Below, piece by piece: positions 1-31,948 of a DNA stretch of 31,948 nucleotides. Source of the DNA: a virus; IMG/VR virus record IMGVR_UViG_3300045988_134552, positions 1-31,948 of that record; one strand, 5' to 3'. Positions within the stretch are counted from its first letter, which is position 1, and the number at the start of each line of letters is the position of its first letter. The translations under genes and the position numbers were made by a program. The notes beneath the pieces are model-generated. The model was not told the DNA's origin, searched no databases, and saw only the letters and a list, made by a program, of their open reading frames with translations.

Positions 1-137
1 CTTCTCTCGGCCGCTTGGGGAACTGGGCTAACGGCGGTCTTTGGTTCGTTAACGGCTACAACGGCACCGGCAACGCCGGGTGGAACATCGGCTCGCGCCG
101 CTCTGCCAATGGTCGCTCTAGGGGTGAAGCGGCGTAA
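1..137 (+). CDS. C-terminal end of DGR target protein (C-type lectin-fold variable region; ends ...GNWANGGLWFVNGYNGTGNAGWNIGSRRSANGRSRGEAA*). Continuation of the ORF that starts at 30449, via circular/terminal overlap.
   Basis: The frame is open from 30449 to the window end with no stop (checked codon by codon). Bases 1-77 are identical to 31872-31948. Stop TAA at 135-137. The Asn/Gly-rich NxGxNAGxWNIGxR-type tail is typical of DGR variable proteins. Confidence 0.75.
   Translation, partial: SLGRLGNWANGGLWFVNGYNGTGNAGWNIGSRRSANGRSRGEAA
2..99 (+). repeat. DGR variable repeat (VR); a second, identical copy of bases 2-77 is at 31873-31948 (terminal overlap).
   Basis: 98-bp homology to 212-309 with 8 mismatches. 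Seven of the eight fall where the 212-309 copy has A (VR has C, G or T); the eighth is T vs C. Homology ends at 99/309 (G vs T), the expected IMH boundary. Confidence 0.85.
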
Positions 138-143
138 GCCGCG

Positions 144-159
144 AGGGGGCTTGTCCCCT
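144..159 (+). promoter_or_regulatory. GC hairpin 45 bp downstream of the VR homology end (AGGGG-gcttgt-CCCCT); candidate DGR homing stem-loop, absent from the TR side.
   Basis: 5-bp perfect stem with a 6-nt loop, read directly. Position is analogous to the VR-flanking hairpin/cruciform described for Bordetella phage BPP-1. Confidence 0.35.
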
Positions 160-211
160 TATGAAAACAAGCAGGGATTCGCGGCGCGCGGGCTGTCATG
201 TTCTGTTGGCT

Positions 212-309
212 TTCTCTCGGCAACTTGAGGAACAGGGCTAACGGCGGTCTTTGGTACGTCAACGGCAACAACGGCACCGGCAACGCCAGGTGGAACATCG
301 GCTCGCGCC
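212..309 (+). repeat. DGR template repeat (TR).
   Basis: Near-identical to VR 2-99; holds the adenines at 7 of 8 mismatch positions. Non-coding context (only spurious ORFs). Lies immediately upstream of the RT gene. Confidence 0.85.
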
Positions 310-490
310 TATCTGGACAAAACAAGCAATCATTCCAGCTACACATATACTTCCGCCGCGACTACCCGCCGCCGCTGGTGGCGAGCGAGCATTTGGCCTG
401 GGTCAACTGACTGAAATGGCTTTAAGACCACTGGGTTAGTAGCCGACAGGCGAAACCTCAGACAGTATCCAGAGAGAAACGGTCTGAAAA

Positions 491-1669
491 TTGAAGACAT
501 ATTGCAGAGGGCTTCGCATTGACGGAGCCCTCATTTATAGAGCCTACGGTAATTGGCTTAAGGCACCGGCAGGCAAGAAGAACGCCTGGCGCGTGCCGAT
601 TGAATACGGTAGCGTGGCTTCGCTTCTGGCTGAGATAGAGGACGAGGTTCTTCATCGCTCGCTGACATTTCAACCGATCAGACGCCATTGGTACCGCGAG
701 CCAACCAACGGAAAACTACGGCTCATCGGCGTGGAGAGCGTCAAGCAGCAGGTCTGCGATTACGTCGCAATTGAAGCTCTTCATGACTTGTTGCACGCTA
801 AGGTTGGGTTCTGGCAGGTTTCGAGCGTCAAGGGCAAGGGACAGACTATGGCGGCGAATGCCGTGAGTCGCTGGTCTCAGGAGGGTGGCTATTTCGTCCA
901 CCTTGACATTCGCAAATGCTATCCGTCAATCAAGACAGACGTGGTGATAGGCGTCCTTCGCCATTACGTGCGGAGTCCTGATGTCATGTATATATGCAGG
1001 ACGCTGCTCGCCACATACGATGACGGGCTTGAGATCGGCAGTTACTTCAGTCTCCGCATGGCGCAGCTCGTTCTGTCCTTTGGCTACCACTCCGTAGAGG
1101 GCATGCATAAGGTGCGGCGAGGCAACAGCGTCGCGATGGTGTCGCATCAGCTTTGGTACGCAGATGACATCTATCTATTCAGCCAAGACAAGCGCAACTT
1201 GCGCAGCGCCGCGAGGGAATTGCAAAGGTTCCTCCTTAAGCGCTACGGGCTGCATCTCAAGGCATGGAAAATCTGCCGCATATCGAACGATGAGCCGGTG
1301 GATGTCGTCGGGTTCACAGTGCGACCAAACCGCGTGACGCTGCGGCCTTCGCTGTTCATGCGCGCGTGCCGGGCATATCGGAAATACAGGCGATTGCCCA
1401 CTCTCAAGCGCGCGAGGCGCGTGACGAGCTACAACGGCTGGTTCAAGCACTCAGATTCGAGCAGCCTGGTTAGGGACAACGGATTTGACCAGGTATTCAA
1501 AAAAGCAAGGCGGCACGTGAGTGCTGCGGGAAGGAAGAAACATGAGTTATCAGACAGTATCGGCAACGCCGCTCGCACCTGTGCTGATCGAAGCGCGTGC
1601 CGACGGCCTAACGTCCGACGTGTGGATGCGCAAGAACATCCAGAAGGACGTTGCAGACAACGGCATTGA
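491..1669 (+). CDS. DGR-type reverse transcriptase
   Basis: YADDIYLF (YADD box); N-terminal ...GKLRLIGVESVKQ... RT motif-like stretch; C-terminal ...TSYNGWFKHSDSSSL resembles the SYxGxxxH thumb motif of DGR/group II RTs. A TTG start at 491 is the only in-frame start after the upstream stop. The last 40 codons overlap the next gene, so the true 3' end is uncertain. Confidence 0.85.
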   Translation: MKTYCRGLRIDGALIYRAYGNWLKAPAGKKNAWRVPIEYGSVASLLAEIEDEVLHRSLTFQPIRRHWYREPTNGKLRLIGVESVKQQVCDYVAIEALHDLLHAKVGFWQVSSVKGKGQTMAANAVSRWSQEGGYFVHLDIRKCYPSIKTDVVIGVLRHYVRSPDVMYICRTLLATYDDGLEIGSYFSLRMAQLVLSFGYHSVEGMHKVRRGNSVAMVSHQLWYADDIYLFSQDKRNLRSAARELQRFLLKRYGLHLKAWKICRISNDEPVDVVGFTVRPNRVTLRPSLFMRACRAYRKYRRLPTLKRARRVTSYNGWFKHSDSSSLVRDNGFDQVFKKARRHVSAAGRKKHELSDSIGNAARTCADRSACRRPNVRRVDAQEHPEGRCRQRH

Positions 1670-1913
1670 CTCTGGTAAAGCCATCGAGTTCTACCGAGCC
1701 GATGAGATTCACTTCGTACAGGCAGGAGTCCCGACGCTCGACGGTATCACCGCCGCATTCGACGAACTCTGGGCAGCGCACGAGGATGACGGTCTCAGCG
1801 ACACAGAGCGCATCGACAAAATCATCGAGTCGCTTACCGTAACGAAGGCAGCACTCGAAGACACCAATGCCGCACTGCTGGAGATCGGTGACATCGTTGG
1901 AGGCGAAGAGTGA
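1542..1913 (+). CDS. Hypothetical acidic protein (not Avd-like).
   Basis: ORF with a GGAAGG RBS-like stretch before ATG 1542 (MSYQTV...). Overlaps the RT 3' end by 128 nt, so the start is uncertain. Confidence 0.45.
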   Translation: MSYQTVSATPLAPVLIEARADGLTSDVWMRKNIQKDVADNGIDSGKAIEFYRADEIHFVQAGVPTLDGITAAFDELWAAHEDDGLSDTERIDKIIESLTVTKAALEDTNAALLEIGDIVGGEE

Positions 1914-2041
1914 TGGCGAAGATCTACTTCGAAGCGGTCAAGGAAGGGAAGCGGACGCTTGAGAGCGTCCCGAAGCGCTGGCGCACTGCCGTCGCAGCAA
2001 TGCTCGAAGCATCTAAAAAAGACACTGACCAGGAGGAATAA
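1913..2041 (+). CDS. Small protein (42 aa), possibly XkdX-like, preceding the holin.
   Basis: ATG overlaps the upstream TGA. Sequence MAKIYFEAVKEGKRTLESVPKRWRTAV... Size, position before the holin and a Y..VK.G..T.E.V pattern resemble the XkdX family. Confidence 0.3.
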   Translation: MAKIYFEAVKEGKRTLESVPKRWRTAVAAMLEASKKDTDQEE

Positions 2042-2045
2042 TCAA

Positions 2046-2465
2046 ATGGATCTCGCACCTATTTACACGTTTACCGAGCAGCAGGTATGGGCTATCGCTG
2101 GCGCATTCATCCTCATGCTCTTCGACATGGTGAGCGGCATCATTCAGGCAGTCATGAACCGTGAGTTCCGCAGCTCCACGATGCGCACCGGTCTCGGCCA
2201 CAAGGCGGTGCTGGCACTTATCATCCTGCTCGCAATCTGCATCGAAATCCTCAGTTCCCACGTTGCCGGTCTTGGCTTCGGCGGCGTGACCATCTACGTG
2301 GTCTGCGTCGCGATCATCATCATGGAGGTCGCGAGCATCATGGAGAACCTCTGCAAGGCTTATCCCGAGCTTGCAGACCTTCCGGTCATGAAGATCTTCG
2401 AGCATGCGGACGCGGACGCGGTCAACCCTAAGACGGTCGCAGATGAAGTGTACAAGCGCGGCTAG
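2046..2465 (+). CDS. Holin (phage_holin_4_1 / TcdE-like, multi-TM).
   Basis: AGGAGG 9 nt upstream of ATG 2046. Hydrophobic TM segments. ...NREFRSSTMRTGLGHK... and ...ENLCKAYPELA... are typical of this holin family. Confidence 0.7.
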   Translation: MDLAPIYTFTEQQVWAIAGAFILMLFDMVSGIIQAVMNREFRSSTMRTGLGHKAVLALIILLAICIEILSSHVAGLGFGGVTIYVVCVAIIIMEVASIMENLCKAYPELADLPVMKIFEHADADAVNPKTVADEVYKRG

Positions 2466-3147
2466 GCTCCGGCTCGCGGCAGCGCTGCTTCTTGGCATTG
2501 CAGCTGGCTTCAGCGCTTGGATCGGCATTGCAGCTCAGCATGTGCAGTCAGACAGCATAAGCAGCGTTAAGACATACGAGCGCGGCTACAGTGACGGATT
2601 GCAGGACGCACAGCCGATTTATGACAAAAATGCTTCGGAAAAGAGCGGCTATATGCCGCTCTTTTTGCAGAAAGACCCACAATGGGCATCTACCGCCTAT
2701 AGCGACGAGACCATAGGCACCTACGGGTGCGGGCTCACGTGTGCCGCCATGGCGCTGAGCAACGAGCGGGGTGTGCCGGTGACACCTGATGCCCTCGCAA
2801 ACATCGTCGGAGAGACGTGCCTAACAGACCGAGTAAACGATATGGCGAAGTTCACGCAGTTCGCCCATGACAGATACGGATACGACCGAGTTGACACCTT
2901 CTGGGACACTGATAGCGCCCTCGATTATGTCGACGATGGATGGATCGTATTTGCTGGCGTCAGCGGACAGCTAGGAGACCGCGAATACGGTAGCCATGTC
3001 GTAATGATCTGGCGTGCGAACGATGACGGGACGTATGCGCTACGTGACCCGGACGATGGAGCCAACTCAATTAAATCATGGACAAGAGGAGAGCTTGAAG
3101 TCGCCTGCTTCGGATCATTCAACGCAATTAGAGGTGACATACGATGA
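2443..3147 (+). CDS. Signal-anchored (SAR-like, Gly/Ala-rich TM) C39-like cysteine peptidase; putative second lysin.
   Basis: N-terminal AARLRLAAALLLGIAAGFSAWIGIAAQ, then Q...GTYGCGLTCAAMAL (Gln/Cys catalytic arrangement of Peptidase_C39-like domains). Overlaps the holin 3' end; start 2443 or 2404. Confidence 0.55.
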   Translation: MKCTSAARLRLAAALLLGIAAGFSAWIGIAAQHVQSDSISSVKTYERGYSDGLQDAQPIYDKNASEKSGYMPLFLQKDPQWASTAYSDETIGTYGCGLTCAAMALSNERGVPVTPDALANIVGETCLTDRVNDMAKFTQFAHDRYGYDRVDTFWDTDSALDYVDDGWIVFAGVSGQLGDREYGSHVVMIWRANDDGTYALRDPDDGANSIKSWTRGELEVACFGSFNAIRGDIR

Positions 3148-4172
3148 CGATGAAGGGCATCGATATATCTGATTTTCAGCGAGGTCTCGACCTCACTAAA
3201 ATCGATTACGATTTCGTATTCTGCAAGGCGACCGAGGGCATCGATAAGGTTTATTCGACTTGCGACCCGTTTATCCAGACGGCGATCAGTCAGAAGAAGC
3301 TCTATGGCTTCTACCATTTCCTTGACCAGTCCGACCCGGTAAAGCAGGCCGAGTTCTTCTACGCCAACTGCAAGAACTACTTTGGCCGCGGCATCCCGAT
3401 GCTCGACTATGAAGCCTACGGTCGCATTGGAACTGATAAGGCGAAGCTGTTCCTGGATAAGATCTACGAGCTCACCGGTGTTCGCTGCATCGTCTATATG
3501 AGCCGAAGCGTCACCACGGAGGAAGACTGGTCACAGATTGCAAAGAACCACGCACTCTGGGTCGCGCAGTACGCCGACCGCAACGACACTGGATACCAAG
3601 ATTCTCCTTGGCTTCCTGATGGTGGATTCGGTGCCTGGAACAGCTGCGTCATCCATCAATACTCTTCTCACGGACGATTGAACGGGTATGACAAATACCT
3701 CGATCTCGACATCGCATACATGGACAAGCAAGCATGGTTTAAGTATGTTCATGGTGAACAGGCCGGGAATGCTGGCGCGGCTGTGGTTTGCCCCGTTGGT
3801 TCTACGCCTGATCTCGCTGCGGCGGTCATGCGAGGTAAGTACGGCAACGGTGAAGAGCGCAAGGCCAAGCTTGGCGCTCGATTCAACGAGGTTCAAGCCC
3901 TTATAAATCGTGTGGCTACCGCAAGTGCCGACGATCTTGCAGCAGACGTGCTCAACGGAAAGCTTGGCAACGGCGAGACGCGCAAGGCGATTCTTGGTGC
4001 CCGCTATGACGAGGTGCAAGCTGTGGTCAATTCCCGTGCAAACAATGTGGACATCGACGCTCTAGCACGCGCCGTCATTCGTGGTGAGTACGGTGACGGC
4101 GAAGCGCGCCGCGCCAAACTCGGAGTCAATTTCAATGCGGTTCAAAAACGAGTAAACGAACTTCTCAAGTAG
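3144..4172 (+). CDS. Endolysin: GH25 muramidase + 3 x CW_7 cell-wall-binding repeats (Cpl-7-like).
   Basis: N-terminal GIDISDFQ...KATEG...YGFYHF (GH25). Three ~45-aa repeats of the form VxRGxYGNGExRKAxLGxxxxxVQxxxN. Confidence 0.85.
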   Translation: MTMKGIDISDFQRGLDLTKIDYDFVFCKATEGIDKVYSTCDPFIQTAISQKKLYGFYHFLDQSDPVKQAEFFYANCKNYFGRGIPMLDYEAYGRIGTDKAKLFLDKIYELTGVRCIVYMSRSVTTEEDWSQIAKNHALWVAQYADRNDTGYQDSPWLPDGGFGAWNSCVIHQYSSHGRLNGYDKYLDLDIAYMDKQAWFKYVHGEQAGNAGAAVVCPVGSTPDLAAAVMRGKYGNGEERKAKLGARFNEVQALINRVATASADDLAADVLNGKLGNGETRKAILGARYDEVQAVVNSRANNVDIDALARAVIRGEYGDGEARRAKLGVNFNAVQKRVNELLK

Positions 4173-4182
4173 CCTATAGAAT

Positions 4183-4216
4183 AGCCCGCACCCTGAATGG
4201 GGTGCGGGCTATTTGC
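4183..4216. terminator. Bidirectional intrinsic terminator between the convergent endolysin (+) and RHH gene (-).
   Basis: Perfect 11-bp stem AGCCCGCACCC / GGGTGCGGGCT (4183-4193 / 4200-4210), 6-nt loop, then a T-rich run (ATTTGCGTTT). Confidence 0.7.
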
Positions 4217-4218
4217 GT

Positions 4219-4734
4219 TTAGATGTCGAAATAGAATTCTCGCCATTTTCTAAGCTCTTCGTCGGTCATGCTTGCGGCGTAGTCGAGCAACTTTTCTTCT
4301 GTCTTCGAGCGGTCAATCATGACTTGCTCGACATAGTTTAAGTTGAACCAAAGGGAACGGTCGCTCTCAAACTCAACGCCCTTGTCCATCAGCCATTCGA
4401 AGATTTCCTCAACGCTTCCGCCGTCAATCTCCGTCCACTCGCGATAGTCTCCAGTGCTTGAAATGTCGGCTTCCATATCAACGCACCCGTTAACGTACTC
4501 GCCAGAGATAGTGATCGTCACATCGCCTTTATTGGCCGTCTCGAAAACGTAGCTCTTTGGGCTTTTCATTGCTTCCATGTCCTTTCTGATGAGGTCTTTG
4601 ATGTACTGGTTACGGTTCTCTTTGCCTCGGAAGTACTCCAGGACTTCGGCATCCGACGGGAAGAACTTCACATTAAACGACTTGACGTTCGCCTTGCGGT
4701 ACTTCTCCGTTGCCTTGCTTCGCGCGTCTGCCAT
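4219..4734 (-). CDS. Ribbon-helix-helix (CopG/Arc-like) N-terminal domain protein with an uncharacterised ~110-aa C-terminal domain; moron-like position between lysis and recombinase genes.
   Basis: KSFNVKFFPSDAEVLEYFRG...NQYIKDLIRKDME fits an RHH beta-alpha-alpha pattern. AAAGGA sits 6 nt upstream of ATG 4734; the ORF-track TTG at 4752 lacks an RBS. Confidence 0.55.
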   Translation of the reverse strand: MADARSKATEKYRKANVKSFNVKFFPSDAEVLEYFRGKENRNQYIKDLIRKDMEAMKSPKSYVFETANKGDVTITISGEYVNGCVDMEADISSTGDYREWTEIDGGSVEEIFEWLMDKGVEFESDRSLWFNLNYVEQVMIDRSKTEEKLLDYAASMTDEELRKWREFYFDI

Positions 4735-4780
4735 GCTGTATCCTTTCGTCAAAGGCTCTGGGCATCATTTCAAGGTGGGC

Positions 4781-4808
4781 GGGTTGCCCGCCGCCAAGCG
4801 GGCAACCC
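4781..4808. promoter_or_regulatory. Perfect 11-6-11 inverted repeat (GGGTTGCCCGC cgccaa GCGGGCAACCC), 47-74 bp upstream of the RHH gene start; candidate operator or recombination site.
   Basis: Read directly. No flanking T-run, so not a terminator. Confidence 0.4.
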
Positions 4809-4944
4809 TTCCGCTTACCGTCTGTTAAGAAGGCGGAAGCGGATTTGGACGGTGACTGCGAATCGCCAAACCCTGAACGTGATGCTCATTGCCTTGCTCC
4901 TTTCTATCTTTCGAAAAGCCTTATTGCCTTTCGACACTTATTAT

Positions 4945-4986
4945 TATAGGGGTACCACTATATAATACAAGCTATAGGGGTACCAC
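4945..4986. repeat. Two copies of a 14-bp direct repeat TATAGGGGTACCAC (4945-4958, 4973-4986), flanking a TATATAAT element.
   Basis: Exact repeat read from the sequence, in the AT-rich spacer between the RHH and recombinase genes. Confidence 0.5.
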
Positions 4987-5024
4987 CACACACAACAAGC
5001 ACATTTGCTGACTGTTTTTGGTTT

Positions 5025-6500
5025 TCATGTACGAATCAGTGTTATTATGCAAAACCAGTTATTGGAGACTTTGATTTCGCGCCCATTGGCGGCTATCGTA
5101 GGGTTCGCAAAGATTTTCTGAGGCTCCACCATTGGATTATTAGACGAACCCTTTTTGGGGTTCGTCTTTTTTTGTTTCGGCTGGAAGTCATCGCCACAGT
5201 AATCGAAGGCGAAGTAAAGCTTGAGTTCATCCCCATCTACTTCAATGAGCCGCACGAACGTATCGATGATTTCTGCCGCGTCTGGTTCCTGTGCGATGTG
5301 ATCGAGCCAAGCGGCTATGTCTTCACCGGACAGGTGCGCACTTTCGCTAGCCTGAGCCTGCCGCAGGTCAGCTTCTAAGGCCGCTTTCTGCTCGCGGAGC
5401 ATATCAACGCGCTCTTTACCGCCGGGCGGTGCTATGCCGTCCTCAATAGCCTGCCAGATACGCTCAAATGCAGCGTCTATGCGCTTGATCTCGCGCTCAA
5501 TGCGCTTGCTCTCCGGTTCCTCCTTCTCTTCATTAATTTCGTCGTAAAGAGCCATTGCGTCAACGATGCGCTGACGTACATCCGGCTTCTTAATCGTTTC
5601 GAGGACGGTGTCGAGCACGGCTTCCTCGACGGCATCACGCCTAAAGGTGCGGCGGCATTTCTTGCACTTGTAGTAGTGGTAGACGCGTCCCGTTTTTGAC
5701 GTGCCGCAGGTGCCAACGTAATACTGGCCGCACTCTGGGCACCACATCTTGCCAGACAACGGATAATCGTTGGTGTCACGTGTCTTGTTGTGCTTGCGCC
5801 CGTTTGAACCCAAAATGCTGTTGATCATGTCCTGGTCTTCACGCGACCAAAGCGCGGGCATGCCGTCTTCGATTCGCACGCCCGCGTAATCGTAAACGCC
5901 GCAGTTCTGTTCGCGCCTGAGCAGCTTTGTTATCACGCCATGCGTCAACGGTTTGCCGCGCTTGCCGCGTTCACCTGCGACGGCACGCTTGATTTCGGCA
6001 ACGGTCGATCCGGCAAAGAGCATGTTTTTCATACGGTGCATCACGGCGGCTTCACGCTCGTTGACCTCGTAATACCCGTTAACGATGTCCCAGCCGTAAT
6101 GAGTGCGACCGTTCGCCATGCCGCGCTGGGCGTTCTTGTTGATTCCGTCTCGGATACGCTCGCTGTCGATTGCGCTTTCCCATTCAGCAAGTACCTCGAG
6201 CATGCCAAGGTTGAGCACGCGCGTTGAGCCTTCGCCAAGGCTCTCGCCGGCATAAAGTATTTCAACACCTGCTTTGCGCAACTTGATACGCGCGAGCGCC
6301 ATTTCATCGCGGTTACGCATAATGCGCGTGACCTTATAGATAACTACATAATCAAATATTCCGAGCTTTGCGTCTTTCATCATCGCTGCCCCAGATTCCC
6401 ATGACCTGTATGTGTACTTGTTAACGCCGATTCTCTCAGCAAACTCATCCCTGTTTGAGTAACCAGCGGCTTTTCTGAGCTTCATAAGCCTAATGTTCAC
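5025..6500 (-). CDS. Chimeric XRE-HTH::large serine recombinase. The catalytic Ser N-terminal half of the resolvase domain is missing, replaced by ~45 aa of Cro/cI-type HTH; the recombinase, zinc-ribbon and coiled-coil domains are intact. Likely not an active integrase.
   Basis: N-terminus MKLRKAAGYSNRDEFAERIGVNKYTYRSWESG is an HTH_XRE match, joined directly to ...FDYVVIYKVTRIMRNRDEMALARIKLRKAGVEIL... (second half of the resolvase catalytic domain). Downstream are a recombinase domain, CPECG...CKKCRR zinc ribbon and coiled coil. The 5' ~150 nt is AT-rich, unlike the rest. Start GTG 6500 with AGGAGA RBS. Confidence 0.6.
   Translation of the reverse strand: MNIRLMKLRKAAGYSNRDEFAERIGVNKYTYRSWESGAAMMKDAKLGIFDYVVIYKVTRIMRNRDEMALARIKLRKAGVEILYAGESLGEGSTRVLNLGMLEVLAEWESAIDSERIRDGINKNAQRGMANGRTHYGWDIVNGYYEVNEREAAVMHRMKNMLFAGSTVAEIKRAVAGERGKRGKPLTHGVITKLLRREQNCGVYDYAGVRIEDGMPALWSREDQDMINSILGSNGRKHNKTRDTNDYPLSGKMWCPECGQYYVGTCGTSKTGRVYHYYKCKKCRRTFRRDAVEEAVLDTVLETIKKPDVRQRIVDAMALYDEINEEKEEPESKRIEREIKRIDAAFERIWQAIEDGIAPPGGKERVDMLREQKAALEADLRQAQASESAHLSGEDIAAWLDHIAQEPDAAEIIDTFVRLIEVDGDELKLYFAFDYCGDDFQPKQKKTNPKKGSSNNPMVEPQKIFANPTIAANGREIKVSNNWFCIITLIRT
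5142..5177 (+). terminator. Strong plus-strand intrinsic terminator embedded in the 3' end of the minus-strand recombinase ORF.
   Basis: 10-bp perfect stem AGACGAACCC / GGGTTCGTCT, loop TTTTTG, then T6-G-T3. The reverse complement has no T-tract, so it is + strand specific. Confidence 0.6.
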
Positions 6501-6531
6501 TGCTAGTCTCCTTCTCTTTCAACGTAAGTGA

Positions 6532-6560
6532 ATAGTACAACTAAAATAGCTAATTAACAA
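6532..6560 (-). promoter_or_regulatory. Candidate leftward promoter for the HTH-recombinase gene (TTGTTA-17-TACTAT on the - strand).
   Basis: -35 = reverse complement of 6555-6560, -10 = reverse complement of 6532-6537, ~25 nt upstream of the RBS and GTG 6500. Confidence 0.4.
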
Positions 6561-6618
6561 CGAAATTGTTTGTTTTCGCTTGACATAGCTATTTTAAATG
6601 TCTATCCTCTGGAACCAG

Positions 6619-6648
6619 TTGCTAAGGAGATTAGCAGCTAGCTAATAT
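6619..6648 (+). promoter_or_regulatory. Candidate rightward promoter P1 (TTGCTA-18-TAATAT).
   Basis: Sigma-70-like hexamers read directly. Upstream of the tandem operator repeat and the cro-like gene. Confidence 0.35.
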
Positions 6649-6770
6649 TTCTCGGGTAAACCCGTGAAATATACGGGTGTTCTCATTGACAAGCAATTAG
6701 AACACCCGTATATTTCTCGGGTAAACCCGTGAAATATACGGGTGTTCTCATTGACAAGCAATGAGAACAC
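6645..6770 (+). repeat. Tandem 65-bp direct repeat (~1.9 copies). Each unit holds a 12-bp-arm palindrome centred on a TTGACA hexamer; putative operators O1 (6677-6705) and O2 (6742-6770).
   Basis: Units 6645-6709 and 6710-6770 are identical except one base. GTGTTCTCATTG-acaag-CAATGAGAACAC is perfect in O2 and has one mismatch in O1. Confidence 0.75.
6686..6714 (+). promoter_or_regulatory. Candidate rightward promoter P2 (consensus TTGACA-17-TATATT). Its -35 lies inside operator O1 and its -10 is formed by the start of repeat copy 2.
   Basis: Exact TTGACA at 6686-6691, 17-nt spacer, TATATT at 6709-6714. Directed toward the cro-like gene at 6799. Confidence 0.55.
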
Positions 6771-6798
6771 ATACCACTCATTGAAGGAGGTGAAACAT

Positions 6799-7023
6799 AT
6801 GAACTTCGATAAGGAGACTTTTGCGGCGAACCTACGCGCCGCACGCGCAAAGCTCGACATAACCCAAGACGAGTTCGCGCGTCGTGCCGGTATCTCCAAG
6901 GATGCCGTTGCGAAGTATGAGAGCGGCGAGGGCTACATTCCCGGTGCCGACAAGATCATGTCTATCTGCCGAGTGGCGCATATCAGCCCCAACGACCTTA
7001 TGGGATGGAAGGAGGTTGCCTAA
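6799..7023 (+). CDS. Cro/cI-type XRE helix-turn-helix regulator (74 aa).
   Basis: GAAGGAGGTG RBS 8 nt upstream. ...ITQDEFARRAGISKDAVAKYESGE... is the canonical HTH_XRE pattern. Divergent from the HTH-recombinase gene. Confidence 0.8.
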   Translation: MNFDKETFAANLRAARAKLDITQDEFARRAGISKDAVAKYESGEGYIPGADKIMSICRVAHISPNDLMGWKEVA

Positions 7024-7103
7024 TGGATGAAGTTATCGACGTCTTGACCCTCTGGTTGTTCTTGGTATCGGCTGTTGCCGTAGGCAGGATGATCAGCAAG
7101 TAA
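7023..7103 (+). CDS. Possible 26-aa hydrophobic peptide (MDEVIDVLTLWLFLVSAVAVGRMISK).
   Basis: ATG overlaps the cro stop (TAATGG). Single predicted TM; not in the ORF track because shorter than 60 aa. Confidence 0.25.
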   Translation: MDEVIDVLTLWLFLVSAVAVGRMISK

Positions 7104-7120
7104 GAAAGGAGGGGTTTCAA

Positions 7121-7510
7121 ATGTATGGAACCCAACAGCAAACCAACGGTTTGCGTCGTGGTTTTGACGAGGGGAAGTCACCGCAGGCTCGATGTTGCGC
7201 AGGTGGCATTTTGCCGGCGCGTCAAGGCTTTGATGCAAGCTTGCGAAATGAAAGCGCCCGCACCTGGCGGCAACCGGGTACGGGCTGTGTCAAAACTATC
7301 CCCAGTGATGACAACGAGAATTCTACACCATTAGCAACGGTTAAGCGGTGGTTTTGCGTCGCTATTGCCGTGCTAGCGGCAACGGGAATCCTGCCAATCG
7401 CCCTGGCTGGTGCCATTATCTGGCTTACCGAAGCATACAACCTGCCTTGGCTACCGTTCGTCCTTGCTGGGCTTGAGCTTTGGGCAATCGTCCGATTGGT
7501 CGACCAATGA
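7121..7510 (+). CDS. Hypothetical protein with C-terminal TM helices.
   Basis: AAGGAGGGG RBS 6 nt before ATG 7121. The hydrophobic C-terminal half is convincing, the N-terminal half less so. Confidence 0.4.
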   Translation: MYGTQQQTNGLRRGFDEGKSPQARCCAGGILPARQGFDASLRNESARTWRQPGTGCVKTIPSDDNENSTPLATVKRWFCVAIAVLAATGILPIALAGAIIWLTEAYNLPWLPFVLAGLELWAIVRLVDQ

Positions 7511-7713
7511 GGGGCTATCTCGACCGTGATGCAAACGGCTTCTGGGTCGCACGGGTGATCATCGATGAAGCCCGCAGACCGGGCGTTAGCGGAGCCGGAG
7601 ACGTTCGCGCGCGCCACGTGCTGCCCGTGCCGCCGTCGGCACCGCGAGAGGTCGCAGAGGTGGCGTTCAGGCGCTTTATGAGCCGCGAGGCAAGGAAGCG
7701 CCATGGATGTTGA
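7507..7713 (+). CDS. Hypothetical protein.
   Basis: ATGA start/stop overlap with the upstream gene. Start chosen by translational coupling. Confidence 0.35.
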   Translation: MRGYLDRDANGFWVARVIIDEARRPGVSGAGDVRARHVLPVPPSAPREVAEVAFRRFMSREARKRHGC

Positions 7714-8104
7714 CGATTACACCCAGCCGCTCGAATCCGTGATGCGGCAGGAGCGGTTGGCGGTGTATCCGGTACCGCTCAAGCTCAAAGACCGCCAAGA
7801 GCTGTTCGAGACGTGGTGCAAGCTCAATCCGAGGGCGCTGCGGCAGATCGAGCTCACGGCGCTCGCAATCGACCAGCGAGGTATCCGCGTGAGCACCAAG
7901 TACCTCATTGAGAAGCAGCGTTACGAGGGCATCGTAAAGCTCGTGGGCGTGCCGTTCGTGGACGGTAACGGCGTTGAGCACGTCTACGGCATTAACAATA
8001 CGGATACGCCGCTACTAGCTCGTTGGCTTCTCAAAAAACATCCGCAGCTGAATATCAAGATTCGCAATTCAATCTATGACAAGGAGAACAATCATGAAGC
8101 GTAA
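7703..8104 (+). CDS. Hypothetical early protein (133 aa).
   Basis: Overlapping start; clean ORF; no recognised motifs. Confidence 0.5.
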   Translation: MDVDDYTQPLESVMRQERLAVYPVPLKLKDRQELFETWCKLNPRALRQIELTALAIDQRGIRVSTKYLIEKQRYEGIVKLVGVPFVDGNGVEHVYGINNTDTPLLARWLLKKHPQLNIKIRNSIYDKENNHEA

Positions 8105-8363
8105 GGACGCAATCAAGTTCCTCGATTCCGTTGCCGAGTACATCAGCAATACCGACGGCACCATTACGGTATTCAACTCCAAGAGCGGCGAGAGCATCGA
8201 CCTTGATACCGATCTGGCTCTCTGCTTCATGGGGACACCTATCGTTGCCATGAAGGACGTGCTTGAGAGCGACAGGTTCGACGATATGACACCTGGCATG
8301 TTCGTCCATCTGATGACCAAATCGGCGTGCAACGCATATGTGCATCAGCTCCAAGAGCGCTGA
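8094..8363 (+). CDS. Hypothetical protein (89 aa).
   Basis: AAGGAG RBS 7 nt upstream of ATG 8094. Confidence 0.5.
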   Translation: MKRKDAIKFLDSVAEYISNTDGTITVFNSKSGESIDLDTDLALCFMGTPIVAMKDVLESDRFDDMTPGMFVHLMTKSACNAYVHQLQER

Positions 8364-8598
8364 GCAGCTGGCGCTTGACCTGTTTGGAGATCAGCCGATG
8401 CCGATGCCCGGGCGATGCCAGTTCGAGCTTCATCTACTCGAGCACGGACAGAAGCAAAAGAGCGCGTGCGGCTTTCGCGGAGCGACCGTCTGGACTAACT
8501 GCCGCGAGGTCGGCAAGTGCCTTTGGGACGGCTGGCATCAGCAGGGGACAAGCGATGGTCTGACGATGGGAGGTGAGGACGATGACAGCGATTCCTAA
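8338..8598 (+). CDS. Hypothetical protein; uncertain.
   Basis: ORF overlaps both neighbours. Contains ...SAEQLALDLF...; an alternative Arg/Ser-rich frame (8327-8563) looks less protein-like. Confidence 0.3.
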   Translation: MCISSKSAEQLALDLFGDQPMPMPGRCQFELHLLEHGQKQKSACGFRGATVWTNCREVGKCLWDGWHQQGTSDGLTMGGEDDDSDS

Positions 8599-9028
8599 AG
8601 ACGTGCACGAGCAGGCGCAAGAGCCTATGGCGTGGTTCCAGCACGACGGCAACGCGCAGCAGGACATCAAATGCCAACGGCTGCTCATGCGTCGCGGTAA
8701 CGAGGGCTACGGAGCCTACTGGCGGCTGTGCGAGCTTCTGGCGAGCACCAAGCACCACTCAATCGCCGTGGACACCGATGAAGACTGGCTCATTCTCGCC
8801 GGCGCGATCGGTATGCGCTCGATGGGTGCCTTTGACGAGACGGTGAGCATCGCCGAGACGCGCGATTTCATCGACTGCCTGCTCGAGATCGGCTTGCTCG
8901 TTAGGGACGGAAAAGGTCACATCGAGAGCGAGAGGATGTGCAAAAACGCCCTTTATTTTGGCAAGCAGCGCGTCAACGGAGCAAAGGGCGGCAGGCCGAA
9001 GAAGAAGCAGGAAAACCCGCAAGACTAG
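8582..9028 (+). CDS. DUF4373 (Lin1244/Lin1753-like) replisome-organizer N-terminal domain protein.
   Basis: WFQHDGNAQQDIKCQRLLMRRGNEGYGAYWRLCELL fits the YFPHDSNARND.K...L....G.EGYG.YW.LLE pattern of phage replisome organizers. Basic GGRPKKK C-terminal tail. GGAGGTGA RBS. Confidence 0.6.
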   Translation: MTAIPKDVHEQAQEPMAWFQHDGNAQQDIKCQRLLMRRGNEGYGAYWRLCELLASTKHHSIAVDTDEDWLILAGAIGMRSMGAFDETVSIAETRDFIDCLLEIGLLVRDGKGHIESERMCKNALYFGKQRVNGAKGGRPKKKQENPQD

Positions 9029-9039
9029 CAGGTCAGAGC

Positions 9040-9355
9040 ATATGTTTGTGTTGTTGCGGATTGTAACCAGCGCGAAACCATCGGTTTTAGGCTGGGCTAA
9101 GCCTAACAATACATAACATAACAATACAGAAGCGGGTTTTTGGGTTTGGGTCTTTAGACCCTAACCCAAAGCCAAAAACCCGCACTTGCTTGTTATGTTG
9201 ACTTACAAGCAAGGTTCTTCTTTCTTGCTTCTTCTTTCTTGAGCGATTCGTTTTTCGAGCGATTCCAGAGCCTGTTTTTGAGCTTTCAACAGTAGTTATC
9301 AACAGGTTATCAACAAGTTTTCAACAATAGCAGAGTTTTCAACAAAGGAGCGTTG
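9040..9355. promoter_or_regulatory. Repeat-dense non-coding region; putative origin of replication and/or early control region. Contents: 20-bp palindrome at 9087-9106; long imperfect hairpin at 9132-9183; CTTGCTTG/CAAGCAAG hairpin at 9185-9214; tandem TTCTTCTTTCTTG x2 at 9215-9241; GAGCGATTC x2 at 9241-9265; five TCAACA iterons at 9286, 9299, 9310, 9321 and 9339 (spacings 13, 11, 11, 18 bp).
   Basis: All read directly. Iterons on a helical repeat just downstream of a replisome-organizer gene are typical of phage origins. Confidence 0.45.
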
Positions 9356-9358
9356 GCT

Positions 9359-9523
9359 ATGCCTTACGGGAGCTACGTCAACAAAGTCCGGGAGCGCACG
9401 TGCCCTTATTGCGGCGTGAAGCACCCTTTGGACTGGTTCATCAAGGACAGCGAAGCCTGCTGGAAGTGCAGGGAGACGAGGAAGAACGAGAAGGAGGTGA
9501 AGAGAGATGACAGCATCGGTTGA
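9359..9523 (+). CDS. Small zinc-ribbon protein (CPYCG ... CWKC), 54 aa.
   Basis: AAGGAG RBS 8 nt upstream of ATG 9359. Two CxxC pairs. Confidence 0.4.
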   Translation: MPYGSYVNKVRERTCPYCGVKHPLDWFIKDSEACWKCRETRKNEKEVKRDDSIG

Positions 9524-10148
9524 TCTCGAAGACCACGTTTATGTCAAGCGTAGCCTTACGCAAGACGATCTCGTTTTTCTCAAAGAGCTACAGCATGAGC
9601 TGAACAATCAGCCGACATTGGCAACGGCTGACCCACGATTTTGGGTCATTCGAGACTACGAATACCGCGAAACAACGGATGGTGATGACATCGAAGCCGT
9701 TGAGCTTTTTGAAGACGGCGAAGGCGAAATCATTAGCTTAGAGGAAGCGGTGACGCGAGCCTACAAGGACGAGCTTGATTTTGGCGGCGAAGAGCACGCC
9801 AAAAAATGGCTTGAAGACAACTGGCTTGAGCTTGGCACGGACGGTTGCCTGCGGGCGCGTTACACGAATCTTGGCATCAGCATTTCTAAGGGTGTAATCA
9901 AGGATTACGCCGAGAACAACGCGCTGGGTTGCGTGTTCCTTACGAAGCTGTTGGCAATTGTCCCGGACACCATGTTTCTCACGCTTCGCGAAGCGGAAGA
10001 GCACCTTAAGGCCAATTCCCACCACTACTCGACAGAGGCGCATGTGTACTGCATGCACGCTTGGCGTTCACCAGAGGTCACGCAGCTGATAAAGCTACTC
10101 CATACGGTCAGTTTTGACGAGTTGTCGAAGCTGGTTTCGAAGGAGTGA
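9507..10148 (+). CDS. Hypothetical acidic protein (213 aa).
   Basis: GGAGGTGA RBS 6 nt upstream of ATG 9507; clean ORF. Confidence 0.55.
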   Translation: MTASVDLEDHVYVKRSLTQDDLVFLKELQHELNNQPTLATADPRFWVIRDYEYRETTDGDDIEAVELFEDGEGEIISLEEAVTRAYKDELDFGGEEHAKKWLEDNWLELGTDGCLRARYTNLGISISKGVIKDYAENNALGCVFLTKLLAIVPDTMFLTLREAEEHLKANSHHYSTEAHVYCMHAWRSPEVTQLIKLLHTVSFDELSKLVSKE

Positions 10149-10477
10149 TGGCAATGAGCTCTTACGTTAAGTGCGTCGGTGATCTGACTGAGCCTGTTGA
10201 GCTCAGCGCTTCGCAGATTGCCGAGAAGATGACCTCAACGGTCGATTCTGAGTTCGACCCTGTGACCAGGCCGGCACATTACGCGGGGCATACCGGCATT
10301 GAGTGCAAGCAGGCAATGGAATCGATGCTCGGTACCGATGAATACGTGTCCTATATGCAGGGATGCGCATTCAAGTATCTGTGGCGCTGGAAGTCCAAGA
10401 ACGGCATCGAAGACCTCAAGAAGGCGCATGAGTGCATCGAGAACATGCTTGAAGCACTGGAAGGCGGCGCGGCATGA
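10148..10477 (+). CDS. DUF3310-family phage protein.
   Basis: PAHYAGHTGIECKQAMESML...GCAFKYLWRWKSKNGIEDLKKAHECIENMLEAL matches the P.HY..GIE...AK.Y..R...K....EDL.KA..Y pattern. Confidence 0.6.
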   Translation: MAMSSYVKCVGDLTEPVELSASQIAEKMTSTVDSEFDPVTRPAHYAGHTGIECKQAMESMLGTDEYVSYMQGCAFKYLWRWKSKNGIEDLKKAHECIENMLEALEGGAA

Positions 10478-10761
10478 GCGGCGGTGACTTCTACGCCGCT
10501 CCCAAGATCGTCACTGTCCGCAAGGCGCATGTGTGCGCGTACTGCGGCGAGACGATTCCAGCGGGAACCCATGGCGTGCTCATGGAAAGCGGCCTTTGGA
10601 TGCGTCTGTTCTGGAAGCGCTACGCATGTCCGCGCTGCCATCCGTATGTCAGCGAGTTCTGGGGCTGGCAAGGATGTGAGAGCGAATCCATCGAATTGGA
10701 CTTCGACGAGTTCATGCGGGAGTATCACCGCGATGTGTGGGTGACCGACGATGACGATTAG
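10474..10761 (+). CDS. Cys-rich (CAYCG ... CPRCH) hypothetical protein.
   Basis: Overlapping start; two CxxC motifs. Confidence 0.45.
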   Translation: MSGGDFYAAPKIVTVRKAHVCAYCGETIPAGTHGVLMESGLWMRLFWKRYACPRCHPYVSEFWGWQGCESESIELDFDEFMREYHRDVWVTDDDD

Positions 10762-10954
10762 GAGCGACCGCAAGACCCTCGAGAACCTGTGCGCCGTATC
10801 GCAGGACATGAGCCGGCGCATTACAACGTGCGAGAAGCGCGGACACGATGGTGCGCGGGTCGATTACGACGATCTTATCTGCTGGTGCGATTGCGTCACC
10901 GACGCAATCGAAGTGATTCACCGAAATTTGGAGGAAAGCAATGAAAGAGTTTAA
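10751..10954 (+). CDS. Hypothetical small protein.
   Basis: ATG 10751 overlaps the upstream 3' end. Confidence 0.35.
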   Translation: MTIRSDRKTLENLCAVSQDMSRRITTCEKRGHDGARVDYDDLICWCDCVTDAIEVIHRNLEESNERV

Positions 10955-11189
10955 GACCGAGGAAGAGTATGAAGAGGCATCGTCGATGCTGGTTGGGTGC
11001 GCCCTGCTGATCGTCCCGTTCGCGATGTTGGTTGCCAGTATCGCCATTGGCTTCATCTTCGGAGCTGGATATGGGTTCCTGGCCTTCTCCTGCTTCCTGC
11101 TGATCGTGTGCATCTACTTCATTTACGCGGCAAAGCTCAGCATGCGCAAGGCGAAGAATGCGGCTGAAAAGGAGAGGGACGATGATTAA
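10941..11189 (+). CDS. Small membrane protein (two TM helices).
   Basis: GGAGGAAAG RBS; hydrophobic core flanked by charged termini. Confidence 0.5.
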   Translation: MKEFKTEEEYEEASSMLVGCALLIVPFAMLVASIAIGFIFGAGYGFLAFSCFLLIVCIYFIYAAKLSMRKAKNAAEKERDDD

Positions 11190-11385
11190 GGTCTCCGGTT
11201 GCTGCGACGGATGCGGCAAGGAAGCCGACTGCACCAACATTAACGAATTCGCAAGGGTGCACGCCTATGACAAGGGCAAGCTGGTCGAGTTCGACATTTG
11301 CAAGAACTGCGTTCACGAGATTTGCGACATGTCGGGTAGCGTTATCGACGTCGTACGTGAATTGAAGCGCCGCCATGGACGTTGA
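11182..11385 (+). CDS. Cys-rich small protein (CCDGCG...C...CKNC).
   Basis: GGAGAGGGA RBS before ATG 11182. Confidence 0.4.
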   Translation: MIKVSGCCDGCGKEADCTNINEFARVHAYDKGKLVEFDICKNCVHEICDMSGSVIDVVRELKRRHGR

Positions 11386-12559
11386 GGTCAAGCGCGACCC
11401 AAAGGGCGTGTGGTACGCGCAGCCGTACCTTGGCAAGGCACCGGACGGGCGGCAGATACGGCCACGTCGTAGCTTCCCGGATGCCAGGACGCGCGATGAA
11501 GCGCAGGCTTTGGCCGATGCCTGGGCTTCGCACCTGACCCTTGACGGCAAGGTCAAGAGCACGCTCATAGTCGACCTGCTTTGGGAGTACATCGAGCAGA
11601 GGATGGTGAAGGGCGTGAGCCTTAACACCGTGAAGAGGTGGTCGCTCTTCACCCGAACCTACGTTGGAAAGTATCTCAAGGGCAAAGTCGCTCGAGACCT
11701 TACCGCTATCGAGCTGAACGACTTCGAGACGCGCCTTGGCGTGAGCAAGAAGGGCGGCGGGCAGGGTCTTTCGCGCAACACGATTATCAGCGTTCACCAC
11801 TTTTTGCGCGGCGCATACAACTTCTGGGTGCGCATCGGCATCTGCGAGAACAACCCAATGCTCATGGTCACAAAGCCGCCGGAGGAACGCCATGAGGCCG
11901 TGAGCATCGACGAATGGGATTACAGGGAGCTCGATGCCACGGTCTGCGAAAAGCTCGACCTTGAGATGCCCGAGAAGCGCTTCATGCGCCAATCGGCCTA
12001 CGCTTTCGCCGCCTGGCTCGCCCTGCATACGGGGATGCGCGTCGGCGAGGTGTGCGCCGTAAGGCGGCGCGACCTCCACCGCGCACAGGGCTTCATCCTC
12101 GTGAGCGGAACGGTCATTGAGATTCCGGGCGGCGGCGTGGCCCGTTCCAACGTGACCAAGAACAAGAAGACGCGGCCCGTGGCGCTAATCGACGAAGAGT
12201 GGGAGCGGATAAGAGCCTATCTCGCGCAACAGGATTCGATTTCAGACGCTTTCACGCCCGATTCGCCACTGGTGAGCGTAGACGGCTCATACATGCGCCC
12301 CACGACCGTCTCAAAGGCTTTCAGCCGTGCTCGCGACCGGGCGGGCATGCCGAAGGCGTACACGTTCCACTCATTGCGCCATACGCACGCCACGTGGTGC
12401 CTTGCCAACGGCGTTGACCTCAAGACGCTCGCAGATCGCTTAGGGCACTCGAACGAAGCGACAACGCTGAAACTCTACGCGCACCTTCTGCCGGGGCGCG
12501 ACCAGGCTGCGGCGCAGGCGTTCAACAGTTTCGCCAAGAAGCTCGGGGACGGAGTGTAA
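11375..12559 (+). CDS. int: Tyrosine recombinase / phage integrase (394 aa) with an N-terminal arm-binding-type domain; appears intact.
   Basis: C-terminal HSLRHTHATWCLANGVDLKTLADRLGHSN...TLKLYAHLL contains the R...HxxR...Y catalytic signature region. N-terminal KGVWYAQPYLGK..GRQIRPRRSF.DARTRDEAQ resembles integrase N-terminal (arm-type) domains. Confidence 0.8.
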   Translation: MDVEVKRDPKGVWYAQPYLGKAPDGRQIRPRRSFPDARTRDEAQALADAWASHLTLDGKVKSTLIVDLLWEYIEQRMVKGVSLNTVKRWSLFTRTYVGKYLKGKVARDLTAIELNDFETRLGVSKKGGGQGLSRNTIISVHHFLRGAYNFWVRIGICENNPMLMVTKPPEERHEAVSIDEWDYRELDATVCEKLDLEMPEKRFMRQSAYAFAAWLALHTGMRVGEVCAVRRRDLHRAQGFILVSGTVIEIPGGGVARSNVTKNKKTRPVALIDEEWERIRAYLAQQDSISDAFTPDSPLVSVDGSYMRPTTVSKAFSRARDRAGMPKAYTFHSLRHTHATWCLANGVDLKTLADRLGHSNEATTLKLYAHLLPGRDQAAAQAFNSFAKKLGDGV

Positions 12560-12687
12560 ACGGTGTGTAAATGGCAAGACCTCAGCCATTTGCAGCACGT
12601 CACGAAAATGGGAGGTCAGATAGCGAAACCGATGGTTTTGGAACGGTTAGCCGCCGTATTCCAAGTAAGAATCAGGAGATACCGAGA

Positions 12688-13014
12688 ATGGTACCGAAAT
12701 TGACTGCCGAACAAAGGCGTGCAGCCCTCGATAAGGGGATGCAGATCAGGCTCAAGAGAGCTGAGTACAAGGCCAAGCTCAAGAACGGCTTGATGTCCGT
12801 TGAGCAGTTCTTTGAGTTGGCGGACAGCGGCGAGCAGGCCGCGTCGGGCATGCGTGTCGAATCGCTGATTAGGTCGATGCCCGGTTACGCGGTGCCGCGA
12901 ACCGAACAGCTCATGAAGCGTCTGCGCATCAGTGCGAGCCGCCGAGTGAAGGGATTGGGGTACGTCCAGCGAGAGGGGCTTATCAAGGCTCTTGGGGGTG
13001 GATGCCGTGAGTAG
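12688..13014 (+). CDS. mihF: Actinobacterial-type integration host factor (mIHF/sIHF) homologue.
   Basis: LTAEQRRAALDKG...RAEYKAKLKNG...MRVESLIRSMPGYAVPRTEQLMKRLRISASRRVKGLGYVQREGLIKAL aligns along its length with mycobacterial mIHF, recalled from memory. CAGGAGA RBS 8 nt upstream. Confidence 0.65.
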   Translation: MVPKLTAEQRRAALDKGMQIRLKRAEYKAKLKNGLMSVEQFFELADSGEQAASGMRVESLIRSMPGYAVPRTEQLMKRLRISASRRVKGLGYVQREGLIKALGGGCRE

Positions 13015-13243
13015 GTCGAGTGAGCAGGCACGCCGCCGAATCAAGAGACTGAGTGTGCTTGTAGCGGTGCTTATAGCGTTGTTGGGCTGCATCATCGTCT
13101 TTCTTTGCTTTTGCCTTATGGAGCTGTTCATGAGCATCATTACCGGTTGCATGTTCTCATGGCTCTTCCCGTCACTCGCAACCGTGATGGTGATCCTGAC
13201 CTATATCGCATTGGCAATCGTGAGGGGTGGAAATTGTGAGTGA
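13010..13243 (+). CDS. Possible small membrane protein.
   Basis: Strongly hydrophobic ORF; GTG start overlaps the mIHF stop. Alternative start ATG 13118. Confidence 0.3.
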   Translation, partial: SRSSEQARRRIKRLSVLVAVLIALLGCIIVFLCFCLMELFMSIITGCMFSWLFPSLATVMVILTYIALAIVRGGNCE

Positions 13244-13649
13244 CAGTCTTAACAGCGTCACCTTGAGTGGCAACCTTGGACAAGACGCAGAGGTTAGGTA
13301 CACCAACAGCGGCCTTGTGGTGACGAGCTTTTCGCTGGCCGTGAACAAGAGCCGTAAGCAACAGGACGGTAGCTATAAGGACGTGACCAGTTGGGTCGAC
13401 TGCGTGATGTACGGCAAGCGTGGCGAAGCGATGTTTAACAACGGCCTTCTGATGAAAGGCGCACGCCTAGCCATCCTTGGGCACCTGCACCAGAACGTGT
13501 GGGAGAAGGACGGCAAACGCTACCGCAAGCTCGAGGTCATCGTCGATAACGTGGCGATTATGACCTTGCAGCGACAGTCGCAGCAGCAGGCGGCAGCGCC
13601 GCAAGCCGCGACCTGTCCTGATTTGTACGATGAAGACATTCCCTTTTAG
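13236..13649 (+). CDS. ssb: Single-stranded DNA-binding protein.
   Basis: OB-fold pattern VTLSGNLGQDAEVRYTNSGLVVTSFSLAVN...W....YGKRGE and the acidic C-terminal tail DEDIPF. Confidence 0.8.
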   Translation: MSDSLNSVTLSGNLGQDAEVRYTNSGLVVTSFSLAVNKSRKQQDGSYKDVTSWVDCVMYGKRGEAMFNNGLLMKGARLAILGHLHQNVWEKDGKRYRKLEVIVDNVAIMTLQRQSQQQAAAPQAATCPDLYDEDIPF

Positions 13650-13657
13650 GAGCTGAC

Positions 13658-14095
13658 ATGTACGGACGAAAGATGAACGTTTGCCTGGCAGACGGAACGG
13701 CAATGCCGACCTACGCGCACGACGGCGATGCTGGCTTCGACCTGTGCATCACCGAAGATGTAAGGCTTGAACCTAATGCAAGCGCGGTCTGCGGACTTGG
13801 CTTTGCCTGCGAGATTCCGAGCGGCTGTGTCGGTCTGGTCTTCCCGCGCTCCGGCCTTGGCGCTCACTACGGCGTGACGCTGCGCAACAGCGTCAGTGTT
13901 ATCGACAGCGGATACCGTGGCGAGGTACACGCACCGCTGGTCAACCTCAGCTGCGATACCGTGTATCTTCCCAAGGGTACGCGCGTGTGCCAGATGGTCG
14001 TTATGCCGTTCGTGCCGTGTGATCTTGTCGGGGTTGATAGCCTGACCGACACCGAGCGCGGTGCAGACGGTTTCGGCTCTACGGGCATCGACTAG
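13658..14095 (+). CDS. dut: dUTP diphosphatase (dUTPase).
   Basis: AGFDL..., PRSGLG, VIDSGYRGEV and RGADGFGSTG motifs; AGGAG RBS. Confidence 0.85.
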   Translation: MYGRKMNVCLADGTAMPTYAHDGDAGFDLCITEDVRLEPNASAVCGLGFACEIPSGCVGLVFPRSGLGAHYGVTLRNSVSVIDSGYRGEVHAPLVNLSCDTVYLPKGTRVCQMVVMPFVPCDLVGVDSLTDTERGADGFGSTGID

Positions 14096-14107
14096 AGCTG
14101 ATGCCTT

Positions 14108-14554
14108 GTGGATGCCAAGGAATACTTCGAGAGCATCCGTGACGAGGTGGCTAGCATCGACCATGCCAAGGAGATGCTAGCCCGCCTTAAGGCTCGCGAG
14201 GGAGCCAAGGCGCAGAGCTACAGCGCAGGCGGCGGCGGTGGTGGCTCAGACCCTATGGATGCAATCAACAGCCGCATTGACTTTGAGGGAAGGCTGGAAA
14301 GGAGGATCGCGGATAGCCAAGCCGAGGTAGACGAAGCGTGCGTGCTGCTCTACGGTGCTGACAATCGCGGCGGCTTGGCTAAGCTCAAGGGCAACCGCTA
14401 CGCCGACGCACTGTGCATGGCTTATCTCCAATCGATGCAATGGGACGAGATAGCCGATGTGATGCAGTGCTCGCGCCAATGGTGCAGGGAGCTTTGCAAC
14501 ACTGGGTTCCGCTATATCGACGAGGTTGGCTTTGCTGCGCTCAAAAATATTTGA
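14108..14554 (+). CDS. Putative ArpU/RinA-like late-gene transcriptional activator (sigma region-4-like HTH).
   Basis: ~148 aa. C-terminal ...ADALCMAYLQSMQWDEIADVMQCSRQWCRELCNTGFRYI resembles a sigma-70 region 4 HTH. Position just upstream of HNH and terminase is typical. GTG start with a weak RBS. Confidence 0.4.
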   Translation: MDAKEYFESIRDEVASIDHAKEMLARLKAREGAKAQSYSAGGGGGGSDPMDAINSRIDFEGRLERRIADSQAEVDEACVLLYGADNRGGLAKLKGNRYADALCMAYLQSMQWDEIADVMQCSRQWCRELCNTGFRYIDEVGFAALKNI

Positions 14555-14616
14555 GATTGGTACTTGTCATCACTTTTCGGTTTGCGTTATATTTCGGTAC
14601 GGTGGATTATCAGAAA

Positions 14617-14648
14617 GGGACACGGCCTTGGGTCGCGTCCCTTTTTTG
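14617..14648 (+). terminator. Intrinsic terminator-like hairpin + T6 between the early/middle genes and the packaging operon.
   Basis: GGGACACGGCC ttg GGTCGCGTCCC (11-bp stem, 2 mismatches) followed by TTTTTTGTT. Confidence 0.45.
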
Positions 14649-14662
14649 TTGGAGGTCGCGCA

Positions 14663-14992
14663 ATGGCTAAGGGCTTCTCATACCGCTTCTACCATTCGCG
14701 CGATTGGGAACGGGCGCGAGAGCTTGCATTGCAGCGCGACGCCTATCTTTGCCAGCACTGCCTTAAGGCTGGCATCGCAACACCGGCAACGATGGTGCAT
14801 CACATCATCGAGCTAACACCATCGAACATCAGCGATCCGAACATAGCGACCGACACTCGCAACCTTGTAAGCCTGTGCGACCTTTGTCACAAGAAGGTGC
14901 ACGGCTGGGCAAGGCAGGGCAGCACAAGGCAAGGGCTGCGCTTTGACGAGGACGGCAACTTGATTTCGCTGACAGACGAAAACACAGACTGA
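14663..14992 (+). CDS. HNH endonuclease (packaging-associated).
   Basis: CQHC...HHI....N..SLC..CHKKVH motif; GGAGG RBS. Position immediately upstream of the terminase genes. Confidence 0.8.
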   Translation: MAKGFSYRFYHSRDWERARELALQRDAYLCQHCLKAGIATPATMVHHIIELTPSNISDPNIATDTRNLVSLCDLCHKKVHGWARQGSTRQGLRFDEDGNLISLTDENTD

Positions 14993-15146
14993 GCACAAGC
15001 GCACAGTCAAACAAAACGACAGACAAAACAGCAGGTCACAGCTTCGAGCTATCCCCCCCGGTCTAAAATCAAGGCACCCAGCATAGGGCACCAACGCCGG
15101 AAGATAGAAATTTGCGTGTGACGGGTTTCAGAACGGGGGTGGTCTT
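14993..15146. other. Candidate cos/pac region between HNH and terminase small subunit (contains a C7 tract, CTATCCCCCCCGG).
   Basis: Location only: HNH + P27-type terminase phages usually carry cos near this position. No direct sequence proof. Confidence 0.2.
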
Positions 15147-15575
15147 GTGGGAAGGCGAAAAGTGTGCGAAAGTATCGACCTTTTGCCGAAAGCCACGGAA
15201 AGTCCCCCGAAGAAGCGCACCGCTTCCATCGAGAGCCGATACCAAAGCGAGCTGAAAAAGCTCCAGCGGCTCACGAAGGGAGCGATACCAGACGAGAAGC
15301 GAAGCGCCGTGCTTCCGCTGATGTCAAACATCGCGTTTTTGAAGTGCAAGCTTGACGAAGCCCGCCGCGAGCTGATGTACGAGAGCATATTCACCGAATA
15401 CGACAACGGCGGCGGTCAATCCGGTCTGCGCGAGCATCCGGGATTCAGCGCCTACAACAAGTTGTTCACAACGTTCTCGCGCGGCATCAAGCAGCTCACC
15501 GACATGATGCCGTCCGGCAGCACCGCAGGCGATGCGCTCATTGACTACCTCAATGAAACGCGCTTCGGCGGCTAA
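15147..15575 (+). CDS. Terminase small subunit (P27 family-like).
   Basis: Size, position and the ...AVLPLMSNIAFLKCKLDEARREL...FTEYDNGGGQSGLREHPGFSAYNKLF pattern. Start codon uncertain (GTG 15147). Confidence 0.55.
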   Translation: MGRRKVCESIDLLPKATESPPKKRTASIESRYQSELKKLQRLTKGAIPDEKRSAVLPLMSNIAFLKCKLDEARRELMYESIFTEYDNGGGQSGLREHPGFSAYNKLFTTFSRGIKQLTDMMPSGSTAGDALIDYLNETRFGG

Positions 15576-17292
15576 GAAGCGAAGCGGCACTGGTCGCTGC
15601 GAGCAGGCGATACGAAGCTACTTCGGTGGCATCCTCAACGGTGAGATCACTGCTTGCGAGAAGATGCATCAGCTCGCGGAGCGCGTGCTGCGCGACCTGG
15701 ATAACACCGATCCGCTCTATCCGTACCATTACCGCGAAGAGTTCGCGGCGAAGCACGTCACCTTCATCGAGACGTTTTGCCGACTTCCGAGTGGAAAGCT
15801 TGGACGCAAGTTCAAGCTTGAGCTTTTCCAGTTGGCCATCCTCTCCGTAATCTTCGGTTTCGTGGATGCCGAGGGCTTACGCCAATACCGCGAAGTCCTT
15901 TGGATTATGGGGCGAAAGAACGGCAAGACCGCGCTTGCGTCGGCTATCGAGCTTGACTTGCTCATTAACGATGACGAGGGTGCGCCGGAAGTCTACAACG
16001 TTGCTACGGCTCACGATCAGGCGGCGAAGGGCTTTAATAACGCTTGGCGAATGGTGATGACATCGCCGGCGCTGGCAAAGCACGTGCGGAAACGCGTGAG
16101 CGACCTTTACTGCGGACTCAATATGGGGTCAATCAAGGCGCTTTCCGCCAACACGAATCACCTTGACGGCTTGGACATCTCAGGCGCTATCGTTGACGAG
16201 CTTGCAGCCATGCGAAACCGCGACCTCTACGACTTGACGATTCAGGGCATTTCCGCCCGTAGGCAACCGCTGGTTTTGGAGATCACGACCAACGGATTCG
16301 TGCGCGGCGGCATTTTCGATGCTCAGTACGAATACGCCACCAAATGGCTGAACGGCGAAGCATCTGGCGAAAAAGCCGAGCATTTCATCGCTTTCATTTT
16401 CGAGCTTGACGAGCGCGAGGAATGGAAAGACGAAGGCTGTTGGATCAAGGCGAATCCGGGTCTTGGAACCATCAAGTCAATCAACGCATTGCGACAAAAC
16501 GTCTCGAAGGCGAAAGACGACCCGACATTTTTGCCGACGTTGCTTGTAAAGGATTTCAACCTCATTGAAAACCAGTCGCAAGCATGGCTCACGTGGTCTG
16601 AAATCCATAACGAGAAAACTTTCGACCCGTCTGACGGGTCGTTTTCTTACGCGGTACTCGGTGTTGACGCTTCGGACACGACCGACCTGACCGCCGCGTG
16701 CCTGCTGATGATGCGCCCGAACGACGAGCATATATACGCAATGCACATGGCATGGATTCCGCTACGCGCTTTGGAGCAGGCAGAAGCCGAGGGGCGGCGC
16801 GGTGGTCGAGACGGCGTGCCATACGATGCCTGGATTGCCCGCGGGCTGCTCAGAACCTCGGCAACGCCGATCATCGACAAGCGCGACGTTCTGGATTGGG
16901 TCACTGAGGTTCAGGAGAAGTACGGAATCTATTCGGTTGCATGCGGATACGACCCTTGGCACATGCGAGACGTACCGACCGTCGAAGCCTACGAGGGATA
17001 TTTCGGAGCCGACAACTTCAAGAAGGTCATTCAAGGCGCTCAAACGCTGTCGATGCCGATGAAGGAGCTTCGCGCCCTCTACAAGGAAAACCGCATCGTG
17101 GACAACCAGAATCCAATTGCGGAATGGTGCCGCTCCAACGTGATGATCCGCAACGACGCGAACGGCAACATCGCGCCCGACAAGAAAAACCAAGACCCGC
17201 GCAACCGCATCGACGCTTGGGCGGCTGAGTGCGACGCGTTCGTGGTGCTCAAAGACATGATGGACGATTACCAAAGCATGATTGGAGGTTAA
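15553..17292 (+). CDS. Terminase large subunit (Terminase_1 family).
   Basis: Walker A-like GRKNGKT; ...LELFQLAILSVIFGF... Length and position fit. ATG 15553 overlaps the small-subunit 3' end. Confidence 0.85.
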   Translation: MKRASAAKKRSGTGRCEQAIRSYFGGILNGEITACEKMHQLAERVLRDLDNTDPLYPYHYREEFAAKHVTFIETFCRLPSGKLGRKFKLELFQLAILSVIFGFVDAEGLRQYREVLWIMGRKNGKTALASAIELDLLINDDEGAPEVYNVATAHDQAAKGFNNAWRMVMTSPALAKHVRKRVSDLYCGLNMGSIKALSANTNHLDGLDISGAIVDELAAMRNRDLYDLTIQGISARRQPLVLEITTNGFVRGGIFDAQYEYATKWLNGEASGEKAEHFIAFIFELDEREEWKDEGCWIKANPGLGTIKSINALRQNVSKAKDDPTFLPTLLVKDFNLIENQSQAWLTWSEIHNEKTFDPSDGSFSYAVLGVDASDTTDLTAACLLMMRPNDEHIYAMHMAWIPLRALEQAEAEGRRGGRDGVPYDAWIARGLLRTSATPIIDKRDVLDWVTEVQEKYGIYSVACGYDPWHMRDVPTVEAYEGYFGADNFKKVIQGAQTLSMPMKELRALYKENRIVDNQNPIAEWCRSNVMIRNDANGNIAPDKKNQDPRNRIDAWAAECDAFVVLKDMMDDYQSMIGG

Positions 17293-17295
17293 AAC

Positions 17296-18555
17296 GTGCG
17301 AAAACCAAAGCTTTTCCGCTCGATGTTCGATGCCGTGTTCCATAAGCCGATCATGCAGGCGGTCGATGGCTACTTCCAGACGTTCACGGCCTACGCGCCG
17401 CGCTTCACGTCGTGGAGCGGCGGCATCTATGAAGCCGAGCTTACACGCTCCATCATCGAGCGAAACGCCGACCACGCTTCAAAGCTGCGGCCTGAGATTT
17501 CGGGCACCGCGCAACCGCAATGGACGCGCTCTTTACAGTGGCAACCGAACCCGTGGATGACAACGCCGCAATTCCTGCACCGCATATCGACGATGCTTGA
17601 CGTTTGCGACACCTGCTTGATCGTCCCGGTCGATGGCGGGGACGGCATCACGTCCGTTGGCTACTATCCAGTGCTTCCGGGCCAGTGTGAAGCTTACGAC
17701 GTCGACGGCGCTTTGTGGCTTGAGCTTCGCTTCCCCGGCGGTGACAAGACCTTGATTGAGTGGTCGCGTATCGGCGTTATGACGCGGCACCAGTTTAGGA
17801 GCGACCTGTTCGGCGATGGAACCAACGTGCTCAATCCCACGCTTGATTTGATTCACGCTCAGGAAGAAGCCGAGAAAACGGCTATCGAGCAGGGCGCGGC
17901 GGTGCGCTTTATCGGCAAGCTTTCGCAAAACCGAAACCCTGAAGACAAGAAGAAATCCGCAGAAGCTTTCAATAAGCAGCTGGGGGCTTCTAACGCTGGC
18001 GGAATCGTCGTTTACGACAACAAATATCAAGAGGTCAAGCAGATCGCGCCGCAGAGCTACACGGTCGATGCCGCGCAAATGGAGCGCATTGAAAAAGCTG
18101 CCTATCGATTCTTCGGTAGCAATGAAGACGTCGTTATGAACAAGGCCGACGAGGACACGTACAACGCCTTTTACGAAGGTCGTACCGAGGTCTTCGCCAT
18201 CCAGCTTGGTTACGTGCTCACGGCGATGACGTTCACGCCTAACGAGATCGCCCACGGCAACTCGATTATGTTCAGCGCGAACCGCCTTGAGTTCGCGAGT
18301 AACCAGACGAAGCTCAGCGTATCCACGGCGCTGTTCGACCGTGGGATTTGGTGCGGCAATCAAGTTGCCGAGGTCTTCCAATCGCCGTCCTATCCGGGCG
18401 GCGAACGCCATGTTATCCGCGGCGAGTATATCGACCTCGATTTGATTAGCCAGCACACATCCGAACAGGCGGCTGCTGCCGCCCAGACCAACGCGAACAT
18501 CGCCGCAATCGACGGTAAGAAAGATGGTGGTGAAGATGCCAGCAAAACCGAATGA
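17296..18555 (+). CDS. Portal protein (HK97 family).
   Basis: GGAGG RBS and GTG start right after the terminase stop. Size (419 aa) and order fit (terminase, portal, protease, capsid). Confidence 0.75.
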   Translation: MRKPKLFRSMFDAVFHKPIMQAVDGYFQTFTAYAPRFTSWSGGIYEAELTRSIIERNADHASKLRPEISGTAQPQWTRSLQWQPNPWMTTPQFLHRISTMLDVCDTCLIVPVDGGDGITSVGYYPVLPGQCEAYDVDGALWLELRFPGGDKTLIEWSRIGVMTRHQFRSDLFGDGTNVLNPTLDLIHAQEEAEKTAIEQGAAVRFIGKLSQNRNPEDKKKSAEAFNKQLGASNAGGIVVYDNKYQEVKQIAPQSYTVDAAQMERIEKAAYRFFGSNEDVVMNKADEDTYNAFYEGRTEVFAIQLGYVLTAMTFTPNEIAHGNSIMFSANRLEFASNQTKLSVSTALFDRGIWCGNQVAEVFQSPSYPGGERHVIRGEYIDLDLISQHTSEQAAAAAQTNANIAAIDGKKDGGEDASKTE

Positions 18556-19177
18556 GCGCCAATACCGCGCCATGCCAGTCATGGTGCGTGCGCTTGGCGC
18601 TGATGACGGGAAACGCGAGAAGCGTTTCGATACCGAGTACTACGTCGAGGGATACGCTTCGACATTCAATGACCCTTACGTGCTTTTCGAGGACTACGAC
18701 GGAAACGAGTATCGCGAAATCATCGCGCCAACGGCTTTCGCCGATGCGGACATGAGCGACGTAATCATGCAGTTCGACCATTCCGGCAAGGTACTTGCGC
18801 GAATGAGCAACGGGACTTTGATTGTCGAGCCCGATGAACACGGGCTGTTCGTCGCTGCCGACCTGTCTGGTTCGCAGGCGGCACGCGACCTTTACGAAGA
18901 GATTACCAACGGCCTTGTCACCCGCATGTCATGGGCTTTCATGATCGCGGCTGACGAGTACGACCGCGAAACCCGTACAACGACTATCACCCGCGTTACG
19001 AAGGTCTACGACGTGAGCGCCGTGAGCCTGCCAGCAGACCCGAACACGGAGATTAGTGCAAGAAACCTGCTCGACGGAGTGATCGAGCAGTCGCGCAAGG
19101 AGCTTGCGCGCAGGAAGGGCGCGTTGCTTCGCGCCAAAGCATGTGTAGCAATCATCAACGCGAAGAAAGGCATGTAG
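18524..19177 (+). CDS. Prohead protease (HK97 family, S78).
   Basis: ...VEGYASTFNDPY...EIIAPTAFADA...MQFDHSG..LARMSNGTL.VE.DEHGLFVAADL... matches the HK97 prohead protease pattern. Start 18524 or 18536. Confidence 0.75.
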   Translation: MVVKMPAKPNERQYRAMPVMVRALGADDGKREKRFDTEYYVEGYASTFNDPYVLFEDYDGNEYREIIAPTAFADADMSDVIMQFDHSGKVLARMSNGTLIVEPDEHGLFVAADLSGSQAARDLYEEITNGLVTRMSWAFMIAADEYDRETRTTTITRVTKVYDVSAVSLPADPNTEISARNLLDGVIEQSRKELARRKGALLRAKACVAIINAKKGM

Positions 19178-19179
19178 CT

Positions 19180-20433
19180 ATGAATTTGCAGGAACTTATT
19201 GACGAGCTTCAAGCTCTTATCGACAAGTATGATGCCGATACCGATCCGACTGAAGAGGATGCGGCACGCATGGCCGAGCTGACCGACGAGATCAACCAGC
19301 GCCGTGCCGCTGGCGAGCAGGCGGCACAGACCCGCGCCGCAGCCGTCGCGAACGCCCGTGCCGCCATCGACGCAGGCCGCGCACAGCGCGTGGATTCCGT
19401 GCCGCTGGCGCGTTCCTCCAACGTCGCCGGCGCTTCCGGCGCTGTCTACGATGTGACCGACTATGACGCAGCCGAGCGCCGCGCGTGGGTCAAGGGTCTT
19501 GCCGAGCGTTCCGGCATCCAGCTTGTCGGCGGCACCGCGCTTACCGATGCCGAGCGTGCCGCCCAGCGACACGCAATCGAGCAGCGAGCAGAGTTCACCA
19601 TGACCACGGCCAACACCGAATCCCTCGTTCCCGTTGCCGTGCAGAACGAGATCATTTCCCTTATCGACAACACCGCCGTTCTCTTCGGTGACATCAGCCG
19701 AACGAACATGTCCGGTCAGGTCGAGTTCCCGCGTCACAAGTCTATTACCGCAGGCGACGCGGCCAAGACCAAAGAGGGCGAAGCGCCCACCGACGTCGAG
19801 CAGAATGATTTCGACAGCGTTCCGCTTGTGGGTGAGGAGATCAAGAAGACTGTCGAGATGTCCCGCAAGATGTCAACGCAGTCTCTTTCCGGCTTCGAGC
19901 AGTACATCATTACCGAGGTCTCCGCACGTCTTTCCGTCGCGTGCAACGCCTTTGCCCACGAGAAGCTTGGCGATGCCAAATACGGCATGGCGGCGGCGAA
20001 CAAGATTCAGACAGCAACGGCAAATAGCCTTACCAAGTCCGATATGGTTAAGATGCTCAGCCTGCTTCGCACCTACGGCAACGCGGCGGCTAAGGGAATC
20101 ATCATCTACGCCAACAACAGCACCATCTGGAATCAGATTGCCATGATCGAGGACACGACTGGCCGCTCTTACTTCGTCAATGAAGCGACCGATGACCCGA
20201 CCGTTCAGGGTCGCATCTTCGGAAAGGTGGTCAAGCAGGACGATTCCATTGCCGATGGCGTTATCAAGGCCGGCTTCCCCGACCTGTTCAAGGGCAACAT
20301 GTTTGATGGCCCTGACGTTACGCCTTACGTCCAGCCTCGCACCCAGAAGCGTTGCTTCGACGGTTACGTTCTGTTTGACGGCGTGCTTGCCGTGCCGGAA
20401 GCCTTCGCGCAGCTCACCATCAAGCAGTCTTAA
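19180..20433 (+). CDS. Major capsid protein (HK97 fold) with an N-terminal coiled-coil delta/scaffold domain.
   Basis: Position after the protease; 418 aa; Ala/Glu-rich helical N-terminus followed by a large beta-rich domain. Confidence 0.75.
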   Translation: MNLQELIDELQALIDKYDADTDPTEEDAARMAELTDEINQRRAAGEQAAQTRAAAVANARAAIDAGRAQRVDSVPLARSSNVAGASGAVYDVTDYDAAERRAWVKGLAERSGIQLVGGTALTDAERAAQRHAIEQRAEFTMTTANTESLVPVAVQNEIISLIDNTAVLFGDISRTNMSGQVEFPRHKSITAGDAAKTKEGEAPTDVEQNDFDSVPLVGEEIKKTVEMSRKMSTQSLSGFEQYIITEVSARLSVACNAFAHEKLGDAKYGMAAANKIQTATANSLTKSDMVKMLSLLRTYGNAAAKGIIIYANNSTIWNQIAMIEDTTGRSYFVNEATDDPTVQGRIFGKVVKQDDSIADGVIKAGFPDLFKGNMFDGPDVTPYVQPRTQKRCFDGYVLFDGVLAVPEAFAQLTIKQS

Positions 20434-20447
20434 GGAGGTGGCGCGGC

Positions 20448-20762
20448 ATGGCCGTAAAAGCTAAAGGGAATCTGCTGGATGCGTGCCGCGCCGCGCTTCG
20501 CATCCCTGATTTCGTCACAGACTATGACGAAGAGATCTCGGACGTTATTGAAGCAGCCCGCGCCGAGTTGGTGGCGGGCGGCGTGGCGGATGCCAAGGCG
20601 CACGATGATTCGGACGGCCGCGTTCGCCTTGCGATAAAGGTCTACGTCAAGGCCAACTTCGGCATGGACAATCCCGATTCCGAACGCTTCATGAAGTCGT
20701 TCGACGCCATGCTCACGAGCATGAGCGGCGATTCGGCGTACGGCGGCGGCGGCGCGTCATGA
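20448..20762 (+). CDS. Head-tail connector (gp6-like).
   Basis: AAGGAGGTG RBS; ~100 aa; LLDACRAALRI....DEEI..VIEAARAELV pattern. Confidence 0.6.
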   Translation: MAVKAKGNLLDACRAALRIPDFVTDYDEEISDVIEAARAELVAGGVADAKAHDDSDGRVRLAIKVYVKANFGMDNPDSERFMKSFDAMLTSMSGDSAYGGGGAS

Positions 20763-21067
20763 GCGGCTGGGCTGGCATCTGCACGCTGATCGCCACGGTA
20801 TCCGAGCGTGACGAGCTGGGGGTATCGCACAAGAAGGAGCGGTGCCGGCGTGTGCCGTGCAACGTCTACGGTATCAGCCAGGCGGCGTACTACGCCGCCG
20901 CGCAGGCGGGAGTTAAACCGCAGGCCGTCATCACGGTACGCGCGTGCGCCTATAGCGGCGAAAGGCTCTGCGAGTTCGGCGGTATCCGCTACGCCGTCGA
21001 TTCGGCGGTGGTGGCGAACGTCGATAACGTGCGCCTGACCCTTGTCGAGAAGGTGGGCAACCGGTGA
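20759..21067 (+). CDS. Head closure / head-tail adaptor protein.
   Basis: Overlapping ATG; size and position. Confidence 0.5.
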   Translation: MSGWAGICTLIATVSERDELGVSHKKERCRRVPCNVYGISQAAYYAAAQAGVKPQAVITVRACAYSGERLCEFGGIRYAVDSAVVANVDNVRLTLVEKVGNR

Positions 21068-21444
21068 GCGGGATAAAGATTGACCAACTCCAATCAATCA
21101 TCGTCAACAGCATCGAAGAGGTCATCGAAGATAACGAAGAAGTCTTGCAGGGAAACGTCAAGGCGGCTGGCAACAAGGCGGTTCGCCTTCTGAAAGAGCG
21201 AAGCCGGAAGAAGAAGCGGCACGGAGGAAGCTACGCAAAGGGCTGGTCTGCCGACGTTAAGACCGAAGCGACCGGCACGACCTGCGTTGTCCACAACAGG
21301 CAATATCAGCTTACCCATCTGCTCGAGAACGGCCACGCGATCAAAAACCAGTACGGCAGCTATCCCGGCAAGGTCGAAGGCGATCACGTAATCGAAGGCG
21401 TTTACAGGGAGGTCGCTGCCGAGTTCTCCAAGGGGGCGCAATGA
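21064..21444 (+). CDS. HK97 gp10-like tail component.
   Basis: Position and size; overlapping GTG start. Confidence 0.45.
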   Translation: MSGIKIDQLQSIIVNSIEEVIEDNEEVLQGNVKAAGNKAVRLLKERSRKKKRHGGSYAKGWSADVKTEATGTTCVVHNRQYQLTHLLENGHAIKNQYGSYPGKVEGDHVIEGVYREVAAEFSKGAQ

Positions 21445-21767
21445 ACAGCCTTAAAGATCTGGCGGAGCTGCTTGACTCGTTCGGCCTGCCGTGGGCTAAC
21501 GGGGGCTTCCGTGACGGAGAGTTTCCCGCGCCGCCGTATATCGACATCGAAGCCGGTTACGGCGAGGGCGTGAGCGCCGACAACGTTGGATGGTGCCGCT
21601 GGATGCCCTACGATGTGGCGCTTTACGTGCGAGAGCGCGACTACGGGCTTGAGGAGCGATTCGAAGCGGCGCTCGATGCCGCAGAGTTCAATTACAACAA
21701 GACGGTAACGCCGCTTGACGGTGACGATCTTATCGAAACTGCTTACGAAATCGACGTTACCGAATAA
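21441..21767 (+). CDS. Tail completion / terminator-like protein (hypothetical).
   Basis: ATGA overlap; position before the major tail protein. Confidence 0.4.
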   Translation: MNSLKDLAELLDSFGLPWANGGFRDGEFPAPPYIDIEAGYGEGVSADNVGWCRWMPYDVALYVRERDYGLEERFEAALDAAEFNYNKTVTPLDGDDLIETAYEIDVTE

Positions 21768-21781
21768 AGAAAGGAGCCGAC

Positions 21782-22372
21782 ATGGCACGAAATGGTTTCT
21801 TCGGCCTTAAGAACGTGCACATTGCGCGTTTTATAAACGAGGATACGTTCGAGTACGAGAAACCCGTTCATATCCCAGGCGCGGTCGAATTTAAGATGGA
21901 TCCTTCAATCGAGCAGGCTACGAGCTACGGCGATAACGAAACTTGGCTCGATAAGTATCAGGACAACGGCGGCTCTATCACTTGGTCGCTCTACGATATC
22001 GAGAGCACGCCGGAGCTGCGCGAGATTCTGGCCGACATCAACGGATTCGATATCGACGCGAAAGGACGTGTGCTTGCAACGTCCGGCAAGCCACCTAAGC
22101 CGTTCGCCTTCATGTGCGAGCAGCCCGGACACGCCGTCGGAAAGCGCCGCTGCATCTACAAGTGCACGAGCAAGCCCGCATCCGTCGATGCGAAGACGCT
22201 TGAGGAAAAGCCAGACATCACGCAGCTTGATTACAATCTTACGTTCCGTCCCGTCACGCTTCCGACCGGCTGGCGCGGAAGCTACATCGACACGTATAGC
22301 GACCTCGCGGATTACGATAAGTTCTTCGAGCAGGTTGATACCGCCGTCACGCCTAATACCGAGGGCGCGTAA
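21782..22372 (+). CDS. Major tail protein (phi13 family-like).
   Basis: AAAGGAG RBS. N-terminus ...FGLKNVHIA...Y.KPVHIPGAVEF is characteristic of the phi13 MTP family. Position before the chaperone and TMP. Confidence 0.7.
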   Translation: MARNGFFGLKNVHIARFINEDTFEYEKPVHIPGAVEFKMDPSIEQATSYGDNETWLDKYQDNGGSITWSLYDIESTPELREILADINGFDIDAKGRVLATSGKPPKPFAFMCEQPGHAVGKRRCIYKCTSKPASVDAKTLEEKPDITQLDYNLTFRPVTLPTGWRGSYIDTYSDLADYDKFFEQVDTAVTPNTEGA

Positions 22373-22818
22373 TGGACGGCGGGATCATCGAGGTCGGTGG
22401 AGTTAAGTACCCAGTTGCTTGCAACGCCTTTACACCTATCGCATACTCGCGTGAGTTTTACGTTGAGCGCAAGGACGGGAGCCGCCGCCCCAAGGACATC
22501 AACGAAGCCATTTCCGTTGTTCTTGATGTCTCGGCAGCGTCGAATATTCCGCCAATCGTGCCACTGCTTGAGATTTTCTACGCCTGCGCGAAGACGTACA
22601 ACGCCACAGCAAAGGAGAAGACAGATCTTGGCAAGTCCTTTGAGGATTGGGTTTGCAGCTTCCCGCAATCGGAATTCGACCTCGAGCGCGAAGGCGGTTG
22701 GGCATCTGACGTGATGCAGATCATCAAGGACAACTTTTTTCCGAACGCAAAAGCGGACGTGGAAGCCGCGCCCGCCGAAGCACCCGATGCCGCCGATGCC
22801 GACGGAGCTGGAGAGTAG
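22372..22818 (+). CDS. Tail assembly chaperone (gpG-like).
   Basis: Position between the MTP and TMP; acidic C-terminus; ATG overlaps the MTP stop. Confidence 0.6.
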   Translation: MDGGIIEVGGVKYPVACNAFTPIAYSREFYVERKDGSRRPKDINEAISVVLDVSAASNIPPIVPLLEIFYACAKTYNATAKEKTDLGKSFEDWVCSFPQSEFDLEREGGWASDVMQIIKDNFFPNAKADVEAAPAEAPDAADADGAGE

Positions 22819-23005
22819 CTGTGACGCGCTCTATATCTACTCCTGTCAGCAGGCGGGATTGAGCATCCAAGACCTGCATACACTGTCCTACGCGCAGGTT
22901 CAGAACCTTGTCGACGTGTACAGCTTCGTCAACGACGCTGTGGCATACGCCGAGGATGACGAGCAGGCGCGGCAGGGCGAAGCGGCCTTCTGGGCTGGCA
23001 TGTGA
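22715..23005 (+). other. Open +1 frame overlapping the chaperone 3' end; putative frameshift extension (gpGT-like) with a candidate slip site CTTTTTTCC at 22734-22742.
   Basis: The frame is open from 22715 to 23005 and reads as protein-like sequence (...DALYIYSCQQAGLSIQDLHTLSYAQVQNLVD...). Chaperone/extension architecture is conserved in siphoviruses. Here it would need a +1 shift (not the usual -1). Confidence 0.35.
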
Positions 23006-23086
23006 GCGTAAAGCGCCAGCGCACCTCTGCGGTGCGCTGTTCTGTGCGCTCATTTCTTTCATTGACAACTGAAAAGAGGTGGAACC

Positions 23087-25693
23087 GTGGCTGTCACGTA
23101 CAAAGGTCTGACTATCAAGTTCGGCGGAGATACGACCGAGTTGCAAGGCGCGTTGAAGAGCGTGCAGAGCACGGCGAAGGATACACAGGGGGCGTTGAAG
23201 GACATCAATCGCGCCCTGAAATTCGACCCCGGTAACACGGATTTGCTCGTTGAGAAGGAAAAGCTTCTGAACCGAGCGTACGGCGAGACGAAAGCGAAGC
23301 TCGATGCCTACAAGGCTGCGCTTGCGACGCTCGACGAGAAGAAGCGCAGCGGCGCTGCACTTACCGAGCGCGAGGAAGCGCAGTATTCTAGTCTCAAGGC
23401 GCAAATAGCCATTTGCGAAAACCAGCTTGAGAGCTATTCGGACGATCTTAAGAGCGTCAGCCGCGAAGCCCAGGCATCGAAGAGTAGCCTTTACCAGTTC
23501 GGGCAGACAATCCAAGACAACAGCGACAAGCTGGAGAAGGCCGGCAAGGGTCTTGAGGCTGCCGGAAAGACGATCACCGGTGCCGTCACCGGCACTGCCA
23601 CCGCACTTGTCGGGCTTGCCAGCAGCCAAGAAGAGCAGATCGAGCAGACGCACCAGCTGGACGCCGCCTGGAAGGATGCAGGCGGAACGTCCGAGCAGGC
23701 GCGAAACTCCTATACGCTCTTCTACAAACTGCTTGGAGAAGAGGACACCGCGACCGAGGCCGCGCAGAACCTGTCCCGTCTGACCACCAACCAGCAGGAG
23801 CTGGACAAGTGGAACAACATCGCCGCAGGCTCGTTCTCCAAGTTCGGCGATGCCCTGCCGCTCGAAAATCTCGTGGAAGCATCGCAGGAGACGGCACATA
23901 CCGGCACCGTCACCGGCGGTCTTTCCGATGCCCTCAACTGGGCAACGGCGAGCAACGAGCAGTGGAGCGCCGCGCTCTCCGGCAACCAGGCGGCACAGCA
24001 GGCTTTCAATGACCAGATCGCGCAGGGCGCTACCAAAGAGGACGCTTTCAACGCCGCCCTTGCCGCCTGCGGTGACGAGCAGGAGCGATCTTCGCTCATC
24101 ACCCAAACGCTCGATGGGCTTTACGGCAACATCGGCGAGACGTACCAGGAGACGAACAAAACGATGCTCGACACGCGCGAAGCGCAGGCCGAGTTAAACC
24201 AGAAGATGGCAGAAGCCGGCGAAGCCGCCATGCCCTTCAAGGAGAAGGCGCTCGAGCTTGGGACGACCTTGCTTGAGAAGGTAACGCCGGCGCTTGAGAG
24301 CGTTAGCGACTGGTATAAGTCTTTAACGCCCGAGCAGCAGGACATGGCAACCAACGTCGTGTTGGGGACGGTCGCGTTCGGCGGGCTCACAACCGGCATC
24401 GGCAAGACGCTCCAAAAGGGCGTCGAAATCGGGCAGACGTTCAAGGATGTTGCGGGCGGCTTCGCATCGCTCACCGGCAAGTTCGGCGAGGGCGGCGGCA
24501 CTATCAGCACTGCTGCAACAGGCTTCGGCAGCATCGCCAAGAAGGCTGGCGGACTGGCTACTACTCTTGGTGGCAAGCTCTCGACGGGATGGACATCGTT
24601 CACCGGATTGATTGCCGCAAATCCCATCTTGCTTGGCGTTGCAGCGGTTGCCGCCGCCGTCGCTGGCCTTACGTGGTTCTTCACGCAGACCGAGACGGGC
24701 AAGCAGCTCTGGTCTGATTTCACTGGCTGGATCTCGGAAAAATGGCAAGGCGTGCAGGATTTCTTTGCAGGCGTGCCGGATTTCTGGTCTGGTATTTGGG
24801 ACGGTATAACAGGCAAGGCAGAGGAGGTCAAAACCAGCCTTGGCGAGAAATTCGACGGGATAAGGCAAGGCGCGTCCGATGCTTGGGAAAATCTGAAATC
24901 CAACGCGTCCGATGCTTGGGAAAATCTGAAATCCAACGCGTCCGAAAAATTCGGTGCAATCAGGGATTCGATTCAAACAGATATGGAGACTGGCAAGGTT
25001 GTCGGTTCTTCGGCTTCAAACGCCCTCAAAGCCGCTATGAACGGAGATTGGGACGCGGCGAAGTCGCAAGCCGGTATCGCCTTTCAAGCCATCCAGAGCA
25101 ACATCCAAACGAAGATGGACAATGCGAAAACCAACGCGATAAACGCCGGAAACGCCATCGGCGAAAAGCTTGGGTTCCCCGGACTTGGAAGCAAGGTCGC
25201 TGGCGTTTTTGCCACGATCAAAAGCAACATCACTTCGCCGATCAACGATGCCTGGAACTTCGTGAGCGGCATCCCCGGCAAGATTCAGGGCGCATTCAGC
25301 GGAATCCGAATCAGCTTGCCGCATATCAATATGCCGCACTTCAGCGTCAGCTGGCGCGACATCGGCGGTGTTGTGAAATTGCCGTCCATCAGCGTCAATT
25401 GGTATGCAAAAGGCGCATCTTTCGATAAGCCTTCAATCATCGGCGTTGGCGAAGCAGGACTTGAGCACGTCACGCCCGATGCCAAGCTGCGCACAAGCGT
25501 CAGAGAGAGCGTCGAAGCGGGCATTTCTCGCGTGCTCGACCGCCTAAGCGGAGGCTTCGGTGGCGGTGCTCAGGTGAACGTGACCGTCAACGCGACTGTC
25601 GCGAACAATATGGACGCGTACGCGACAGGCCAGCAGATCGGCGCTGGGATTGCCAGCAGGTTAAAGCAGAAGGGAGTGCCCGTTGGAGCTTAA
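23087..25693 (+). CDS. Tape measure protein (868 aa).
   Basis: AAGAGGTGG RBS and GTG start. Long coiled-coil N-terminal part; Gly-rich TM-like central segment; position. Confidence 0.85.
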   Translation: MAVTYKGLTIKFGGDTTELQGALKSVQSTAKDTQGALKDINRALKFDPGNTDLLVEKEKLLNRAYGETKAKLDAYKAALATLDEKKRSGAALTEREEAQYSSLKAQIAICENQLESYSDDLKSVSREAQASKSSLYQFGQTIQDNSDKLEKAGKGLEAAGKTITGAVTGTATALVGLASSQEEQIEQTHQLDAAWKDAGGTSEQARNSYTLFYKLLGEEDTATEAAQNLSRLTTNQQELDKWNNIAAGSFSKFGDALPLENLVEASQETAHTGTVTGGLSDALNWATASNEQWSAALSGNQAAQQAFNDQIAQGATKEDAFNAALAACGDEQERSSLITQTLDGLYGNIGETYQETNKTMLDTREAQAELNQKMAEAGEAAMPFKEKALELGTTLLEKVTPALESVSDWYKSLTPEQQDMATNVVLGTVAFGGLTTGIGKTLQKGVEIGQTFKDVAGGFASLTGKFGEGGGTISTAATGFGSIAKKAGGLATTLGGKLSTGWTSFTGLIAANPILLGVAAVAAAVAGLTWFFTQTETGKQLWSDFTGWISEKWQGVQDFFAGVPDFWSGIWDGITGKAEEVKTSLGEKFDGIRQGASDAWENLKSNASDAWENLKSNASEKFGAIRDSIQTDMETGKVVGSSASNALKAAMNGDWDAAKSQAGIAFQAIQSNIQTKMDNAKTNAINAGNAIGEKLGFPGLGSKVAGVFATIKSNITSPINDAWNFVSGIPGKIQGAFSGIRISLPHINMPHFSVSWRDIGGVVKLPSISVNWYAKGASFDKPSIIGVGEAGLEHVTPDAKLRTSVRESVEAGISRVLDRLSGGFGGGAQVNVTVNATVANNMDAYATGQQIGAGIASRLKQKGVPVGA
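24872..24937 (+). repeat. Perfect 33-bp tandem duplication inside the tape measure gene (ASDAWENLKSN x2).
   Basis: GCGTCCGATGCTTGGGAAAATCTGAAATCCAAC occurs twice back to back. Confidence 0.9.
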
Positions 25694-26417
25694 GCGCAAG
25701 AGAAACCAAAGCGACAGAATCATGTTCAACGGGCACGACCTGTCGAAGTTCGTCTACTGCAAGGTGCGCCGCCCCATCATGGCTGACGTTTCAGCTAGCT
25801 TCGAGGACGCGCCCGGACGGCACGGAGAATACTTCAAGACCGTTCGCCGTGCCGGGTACGACCTACAGGTTGACATGTGGCTCCGCACCGAGCATCGGCG
25901 CGAGGTCGCAAAGGCGCGGCACGAGCTGGCGGCTCTGCTATGGTCTGACGAGCCTGCGCCGCTCTATCTGCCCGATGACCCAACAAGGTATTTGATGGCG
26001 ATCGTTAGCGGCGCAACCGACCTTGACGAGATCACCGACGATTGCCCGCAGGCAACCGTGACGTTCCATATCGGCGACCCCGACTATTACGGCCAGCATC
26101 GCCGTATGGACGTGAATGGTACGGCAACGTTCGCTGTCGGCGGCACGCTGCCAGCCGCGTTAACCGTGACGGCCAAGCCCGGGGCTTGCAGCTCTTGGCG
26201 CATCACCAACACCGACACAGCCGAGTTCGTGGAGGTGGTGCAGCCGCTGACGTCTTCGAGTGTCGTTCGCATGGACTTCGACAAGGAGCACGTCACGGTC
26301 AACGGCTCCGTTGCCCAGCTCAATATCATGAGCGACTTTTTCACGGTCAAAGACCGTGCGCATATCAAGATTTCTAGCGGCACCGCGACGTTGGAATGGG
26401 AGGAAAGATGGCTTTAG
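25683..26417 (+). CDS. Distal tail protein (Dit-like).
   Basis: Position right after the TMP; ~240 aa. Start uncertain (TTG 25683 with AAGGGAG RBS, or ATG 25722). Confidence 0.6.
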   Translation: MELKRKRNQSDRIMFNGHDLSKFVYCKVRRPIMADVSASFEDAPGRHGEYFKTVRRAGYDLQVDMWLRTEHRREVAKARHELAALLWSDEPAPLYLPDDPTRYLMAIVSGATDLDEITDDCPQATVTFHIGDPDYYGQHRRMDVNGTATFAVGGTLPAALTVTAKPGACSSWRITNTDTAEFVEVVQPLTSSSVVRMDFDKEHVTVNGSVAQLNIMSDFFTVKDRAHIKISSGTATLEWEERWL

Positions 26418-29245
26418 TCAACAAGGTCAACTTTACCCGTTTCAGCCGATGGGGCGTTAACCTTGGGCGGCTCACGTATACCGCTGCAACCCATGAGGAC
26501 GCGACGGACGGCACCGACGAGCTTAAGATCAGGTGCGACGAGGATTTAGGCAAGGGGGAGCGCCTTGTTTGGGTTGACCGCCAAGGCGTCGTACACGAGC
26601 ACATTGTCGACGAAATCGAGCGGCTGCACGATGACAGCGGCAAGCCATATACAAGCGTAACTTGCATCAACTCAATCAACGAGACGTGGGATGACTACAT
26701 CGAGGACAAGCGACCGTCCGGCAGCGTGGCGGTGGCGCTCACGTCAATACTCGCGGGCACGCGCTGGGAGGTTGGCAACTGCGACCAACCAGGCAGCGCT
26801 TCGCACACCTTCTATCACATCAAAGTTCGCGAGGGCTTGAGCGACCTACTCAAGATATGGGGCGGCGAGCTGGAAACCGTCATCGAGACAGACGGCGTGA
26901 GGGTCACGCATCGCTACGTGCGCGTGGTCGCTACGCGCGGCAACCAGCAAAGCCCGAAACGCTTCACGTGGACTAAAGACCTCATAAGCATCAAGCGCAA
27001 GACCGGCAGCGCGAACCCTAAGACGAGGGTTTACGGTTACGGAAAAGGCGTTGAGACGGACGGCGGCGGCTATGGCCGACGCTTGACTTTCGGCGATATA
27101 AACGGCGGCAAGGATTACGTCGAGGATGCCGACGCGACAGAAGTTTGGGGACATCCCGACGGCAACGGCGGCATCGCGCCTGCGGTGGACGTTTACGTTA
27201 ACGAGCAATGCGAGGACGCGGCTCAACTTCTTGCCGAGACGAACGATTACCTTGAGCAAGCCAAAACGCCGACCGTCTCTTATGAAGCAAGCGTGATTGA
27301 CCTGTTTGCTTTCGGTCGGGATTGGGAGGGCGTTGCCGTCGGCGATCGCGTCGCGATCATCGACAAGGGCTTTTCCGATGCCGGAATCAGAATCAAAGGC
27401 CGCGTCTCGAAGCTTTGCCGCGACCTTGTGACCGGAGATGCAACGGTGGTGTTCGGCAACCTGACCGATGACCTCGCAGACATCTTCCAGTCGATGGCTC
27501 AGCAGCTAAAGAGCGGAAGCAACCAGCGTGCGAATTACGACGCGGCGGCTTCCACGTCCGTCTCGTGGCTCAACCAGCTCATGGCGGCGCTCAACAAGGC
27601 GTTTAACGCCGTCGGCACGTACAAGGTCGAGACGTTCGAGCTGGGAACCATCTATTCGAACGTTCCGCTCGATGCAGCAACGGGCGTTCCGCTCAAGGCA
27701 ACGTCAGGCATGTGGGCTGTGAACATCAACGGCATGGGCATCCGCCTTGCCGCATCGCTCACAAGCGACGGTCAATGGAATTGGCGCACCTTCATTACCG
27801 GCGCACAGGTGAGCGCCGATTGCATCAACGCCGGCACGATGCGAGCAGACCGCATCCGCGCGGGCTTGCTCACCGACGAGGTTGGGAAGAACTTCTGGGA
27901 CATGACGACCGGAGAGTTTAGCTTGTCTGCCGGAACGACCATAGACAACAAGCAGATAGCCACGACGGACGCCGTAATCTCGTCCCGCGTCAAGCTGTAC
28001 GCGAAGAACATGAGCGACACGGTTCCGCCAATCAACGCGCAGAACCCTGAGCTTGGATGGTCTGAGACATTGCCGGAATGGAGCAACGGTTGTTACATCT
28101 GGTCTATGGAGCGGGTGACGTTCGGTGACGGCTCCGTGCGCTATACGACACCTGTGCTCGAGAGCGCCTACAACAAGGCATACCAGAGCTCTTACGATTT
28201 AACCGAATCGCTAACCGATCTTGACGGCACCGTGCAGGATTTGGCTAAAGACGGAGTGGTGACGACGGCTGAAGCGGCGGCGGTTAAGAAGGCGATGCAG
28301 GCCGTCGATAAGGAACGCGAAGAGCTCACGAATCAGTACAACTCGCTTAAATCCAACAAGTCGCTCAACCCACAGTTCATCGCGAAGATACTCACGCCGA
28401 AATACACGGCAGCATTCGGGTCTACCGAGGAAGGCGGCGCATACAGCGATTACGCCGAGAAGGTGAACGCCGTACTTGGATGCAAGACGGCTGACACGCT
28501 CAAGGCGGCAATGTATGAGTACGATGCTTCGTACGGCGCGTATTCGTCAGCAGTGAAGAACTACGCTTCGGCGGCGCAGGCAGCACAGCATGCCATCGAG
28601 CAACAAGACGCTTCCGACTATGCGGACGGCATCCTCAGCAACTACGACGAGCAGCTGACCCAGAAGAAGATCTTCGACCGCCTGACGAGCAACGGCGCGG
28701 CTCAGGGTATCTTCCTCGAGAACGGCAAGGTCTATATCAACGCGACATACATGTCTGCCGGAATCATCGCCGATGCCAAAGGCCGCAATTCCTGGAATCT
28801 CAAGACCGGCGAGCTCGTGACAAATTACATGAGCGCGAACGACATCACCGCCAAGGGCACGTTTCGCTGCGGATACGACAGCTACTACACGCTACTCAAC
28901 AACATGGGTCAGATGTCGGGATTCCGTAAGAAATCCGGCGCGTCAAGTGCCTCGCAGGTCGGTTACATCGACTTTTCTTCATCAATGAAAGATTTATCTG
29001 ACAACAAGGTTCTATACGGGCTTCAGATGCAGGCCGAAGGAAGTCTTAGGATTTCCGTTCCGAAGATCTCGGTGTCTAACTCGGCAAGTACGAGCGTAAC
29101 CACAACCAACGCCATTACATCCAACGTGACCATGAAGTACATCAGCAAGATACAGGACAACGGCAATGGATCAATCACCTGGTGGACATCGACGAGGAAC
29201 ATCGATTTCGTAAATGGAATCTGCACACTTTGCAATTTTGATTAG
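26396..29245 (+). CDS. Tail-associated lysin / baseplate hub-like protein (Tal, 949 aa) with an extended C-terminal fibre-like region.
   Basis: Position after Dit; size; an N-terminal ~380 aa typical of prophage-tail endopeptidase-like Tal proteins, then coiled-coil and beta-rich segments. Confidence 0.65.
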   Translation: MGGKMALVNKVNFTRFSRWGVNLGRLTYTAATHEDATDGTDELKIRCDEDLGKGERLVWVDRQGVVHEHIVDEIERLHDDSGKPYTSVTCINSINETWDDYIEDKRPSGSVAVALTSILAGTRWEVGNCDQPGSASHTFYHIKVREGLSDLLKIWGGELETVIETDGVRVTHRYVRVVATRGNQQSPKRFTWTKDLISIKRKTGSANPKTRVYGYGKGVETDGGGYGRRLTFGDINGGKDYVEDADATEVWGHPDGNGGIAPAVDVYVNEQCEDAAQLLAETNDYLEQAKTPTVSYEASVIDLFAFGRDWEGVAVGDRVAIIDKGFSDAGIRIKGRVSKLCRDLVTGDATVVFGNLTDDLADIFQSMAQQLKSGSNQRANYDAAASTSVSWLNQLMAALNKAFNAVGTYKVETFELGTIYSNVPLDAATGVPLKATSGMWAVNINGMGIRLAASLTSDGQWNWRTFITGAQVSADCINAGTMRADRIRAGLLTDEVGKNFWDMTTGEFSLSAGTTIDNKQIATTDAVISSRVKLYAKNMSDTVPPINAQNPELGWSETLPEWSNGCYIWSMERVTFGDGSVRYTTPVLESAYNKAYQSSYDLTESLTDLDGTVQDLAKDGVVTTAEAAAVKKAMQAVDKEREELTNQYNSLKSNKSLNPQFIAKILTPKYTAAFGSTEEGGAYSDYAEKVNAVLGCKTADTLKAAMYEYDASYGAYSSAVKNYASAAQAAQHAIEQQDASDYADGILSNYDEQLTQKKIFDRLTSNGAAQGIFLENGKVYINATYMSAGIIADAKGRNSWNLKTGELVTNYMSANDITAKGTFRCGYDSYYTLLNNMGQMSGFRKKSGASSASQVGYIDFSSSMKDLSDNKVLYGLQMQAEGSLRISVPKISVSNSASTSVTTTNAITSNVTMKYISKIQDNGNGSITWWTSTRNIDFVNGICTLCNFD

Positions 29246-29253
29246 GAGGTCAT

Positions 29254-29649
29254 ATGGCACAGATCACACATTACATGGTGCATGATCCGGTTGGTAACAC
29301 CGAGAGCTATCTGACGGAGTTCGACGCCGAGTTCATTGCACGCGCGGCAGCGGCAAACATCATCTTCATTGCCGTCTACGATGACGGCACGCGTGAGGTT
29401 GTTGACAGCAAGGACGTGGTTAAGCCGAAATCCGCCGACGAGCCGTTCACGCTCGTGACTCCGGTATACGTTGATGACCGAACCGATGCCACGGTTGCAT
29501 GCTTTGATGCCCTGGCTGCAATCGTCAACCCTTCAGTCGCGGTGGCAGCAGAAGACTGTGACACCGAAGCGCAGGCAGATCCGGTTCAGGCTTTCATGGC
29601 GGCGCTTGAGAAGCTGCGAGCGCTAAAGTCTGGCGGCGATACGCAATGA
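29254..29649 (+). CDS. Hypothetical tail-module protein.
   Basis: AGGAGG RBS 6 nt upstream of ATG 29254. Confidence 0.55.
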   Translation: MAQITHYMVHDPVGNTESYLTEFDAEFIARAAAANIIFIAVYDDGTREVVDSKDVVKPKSADEPFTLVTPVYVDDRTDATVACFDALAAIVNPSVAVAAEDCDTEAQADPVQAFMAALEKLRALKSGGDTQ

Positions 29650-30446
29650 ACACGCAGACAATCGAGCTTGACGTGAACAAGCGCGCATGCGGCAACAACT
29701 GCATTCGAATTGCGCAAGGCGAGGGCGGCGGAACAACAATCAAGGCGCTTATCTATGACAACGGCGGCGAGCTGTCTTTGTCTGGGTACAGTGCCTATTT
29801 GGTTGCTCGATTGCCCGATCGAATCCACTATTACCGTGGCAGCGCCACGGTCAGCGGCAATACGATTACCTACGTTTGCGATGAATCCAAGCTCGCAAGC
29901 GTTCCCGGCTACACCGACGAAGCGTATTTCGAAATCGTCAAGGACGATTTCCTTGCACAGACGGAGCGATTCGCACTGGACATCCTGCGCAGCGCCAAAG
30001 AGGGTCAGCAACCCGCGCAGTCTTGGGACAACGCGATTGATGACCTTATCAGGCGTGGAGAAACCGCCGTCACCAAGGGCGAACAGGCCGTCACTGACGC
30101 TGGCAAGGCGCTGAATAACGCCAACGCTGCGGTGAACATCTGCAAGAGCGCCACGGACGCAGCCAACACCGCGACGAGCAAGGCGAACGCCGCGACAAAG
30201 AGCGCCACAGATGCCGCTTCTGCTGCGAATACAGCCAAGGCGAACGCCGACACCGCAACCAATGCGGCGAACGCCGCGACAAACGCGGCTAACGCATCCA
30301 AGGACAGCGCGGATCAGGCGGCAGCGGACGCTCGTAAGGCCGCTGAGGAAGCTCGCGGCTCGATCAGCCCTGACAAGCGCATCTATCTCGCCTACGACAC
30401 CGTTGGCGATACGGATTACATAACACTAGTCGATACGGAGGATTAG
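29646..30446 (+). CDS. Putative baseplate/fibre protein (possibly BppU-N-like) with a C-terminal Ala/Asn/Thr-rich low-complexity segment.
   Basis: ATGA overlap with the upstream gene. Low-complexity region ...NANAAVNICKSATDAANTATSKANAATKSATDAASAANTAKANADTATNAANAATNAANAS..., with partial DNA-level repeats. Confidence 0.5.
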   Translation: MNTQTIELDVNKRACGNNCIRIAQGEGGGTTIKALIYDNGGELSLSGYSAYLVARLPDRIHYYRGSATVSGNTITYVCDESKLASVPGYTDEAYFEIVKDDFLAQTERFALDILRSAKEGQQPAQSWDNAIDDLIRRGETAVTKGEQAVTDAGKALNNANAAVNICKSATDAANTATSKANAATKSATDAASAANTAKANADTATNAANAATNAANASKDSADQAAADARKAAEEARGSISPDKRIYLAYDTVGDTDYITLVDTED

Positions 30447-30448
30447 GC

Positions 30449-31948
30449 ATGAGCAAGACGCACATCGCCGATCACGAAACGCTCGAGCGCGTCGCAATCG
30501 CGCTCGAATCCATGGGGGCTTCAACAGTCCCCATTTTTAATGACGAGACTGGACGTTATACGAATGCAAGCATCACTGCATGGCTCGCGAAGATGCGCGA
30601 CGGCAAGAACTACGGCGTTAGTATCCCAAAGGGGAGTGCCACGGCCTGCACCAAGACCGGAGCAAACGCCGGAATCGCGAATCCTAAGCCCGGCGTAATC
30701 GGTCGCGCGGCAATCGACCCGTACGTTAACCACGGCGCGTTCACCTTCTTCGAGGTGAACGGCGGCGTTGATGCGGACGGAACGCCTTATGTCACCGCAA
30801 TCGACGGTGACGGGCGCTTCTCGCGCAAGGACGACACGTGGATCATGACGCCCGTTCTCTACACGCTTGAAACCGAGACGGACGATGCCGTAAACCTCAC
30901 CGTCTCGGACACACGCCAGCCGGGCATGAAGCGGCAGCCCGCCGCACTGCTGCCGAACGGTGCGCAGCGTCCTTATATGTTGTATGCAAAGTATGCACTG
31001 TCGGTCGATGCCGAAGGCAAGCCGCGAAGCGTGAGCGGCGCGCAGGTGAAGCGCTTCGTAAGCCACGATACCGGCGTCTCGCTCATGAAAACGGCAACGA
31101 AGGGTGATTCATTCAAAACTGCCGCCGATGACTGGTATGTCAAGGTCATGTTCCTCTTGAAGTATGCCACCAAGAACAGCCAGAGCGTGTTCGCGGGCTG
31201 CACGGGATACGACGTACAGATGATCCCGACCGTGGCAGAGAGCAACACCACGCGCGTCGTGGTCGCGAAGGAGAAGGCCGATCAGATTCTTATCGGCTCT
31301 TCGATGATTCTGGGAACACATACGGGCACGTCGAACGACCGTGGCAATGGCTACAACTATGACGTGTTCGATGCCGCGACCGTTATCAAGAAGGTCGATA
31401 TCGACGCATCGAACACAGCCATATACTTCGACGTCGCGAAGCCGTTCACGACTGCCACCACATACCTTTTGAGCACCGTCCCGTGGAGGGCTGGCGCTTG
31501 CGATGCGGTTGAGGGCGACGGATCGCCGACGAGCTGCACGGACGGAAAGCAGCCCTTTGTCGTTCAGGGTATCGAGCTCGGCCTTGGAATGCTTGAGGTT
31601 CTTGGAAACGTCCTAATCCAGTACACAGGTACTGGCGCGGTCGTTTACGTGAACCCGGACACTAAGAACGAGAAGGCCGGCAGCTCACCGGACAGCGCGC
31701 TGTCTGCCGGGGCTTTTCCCGGACAAGCAGCTGAGGGATGGAATTACGCTCTTTACTGCAAGACGGTCAACGGCCTGATGATTCAGCAGGGAACGGGTGC
31801 GTCGACTTCAGTTGGCATCTGCGACGGCAACTACAAGGTCGCTGACACTACCGTCGGTTGGAGAGAGTGGCCTTCTCTCGGCCGCTTGGGGAACTGGGCT
31901 AACGGCGGTCTTTGGTTCGTTAACGGCTACAACGGCACCGGCAACGCC
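30449..31948 (+). CDS. DGR target gene (N-terminal ~500 codons). Putative receptor-binding/tail-fibre protein with a C-terminal C-type lectin-fold VR. Continues to the stop at 135-137 after the circular junction; ~519 aa in total.
   Basis: ATG 30449 directly after the upstream stop. The frame was verified open to the window end. Last gene of the tail module. VR copy at 31873-31948. Confidence 0.75.
   Translation, partial: MSKTHIADHETLERVAIALESMGASTVPIFNDETGRYTNASITAWLAKMRDGKNYGVSIPKGSATACTKTGANAGIANPKPGVIGRAAIDPYVNHGAFTFFEVNGGVDADGTPYVTAIDGDGRFSRKDDTWIMTPVLYTLETETDDAVNLTVSDTRQPGMKRQPAALLPNGAQRPYMLYAKYALSVDAEGKPRSVSGAQVKRFVSHDTGVSLMKTATKGDSFKTAADDWYVKVMFLLKYATKNSQSVFAGCTGYDVQMIPTVAESNTTRVVVAKEKADQILIGSSMILGTHTGTSNDRGNGYNYDVFDAATVIKKVDIDASNTAIYFDVAKPFTTATTYLLSTVPWRAGACDAVEGDGSPTSCTDGKQPFVVQGIELGLGMLEVLGNVLIQYTGTGAVVYVNPDTKNEKAGSSPDSALSAGAFPGQAAEGWNYALYCKTVNGLMIQQGTGASTSVGICDGNYKVADTTVGWREWPSLGRLGNWANGGLWFVNGYNGTGNA

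Follow-up and report, generated by a model that had tools for sequence, protein, structure and literature searches.

A probable diversity-generating retroelement with a distal tail protein as its target in a temperate phage of Collinsella

Tens of thousands of diversity-generating retroelements (DGRs) have been catalogued. Among the closest described systems, that of phage BPP-1 (mtd-VR / avd / TR / brt, the TR being the template copy of a repeat and the VR its copy in the target gene) possesses an avd gene, whose product is essential there, whereas none was detected for the Collinsella element described here. In BPP-1-type elements a hairpin with a GC-rich stem and a 4-nt loop follows 4-34 bp past the VR (PMC3240598). 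The reverse transcriptases (RTs) of DGRs share the signature [I/V/L]GxxxSQ, and the roles of R74, I76, I181 and G182 of the BPP-1 enzyme, bRT, have been described, as has the replacement Q187P, which left the frequency of adenine misincorporation unchanged (PMC7826257). An accessory gene is not universal: Architecture A, which has none, makes up 29% of a curated set of 372 DGRs, and Lineage 3A is known only from Bacteroides and relatives (PMC5758913).

We analysed a stretch of 31,948 nucleotides (the window), the first 77 nt of which are exactly identical to the last 77 nt; it is a circular phage genome of 31,871 bp with a 77-nt terminal overlap in the assembly. A blast search of the TR against the genome revealed no second VR elsewhere, and this single VR, together with the exact end identity, makes 31872-31948 the same VR and not a second target. 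Since the assembly opens the circle within the VR, most of the target gene is located at 30449-31871, away from the end that carries TR and RT. The first-pass annotation, which had regarded the element as complete within 1-1669, has to be corrected in this respect, as only the last 45 target codons lie there. The carrier is a temperate siphovirus of Collinsella (Coriobacteriales), i.e. a gut prophage, and the hosts of related elements are likewise Collinsella, with the elements residing in prophages. Positions 1-4200 of the window gave no megablast match among deposited phages, and in a protein search the closest INPHARED protein shares only 31% identity, so that no isolated or deposited phage is close; comparisons were made with related Collinsella/Coriobacteriales prophage loci (L001, L002, L042 etc.). 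With a probability of roughly 90%, as we read the sequence, the locus represents a complete DGR that diversifies the C-terminal ligand-binding surface of a distal tail protein. Its features are:

30449-31871, plus strand: 5' part of the target gene, starting with ATG at 30449 and continuing over the circular junction to 137
31872-31948, plus strand: terminal duplicate of 1-77, the assembly overlap of the circular contig
1-137, plus strand: 3' end of the target gene, last 45 codons, frame-3 translation SLGRLGNWANGGLWFVNGYNGTGNAGWNIGSRRSANGRSRGEAA followed by the stop codon TAA (135-137)
1-105, plus strand: VR (core 2-99; homology to the TR begins at 31868, over the junction), encoding residues 476-507 of 519
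90-107, plus strand: putative IMH, GC-rich GGCTCGCGCC (90-99, common to the TR), then GCTCTGCC versus TATCTGGA in the TR
129-142, plus strand: hairpin/cruciform downstream of the VR, GCGGC-GTAA-GCCGC, from DNA folding
144-159, plus strand: second GC-rich hairpin, GGGGGC-TTGT-CCCC then TT, from DNA folding, with covarying stems in relatives
172-207, plus strand: conserved 5' segment of the putative DGR RNA, CAGGGATTCGCGGCGCGCGGGCTGTCATG..., a near-invariant block in 41 loci
208-315, plus strand: TR (core 212-309), with the putative IMH* at its 3' end (300-317)
316-490, plus strand: spacer RNA between TR and RT, with the 3' strand of helix P1 (354-361) and hairpins at 365-389, 402-411 and 431-461 (inner 442-451)
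491-1669, plus strand: RT gene, TTG start, 392 aa, YADD at 1157-1168, IGSYFSL at 1034-1054
1542-1913, plus strand: orf123, an acidic 123-aa protein (pI 4.2) whose gene overlaps the RT 3' end

The interpretation as a DGR, already proposed in the first-pass annotation, held in each of its elements under testing, namely the adenine bias of the TR, the affinity of the RT and the tail context. The annotation had described a 98-bp repeat at 2-99 and 212-309 with eight differences, seven of them with A in the 212-309 copy. Indeed, ungapped comparison gave exactly eight mismatches, and tabulation by TR base placed seven on TR adenines (VR bases C12, G13, G18, T24, T46, T57 and G78), the eighth being VR T50 versus TR C260. 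With 22 adenines among the 98 TR bases, at least seven of eight mismatches on A correspond to a hypergeometric p of 8e-5. A repeat search independently returned the same pair as 2-105 / 212-315 (90% identity). Homology had been said to stop abruptly at 99/309, but after two mismatches between IMH and IMH* (G100/T310 and C101/A311) it resumes to 105/315. A further 4 nt of homology are found upstream (TGGC, 31868-31871, across the circular junction), and the full repeat length is 109 nt. The T310/G100 difference is constant throughout the family, with 32 T>G cases, while C260/T50 is a private synonymous change of the VR (GTC to GTT, Val), all close relatives having C in both TR and VR. Thirteen of the 22 TR adenines occupy codon position 1, nine position 2 and none position 3, and eight codons are AAC; mutagenesis of these adenines can reach no stop codon and permits about 4.4e12 protein variants. 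Of these 22, the VR of the window has only 7 substituted, whereas most relatives have more. Unlike in BPP-1, the stretch between VR and TR measures only about 105 nt and is non-coding.

The adenine specificity recurs in a larger alignment of 59 distinct TR/VR pairs, collected by self-blast from related Collinsella/Coriobacteriales prophages, in which 742 of 805 mismatches fall on TR adenines; these were changed in 54% of cases and other bases in 0.6-3%. L042 and L002 carry exactly the TR of the window, and the three VRs differ at A sites, which indicates very recent activity in the lineage. Lineage-specific TR changes at bases other than A are mirrored in the VR of the same locus (L001, L003, L005). 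Information accordingly flows from TR to VR. Similarly, in a comparison of 33 targets with identities of 92% or more, 13 positions vary most, with at least four residue types each, and 11 of them are templated by TR codons that contain A. Collapse of VR and TR in seven related loci demonstrates that the DGR module can decay; in the Collinsella prophage studied here the DGR is probably active, judging from the comparisons above.

The target protein comprises 519 aa. Its gene is the last of the tail module, as had been supposed, in the order TMP-Dit-Tal-BppU_N-target, and in some relatives the BppU_N domain is fused to the target. This position and these fusions make a receptor-binding role plausible, and we regard the product as a plausible receptor-binding distal tail protein. 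The family is currently without annotation: neither a Pfam search nor a profile search against PDB sequences returned a match for the target, so that only fold comparison is informative. The best structural match of the predicted model is TaqVP, a DGR variable protein (PDB 5vf4), which agrees with the C-type-lectin-type variable fold anticipated for the target; the model is least certain in its VR part, where the pLDDT of residues 474-504 is below 50.

The assignment of IMH and IMH* follows that in BPP-1 (PMC3240598) and is made by analogy. The GC-rich hairpin at 129-142 begins 24 nt past the end of homology and carries the target stop codon inside its 4-nt loop, so that the locus combines an IMH/IMH* pair with a GC-rich, 4-nt-loop hairpin within about 34 bp of the VR, as is required of a DGR. 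The stem is maintained by compensatory changes in relatives (TTCCCGC/GCGGGAA, TCGCC/GGCGA, TCGGCCGC/GCGGCCGA and GGGCGGC/GCCGCCC), although with 5 bp it is shorter than the published stems (7-10 bp), and its loop follows GNRA rather than GRNA. The second hairpin (144-159) is possibly the terminator of the tail operon; it was not called by a terminator scan, so this function is one that we infer.

The RT open reading frame with its YADD motif, which the first-pass annotation had placed some 180 bp past the template copy, is present and separated from the TR by 176-182 nt. Its TTG start lacks an obvious Shine-Dalgarno sequence and aligns with the ATG or GTG starts of distant relatives. The conserved part ends near 1573, and a final stretch of ~26 unconserved codons is read-through that overlaps the next gene; in the family alignment the frame is intact and keeps all invariant residues. 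The protein matches RVT_1 (4e-12) and phrog_1423 (5e-51), and its best PDB match as a single sequence is bRT of a Bordetella phage (8ub7, E 3.5e-7). With a family profile the match to 8ub7 extends over the full length at 7.8e-18, versus 2.4e-8 for the next RT, of group II type, and the expected affinity to DGR rather than group II or retron RTs is borne out; the profile scores thus assign the protein to the DGR clade. The bRT residues R74, I76, I181 and G182 have conserved equivalents in R77, I79, I182 and G183. In the signature motif, IGSYFSL, the I, G and S are kept and Q is replaced by L, which is invariant in 26 family members. As bRT Q187P has no effect on the frequency of adenine misincorporation, this deviation from SQ to SL is probably tolerated. 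The best NCBIfam match is TIGR04416 (group II; 49.8 bits versus a cut-off of 300), followed by retron St85 (26.6 versus 235) and by Drt3a and Drt5 (below 14 bits), and PADLOC matches are weak and generic (44 bits or less). We consider the sub-threshold group II match uninformative rather than contrary. An Rfam search found neither intron RNA domains nor retron msr/msd, and with the models below cut-off and no cognate RNA found, an identity as group II intron, retron or defence RT is effectively refuted.

A Pfam scan of about 35 ORFs of the window found no Avd, HRDC or MutS-like gene. The absence of avd is a known architecture and no defect, and the lack of a detectable avd gene is the sole ground on which Avd independence may be supposed. 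The gene directly after the RT is orf123 in 73 of 78 loci, and among loci retrieved with orf123 itself the RT adjoins in 55 of 57, including RTs that are only 24-30% identical. Downstream of orf123 follow a small ORF (phrog_1382) and then a holin. The protein has no Pfam, PHROG, PADLOC or PDB match (a profile search against PDB returned only noise), and its AF2 model is poor (pLDDT 58, pTM 0.25); it may tentatively be taken for an accessory candidate or for an ordinary gene of the tail or lysis module. That orf123 is a dedicated accessory protein replacing Avd in this clade, like the acidic CH1 of Avd-less Bacteroides DGRs, appears doubtful. Its fixed offset behind the RT is kept even where the target is about 30% identical, it is acidic like CH1 (pI 4.7; PMC5758913), and no other accessory gene was found; but homologues stand between tail-fibre genes and holin in a locus without RT (L128) and in one with only a 3' RT remnant (L109), small genes of the tail or lysis module typically occupy such a position, nothing can be read from the structure model, and orf123 is shorter than CH1 (123 versus 160-169 aa), which it resembles in acidity. 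The combined proposition that the clade performs Avd-independent mutagenic retrohoming with an IGxxxSL RT and an RT-19-like pseudoknotted RNA, and with orf123, translationally coupled to the RT, as a new Avd substitute, we consider unlikely.

The structure of the RNA around the TR was derived from RNAalifold on a MAFFT alignment of the spacer, from the Rfam alignment and from pair counting. Owing to gap placement in the MAFFT alignment, RNAalifold missed hairpin 1, which was taken from the Rfam alignment and then checked by pair counting. The duplex P1 (179-186:354-361) brackets the TR, with compensatory changes at three pairs and 97% of cells paired. Moreover, UCCAG at 468-472 in the spacer pairs with CUGGA at 313-317 in the 3' flank of the TR, a candidate template-primer duplex; apart from one covarying pair, this CUGG:CCAG pairing is made of invariant bases, and it forms a pseudoknot with P1. 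Over the helices, 96.1% of positions were paired versus 34-44% when the strands were slid, with 13 covarying pairs, and none of 500 shuffles reached as high a value. A nearer CCAG (334-338), which would produce the nested topology of BPP-1, was rejected as partner of the TR flank: it was paired in 78.7%, without covariation, and was missing in distant relatives. In hairpin 1 the window has G388A, a private change by which one conserved pair is lost. GACC at 426-429 could pair with GGTC at 481-484; both strings occur in 34 of 41 sequences and are invariant or poorly aligned. The Rfam model RT-19 (RF03073) matches 361-462 over its full length but weakly; with 23.2 bits versus a gathering score of 78.3, the spacer is no RT-19 member by the Rfam criterion, and none of 15 related loci reached that threshold. 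The resemblance is one of shape and position only. A promoter scan found no sigma-70 promoter upstream of the TR.

These observations suggest a course of events in which an RNA of about 172-490 would be transcribed, carrying the invariant 109-nt TR within the 179-186:354-361 duplex. The structured, RT-19-like spacer would dock the RT, and pairing of CUGGA (313-317) with UCCAG (468-472) would set a spacer nucleotide beside the 3' end of the TR for cis-priming. The RT would make TR cDNA with misincorporation opposite the 22 adenines, and this cDNA would replace the VR, guided by the GC-rich IMH and the hairpin at 129-142; the outcome would be at most ~4e12 variants over 14 codons, with stops unreachable. 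In this scheme we infer four points by analogy with BPP-1: priming in cis, the nucleotide at which it occurs, what the hairpin does, and a switch of tropism.

Among the explanations that compete with an active DGR, the one that survives best assumes that the retroelement was recently inactivated in this genome and that the VR differences stem from an active ancestor. It could account for G388A disrupting a conserved pair in spacer hairpin 1, for the substitution of only 7 of 22 adenines, for an RT frame that runs 26 codons beyond the usual family stop and for the seven related loci with VR/TR collapse. We nevertheless judge it quite improbable: an 8-bp stem would probably tolerate a single C-A mismatch, the RT frame is intact with all invariant residues kept, the TR adenines are fully preserved, and L042 and L002 combine the same TR with different VRs. 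Very improbable, in our estimation, is an assembly chimera, according to which the genome was circularised within the VR of a heterogeneous population and the consensus of that part is carried by no single genome. Although the 77-nt terminal overlap lies wholly within the VR and related assemblies display chimeric VR/TR collapse, the 77 nt at the two ends are identical, the VR keeps the reading frame, all its differences from the TR are of the expected type, and a chimera would change only details of the VR allele and not the identity of the element. Finally, an ordinary duplication or gene-conversion tract with a chance A bias beside an RT from a group II intron, retron or defence element, as the top NCBIfam matches (group II and retron) and the generic PADLOC RT hit might suggest, has practically negligible probability, because the NCBIfam scores are far under their cut-offs, the A bias (p = 8e-5) is found again in 59 independent pairs, the match to bRT surpasses that to any other solved RT by ten orders of magnitude, and Rfam detected neither intron RNA domains nor a retron msr/msd.

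Understood as a DGR, the locus adds a well-documented and apparently active family, which is carried by prophages of the abundant gut actinobacterium Collinsella, and experiments are feasible since several cultured isolates harbour the element (L048 in Collinsella sp. CLA-ER-H5, L056 in Collinsella sp. i06-0019-1H4, L060 in C. aerofaciens 1033st1, and L054). The clade may serve as a test case for the assembly of a priming-competent RNP by DGRs without Avd, and for the need for the signature-motif Q, which is replaced by L here with the A-specific pattern fully retained. The covariation-backed RNA model, in turn, names concrete nucleotides for mutation.

The likeness to BPP-1 extends to the adenine-specific TR/VR pair, a VR that closes a receptor-binding tail gene whose product has a variable-protein fold of DGR type, the GC-rich IMH followed by a GC-rich, 4-nt-loop hairpin with the stop codon close by (PMC3240598), an RT homologous to bRT over its full length with equivalents of R74 and I181 kept, and a TR within a structured RNA in which the flanks of the TR pair with each other and its 3' end with the spacer (10.1101/2023.10.23.563531). 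Differences concern the RT motif (IGxxxSQ in BPP-1 versus IGxxxSL here), the spacer RNA, which is Rfam RT-10 in BPP-1 (PMC5737381) and weakly RT-19-like here, the long-range pairings, which form a crossed pseudoknot here and are nested and adjacent in BPP-1, and the host, which is a Gram-positive actinomycetote here, unlike that of BPP-1. Among the RT-n motifs of Weinberg et al. 2017, RT-10 holds the equivalent place in BPP-1 and RT-18 in our distant locus L040. RT-19 (RF03073) resembles the spacer in being located between the repeat and the RT gene, in its 5' ACUACC leader with hairpin and in its second hairpin (GUAG...CGAA), with an alignment that spans the entire model, whereas an extra middle hairpin and the long-range pairings set the spacer apart.

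In its layout, with TR and RT preceded by a target in the same orientation, the locus matches Architecture A1 (target-TR-RT) of Wu et al. 2018 (PMC5758913), and in having no avd, HRDC or MSL gene it may be compared with their Lineage 3, which lacks avd; if orf123 proved to be accessory, the layout would be closer to Architecture E (CH1). The target shares only 11-15% sequence identity with TaqVP of Thermus aquaticus (PDB 5vf4) and has some 220 additional N-terminal residues for baseplate attachment. The gut phage DGRs of Roux et al. 2021 (PMC8144416) are similar in being carried by gut phages, in having tail targets with a C-type-lectin-like VR domain and in the constant low-level diversification suggested by population data, whereas the host clade found here, Coriobacteriia, has been little discussed for the catalogued gut DGRs. 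The general picture of DGR biology remains unchanged by these comparisons, and the system is a clear example of a well-known DGR kind, notable mainly for its missing Avd gene.

The repeat pair at the start of the window belongs to a genuine diversity-generating retroelement (DGR), and the interpretation given in the first-pass annotation was right. The gene copy (variable repeat, VR, core 2-99) and the non-coding copy (template repeat, TR, core 212-309) form an ungapped alignment with eight differences, at seven of which the TR carries A while the gene copy reads C12, G13, G18, T24, T46, T57 and G78. With 22 A among the 98 TR bases, at least seven of eight mismatches would fall on A by chance with p = 8e-5, which confirms the 98-bp repeat and its adenine signature as claimed. 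The eighth difference, C260 in the TR against T50 in the VR, is the window's sole non-A mismatch within the core; it is private, synonymous and located on the VR side. An independent direct-repeat search recovers the same pair. The abrupt stop of homology proposed at 99/309 did not hold in full: the repeat extends for 6 bases in the 3' direction past two non-matching bases (G100/T310 and C101/A311), and for 4 bases (TGGC) in the 5' direction, giving a full length of 109 nt.

The window begins and ends with the same 77 nt (1-77 = 31872-31948), which makes it a circular genome of 31,871 bp that was opened within the repeat. The partial repeat copy at 31872-31948 simply repeats the window start, and a search with the TR found no further copy in the genome. 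The element, described as apparently complete, is so once the circular junction is counted, since the target continues across it to 30449. The break of the circular contig lies within the hypervariable VR, and its position may stem from an assembly-graph bubble due to VR heterogeneity.

Main features of the circular genome (window coordinates)
23087-25693: tape measure protein, upstream of the target
25683-26417: Dit, upstream of the target
26396-29245: Tal, upstream of the target
between Tal and the BppU_N-domain gene: 131-aa ORF
29646-30446: BppU_N-domain protein, directly before the target
ATG 30449 to TAA 135-137, across the circular junction, + strand: target ORF with the upstream repeat, 519 aa
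491-1669: reverse transcriptase (RT) ORF, 3' of the non-coding copy, 392 aa, with RVT_1 domain and YADD box
5025-6500, - strand: large serine recombinase with N-terminal HTH, adjoining the lysis module
11375-12559, + strand: tyrosine (Phage_integrase family) recombinase, inside the early/replication region

The adenine pattern was followed through 78 loci that code for RT relatives, for each of which 1.5 kb upstream of the RT was searched for direct repeats. About 60 of them share a common layout (VR, about 105 nt, TR, about 170 nt, RT), and across 59 distinct TR/VR pairs a TR adenine is the site of 742 of the 805 mismatches, so that the mismatches track adenine in the larger alignment as well. 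The mismatched share is 54% for A, 0.6% for C, 0.8% for G and 3% for T, the T mismatches being mostly the fixed difference between the 3' ends of VR and TR (IMH/IMH*). The 109-nt TR is identical in the window and two related loci (L042 and L002), while the three VRs differ mutually at many A-templated sites, and three others (L001, L003 and L005) carry lineage-specific non-A TR variants that are also present in their own VRs; these patterns show that information passes from TR to VR. As judged from these sequences, the transfer is faithful save at adenines, and recent, and the comparisons indicate recent activity in the window's own lineage.

All 22 TR adenines fall at codon position 1 or 2, eight codons being AAC; no substitution at these adenines can reach a stop codon, and some 4.4e12 protein variants are accessible. 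As the nearest surrogate for the read-level test that had been suggested, positional entropy was compared among 33 targets at least 92% identical to the window's: 32 VR residues hold 41% of the total, and 11 of the 13 positions with at least four residue types are templated by A-containing TR codons. Seven loci possess a single repeat in place of VR and TR, with 210 bp missing (L018, L020, L029 and L051, where it lies about 290-390 nt upstream of the RT, and likewise L072, L075 and L078). In the first four the single copy is chimeric, with a VR-like 5' part (adenines substituted), a TR-like 3' part and then the TR flank. Such loci reflect either genuine recombination between VR and TR, inactivating the DGR, or collapse of the repeat by the assembler.

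The target matches nothing in Pfam and no PDB sequence. Its family is large and unannotated, with proteins of 517-522 aa, and in some members the target part follows a BppU_N baseplate domain within a single protein. These fused proteins (P0215-P0218, P0224 and P0234) measure 830-907 aa, and the window holds the two parts as separate adjoining genes. Structural modelling favours the lectin-like fold of DGR type guessed from the sequence, and predicted fold, synteny and fusions together support a putative receptor-binding role. Tens of thousands of DGRs have been catalogued, and they are particularly abundant in gut phages, where tail proteins are the targets (PMC8144416).

Downstream of the RT follow an acidic 123-aa ORF (orf123, 1542-1913) and a 42-aa ORF, a holin, a C39-like peptidase, a GH25/CW_7 endolysin and the opposite-strand serine recombinase, one of two site-specific recombinases encoded by the phage. 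The Peptidase_C39_2-like gene (2404-3147) overlaps the holin gene by 62 nt, and its position between holin and endolysin is conserved in related prophages (L079-L084). The genome is that of a temperate siphovirus of a Gram-positive host. We found no close relative among deposited phages; the related loci are prophages of Collinsella aerofaciens, other Collinsella, Senegalimassilia and unnamed Coriobacteriales, and occupy several different chromosomal sites. Two Collinsella-type phage-module contigs (L066 and L068) are filed in bins named Alistipes onderdonkii and Bacteroidaceae, most likely through mis-binning rather than a cross-phylum host range.

The YADD RT is present downstream of the template copy, as reported, and is of DGR rather than group II or retron type. 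NCBIfam yields group II and retron models only, far below threshold (49.8 bits against a cut-off of 300), and PADLOC weak, generic RT matches only. Among solved structures, the single sequence is best matched over its full length by 8ub7_A (E 3.5e-7), and a profile of 26 family members gives E 7.8e-18 against 2.4e-8 for the next RT. The numbering of 8ub7_A (I181-Q187; D215, D216) agrees with the RT of Bordetella phage BPP-1 (bRT; 10.1101/2023.10.23.563531), in which R74 and I181 promote adenine mutagenesis (PMC7826257); their equivalents here, R77 and I182, are invariant in the family. The signature motif [I/V/L]GxxxSQ reads IGSYFSL, with Leu invariant across the clade. Because adenine misincorporation frequency is unchanged in bRT Q187P (PMC7826257) and the clade shows the textbook A-specific pattern, we regard this as a variant that is probably tolerated. 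At 491, the TTG start lines up with the ATG or GTG starts of relatives and with their conserved MK(S/T)YC N-terminus. Most of the relatives are 361-366 aa long, and the last ~26 codons of the window's RT are not conserved and read through into the next gene; running beyond the usual family stop, they account for a 128-nt overlap with orf123 in different frames (1542-1669), which measures about 35 nt in most relatives.

No Avd-family, HRDC or MutS-like domain occurs in any scanned ORF. This lack is known biology, given that 29% of curated DGRs (Architecture A) have no accessory gene and an avd-less Lineage 3 has been noted (Wu et al., PMC5758913). An accessory role of orf123 in the DGR appears unlikely. 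Its product is acidic (pI 4.2), recalling the CH1 accessory proteins, and the gene, overlapping the RT 3' end, comes after the RT in 73 of 78 loci, among them loci with RTs of just 24-30% identity. Yet in L128, where no RT is present, a homologue lies behind tail-fibre genes, in L109 one lies behind a 3' RT remnant, and a position ahead of a small phrog_1382 ORF and holin is typical of phage module genes. The homologue in L109 (3841-4372) is 57% identical and belongs to a phage that has other tail-fibre genes and lacks TR and VR; the remnant before it matches only the last ~90 RT residues, which suggests that modules were exchanged at a junction within the RT gene.

The GC-rich GGCTCGCGCC is common to VR and TR; beyond it the VR reads GCTCTGCC and the TR TATCTGGA, which is the IMH/IMH* arrangement of BPP-1. 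A GC hairpin is predicted at 129-142, 24 nt past the end of homology, its GTAA loop containing the target stop codon and its stem showing compensatory substitutions in relatives; a second covarying GC hairpin lies at 144-159. Efficient retrohoming in BPP-1 and other phage DGRs needs a GC-rich hairpin that has a 4-nt loop and lies 4-34 bp past the VR (PMC3240598).

Upstream of the TR, block 172-200 is almost invariant. The 175-nt spacer is highly conserved and weakly matches Rfam RT-19 over its full length (23 bits against a gathering score of 78); BPP-1 has RT-10 in the equivalent position (PMC5737381). In L040, a distant DGR (RT 24% identical), RT-18 exceeds its gathering score between TR and RT (3667-3743), which supports the view that a number of the 'RT-n' motifs in Rfam represent spacer RNAs of DGRs. 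A model of six helices was tested on 41 distinct aligned sequences: 96.1% of cells are paired against 34-44% with partners slid, a control that leans in the model's favour because the structure was derived from the same sequences. Independent of this bias are compensatory changes in 13 of 32 pairs, a covariation reached by none of 500 shuffles. The window alone has A at 388 (G in 40/40 other aligned relatives), which turns the conserved C-G pair 366:388 of spacer hairpin 1 into C-A; this could be a real mutation slightly weakening the RNA or a sequencing error.

The TR 3' flank CUGGA (313-317) pairs with UCCAG (468-472), a candidate template-primer duplex, in which four pairs are invariant and the pair flanking CUGG:CCAG covaries (AU 14, GU 11, UA 8, GC 2); a nearer CCAG is unsupported as partner. 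DGR specialists gain useful leads from the RNP that lacks Avd, the change from SQ to SL in the motif and the RNA model backed by covariation. Duplex P1 (179-186 with 354-361; three covarying pairs) loops the TR closed and is reminiscent of 'cPRT Stop', the upstream:spacer duplex of BPP-1, although here, unlike in BPP-1, P1 and the CUGGA:UCCAG pairing cross as a pseudoknot.

Follow-up and report, generated by a model that had tools for sequence, protein, structure and literature searches.

An in-frame cI::integrase fusion in a complete circular siphovirus genome is probably a loss-of-function deletion allele

The window, that is, the whole stretch of 31,948 nucleotides analysed here, is a complete circular siphovirus genome whose two ends overlap by exactly 77 bp and whose genes for structure, packaging, lysis and replication form a full set. 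On its minus strand, behind the Shine–Dalgarno sequence AAGGAG, lies an ORF that retains the start codon, the ribosome-binding site and the gene position of a cI-type repressor, but that passes after 41 codons into a large serine integrase gene (Table 1). Across an operator and promoter region, a cro-like gene is transcribed in the opposite direction, as in cI-type switches, and at the other end the 3′ end of the int reading frame contains a candidate attP, intact in the window. An earlier note, made from the letters of the DNA, had described this layout as a Cro/cI-type HTH joined directly to the second half of a resolvase domain and divergent from a cro-like gene, and the Pfam searches agree with it on both points.

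Table 1. Positions of the features at the cI–int locus and in the adjoining switch region of the window.
Feature	Position	Strand	Basis or remark
Fusion ORF, cI(1–41)::Int(65–end)	5025–6500	minus	491 aa, GTG start
Candidate attP, dyad GGGTTCG-N37-CGAACCC, centre GGTGGAG (5124–5130)	5101–5151	minus	End of prophage homology
Int-derived segment, residues 65–517 of the full-length enzyme	5025–6377	minus	Pfam; alignments with P0001 and TP901-1
Deletion junction on microhomology GATGATGAA (core ATGATG, 6378–6383)	6376–6384	minus	Comparison with L001
cI-derived 5′ segment, codons 1–41, helices 1–3 of the five-helix HTH_3 domain	6378–6500	minus	Pfam; cI alignment
Genetic-switch intergenic region	6501–6798	none	Palindromes, promoter-like site
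TAGCTA-type inverted repeats	6537–6601		In intergenic region
Conserved promoter-like site facing cro, TTGACA-17-TATCCT	6580–6608		In intergenic region
Large palindromes	6645–6672, 6660–6678, 6742–6770		In intergenic region
65-bp tandem duplication or near-palindromic insertion	6645–6774 (6645–6709 + 6710–6774)	plus	Single copy in relatives
Second promoter, near-consensus TTGACA-17-TATATT	6686–6714	faces cro	Created by the 65-bp duplication; 85 nt before the cro ATG
cro-like HTH gene, 74 aa from the ATG at 6799 (mechanical ORF start 6742)	6799–7023	plus	Pfam HTH_3, E = 3e-11

Both fusion partners are truncated, since HTH_3 is represented only by profile positions 1–32 of 55 (aa 5–37, 20.1 bits against a cutoff of 23) and Resolvase (PF00239) only by positions 53–144 of 145 (aa 38–128). 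On the repressor side, compared with the cI proteins of relatives L001, L002 and L020, the first 41 residues match the 112-aa repressor of the family, with one substitution relative to cI P0121. As opposed to Cro/cI (XRE, HTH_3) repressors, among them the intact 112-aa cI proteins of P0121 and L001 with their complete five-helix domain, the fusion thus keeps 32 of the 55 profile positions and lacks helices 4–5 together with the 48-aa C-terminal region.

On the integrase side, the fusion keeps the second half of the catalytic domain (β3 to αE), the recombinase domain, a zinc ribbon, a coiled coil and the C-terminal tail. This part is 95% identical to, and collinear with, the full-length integrase P0001, and the protein matches the phrog_95 integrase (E = 2.5e-69). 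The stretch of about 70 aa with the nucleophilic Ser that had been noticed as absent amounts to 64 N-terminal residues in the alignment with full-length relatives. In P0001 the motif IYARFSS (R12, S14) aligns with the catalytic IYTRVST of TP901-1 integrase; both the conserved Arg12 and the nucleophile Ser14 fall within the 64 deleted residues, and the N-terminus of the fusion is cI sequence with no Y-x-R-x-S motif. Without these two residues, the fusion cannot be a recombinase. The description of the C-terminal domains as intact holds for their presence and collinearity, and for the zinc ribbon (Zn_ribbon_recom, 30 bits, over the cutoff), whereas the Recombinase domain scores slightly below its cutoff (19.5 against 21.1 bits). 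These DNA-binding domains could still bind attP half-sites, without the ability to cut DNA.

Structure prediction with AF2 divides the protein in the same place, with pLDDT values of 31–65 for aa 1–130 (36–65 for the resolvase-domain remnant), where confidence may be low partly through the chimeric and shallow alignment, and of 75–91 for aa 140–440, including long helices at aa 288–386 (pLDDT 75–90). A PDB search at E <= 1e-10 returned no match; relaxed to 0.01, it matched TP901-1 and other catalytic domains.

In the close relatives, which are Collinsella prophages and free phage contigs of ~32 kb, the two genes stand apart. The integrase is full length with an N-terminal YARFSS at all 41 loci, and a separate full-length cI-type gene (110–112 aa) lies 72–393 bp upstream of int at 40 of them. 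L001, whose integrase is 95% identical, and L002 have the order cro (74 aa), divergent cI (112 aa) and int (517 or 514 aa). Relative to L001, the window is collinear on either side of a loss of 492 bp (positions 5703–6194), which takes away the last 71 cI codons and the stop, the 84-bp cI–int spacer and the first 64 int codons. The loss equals 164 codons, which keeps the reading frame and joins the remnants into one fusion. BLAST aligns the window in two collinear blocks, which overlap by 8 nt in the query, and the junction resolves at base level to ATGATG. The microhomology around it (6–9 nt) is common to cI codons 39–42 and int codons 62–65 of the parental type, one copy reading as Met-Met-Asn of cI and the other as Met-Met-Lys of Int, and is present in the two relatives that best stand in for the parent, L020 on the cI side and L022 on the int side. 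The first origin proposed in the earlier note, a deletion that fused a cI-like repressor to int, matches the relatives to the base.

Two other routes to the same ORF were considered and rejected. An invertible or shuffled int N-terminus is contradicted by searches for the deleted DNA and protein segments elsewhere in the window, which gave matches at chance level only. Capture of a host gene by integration at a 5′-end attP fails because the HTH is the phage's own cI, and is also ruled out by the circular contig, the intact attP and the position of attP at the 3′ end of int.

The window allele is a singleton and shows no sign of having spread. The exact fusion protein, whether begun with V or with M, has no record in a collection of 15 billion proteins, and a degenerate junction pattern found no match in three DNA collections (viral, metagenome and genome contigs). 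The cI homologues, 120 listed of 130, are all stand-alone proteins of 85–184 aa; neither among these nor among the 41 close int loci is there a fusion. No annotated relative is available from the INPHARED phage records, in which blastn of 4800–7100 gave no match. A second, independent in-frame fusion does occur in another sample (P0094/L003), with the structure cI(1–63)::Int(~160–end); the two junctions differ (aa 41/65 in the window, about aa 63/160 in P0094), and each is a singleton.

Since the junction comes from a single assembled contig, it could in principle stem from a mis-join or a chimeric read and exist in no real molecule, as had been suggested earlier. In the protein and DNA collections searched, the allele occurs in this single contig only, and its cI side is nearest L020 and its int side nearest L022, so that a mixing of two co-occurring strains is possible in principle, but mosaicism of this kind is normal for phages. 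Graph mis-joins of related strains occur at homologous positions over a shared k-mer, whereas the positions joined here are separated by 492 bp in each of the relatives and have 6–9 nt in common, far below the assembler k-mer (the terminal overlap suggests k = 77). Each flank is collinear with single relatives for kilobases, and the loss is exactly 164 codons. Furthermore, the independent deletion of the same type in P0094/L003 indicates that such deletions happen in this phage group. We consider an assembly or sequencing chimera very unlikely.

Nor does base composition point to a join with foreign DNA. The AT-richness pointed out earlier is real: the whole window has a GC content of 0.565, but this falls to 0.45 over the opening 150 nt of the fusion ORF and to 0.38 in the intergenic region. 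In the relatives, however, the intact cI (0.475) and the intergenic region (0.41) are equally low. Low GC is therefore native to the region and gives no sign of foreign DNA or of a mis-join, and we reject it as a mark of either.

The intergenic region does contain several palindromes, as described in the earlier note, but their tandem layout comes from the 65-bp duplication, which is specific to the window. The extra promoter that this duplication creates may further boost early lytic transcription or release it from repressor control. In lambda vir, operator point mutations have this kind of effect, and cis changes in operators or promoters can make early transcription insensitive to the repressor. 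By analogy, the duplication with its cro-facing promoter might act similarly, although it is a promoter-creating duplication and not a set of point mutations.

At the other end of the locus, homology between free phage and integrated prophages stops at 5124, within the dyad of ~50 bp next to the serine integrase sequence that is typical of an attP of large serine recombinases, and 5101–5151 is probably the functional attP of the serine enzyme. The integrated relatives reside in Collinsella chromosomes, at tRNA-Ala or tmRNA, and the family is therefore temperate; their integrases are 94–98% identical to P0001, with about 89–95% nucleotide identity to the int segment of the window. In this family, Int measures 517 aa in the free form and 491–500 aa in the prophage form. 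As an observation in its own right, the intact family has a serine integrase gene with the probable attP in its 3′ end, and the enzyme probably acts on tRNA-Ala and tmRNA, in each at the alanine-acceptor end. Targets of these two kinds are rare for serine integrases (PMC7192596), and the attP and target-site observations may be of wider interest than the fusion itself.

A tyrosine recombinase gene occurs together with the intact serine int in nearly all close relatives; very few of the close prophages are without it, and in these the flanks are short. The tyrosine enzyme can be rejected as a replacement of the serine integrase, because both occur together in intact relatives. This co-occurrence, along with a prophage/host junction that falls within the 3′ end of serine int, also speaks against the earlier suggestion that a tyrosine integrase makes the serine enzyme dispensable.

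Taken as a whole, the ORF is very probably an ordinary loss-of-function deletion allele of cI and int, and not a new protein architecture. The parent would have been a temperate Collinsella siphovirus with the order attP/int, cI and divergent cro, and would have lost the 492-bp segment between two short direct repeats of GATGATGAA, likely by replication slippage or another form of RecA-independent illegitimate recombination. From the cI start signals, the remnants would then be translated as a single chain of cI residues 1–41 followed by Int from residue 65. Such an event would leave a repressor with three of five HTH helices and no C-terminal region, and an integrase without β1, αA, β2, αB and the Arg-x-Ser nucleophile motif; with these parts gone, the lysogeny functions of both proteins should be dead.

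That the fusion is instead a functional protein under selection seems highly improbable to us. Such a protein might serve as a regulator binding attP or the operators, or as a dominant-negative or anti-immunity factor against Int or cI of homoimmune prophages. Homoimmune prophages are very common in Collinsella (cI P0121 is found on 541 contigs), so an anti-immunity function would be useful. The frame and the cI expression signals are kept, and the model is confident for the recombinase, zinc-ribbon and coiled-coil domains, which are intact, but the HTH remnant has no helices 4–5, the catalytic remnant lacks half of its β-sheet, and both are modelled with pLDDT of 31–65. P0094 provides a second independent in-frame fusion, but both fusions are singletons with different junctions; a deletion is in frame by chance in 1 of 3 cases, and a search of proteins favours in-frame products, because out-of-frame deletions would escape it. 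Nor is the ratio of private changes raised, with 3 non-synonymous and 12 synonymous substitutions and no stops in the int remnant, against 29 and 86 in the pooled intact relatives (Fisher p = 1), but with 15 private substitutions this test is almost powerless to detect selection. The domesticated DNA-binding protein proposed in the earlier note likewise finds no echo in a junction that is unique, in cI homologues that stand alone (120 listed) or in integrases that are full length at 41 of 41 loci. We give equally little credence to a more specific version, in which the window fusion and P0094 are both selected anti-lysogeny or anti-immunity factors, catalytically dead, binding att sites, poisoning Int tetramers and expressed from the cI promoter. 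If it were true, the fusion and the new cro promoter could help a lysogeny-defective phage to prey on Collinsella that carry homoimmune prophages.

For the phage as a whole, the deletion allele has consequences of its own. Because the genome is complete and circular with an intact attP, it most likely belongs to a phage that descends from a temperate one but can no longer lysogenize, is obligately lytic or of the clear-plaque type, and replicates in the sampled community. The lesion hits the repressor of an unintegrated genome that is otherwise intact, and the close relatives are temperate with an intact lysogeny module. Loss of the repressor has the same outcome in the clear-plaque cI mutants of lambda, which are unable to lysogenize. 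Counting against this explanation are the single contig from which the junction is known, a co-resident homoimmune prophage that could supply cI and Int in trans, and the two in-frame cI::int events, which could hint at selection.

A real deletion in a dead-end, transient or helper-dependent genome, as opposed to a propagating lytic lineage, is unlikely on balance but has appreciable weight. The genome could be a variant of one induction burst, or could depend on an intact helper prophage that provides cI and Int. Its allele being a singleton fits this, as do the close intact prophages widespread in the same host genus and the apparent age of the deletion, which looks recent because the int remnant has no sign of relaxed selection. 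The assembled consensus, however, is a complete circular genome, all of its other modules look intact, and the switch region carries a second mutation, the 65-bp duplication with its new promoter, which suggests more than one evolutionary step since the phage left the temperate state.

Lysogeny-defective derivatives of temperate phages have precedents. In mycobacteriophage D29 the deletion spans several kilobases and leaves the (tyrosine) integrase gene intact. D29 arose from a temperate parent by deletion, as proposed for the window, and is a natural lytic phage with the repressor removed from an otherwise intact temperate-type genome (PMC5712189). In the window, by contrast, 492 bp remove parts of the repressor and of a serine integrase and fuse both in frame; moreover, the lytic phenotype of D29 has been demonstrated experimentally, whereas we infer that of the window phage. 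Staphylococcus phage SA97 has no cI and forms no lysogens (PMC4632378), and Oenococcus phage OE33PA, in which attP was not identified, has been interpreted as a virulent mutant that arose spontaneously from a temperate ancestor (PMC6256464). Similar to the window, these two have temperate-type genomes with a partial lysogeny module, but they have been isolated and phenotyped, and neither has been reported with a repressor::integrase fusion. As with TP901-1 Int, A118/LI Int and phiC31 Int, the C-terminal 450 aa of the fusion are those of a typical large serine recombinase and its gene adjoins attP; unlike them, the window protein is without the first 64 residues, and in its family attP falls within int, at the 3′ end.

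As a protein architecture, the fusion is unimportant, because it is a scar. Its value lies in natural history, as a base-resolved example of a temperate gut phage able to lose lysogeny in one step: one microhomology-mediated deletion of 492 bp disables the repressor and the integrase together, and the switch region also carries a duplication that creates a promoter. A lifestyle predictor would see an integrase and an HTH repressor here and classify the genome as temperate. Such variants bear on prophage–host dynamics in the gut. To our knowledge, few or no lytic phages of Collinsella have been isolated, and a naturally lysogeny-defective variant might therefore be a starting point for one.

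The fusion ORF carries truncated versions of both its partners, the phage repressor cI and the large serine recombinase Int. Pfam matches run from a partial HTH_3 domain (profile positions 1–32 of 55, aa 5–37, slightly below threshold) directly into the second half of a Resolvase domain (profile positions 53–144 of 145, aa 38–128), followed by a Recombinase domain slightly below its cutoff (19.5 versus 21.1 bits) and a recombinase zinc ribbon; the PHROGs match, to integrase, holds from aa 39 on. The earlier note's description of an HTH and an N-terminally shortened serine recombinase in one ORF is thus accurate, and we add that the HTH is truncated too. The catalytic serine region, which that note suggested checking by alignment, is missing: in an alignment of P0001, the nearest intact relative, to the catalytic domain of TP901-1, the R12/S14 nucleophile motif (Arg-x-Ser) maps to the deleted part. 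Judging from known folds, the repressor remnant would comprise helices 1–3 without the C-terminal 48 aa that follow the HTH domain, and the catalytic-domain remnant would lack β1, αA, β2 and αB along with the nucleophile. Because both remnants are incomplete, the repressor and integrase functions for lysogeny should both be lost. An AF2 model from a 30-sequence alignment, with pLDDT of 31–65 over aa 1–130 and 75–91 over aa 140–440, hints at an unfolded or misfolded N-terminus joined to an intact DNA-binding C-terminal region.

Coordinates of the features discussed, in window numbering
Feature	Position	Strand	Remarks
Fusion ORF	5025..6500	minus	491 aa, GTG start, AAGGAG upstream
Cro-like HTH gene	6799..7023		divergent from fusion ORF
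Tyrosine recombinase	11375..12559	+	394 aa, PF00589, phrog_1 integrase family
DGR template (TR)	207–309
DGR variable repeat (VR)	31868..31948 joined to 1..99
DGR reverse transcriptase (RT)	491–1669		phrog_1423
attP candidate (dyad)	5101–5151
Hairpin	5142–5167
177-aa ORF	4219–4752	minus	in region 4222–5034
65-bp duplication	6645–6709 and 6710–6774
Conserved promoter-like site	6580–6608		towards cro
Second promoter-like site	6686–6714

A protein search yields 261 relatives, the nearest of which are full-length large serine recombinases, many on contigs of ~31–33 kb; P0001, at 95% identity, has 517 aa. On the contigs of P0001 and P0002 (L001 and L002), the gene order is a cro-like gene (74 aa), a divergent cI-like HTH gene (112 aa), int (517 or 514 aa), a small ORF and lysin. 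Scans of bacterial genomes and IMG/VR give 41 close loci (int at least 82% identical), whose hosts are Collinsella, Coriobacteriaceae of the human gut. The separate cI and full-length int that the earlier note proposed seeking in related phages are present there: the Int N-terminus (MPKGTRAAIYARFSS…) is complete in 41 of 41, and a full-length cI-family gene lies 72–393 bp upstream of int in 40, the upstream flank being nearly absent in the remaining one. Against L001, the window aligns as two collinear BLAST blocks with an 8-nt overlap in query coordinates; base by base, it tracks cI to …GCA GCG ATG ATG and then int from the same ATG ATG (…ATG ATG AAA GAC GCA AAG…). The absent segment (L001 5703–6194; 492 bp, 164 codons) holds cI codons 42–112 and the stop, an 84-bp spacer and int codons 1–64, and neither its DNA nor its protein occurs elsewhere in the window. 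At the junction, the best parental proxies, L020 for cI (GCAGCGATGATGAAT) and L022 for int (CAGCGGATGATGAAAGAC), have in common a 9-nt direct repeat, GATGATGAA. As read from these alignments, the lesion is an in-frame, microhomology-mediated deletion giving cI(1–41)::Int(65–end); the junction structure suggests that replication slippage or illegitimate recombination would have produced it. Of the three explanations first offered, a deletion fusing a cI-like repressor to int is the correct one, as comparison with the relatives shows. Separately, an 18-nt exact inverted match (E = 0.001, small search) is found between window 12465–12482, within the tyrosine recombinase gene, and L022 6168–6185, the int segment immediately upstream of the deletion junction that encodes VEFQRM; it is probably due to chance, and no inversion is seen there.

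Another of them, an assembly chimera, would make the junction a mis-join, which we regard as very improbable. The joined positions are non-homologous, are separated by 492 bp in all relatives and have only 6–9 nt in common, whereas the 77-bp terminal overlap of the contig suggests a k = 77 graph assembly. The window is also collinear with relatives over kilobases on both flanks of the junction, the length lost is a multiple of three, and a like deletion is present in an unrelated sample (P0094, another HTH::recombinase fusion). The low GC at the 5′ end of the fusion ORF is native to the region, with 0.47–0.48 in the intact cI of L001 and L020 and 0.41 in the intergenic region, versus 0.45 and 0.38 in the window.

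The cI::Int fusion looks like a one-off with no family. Its exact protein is absent from ~15 billion protein sequences, and a degenerate junction-spanning pattern has no match in viral, metagenome or genome contig collections. The intact 112-aa cI as query finds 130 homologues, of which all 120 listed are stand-alone (85–184 aa), and the intact cI P0121 occurs on 541 contigs. The solitary junction and the stand-alone homologues speak against the remaining explanation, a domesticated recombinase-derived DNA-binding protein. P0094 (424 aa; L003 175–1449, on a 2.1-kb contig), from a more distant phage in free-phage configuration, has a different junction, with cI aa 1–63 fused in-frame at GW to int from roughly residue 160 on. 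It represents a separate deletion event of like kind and no conserved architecture. In a third rearranged int, P0099 (L004 4265–6336), an RNase_T-like N-terminus meets int near residue 97, and the gene is inverted and thereby co-oriented with cro. The int 5′ end seems prone to rearrangement in this phage group. In the 418 int-derived codons of the window, there are no stops or frameshifts, and the private changes (3 non-synonymous, 12 synonymous) are unexceptional beside those of the pooled intact relatives (29 and 86; Fisher p = 1 in a test of low power), so the remnant is free of visible decay, in keeping with a recent deletion.

The fusion ORF is, as described earlier, divergent from the cro-like gene over a palindrome-rich, AT-rich region. 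This intergenic region contains a 65-bp tandem (or near-palindromic) duplication, unique to the window, that doubles three overlapping palindromes; the unit is single in L001, L002, L019 and L020. Relatives have one promoter-like site towards cro, TTGACA-17-TATCCT or TATAGT, and the window has the equivalent site plus a second, TTGACA-17-TATATT (11/12 match), whose −10 box spans the duplication boundary. We hypothesize that this new, strong predicted promoter, situated downstream of the conserved site, could increase cro/early transcription or allow escape from repressor control.

The earlier suggestion that the tyrosine integrase makes the serine enzyme dispensable is not supported. Its gene sits in the early/replication module, between the DUF3310 and H2TH_5/SSB genes, and accompanies an intact serine int in L001, L004 and nearly all close prophages with a long enough flank; because of this coexistence, it is a standard family component and no replacement for the serine int. 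Dimer resolution and a second integration system are possible roles. The integration site follows the clade of the serine int: members of the close clade (int 94–98% identical to that of P0001) adjoin tRNA-Ala(CGC), tRNA-Ala(GGC) or tmRNA, whereas relatives at 49–61% do not. The attP candidate of the window is a 51-bp dyad, GGGTTCG-N37-CGAACCC, centred on the prophage/host breakpoint. From the tRNA T-arm CGAACCC to the core, the distance is 11 nt in attL versus 16 nt in attP, a 5-bp shift that is reportedly typical of serine-integrase attB versus attP half-sites and thus makes the serine enzyme the likelier integrase.

In the intact family, the prophage/host junction falls within the 3′-terminal part of the serine int ORF, after residue 482 (NNPMVE), in the region 7439–7514 in loci L020, L014, L006, L016, L011, L005, L012, L013, L021 and L017 and in the region 7439–7802 in L022, L008 and L027. 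attB is the 3′ end of one of the three t(m)RNA genes, whose common alanine-acceptor end, CTCCACCA, is rebuilt by phage sequence; L010 uses a third site, which is not a tRNA. Serine integrases rarely target t(m)RNA genes, and such targeting has been called not previously reported (PMC7192596). Because attP lies within int, the free-phage and prophage proteins differ in their tails: free-phage Int has 517 aa with a 35-residue tail (PQKIFANPTIAANGREIKVS…; window 5025–5123, L001 7447–7554), and prophage Int has 491–556 aa with short host-templated tails (L020, L017, L022 and L010, downstream of 7446). Stability or directionality might not be equal in the two isoforms, a situation resembling integration-dependent immunity in mycobacteriophages. 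The location of attP may also explain the extra C-terminal Pfam domains of the distant homologues P0035, P0064, P0065 and P0076. Adjoining the attP dyad, in the int coding sequence, is a perfect hairpin with an 11-bp stem (AGACGAACCC TTTT TGGGGTTCGTCT), conserved in relatives, that holds a third CGAACCC/GGGTTCG copy and could belong to a larger att site or mimic a T-arm. Between lysin and int/attP lies a 177-aa ORF with no counterpart in L001, no PHROG match and weak, far sub-threshold Pfam matches; its N-terminus resembles a ribbon-helix-helix by eye, and we read the ORF as a probable moron or cargo gene in a hotspot near attP.

Since window positions 1–77 and 31872–31948 overlap exactly as a terminal direct repeat, the window closes into a complete circular genome without host flanks, of about 31,871 bp (~31.87 kb) unique sequence. 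Its genes cover packaging and head (terminase, portal, protease and major capsid protein), the tail (major tail protein, tape measure, Dit and Tal), lysis (holin and endolysin), and replication and other roles (SSB, dUTPase, HNH and the reverse transcriptase of a diversity-generating retroelement, DGR). The TR/VR pair of the DGR spans 103 nt and carries 9 mismatches, of which 7 fall on an A in the template; VR occupies the 3′ end of a gene for a tail or receptor-binding protein, at least 544 aa long, that runs across the contig ends, and RVT_1 is found at the same place in L001 and L002. The genome has the attP configuration of an unintegrated phage, and an Int-dead genome cannot excise unaided. 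The simplest reading of this one contig is a lysogeny-incompetent derivative in lytic replication, either a thriving lineage or a short-lived variant, resembling D29 (PMC5712189), SA97 (PMC4632378) and OE33PA (PMC6256464). We conclude that the fusion ORF is the product of a genuine but ordinary loss-of-function deletion affecting the lysogeny module of a temperate Collinsella siphovirus.

Follow-up and report, generated by a model that had tools for sequence, protein, structure and literature searches.

In the CI/Cro arrays of lambdoid phages (OR1-3), as in the operators of restriction–modification controllers, palindromes are found between or upstream of genes for small XRE HTH proteins that are divergent or autoregulated, and they overlap promoter elements; the half-sites there either stay constant or change in step with the recognition helix, around degenerate centres. 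Long stem-loops in the leader of an early operon are known from the T7 early sites, the lambda N leader and SP82, where hairpins serve RNase III processing or stabilise the 5' end, acting in cis on processing, stability and translation. Virulent phages that descend from temperate ones are exemplified by lambda vir and by dairy streptococcal phages, in which spontaneous deletions in the lysogeny module give virulent or clear-plaque derivatives. RNA elements that act in cis on transcription itself are represented by the put RNAs (putL and putR) of phage HK022, which are about 70 nt long, consist of two stem-loops and mediate antitermination and anti-pausing (PMC9378689). The putL element lies shortly downstream of the early promoter and bears a -10-like hexamer within its stem I, at positions +23 to +28 (PMC9378689).

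The locus described here invites comparison with all of these systems. It lies in IMG/VR record IMGVR_UViG_3300045988_134552, which was analysed over its whole length of 31,948 nt (hereafter the window), and comprises positions 6501-6798, separating a leftward open reading frame (5025-6500) from a rightward gene for an XRE-type HTH protein (6799-7023). The ends of the window share an exact terminal overlap of 77 nt; it is therefore a circular assembly and represents a complete genome of about 31.87 kb, which encodes terminase, tail genes and a GH25/CW_7 endolysin. Relatives were found through a look-up of the exact Cro protein, in IMG/VR and in GTDB genomes. The genome matches were prophages of Collinsella, so the host is a gut actinobacterium, and one that is common in humans. 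To our knowledge, Collinsella phages have not been studied experimentally; a literature search found nothing on Collinsella phage switches, and BLASTN of positions 6400-7100 against a phage collection gave no match. All relatives carry two separate genes on the leftward side, namely a cI (a repressor-like HTH_3 gene of 107-112 aa) and a gene for a serine integrase (about 500 aa) whose resolvase domain is complete.

The tandem organisation of the locus had been noticed in a sequence-only reading, which described two near-identical 65-bp units, each with a palindrome of 12-bp arms. The tandem repeat is real, but it consists of a 61-nt copy (6645-6705 and 6710-6770, 98% identity, spaced by 65 nt according to the repeat search) plus a filler of four nucleotides, CCGT, which ends unit 1 and lies outside the copied 61 nt, and not of a clean 65-nt copy (Table 1). 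The palindrome of 12-nt arms, here called B (GTGTTCTCATTG-ACAAG-CAATGAGAACAC, with TTGACAAGCAA at its centre), is indeed present once per unit; it is perfect in B2, and in B1 it has a single mismatch at T6698, a position occupied by G in unit 2 and in all relatives. Repeat and palindromes are far beyond chance expectation. A second palindrome, A (ATATTTCTCGGGT-AA-ACCCGTGAAATAT), occurs in each unit as well and was absent from the sequence-only reading. The long form of A, as in A2, is also seen in relatives of arm type K (see below). Since A and B are each palindromic, A1-B1-A2 constitutes one inverted repeat with 44-nt arms in the repeat search.

Table 1. Features of the cI–cro region in the window (positions as numbered in the window).
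Feature	Position	Strand	Basis or remark
In-frame cI'-'int deletion fusion, 491 aa	5025-6500	-	lacks Int catalytic Ser region and cI helices 4-5
Deletion junction, 500 bp missing relative to L002	6376-6388		short repeat/microhomology TTCATCATC
Conserved leftward promoter candidate, TTGTTA-17-TACTAT	6532-6560	-	read from sequence; invariant alignment block
TAGCTA motif in the spacer of the leftward promoter	6547-6552		mirrored by TAGCTA at 6586-6591 in the PR spacer
PR, conserved rightward promoter candidate, TTGACA-17-TATCCT	6580-6608	+	scan, 10/12
Palindrome 0, TGCTAA-N5-TTAGCA, operator candidate	6620-6636		invariant arms, variable spacer
Repeat unit 1 (A1 + B1 + CCGT filler)	6645-6709	+	repeat search and sequence
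Palindrome/hairpin A1, 13-nt arms, centre AA, one T.T mismatch	6645-6672	+	repeat search; covariation
Palindrome/hairpin B1, 12-nt arms, loop ACAAG, C.T mismatch from T6698	6677-6705	+	
Promoter-like TTGACA-17-TATATT, made by the duplication	6686-6714	+	promoter scan, 11/12 match
Palindrome/hairpin A2, long form, 19-nt arms completed by the CCGT filler	6704-6743	+	sequence
Repeat unit 2 (A2 + B2)	6710-6774	+	matches the single unit of relatives
Palindrome/hairpin B2, perfect 12-nt arms, loop ACAAG	6742-6770	+	repeat search; covariation
cro-like XRE HTH gene, 74 aa	6799-7023	+	HTH_3, E = 1.5e-11

The A+B module is present in 61 of the 79 related loci (L001-L081 minus two unrelated ones), and only one of them, L011, has two units. 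Counting the repeats in homologous phages, a check proposed in the sequence-only reading, thus bears out the duplication but not an array as a designed feature: 60 of the 61 module-bearing relatives, all Collinsella prophages and phages, carry a single unit. In IMG/VR, a fixed-length pattern search over the two centres matched 26 contigs; true modules are present on about 25 of these, and the one doubled case is the L011 contig, 3300045988_126629. The same was seen in a metagenome collection, where most pattern matches were due to chance and were filtered out by arm complementarity; 23 distinct variants from about 40 loci included neither a doubled module nor a new arm type. The tandem state of the window has arisen recently and is rare.

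Around the locus, the sequences of the window and L011 are about 6% apart, and within each of the two genomes the units agree with each other and not with those of the other genome; the junction GAACAC-CCGT-ATATTT is nevertheless identical in both. This suggests either that a deterministic mechanism has produced the duplication repeatedly or that it arose once and conversion followed. The palindromes themselves probably drove the duplication: the CCGT filler would be a copy of ...ACGG made by snap-back at B, and the direct repeat would result from the re-annealing that follows at ATATTTC. This model fits the window but does not fit L011 cleanly, as the upstream bases there are ATGG and do not match its own CCGT filler.

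Comparison of the 37 distinct module variants, which align without any indel, revealed fast-changing arms around fixed centres. Four main arm types could be distinguished: W, with B arms GTTCTCA/TGAGAAC and inner A arms TCTC/GTGA; W2, with B arms GTTCTCC/GGAGAAC and inner A arms as in W; G, with TGGCTAC/GTAGCCA and CCTW/WAGG; and K, with GCAAACC/GGTTTGC and TAAC/GTTA. A fifth type (B arms GTTCACG/CGTGAAC) is found in a more distant relative, L306, which keeps both hairpins with different loops (ACAGG in B, and AGGTACCCA as the A centre). When the structure was scored over columns 6-21 with 26-41 for A and 42-53 with 59-70 for B, 86% of the cells paired in the 37 variants, compared with 29-47% when the partner column was slid, and RNAalifold returned the same two helices. 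Both sides have changed in 8 of the 12 pairs of B and in 5 of the 16 pairs of A, counts to be read with the caveats that a symmetric change in a DNA palindrome is indistinguishable from RNA covariation, that five arm types amount to few independent events, and that template switching inside palindromes could yield 'compensated' changes without selection. Mismatches are frequent at columns 17/30 and 18/29 of A, suggesting that the stem has an internal loop here.

The columns that never vary among the 37 variants are the asymmetric centres (TTGACAAG.AA and G.AAA.C) and the inter-hairpin ATA.GG; the centres ACAAG and TAAA are invariant within the four main arm types. Single changes in the true stems leave G.U on the + strand in eight cases and A.C in one, all eight G.U arising by C>T on the + strand; as the local singleton spectrum (C>T 110, A>G 54, G>A 90, T>C 27) already predicts a ratio of 58:42, this bias is marginal (p ~ 0.06), and many single mismatches in the stems are not wobble pairs. 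Because palindrome 0, situated to the left of the module, shows the opposite pattern of invariant arms and a variable spacer, the alignment argues that A and B have been selected for pairing as hairpins with sequence-specific loops.

No HTH protein encoded at the locus follows the arms. Helices 2-3 of Cro read TQDEFARRAGISKDAVAKYESG in type W, SQDEFA(K/R)R(V/A)GISKDSVVKYESG in type G and TQDEFASRVGISKDSVVKYESG in type K; helix 3 is near-constant, and types G and K share it exactly, despite differences at 5 of 7 arm positions. The HTH of the first repressor type, cI-1 (SNRDEFAE.IGVNKYTYRSWESG), is unchanged in W, W2, G and module-less contexts, and that of cI-2, an unrelated repressor with its own promoter region (SQA.FA.AVGV.MRTVGSWERG), is unchanged in G, K and L306 contexts. 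Either cI type is found next to the same Cro-plus-module cassettes, and the left edge of A marks the breakpoint. Since the helices are constant while the arms differ between five types, the arms are probably not read by Cro, cI-1 or cI-2. The module-less phages constitute a separate, more divergent clade, which confounds the search for a gene that tracks the module; in this sister clade Cro is 70% identical, its helix 3 reads VSKDAIVKYESG, and the promoters are kept. The proposal that the cro-like protein and the N-terminus of the leftward fusion protein have similar recognition helices did not survive comparison, as VNKYTYRSWE (cI) and ISKDAVAKYE (Cro) are unlike.

Conserved promoter candidates are located to the left of the module, at 6532-6608. 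The -35 element and TATnnT of PR are kept in all cI-1 loci, including those devoid of the module, and cI-2 loci have TTGCAA-17-TATACT at the equivalent place. The leftward TTGTTA (6560-6555)-17-TACTAT (6537-6532), already recognised in the sequence-only reading, is present; its 8/12 match falls below the scanner threshold, but it is conserved in the alignment. The second rightward promoter proposed there, TTGCTA (6619-6624)-18-TAATAT (6643-6648), does exist in the window, yet among the relatives it occurs only where the module joins a cI-1 left half, and only in cI-1 contexts does A overlap TAATAT. The arms of palindrome 0 are invariant in all cI-1 loci and its spacer is GGAGA, GCAGA, GGAAA or CGTGG, the look expected of a repressor site, which makes it a candidate for the true operator. 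The likelier repressor sites would be palindrome 0 together with the TAGCTA motifs inside the back-to-back promoters.

The remaining promoter-like site was created by the duplication. As had been pointed out, TTGACA (6686-6691) in B1 is followed after 17 nt by TATATT (6709-6714) contributed by the start of unit 2, and the scan confirmed this junction-made combination, which outscores every other sigma-70-type match of the 32-kb genome, PR coming second; the number of promoter-like sites in the region is within chance (2 vs 1.5 +/- 1.3 in shuffles). The combination is limited to the two duplicated genomes, the window and L011, and is absent in L002; in single-unit relatives no -10 element follows the TTGACA of B.

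The window also differs from its relatives on the leftward side. The open reading frame at 5025-6500 had been read as an HTH-recombinase fusion gene; it is instead the product of an in-frame deletion of 500 bp that joined the 5' part of cI to the remainder of int. In the alignment to L002, positions 4043-6388 of the window correspond to 2808-5155 and positions 6376-6705 to 5643-5972; therefore, the window lacks 500 bp, with the junction in TTCATCATC. The predicted product follows cI as far as ...SWESGAAMM and continues with Int from KDAKLGIFDYVV... onwards, and this exact fusion protein was found in no other record. The catalytic region of Int, which reads AAIYARFSSHNQ in intact relatives, has been lost: the Pfam Resolvase match covers profile positions 53-144 only, compared with 1-144 in L002 and the intact relatives, so that the complete N-terminal catalytic domain of a large serine integrase is missing. 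Helices 4-5 and the C-terminus of cI have been lost as well, and the HTH_3 match of the fusion (positions 1-32) reaches 20.1 bits, below the 23-bit cut-off. An attP site in the cI–cro region was also considered and rejected, as the window stops resembling integrated relatives near 5124, where int has its 3' end, and not there.

The deletion and the duplication are separate events, because L011, which has two units, keeps intact cI and int. Outside these two changes the immunity region of the window is 99.7% identical to that of L002, L005 and L006, the single difference being T6698, which weakens B1 and falls in the spacer of the new promoter. Three lesions are thus found within about 325 bp: the repressor–integrase deletion, the promoter-creating duplication and the stem-weakening base change. 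The genome would best be understood as that of a temperate phage which has naturally become lytic-only, a phenotype that we infer. The duplication alone may be compatible with lysogeny, or neutral, as L011 retains both cI and int.

Several other explanations of the module have to be considered. The palindromes A and/or B could be double-stranded DNA operators of Cro, cI or another phage regulator, tandem copies of which would allow cooperative control of the divergent promoters, and the sequence-only reading had accordingly seen in the locus a repressor/antirepressor operator array. Its premise was correct in that duplicated palindromes are found between a cI-derived and a cro-like gene, which in relatives are the divergent cI and cro themselves. 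Moreover, A overlaps the -10/+1 region of TTGCTA-18-TAATAT in cI-1 contexts and, in the duplicated form, the -10 element of the new promoter, and A+B are always inherited with cro as a cassette, which would suit an autoregulatory site comparable to the operators of restriction–modification controllers. However, the unit is single-copy in 60 of 61 relatives, A and B have no common half-site, and repetition of one palindrome comes about only through the duplication, in two genomes. Half-sites that are conserved or co-vary with a recognition helix were not found either: five of seven arm positions differ between types with no matching change in Cro helix 3 or in the cI HTH. Fixed asymmetric centres flanked by variable arms invert the pattern of palindrome 0 and of the usual HTH-dimer operator, perfect arms of 12-19 nt exceed what such proteins need, and the module is missing from the sister clade despite a near-identical Cro helix 3. 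A and B are probably not binding sites for Cro or cI, and we regard an operator function in general as unlikely, although another DNA-binding protein that co-varies with the arms may read them.

Two further possibilities place the function of the module in the DNA, and one denies consequence to its duplication. The module could contain a conserved leftward promoter that transcribes through PR into cI, for establishment or as antisense in the manner of lambda PRE, the palindromes being regulatory or incidental. Its elements would be a -35 TTGCTT in the centre of B and a -10 TATNTT in the right arm of A, separated by 17 nt; hexamers and spacing are invariant in 37 of 37 variants (columns 33-38 and 56-61) and are kept in the divergent L306 as TTGCCT-17-TATATT. 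This conservation is, however, an automatic outcome of a conserved hairpin geometry; the -35 element matches at 3 of 6 positions, the site was missed by the scanner, the compensated arm changes would be left unexplained, and the module travels with cro and not with cI, all of which makes such a promoter very unlikely. Hairpins or cruciforms at the DNA level, acting as a hotspot or boundary for the shuffling of cI and cro or as a site for the tyrosine recombinase of the early operon (11375-12559), appear most unlikely. Mosaic breakpoints do coincide with the left edge of A, two duplications (window and L011) and an assembly gap (L068) map to the module, and the recombinase gene belongs to the same operon; yet the recombinase is present in every relative, including those devoid of the module, a hotspot role gives no reason for invariant loops, and the spacers of 2 and 5 nt contrast with the 6-8 nt typical of the core sites of tyrosine recombinases. 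The duplication, for its part, may be a neutral or slightly harmful palindrome slip of no regulatory consequence, with a promoter-like junction that is coincidental. Its rarity (two genomes), the intact cI and int of L011 and the chance-level number of promoter-like sites in the region are in keeping with this; on the other hand, the junction matches at 11 of 12 positions, the best in 32 kb, the same junction is found in two backgrounds about 6% apart, and two more lesions accompany it in the window, all inside about 325 bp of a region otherwise 99.7% identical to that of relatives. We consider a slip of this kind somewhat unlikely.

The most likely explanation, in our view, is that the module acts in cis as a folded RNA. 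The conserved entity would be one module of about 65 nt, composed of stem-loops A and B and located in the untranslated 5' leader of the cro (early) operon in a family of temperate Collinsella phages, where A is predicted to start about 30 nt into the transcript from PR or its cI-2 equivalent, past the cI-type-specific palindrome, and the module to end about 30 nt upstream of the cro ribosome-binding site. The conservation of PR even in module-less loci suggests that A and B belong to the transcript. The two-unit leader (6615-6810) folds with a predicted energy of -91 kcal/mol (z = -11.5 vs shuffles) and the one-unit leader with -46 kcal/mol (z = -6.0); in the predicted two-unit fold, A1-B1-A2 collapse into a single long helix. 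The likeliest roles of such an RNA would be stabilisation or processing of the leader, or an effect on the elongating polymerase; an action on translation would also be conceivable.

Several other functions of the leader were considered. An intrinsic terminator was rejected, since the + strand has no U tract, A and B being followed by ACGGGU and AUACCAC, and the scanner gave only weak matches; canonical terminators with T-runs exist elsewhere in the genome. A leader peptide was likewise rejected, as the mini-ORF in B of type W is missing from the other types, and so was sequestration of the ribosome-binding site by B, as the anti-SD-like CUCCUU occurs in type W2 only. An Rfam 15 scan of the module returned only generic miRNA-hairpin matches far below gathering thresholds, with no put family among them, and a search for a second module copy elsewhere in the genome, in the manner of nutL and nutR, found none.

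As a side effect, the duplication has placed the TTGACA of the B1 loop 17 nt upstream of TATATT, and palindrome 0 and the TAGCTA motifs, as the putative operators, lie upstream of the resulting near-consensus junction promoter. Provided that this promoter is active, cro and the lytic operon would be transcribed from a start at about position 6721 even with a repressor bound upstream, so that the promoter may bypass immunity. The whole account, comprising a folded leader-RNA module, a rare duplication that possibly produced a repressor-independent lytic promoter, and a genome that is a lytic-only derivative, has in our estimation about an even chance of being correct. It would describe a compact cis-element, sited where the choice between lysogeny and lysis is made, whose stems change fast and whose loops stay fixed, and a genome in which three closely spaced lesions appear to have turned a temperate phage lytic. 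If the junction promoter is active and escapes the repressor, the window would show how gut prophages yield virulent variants; if neither this nor an action of the hairpins on polymerase holds, the locus would be an ordinary structured leader with a chance duplication. We regard the module as an undescribed, lineage-restricted leader element and the genome as a natural variant of the virulent type, a novelty that is modest.

Placed beside the known systems, the locus shares with the lambdoid CI/Cro arrays and the restriction–modification controller operators the position of its palindromes next to small XRE HTH genes; A overlaps the promoter-like TAATAT in cI-1 contexts only, and the conserved promoter candidates lie outside the module. 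It is unlike them in that the arms vary without any change in protein and the centres are fixed. The leaders that are processed by RNase III or stabilised by a 5' hairpin are similar in having long stem-loops at the head of an early operon; unlike in simple stabilisers, the loops of the module are conserved and suggest specific recognition. As in virulent phage derivatives, the window has lost repressor and integrase by a short deletion and has a changed lytic operator–promoter region. It differs from them in that the change is a palindrome-templated duplication and not a set of operator point mutations, and in being a circular metagenomic assembly whose phenotype we infer.

The likeness to the put RNAs of HK022 is one of size and layout, the module being 65-70 nt long with two adjacent, structure-conserved stem-loops. 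Counted from the predicted PR start, it would begin at about +30; as in putL, the first stem contains a -10-like hexamer, here TAATAT, TATATT or TATGTT on the 5' side of stem A. Unlike the bulged and indented put stems, those of the module are near-perfect helices, and the module further differs in its single copy per genome and its actinobacterial host, its similarity to put being one of layout. A far-reaching reading, to which we give only an outside chance, makes of the module a protein-independent, put-like leader RNA that enables about 29 kb of one-directional read-through, and of the duplication a recurrent route to a repressor-insensitive promoter and virulence. The RNA would then fold on emergence, possibly aided by a sigma-dependent pause at the -10-like hexamer of stem A; RNA polymerase modified by it would read through the lytic programme from a single early promoter. 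The relation of the module to put appears to be one of resemblance rather than membership; if its hairpins do act on polymerase, put-type RNA control would reach beyond the lambdoid coliphages.

The segment upstream of cro, the rightward XRE-type HTH gene, is not conserved in kind among the relatives. In L300-L305, whose Cro is 81% identical, the leader is of another kind and forms a single hairpin (TTGTTCTT...AAGAACAA), and the centres of palindromes A and B, the two adjacent hairpins of the module found doubled in the window, are absent from it. The occurrence of this other leader indicates that the leader is replaceable. In the Collinsella MAG DXZO01000042.1 (L068), some 60-70 nt upstream of cro, a run of N takes the place of the interval from the A centre to the B centre. 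The palindromes are a probable cause of broken or masked assemblies, and consequently the copy number of the module may be under-reported in short-read data. In the window, the ribosome-binding site and start codon of cro would be enclosed by a predicted hairpin in which AUUGAAG, directly 5' of the Shine-Dalgarno sequence, pairs with CUUCGAU (cro codons 3-4).

The first 77 nt of the window recur exactly as its last 77 nt (1-77 = 31872-31948). This terminal overlap identifies the window as a complete genome of about 31,871 bp, assembled as a circle, and not as an integrated prophage. Similarity to integrated relatives stops at about 5124, and the C-terminus of the serine integrase (Int) diverges from theirs past ...NNPMVE; the attP core is therefore placed within the 3' end of int. 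A tyrosine recombinase, additional to the serine integrase and common to all relatives, is encoded within the early rightward operon. A possible late promoter is TTGTCA-18-TATATT, which ranks third among promoter-like sites genome-wide; the packaging genes lie downstream of it.

Features of the window outside the A/B module
Feature	Position	Strand	Remarks
TR	207-309		103-nt repeat pair member, adjoins RT gene
Reverse transcriptase gene (RT)	491-1669		RVT_1
Strong hairpin and T-run	5142-5167	+	just inside int
Hairpin around cro ribosome-binding site	6779-6810		fold prediction
Tyrosine recombinase	11375-12559	+	394 aa; Phage_integrase, phrog_1
Promoter-like site	14564-14593	+	10/12 match
VR (variable copy)	31868-31948/1-99		103-nt repeat pair member

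The two members of the repeat pair share 91% identity, and seven of their nine mismatches fall at adenines of TR, the copy adjoining the reverse transcriptase gene. VR is located at the end of a gene that spans the circular junction and is adjacent to the tail genes. Together, VR, TR and RT probably constitute a diversity-generating retroelement.

Follow-up and report, generated by a model that had tools for sequence, protein, structure and literature searches.

Why would a temperate phage keep a tyrosine integrase and an integration host factor (IHF) side by side among its early genes, and is this pair what makes it a prophage? The question is raised by the stretch of DNA analysed here (31,948 nucleotides, hereafter the window), a circular phage genome of ~31.9 kb whose host is the gut bacterium Collinsella. 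The actinobacterial factor, mIHF, is a known accessory factor of the integrase of mycobacteriophage L5, a heterobivalent actinophage integrase, and the preliminary description of this DNA read the pair as an integration module, with the spacer between the genes as a possible part of attP. Both ORFs are present as described, i.e. 11375–12559 (+; 394 amino acids) and 12688–13014 (+; 108 amino acids), with a gap of exactly 128 bp between them (12560–12687).

The recombinase gene is the last of the early rightward block, and the neighbours of the pair are a Lin1244_N/DnaD-like gene and a DUF3310-like gene, then SSB, dUTPase, HNH, and terminase. The pair is thus embedded among early genes, as had been stated; contrary to the premise that came with this, the usual lysis/int junction does carry a recombinase gene, at 5025–6500 (−). 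The HNH gene adjoins the terminase, which indicates a cos-type phage, and a cI/cro pair of the ordinary kind is also present. A megablast search with 11 kb of window sequence found no match among 50,697 GenBank phages, and the best protein matches of the recombinase among GenBank phages are merely ~25–29% identical, so this collection offered no cultured relative. An exact-protein look-up of the recombinase returned no record, and scans of the window for tRNAs and for Rfam families found none.

The recombinase and the phage IHF

The 394-residue protein matches PF00589 (3.6e-26) and the PHROG 1 integrase family (3.5e-61). Six residues, R222, K262, H332, R335, H358, and Y368, do not vary among 13 orthologues, the most distant of them 43% identical, or among 29 database homologues; judged by its residues, the catalytic hexad R-K-H-R-H-Y is complete and the recombinase catalytically intact, in agreement with the preliminary description. 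Pfam reports no arm-domain match in this protein. Its AlphaFold model (AF2, pLDDT 83) has three beta-strands and a helix within residues 5–52 (strands 5–7, 13–15, and 32–34, helix 40–52; pLDDT 85–91), and the folds on which it superposes best are Tn1549 Int and full-length lambda Int. This beta3-alpha fold, together with the lambda Int superposition, supports the arm-binding type of N-terminal domain that had been proposed, and the model places the enzyme with the heterobivalent Int recombinases (lambda/Tn916-type). A protelomerase was ruled out by the ordinary Int motifs and the absence of a long palindrome, and an integron-like integrase by matches that are partial, C-terminal alone, and far below cutoff.

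The smaller ORF belongs to the mIHF/sIHF family of nucleoid-associated proteins. It scores 94 bits (cutoff 60) on the NCBIfam profile for actinobacterial-type integration host factor (NF041260), where residues 2–102 of the ORF align with positions 2–101 of 102, and 54 bits (1.5e-14; cutoff 27) against Pfam PF22525 (H2TH_5). Residues 2–104 align end to end with the structures of sIHF (4itq, 2.3e-15) and mIHF (6tob, 4.7e-14), and within the RRV(K/R)GLG segment G89, L90, and G91 are conserved or invariant in an alignment of phage and cellular proteins. The profile search and the structural alignments bear out the identification of a full-length mIHF. Identity to chromosomal mIHF proteins of Coriobacteriia is 48–50%, and the pyr genes–mihF–gmk–rpoZ context of two cellular relatives (P0036 and P0224) is absent around the window gene. 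By these sequence comparisons, the window IHF is a phage xenologue and not the host orthologue.

Among the 50,697 GenBank phage records, an IHF homologue is detectable in one only, Saccharomonospora phage PIS 136 (34% identity). Like the window phage, PIS 136 carries an "integration host factor MihF", so a phage-encoded mIHF has been annotated before; unlike in the window, that gene adjoins no integrase, and the phage is unrelated and 94.9 kb long. In 107 of 119 loci, which represent about half of the lineages, the recombinase is followed within 2.5 kb by an IHF homologue. The remaining lineages are IHF-less, and include the serine-integrase lineages L056 and L061. Where small ORFs intervene between recombinase and IHF, the IHF gene is more tightly coupled to SSB than to the recombinase; its alleles have also been swapped independently of the recombinase (56–100% identity for IHF vs 93–96% for the recombinase).

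The attachment site used for lysogeny

Integrated copies, which the preliminary description had proposed as the means of locating attP, place it elsewhere, an outcome that it had itself taken to count against the pair. All such copies, from Collinsella and other Coriobacteriia, meet the host at window positions 5124–5131, in the 3' end of a tRNA-Ala(CGC) or tmRNA gene and 6.3 kb from the pair. Specifically, the part of each integrated relative that is homologous to the window begins at 5112–5124, beside tRNA-Ala(CGC) or tmRNA, and the identity shared with the host at the junction is limited to the 8-bp common core CTCCACCA. The attP used for lysogeny therefore lies at 5101–5151, with its core at 5124–5131; attL is found in the tRNA-Ala(CGC) or tmRNA gene, and attR with host flank is present in L104, L105, and L107. 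The int–IHF pair is thus not the module that forms these prophages.

The core lies inside the 3' end of the gene at 5025–6500 (−), which encodes a large serine integrase. Separate genes are found in relatives, i.e. a repressor of 108–112 residues and an integrase of 494–508 residues with the motif AAIYARFSS, and in L038, L040, L190, and L192 the integrase has a Resolvase domain with its serine, a Recombinase domain, and a zinc-ribbon. In the window the integrase forms an in-frame fusion with the N-terminal HTH of a cI-like repressor and is missing ~70 N-terminal residues, the catalytic serine among them; Pfam finds HTH_3 at residues 5–37 of the fusion, followed by positions 53–144 only of the Resolvase profile, and BLAST coordinates imply a deletion of 484 bp.

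Typical target sites of tyrosine integrases include tRNA and tmRNA 3' ends. The system at the window site can be compared with the large serine integrases of A118/LI, Bxb1, and phiC31 type, with which it shares the Resolvase, Recombinase, and zinc-ribbon domains and a common core of few bp, and may share a motif that is shifted by 5 bp between attP and attB. The distance from the motif GGGTTCG to the core is 16 nt in attP and 11 nt in the half-site of the tRNA/tmRNA gene, and a 5-bp shift of this kind is on record for the sites of serine integrases (PMC3783163). In P' the corresponding motif doubles as half of a terminator hairpin, and B' has no such motif. The phage differs from those systems in its target, the tRNA-Ala/tmRNA 3' end, and in the truncation and fusion of the window gene. 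We infer from these sequence features that lysogenic integration is carried out by the large serine integrase, at attP 5124–5131, into the tRNA-Ala/tmRNA 3' end.

The integrase at the prophage boundary has been exchanged among relatives, while the mid-genome recombinase is retained throughout. The boundary enzyme is of the serine type in the window family and in L056, L061, L190, and L192; L064 has a different tyrosine integrase there, beside tRNA-Cys. A second, different tyrosine recombinase lies upstream in L033, as the first ORF of the contig, and in L030/L065, as weak HMM matches near the locus start. A nested mobile element was ruled out, as the mid-genome recombinase gene is syntenic in all relatives found, and an apparent tandem prophage in a 65.7-kb contig proved to be one region reported twice.

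A site-like module beside the recombinase gene

The DNA between the two genes resembles a recombination site, which is the part of the attP proposal that stands; it is not the attP of the prophages, nor does it owe this character to the inverted repeat first singled out. The candidate cis-site covers ~125 bp, from the recombinase stop codon to a palindrome just before the IHF start. At its upstream end are two direct repeats, GTGTAAACGG at 12554–12563 (+), which contains the recombinase stop codon, and GTGTAAATGG at 12565–12574 (+), which starts 11 bp after the start of the first. Both are candidate arm-type or accessory sites; they are the sole perfect copies in the window, occur as one pair per genome, and in IMG/VR are confined to the window's phage family. 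Diverged lineages have a different twofold repeat at the equivalent place, with position and 10–11-bp phase kept; the motifs found across lineages are GTGTAAAYGG, GACTGACAA, AGTTGCAAT, GTGWGCCAAA, TTGTTGCAAT, and GTCGGGATG. In the three lineages tested, arm-type sites do not flank the core on each side; the repeats lie only on the upstream, recombinase side of the palindrome.

Midway between the repeats and the palindrome is a conserved GAGGTCA box (12612–12618, +). The form (C)GAGGT(C/G/A)A recurs at an equal relative position in lineages whose recombinases are 50–73% identical, including the displaced module of L064 described below, and it may be a bend or accessory site. The core-like palindrome, a candidate crossover site, has an 8-7-8 layout at 12654–12676 (+), i.e. 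CCGTATTC/CAAGTAA/GAATCAGG. It is unique in the window, 6 of its 8 arm positions are complementary, and it stops 11 nt short of the IHF start codon, overlapping the ribosome-binding site of that gene. Other lineages carry perfect arms around the same spacer (CCTGATAA/TTATCAGG, ACAGATAA/TTATCTGT, and GTAGATAA/TTATCTAC), with compensatory changes, and in some sister lineages 4–5 of 8 positions are complementary. The 7-bp spacer, GAAGTAA or CAAGTAA, is conserved across lineages.

A DNA-only search of IMG/VR contigs with a 17-mer of the core gave 73 assessable contigs, and a recombinase orthologue lies directly upstream of the 17-mer in 71 of them, usually at 98–124 bp (median 124). The other two (L233 and L255) are unrelated AT-rich phages and were set aside as chance matches. 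The core site occurs once in the window and once per contig. The entire cis-module has moved as a unit in L064, to 2.4 kb downstream, and its palindrome still heads the downstream gene.

One relative, L001, is a clean two-parent recombinant with its junction at this site. Across 66 consecutive informative sites (scanned from 12484 to 12665) it is window-type up to 12665, and from 12673 it is L059-type, which places the parent switch within 12666–12672, at the edge of the 7-bp spacer. Other allele switches start at 12673–12691. Such mosaic junctions could equally be explained by homologous recombination in a conserved intergenic block.

The inverted repeat of the preliminary description, given as 8-9-8, is a 7-9-7 repeat at 12569–12591 (AAATGGC-N9-GCCATTT, arms 12569–12575 and 12585–12591), as its eighth pair sets a T opposite a G, and it is not above chance. 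The window holds 87 perfect repeats of this kind with 7-bp arms (~22 in mononucleotide shuffles), close relatives have changes in the right arm that are not compensated, and the spacer has no significant fold (z = −0.5). For these reasons the 7-9-7 repeat is probably not functional.

Possible roles of the pair

Resolution sites such as cer/psi and Tn4430 IRS are laid out as one core that has accessory DNA on one of its sides. The window module has the corresponding features, i.e. a single site that adjoins the recombinase gene, inverted arms around a spacer of 6–8 bp, and accessory sequences on one side. We therefore read the int–IHF pair as a second module, in the early region, for cer/loxP-like, IHF-aided resolution of phage-genome multimers, and give this reading a probability of about 0.45. 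Protomers of the recombinase would occupy both the core and the direct repeats, with the phage mIHF bending the intervening ~90 bp. Synapsis would bring together two copies of the site, whether these belong to one dimeric or multimeric genome or to two related genomes that reside together, and strands would be exchanged inside the 7-bp spacer. Replicating circles would be returned to monomers, as by cer/Xer, Tn4430 IRS/TnpI, and loxP/Cre, and genome arms would be swapped between related phages as a by-product.

The likeness to these known systems is close in several respects. Xer cer/psi, Tn4430 TnpI/IRS, and P1 Cre/loxP likewise have a single site per replicon beside the recombinase gene, and inverted arms around a 6–8-bp spacer; one-sided accessory DNA is common to the phage site, cer, and IRS, and loxP is an exchange hotspot between related genomes, as is proposed for the phage site. 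The differences are that the enzymes of these systems have no arm-binding N-domain, unlike the phage recombinase, and that their accessory proteins are PepA/ArgR/ArcA or none, where the phage candidate is mIHF. Several points count against resolution. A cos-type phage packages from concatemers, so its need for multimer resolution is not obvious, and heterobivalent Int-type enzymes are classically integrases and not resolvases. The core is imperfect, both in the window lineage and, more so, in some of its sisters. Its overlap with a ribosome-binding site could mean that the palindrome is an operator, and the patchy presence of IHF, its independent allele swaps, and, where small ORFs intervene, its closer tie to SSB count against the reading as well.

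Some of these points lead to a different proposal, that the recombinase is mainly an MrpR-like DNA-binding regulator of the IHF–SSB–late block and that the IHF, merely its neighbour, serves replication, packaging, or the nucleoid in a role unrelated to it. The palindrome covers the next gene's ribosome-binding site and heads the downstream gene even where it is displaced from the recombinase (L064), and IHF is start/stop-coupled to SSB in L190 and lies beside HNH/terminase in L210. There is also a precedent for a tyrosine-recombinase-fold repressor in a serine-integrase phage: Bacillus phage SPbeta has the serine integrase SprA and, as its master repressor, MrpR, a protein of this fold that is no longer catalytic and that binds DNA elements repeated in the phage (PMC10516654). 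The window-type phage resembles SPbeta in being temperate and in pairing a large serine integrase with a tyrosine-recombinase-fold protein. However, MrpR has no recombinase function, whereas the window recombinase keeps all six catalytic residues, invariant over deep divergence, and sits in the lytic early block of a phage that also has its ordinary cI/cro pair. Scans of the spacer for sigma-70-like promoters and for terminators, and its RNA fold, gave nothing above shuffles. In the 8-7-8 layout, moreover, the half-sites are spaced at 15 bp, an uncommon interval for HTH operators. We consider regulation as the main function rather unlikely.

Less probable again is back-up integration, i.e. that the spacer is a true attP which recombines, rarely or in different hosts, with a secondary attB that has the 7-bp spacer in common with it. 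The architecture of integrase, arm sites, and IHF would suit such a role, as would the retention of GAAGTAA/CAAGTAA across lineages, but none of more than 200 related contigs, all collinear here, is split in the int–IHF spacer (12560–12687), the arm-type repeats are one-sided, and the recombinase belongs to the rightward early lytic block, away from the leftward lysogeny genes.

As a reading for lysogeny itself, L5-like integration by the tyrosine integrase and the phage IHF, with the spacer as chromosomal attP, is largely refuted and in our view very improbable. Its attractions are an integrase that is intact and heterobivalent, a genuine mIHF that adjoins it, arm-like repeats with a core-like palindrome in the spacer, and the inactivated serine integrase of the window. 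All integrated relatives with host flank among the 36 genome loci, and all related viral or metagenomic contigs examined, are nevertheless collinear across the spacer, prophages end at 5124–5131, no copy of the repeats occurs near that att site, and relatives retain a separate boundary integrase. What the phage shares with L5 is a heterobivalent tyrosine recombinase, adjacent pairs of arm-type repeats, and an accessory factor of the mIHF family; in L5 the factor is host-encoded and integration is chromosomal, at a tRNA gene, whereas the window phage encodes its own factor, its site is one-sided and never a prophage junction, and another enzyme integrates it.

That the phage IHF, or the adjoining SSB, moonlights as directionality factor (RDF) of the serine integrase, its adjacency to the recombinase being incidental, is hardly credible: no RDF was identified in the window, and serine-integrase RDFs are scavenged early or replication proteins, one of them SSB-like (PMC11795197), but IHF is present in L033, whose boundary integrase is a tyrosine enzyme, and several serine-integrase lineages have none (L056 and L061).

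Beyond multimer resolution in this one phage, the module may represent an accessory system, so far undescribed, that is widespread among temperate phages of the gut, both in Coriobacteriia and in lower-GC lineages, and that resolves multimers and swaps early and late genome arms; we regard this broader proposal as possible but doubtful. Site-specific arm swapping between co-resident phages is suggested by the conservation of the 7-bp spacer between lineages that are merely ~50% identical. Such a system would combine a heterobivalent recombinase and a one-sided complex site with, in many lineages, the phage's own mIHF, and would act on phage DNA, the host chromosome not being its target. If true, it would be a dedicated engine of phage mosaicism. 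Should the module work as proposed, the conserved crossover spacer would offer a testable mechanism for the sharp junctions between early and late modules in these phages, and many abundant human-gut prophages would have two systems of site-specific recombination, independent of each other and with separate tasks. Both would be called "integrase" by automatic annotation, which would mislead the prediction of prophage boundaries and the mining of att sites. A compact set of recombinase, site, and bending protein from Actinomycetota is also a candidate genetic tool for gut Coriobacteriia, where such tools are presently few, and the phage IHF is a natural example with which to ask why a phage should encode a nucleoid protein when the host has one of its own.

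A further element of the spacer, the composite palindrome AAACC-N3-GGTTT at 12626–12649 (−), has two further copies, at 7140 and 9064–9087, all three of them in early intergenic regions. A looser AAACC/GGTTT motif occurs 4 times in the window against 0.39 expected, 3 of them at these early intergenic sites, and conservation of the composite at syntenic positions is limited to relatives of the window lineage. An invertible segment between 9064–9087 and 12626–12649 was ruled out, as the loci are all collinear and there is a third copy at 7140. The third copy and the collinearity make these sites more likely operators than inversion partners, and from their distribution AAACC-N3-GGTTT is probably an operator-type site and not part of the recombination site.

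A conserved recombinase away from the prophage junction

The tyrosine recombinase encoded at 11375-12559 (+ strand, 394 aa) is intact, in agreement with the preliminary description, and all six catalytic residues are retained without change in orthologues sharing as little as 43% identity. The AlphaFold model (pLDDT 83) has structural matches in Tn1549 Int and in full-length lambda Int, and its N-terminal domain of three strands plus a helix agrees with the arm-binding type recognized earlier. No orthologue of this mid-genome recombinase is found in GenBank phages, and the family comprises at least 628 clusters in metagenomes. Gene order is kept in relatives—i.e. Lin1244_N, DUF3310, the tyrosine recombinase, any small ORFs, IHF, SSB, dUTPase, HNH, and terminase. 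In one relative (L190), a gene of the Acb2/Tad1-hairpin family (an anti-CBASS/Thoeris sponge family; 8947-9168) lies directly ahead of the recombinase, in the variable early region.

Integrated relatives (59-96% recombinase identity) occur in genomes of Collinsella, Senegalimassilia, and other Coriobacteriaceae, with remoter ones in Eggerthella, Atopobium, Olsenella, and Rubneribacter. Wherever an integrated relative comes with host flank, its homology to the window starts at 5112-5124. For the window family, the junction follows tRNA-Ala(CGC) or tmRNA, the 3' ends of which are alike, and remoter relatives have tRNA-Lys (L056) or tRNA-Asp (L061) at this position. When the window attP is aligned with attL sequences, they share only CTCCACCA (5124-5131), a block that forms the 3' end of the RNA gene, and right junctions from IMG/VR proviruses consist of the P-arm, this block, and then a host terminator.

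A large serine integrase gene (5025-6500, minus strand) contains this core within its last ~35 codons, so that integration swaps the last ~33 residues for codons derived from the host tRNA or tmRNA. The C-terminus of the serine integrase differs between free and integrated forms, a difference that recalls integration-dependent control; the regions concerned are 5025-5131 in the window, and 3313-4797 and 3296-4822 in relatives L038 and L040. The distance between the motif GGGTTCG and the core is 16 nt in attP but 11 nt in the tRNA/tmRNA half-site, and a 5-bp shift of the half-site motif has been described for serine-integrase sites (PMC3783163). An apparent dyad with CGAACCC (5145-5151) is weak evidence, because CGAACCC doubles as one half of a terminator hairpin. 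The repeat motif of the tyrosine recombinase has no copy near the att site in the window.

Most relatives have a serine integrase at the prophage end. In the Atopobium fossor prophage (L064), an unrelated tyrosine integrase abuts tRNA-Cys at the prophage end, another tyrosine integrase is the first ORF of the L033 contig, and weaker second tyrosine-recombinase matches are found near the start of L030, L034, and L065. Since the boundary integrase varies while the mid-genome gene is kept, the latter represents a conserved second recombinase and not the lysogeny integrase. The preliminary description suggested that the phage carries its own int and IHF pair with attP possibly in the spacer, a reading that integrated copies with a different attP location would contradict; the prophages do join the host elsewhere, at 5124-5131. 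No description of such a second-recombinase module was found in the searched literature.

The IHF gene and the DNA site

Both ORFs and the 128-bp spacer between them (12560-12687) are exactly as first delimited, and the second (12688-13014, + strand, 108 aa) indeed encodes a full-length actinobacterial IHF, with matches to NF041260 (94 bits, cutoff 60) and PF22525 in a profile search. The protein aligns over its whole length with sIHF 4itq and mIHF 6tob (1e-15 to 1e-14). Its closest cellular relatives are chromosomal mihF genes in a pyr-mihF-gmk(-rpoZ) context, including those of Coriobacteriia (46-50% identity), which implies that the host has its own copy and that the phage gene is a xenologue of long standing. 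A phage-encoded mIHF has one annotated precedent, in Saccharomonospora phage PIS 136, where the gene does not adjoin an integrase; the Collinsella copies are already named IHF by the NCBI pipeline. Sharply distinct IHF alleles (56-63, 74, and 83-100% identity) occur although flanking genes are >90% identical (window vs L001, L002, L004, L008, L038, L040, and L041), a pattern indicating that the phage IHF has repeatedly had its allele replaced or is under diversifying pressure.

The inverted repeat noted earlier in the spacer is 7-9-7 rather than 8-9-8. The window has many such repeats (87 instances), the region has no significant fold, and natural variants disrupt the repeat without compensation. 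Aligning the DNA 3' of the stop codon across lineages reveals a tripartite module of direct repeats, box, and palindrome. Two direct repeats in 10-11-bp phase overlap or follow the recombinase stop codon; those of the window are GTGTAAACGG (12554) and GTGTAAATGG (12565), and the motif varies by lineage (GACTGACAA, AGTTGCAAT, GTGWGCCAAA, TTGTTGCAAT, GTCGGGATG, and CTGACAATT). A (C)GAGGTCA box (12612-12618) sits about midway, and an 8-7-8 palindrome is found 98-124 bp from the recombinase ORF end across lineages. The window palindrome, CCGTATTC CAAGTAA GAATCAGG (12654-12676), ends 11 nt short of the IHF ATG. In other lineages, the arms are perfect and flank the same GAAGTAA spacer (CCTGATAA/TTATCAGG, ACAGATAA/TTATCTGT, and GTAGATAA/TTATCTAC), the arm differences being compensatory on both sides.

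In a DNA-only scan of IMG/VR, the 17-mer GATAAGAAGTAATTATC was found in 114 stretches; among the 80 listed, a recombinase orthologue immediately precedes the 17-mer in 71, 7 do not extend far enough to judge, and in the other 2 the match is unrelated and due to chance. In L064, the whole module lies 2.4 kb downstream of the recombinase gene, shifted as a unit by inserted genes. Repeats and core are present in one copy per genome, with repeats only on the gene side.

Proposed function

Most likely, the pair and its site form a system for recombination between copies of that site. This reading draws on the catalytic conservation, the heterobivalent enzyme, the one complex site per circular genome, the one-sided accessory DNA, and the fact that the site is never a host junction. 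Multimer-resolution sites (cer/psi, Tn4430 IRS, and loxP) are laid out in this manner, and the likeness is one of site layout. The phage mIHF would bend the DNA between the direct repeats and the core, the role that host mIHF has with L5 Int. In L001, 66 consecutive informative sites are window-like up to 12665 (scanned interval 12484-12665) and the sequence is L059-like from 12673, which places the parental switch at the edge of the 7-bp spacer. Where left flanks are near-identical, further allele switches to their right begin at 12673-12691. These switches are supportive only, as homologous exchange in a conserved block would look alike.

One objection is that multimer resolution has no obvious use in a cos-type phage. 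The window core is also imperfect and overlaps the RBS of the next gene, and IHF has no counterpart in about half of the lineages, may be parted from the recombinase by small ORFs while staying coupled to SSB, and exchanges alleles independently of the recombinase (56-100% vs 93-96% identity). These features make regulation by the recombinase the main rival, for which the SPbeta MrpR protein is a precedent (PMC10516654), but the invariant catalytic residues argue against regulation as its sole function. That the module site is a rarely used secondary attP is improbable; no interruption was seen there in contigs found by protein, repeat pattern, spacer pattern (16 metagenome contigs), or core pattern. 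A role of IHF as an RDF is very improbable; RDFs of serine integrases are recruited from early or replication proteins, one of them SSB-like (PMC11795197).

The window genome and its altered lysogeny genes

Bases 1-77 of the window exactly repeat 31872-31948, which shows that the assembly is a closed circle, a phage genome of ~31.87 kb and not a chromosomal segment. Its gene content is that of a temperate HK97-like siphophage: lysis genes (a holin and two lysis enzymes, 1959-4172), a leftward recombinase/repressor block, and a rightward early block, followed by SSB, dUTPase, late regulator, HNH, terminase, portal, protease, capsid, and tail genes. Compared with relatives, which have two separate intact genes, a 484-bp in-frame deletion at a short (8-bp) microhomology fuses the N-terminal HTH of a cI-like repressor to the serine integrase (junction near 6376-6383), removing the first ~70 integrase residues and with them the catalytic Ser. 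The divergent cI/cro control region has a 65-bp tandem duplication (98% identical; 6645-6705 and 6710-6770), rich in inverted repeats and single-copy in relatives, which may be a change of operator or promoter that went along with the repressor deletion. The window genome, which was assembled as a free circle, is probably unable to integrate or maintain lysogeny and thus a variant that is virulent or integration-defective. Its tyrosine recombinase, site, and IHF are intact, which is compatible with a role in lytic growth.

The window also carries a diversity-generating retroelement (1-105, of which the first 77 nt equal 31872-31948; 211-315; and 491-1669), with a reverse transcriptase gene (PF00078) after the repeats. 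The variable repeat lies at the 3' end of a tail-region ORF spanning the contig junction and is 90% identical to the template repeat, with 8 of 11 differences at template adenines. A perfect 33-bp tandem duplication (24871-24936) lies within a long tail ORF (23087-25693), probably the tape measure. After the Lin1244_N/DnaD-like gene, a long non-coding stretch (9028-9353) with an AT-rich run and a hairpin (9132-9183; 20-bp arms, 95% complementary) is a candidate replication origin. Finally, the composite site WAACC-N6/7-AAACC-N3-GGTTT, probably the operator of a regulator, occurs in early intergenic DNA at 7140-7164, 9064-9087, and 12626-12649 (orientation -, +, -); its copies are kept at syntenic places in close relatives, and a 73% lineage has an identical change of the central triplet at two of the sites.
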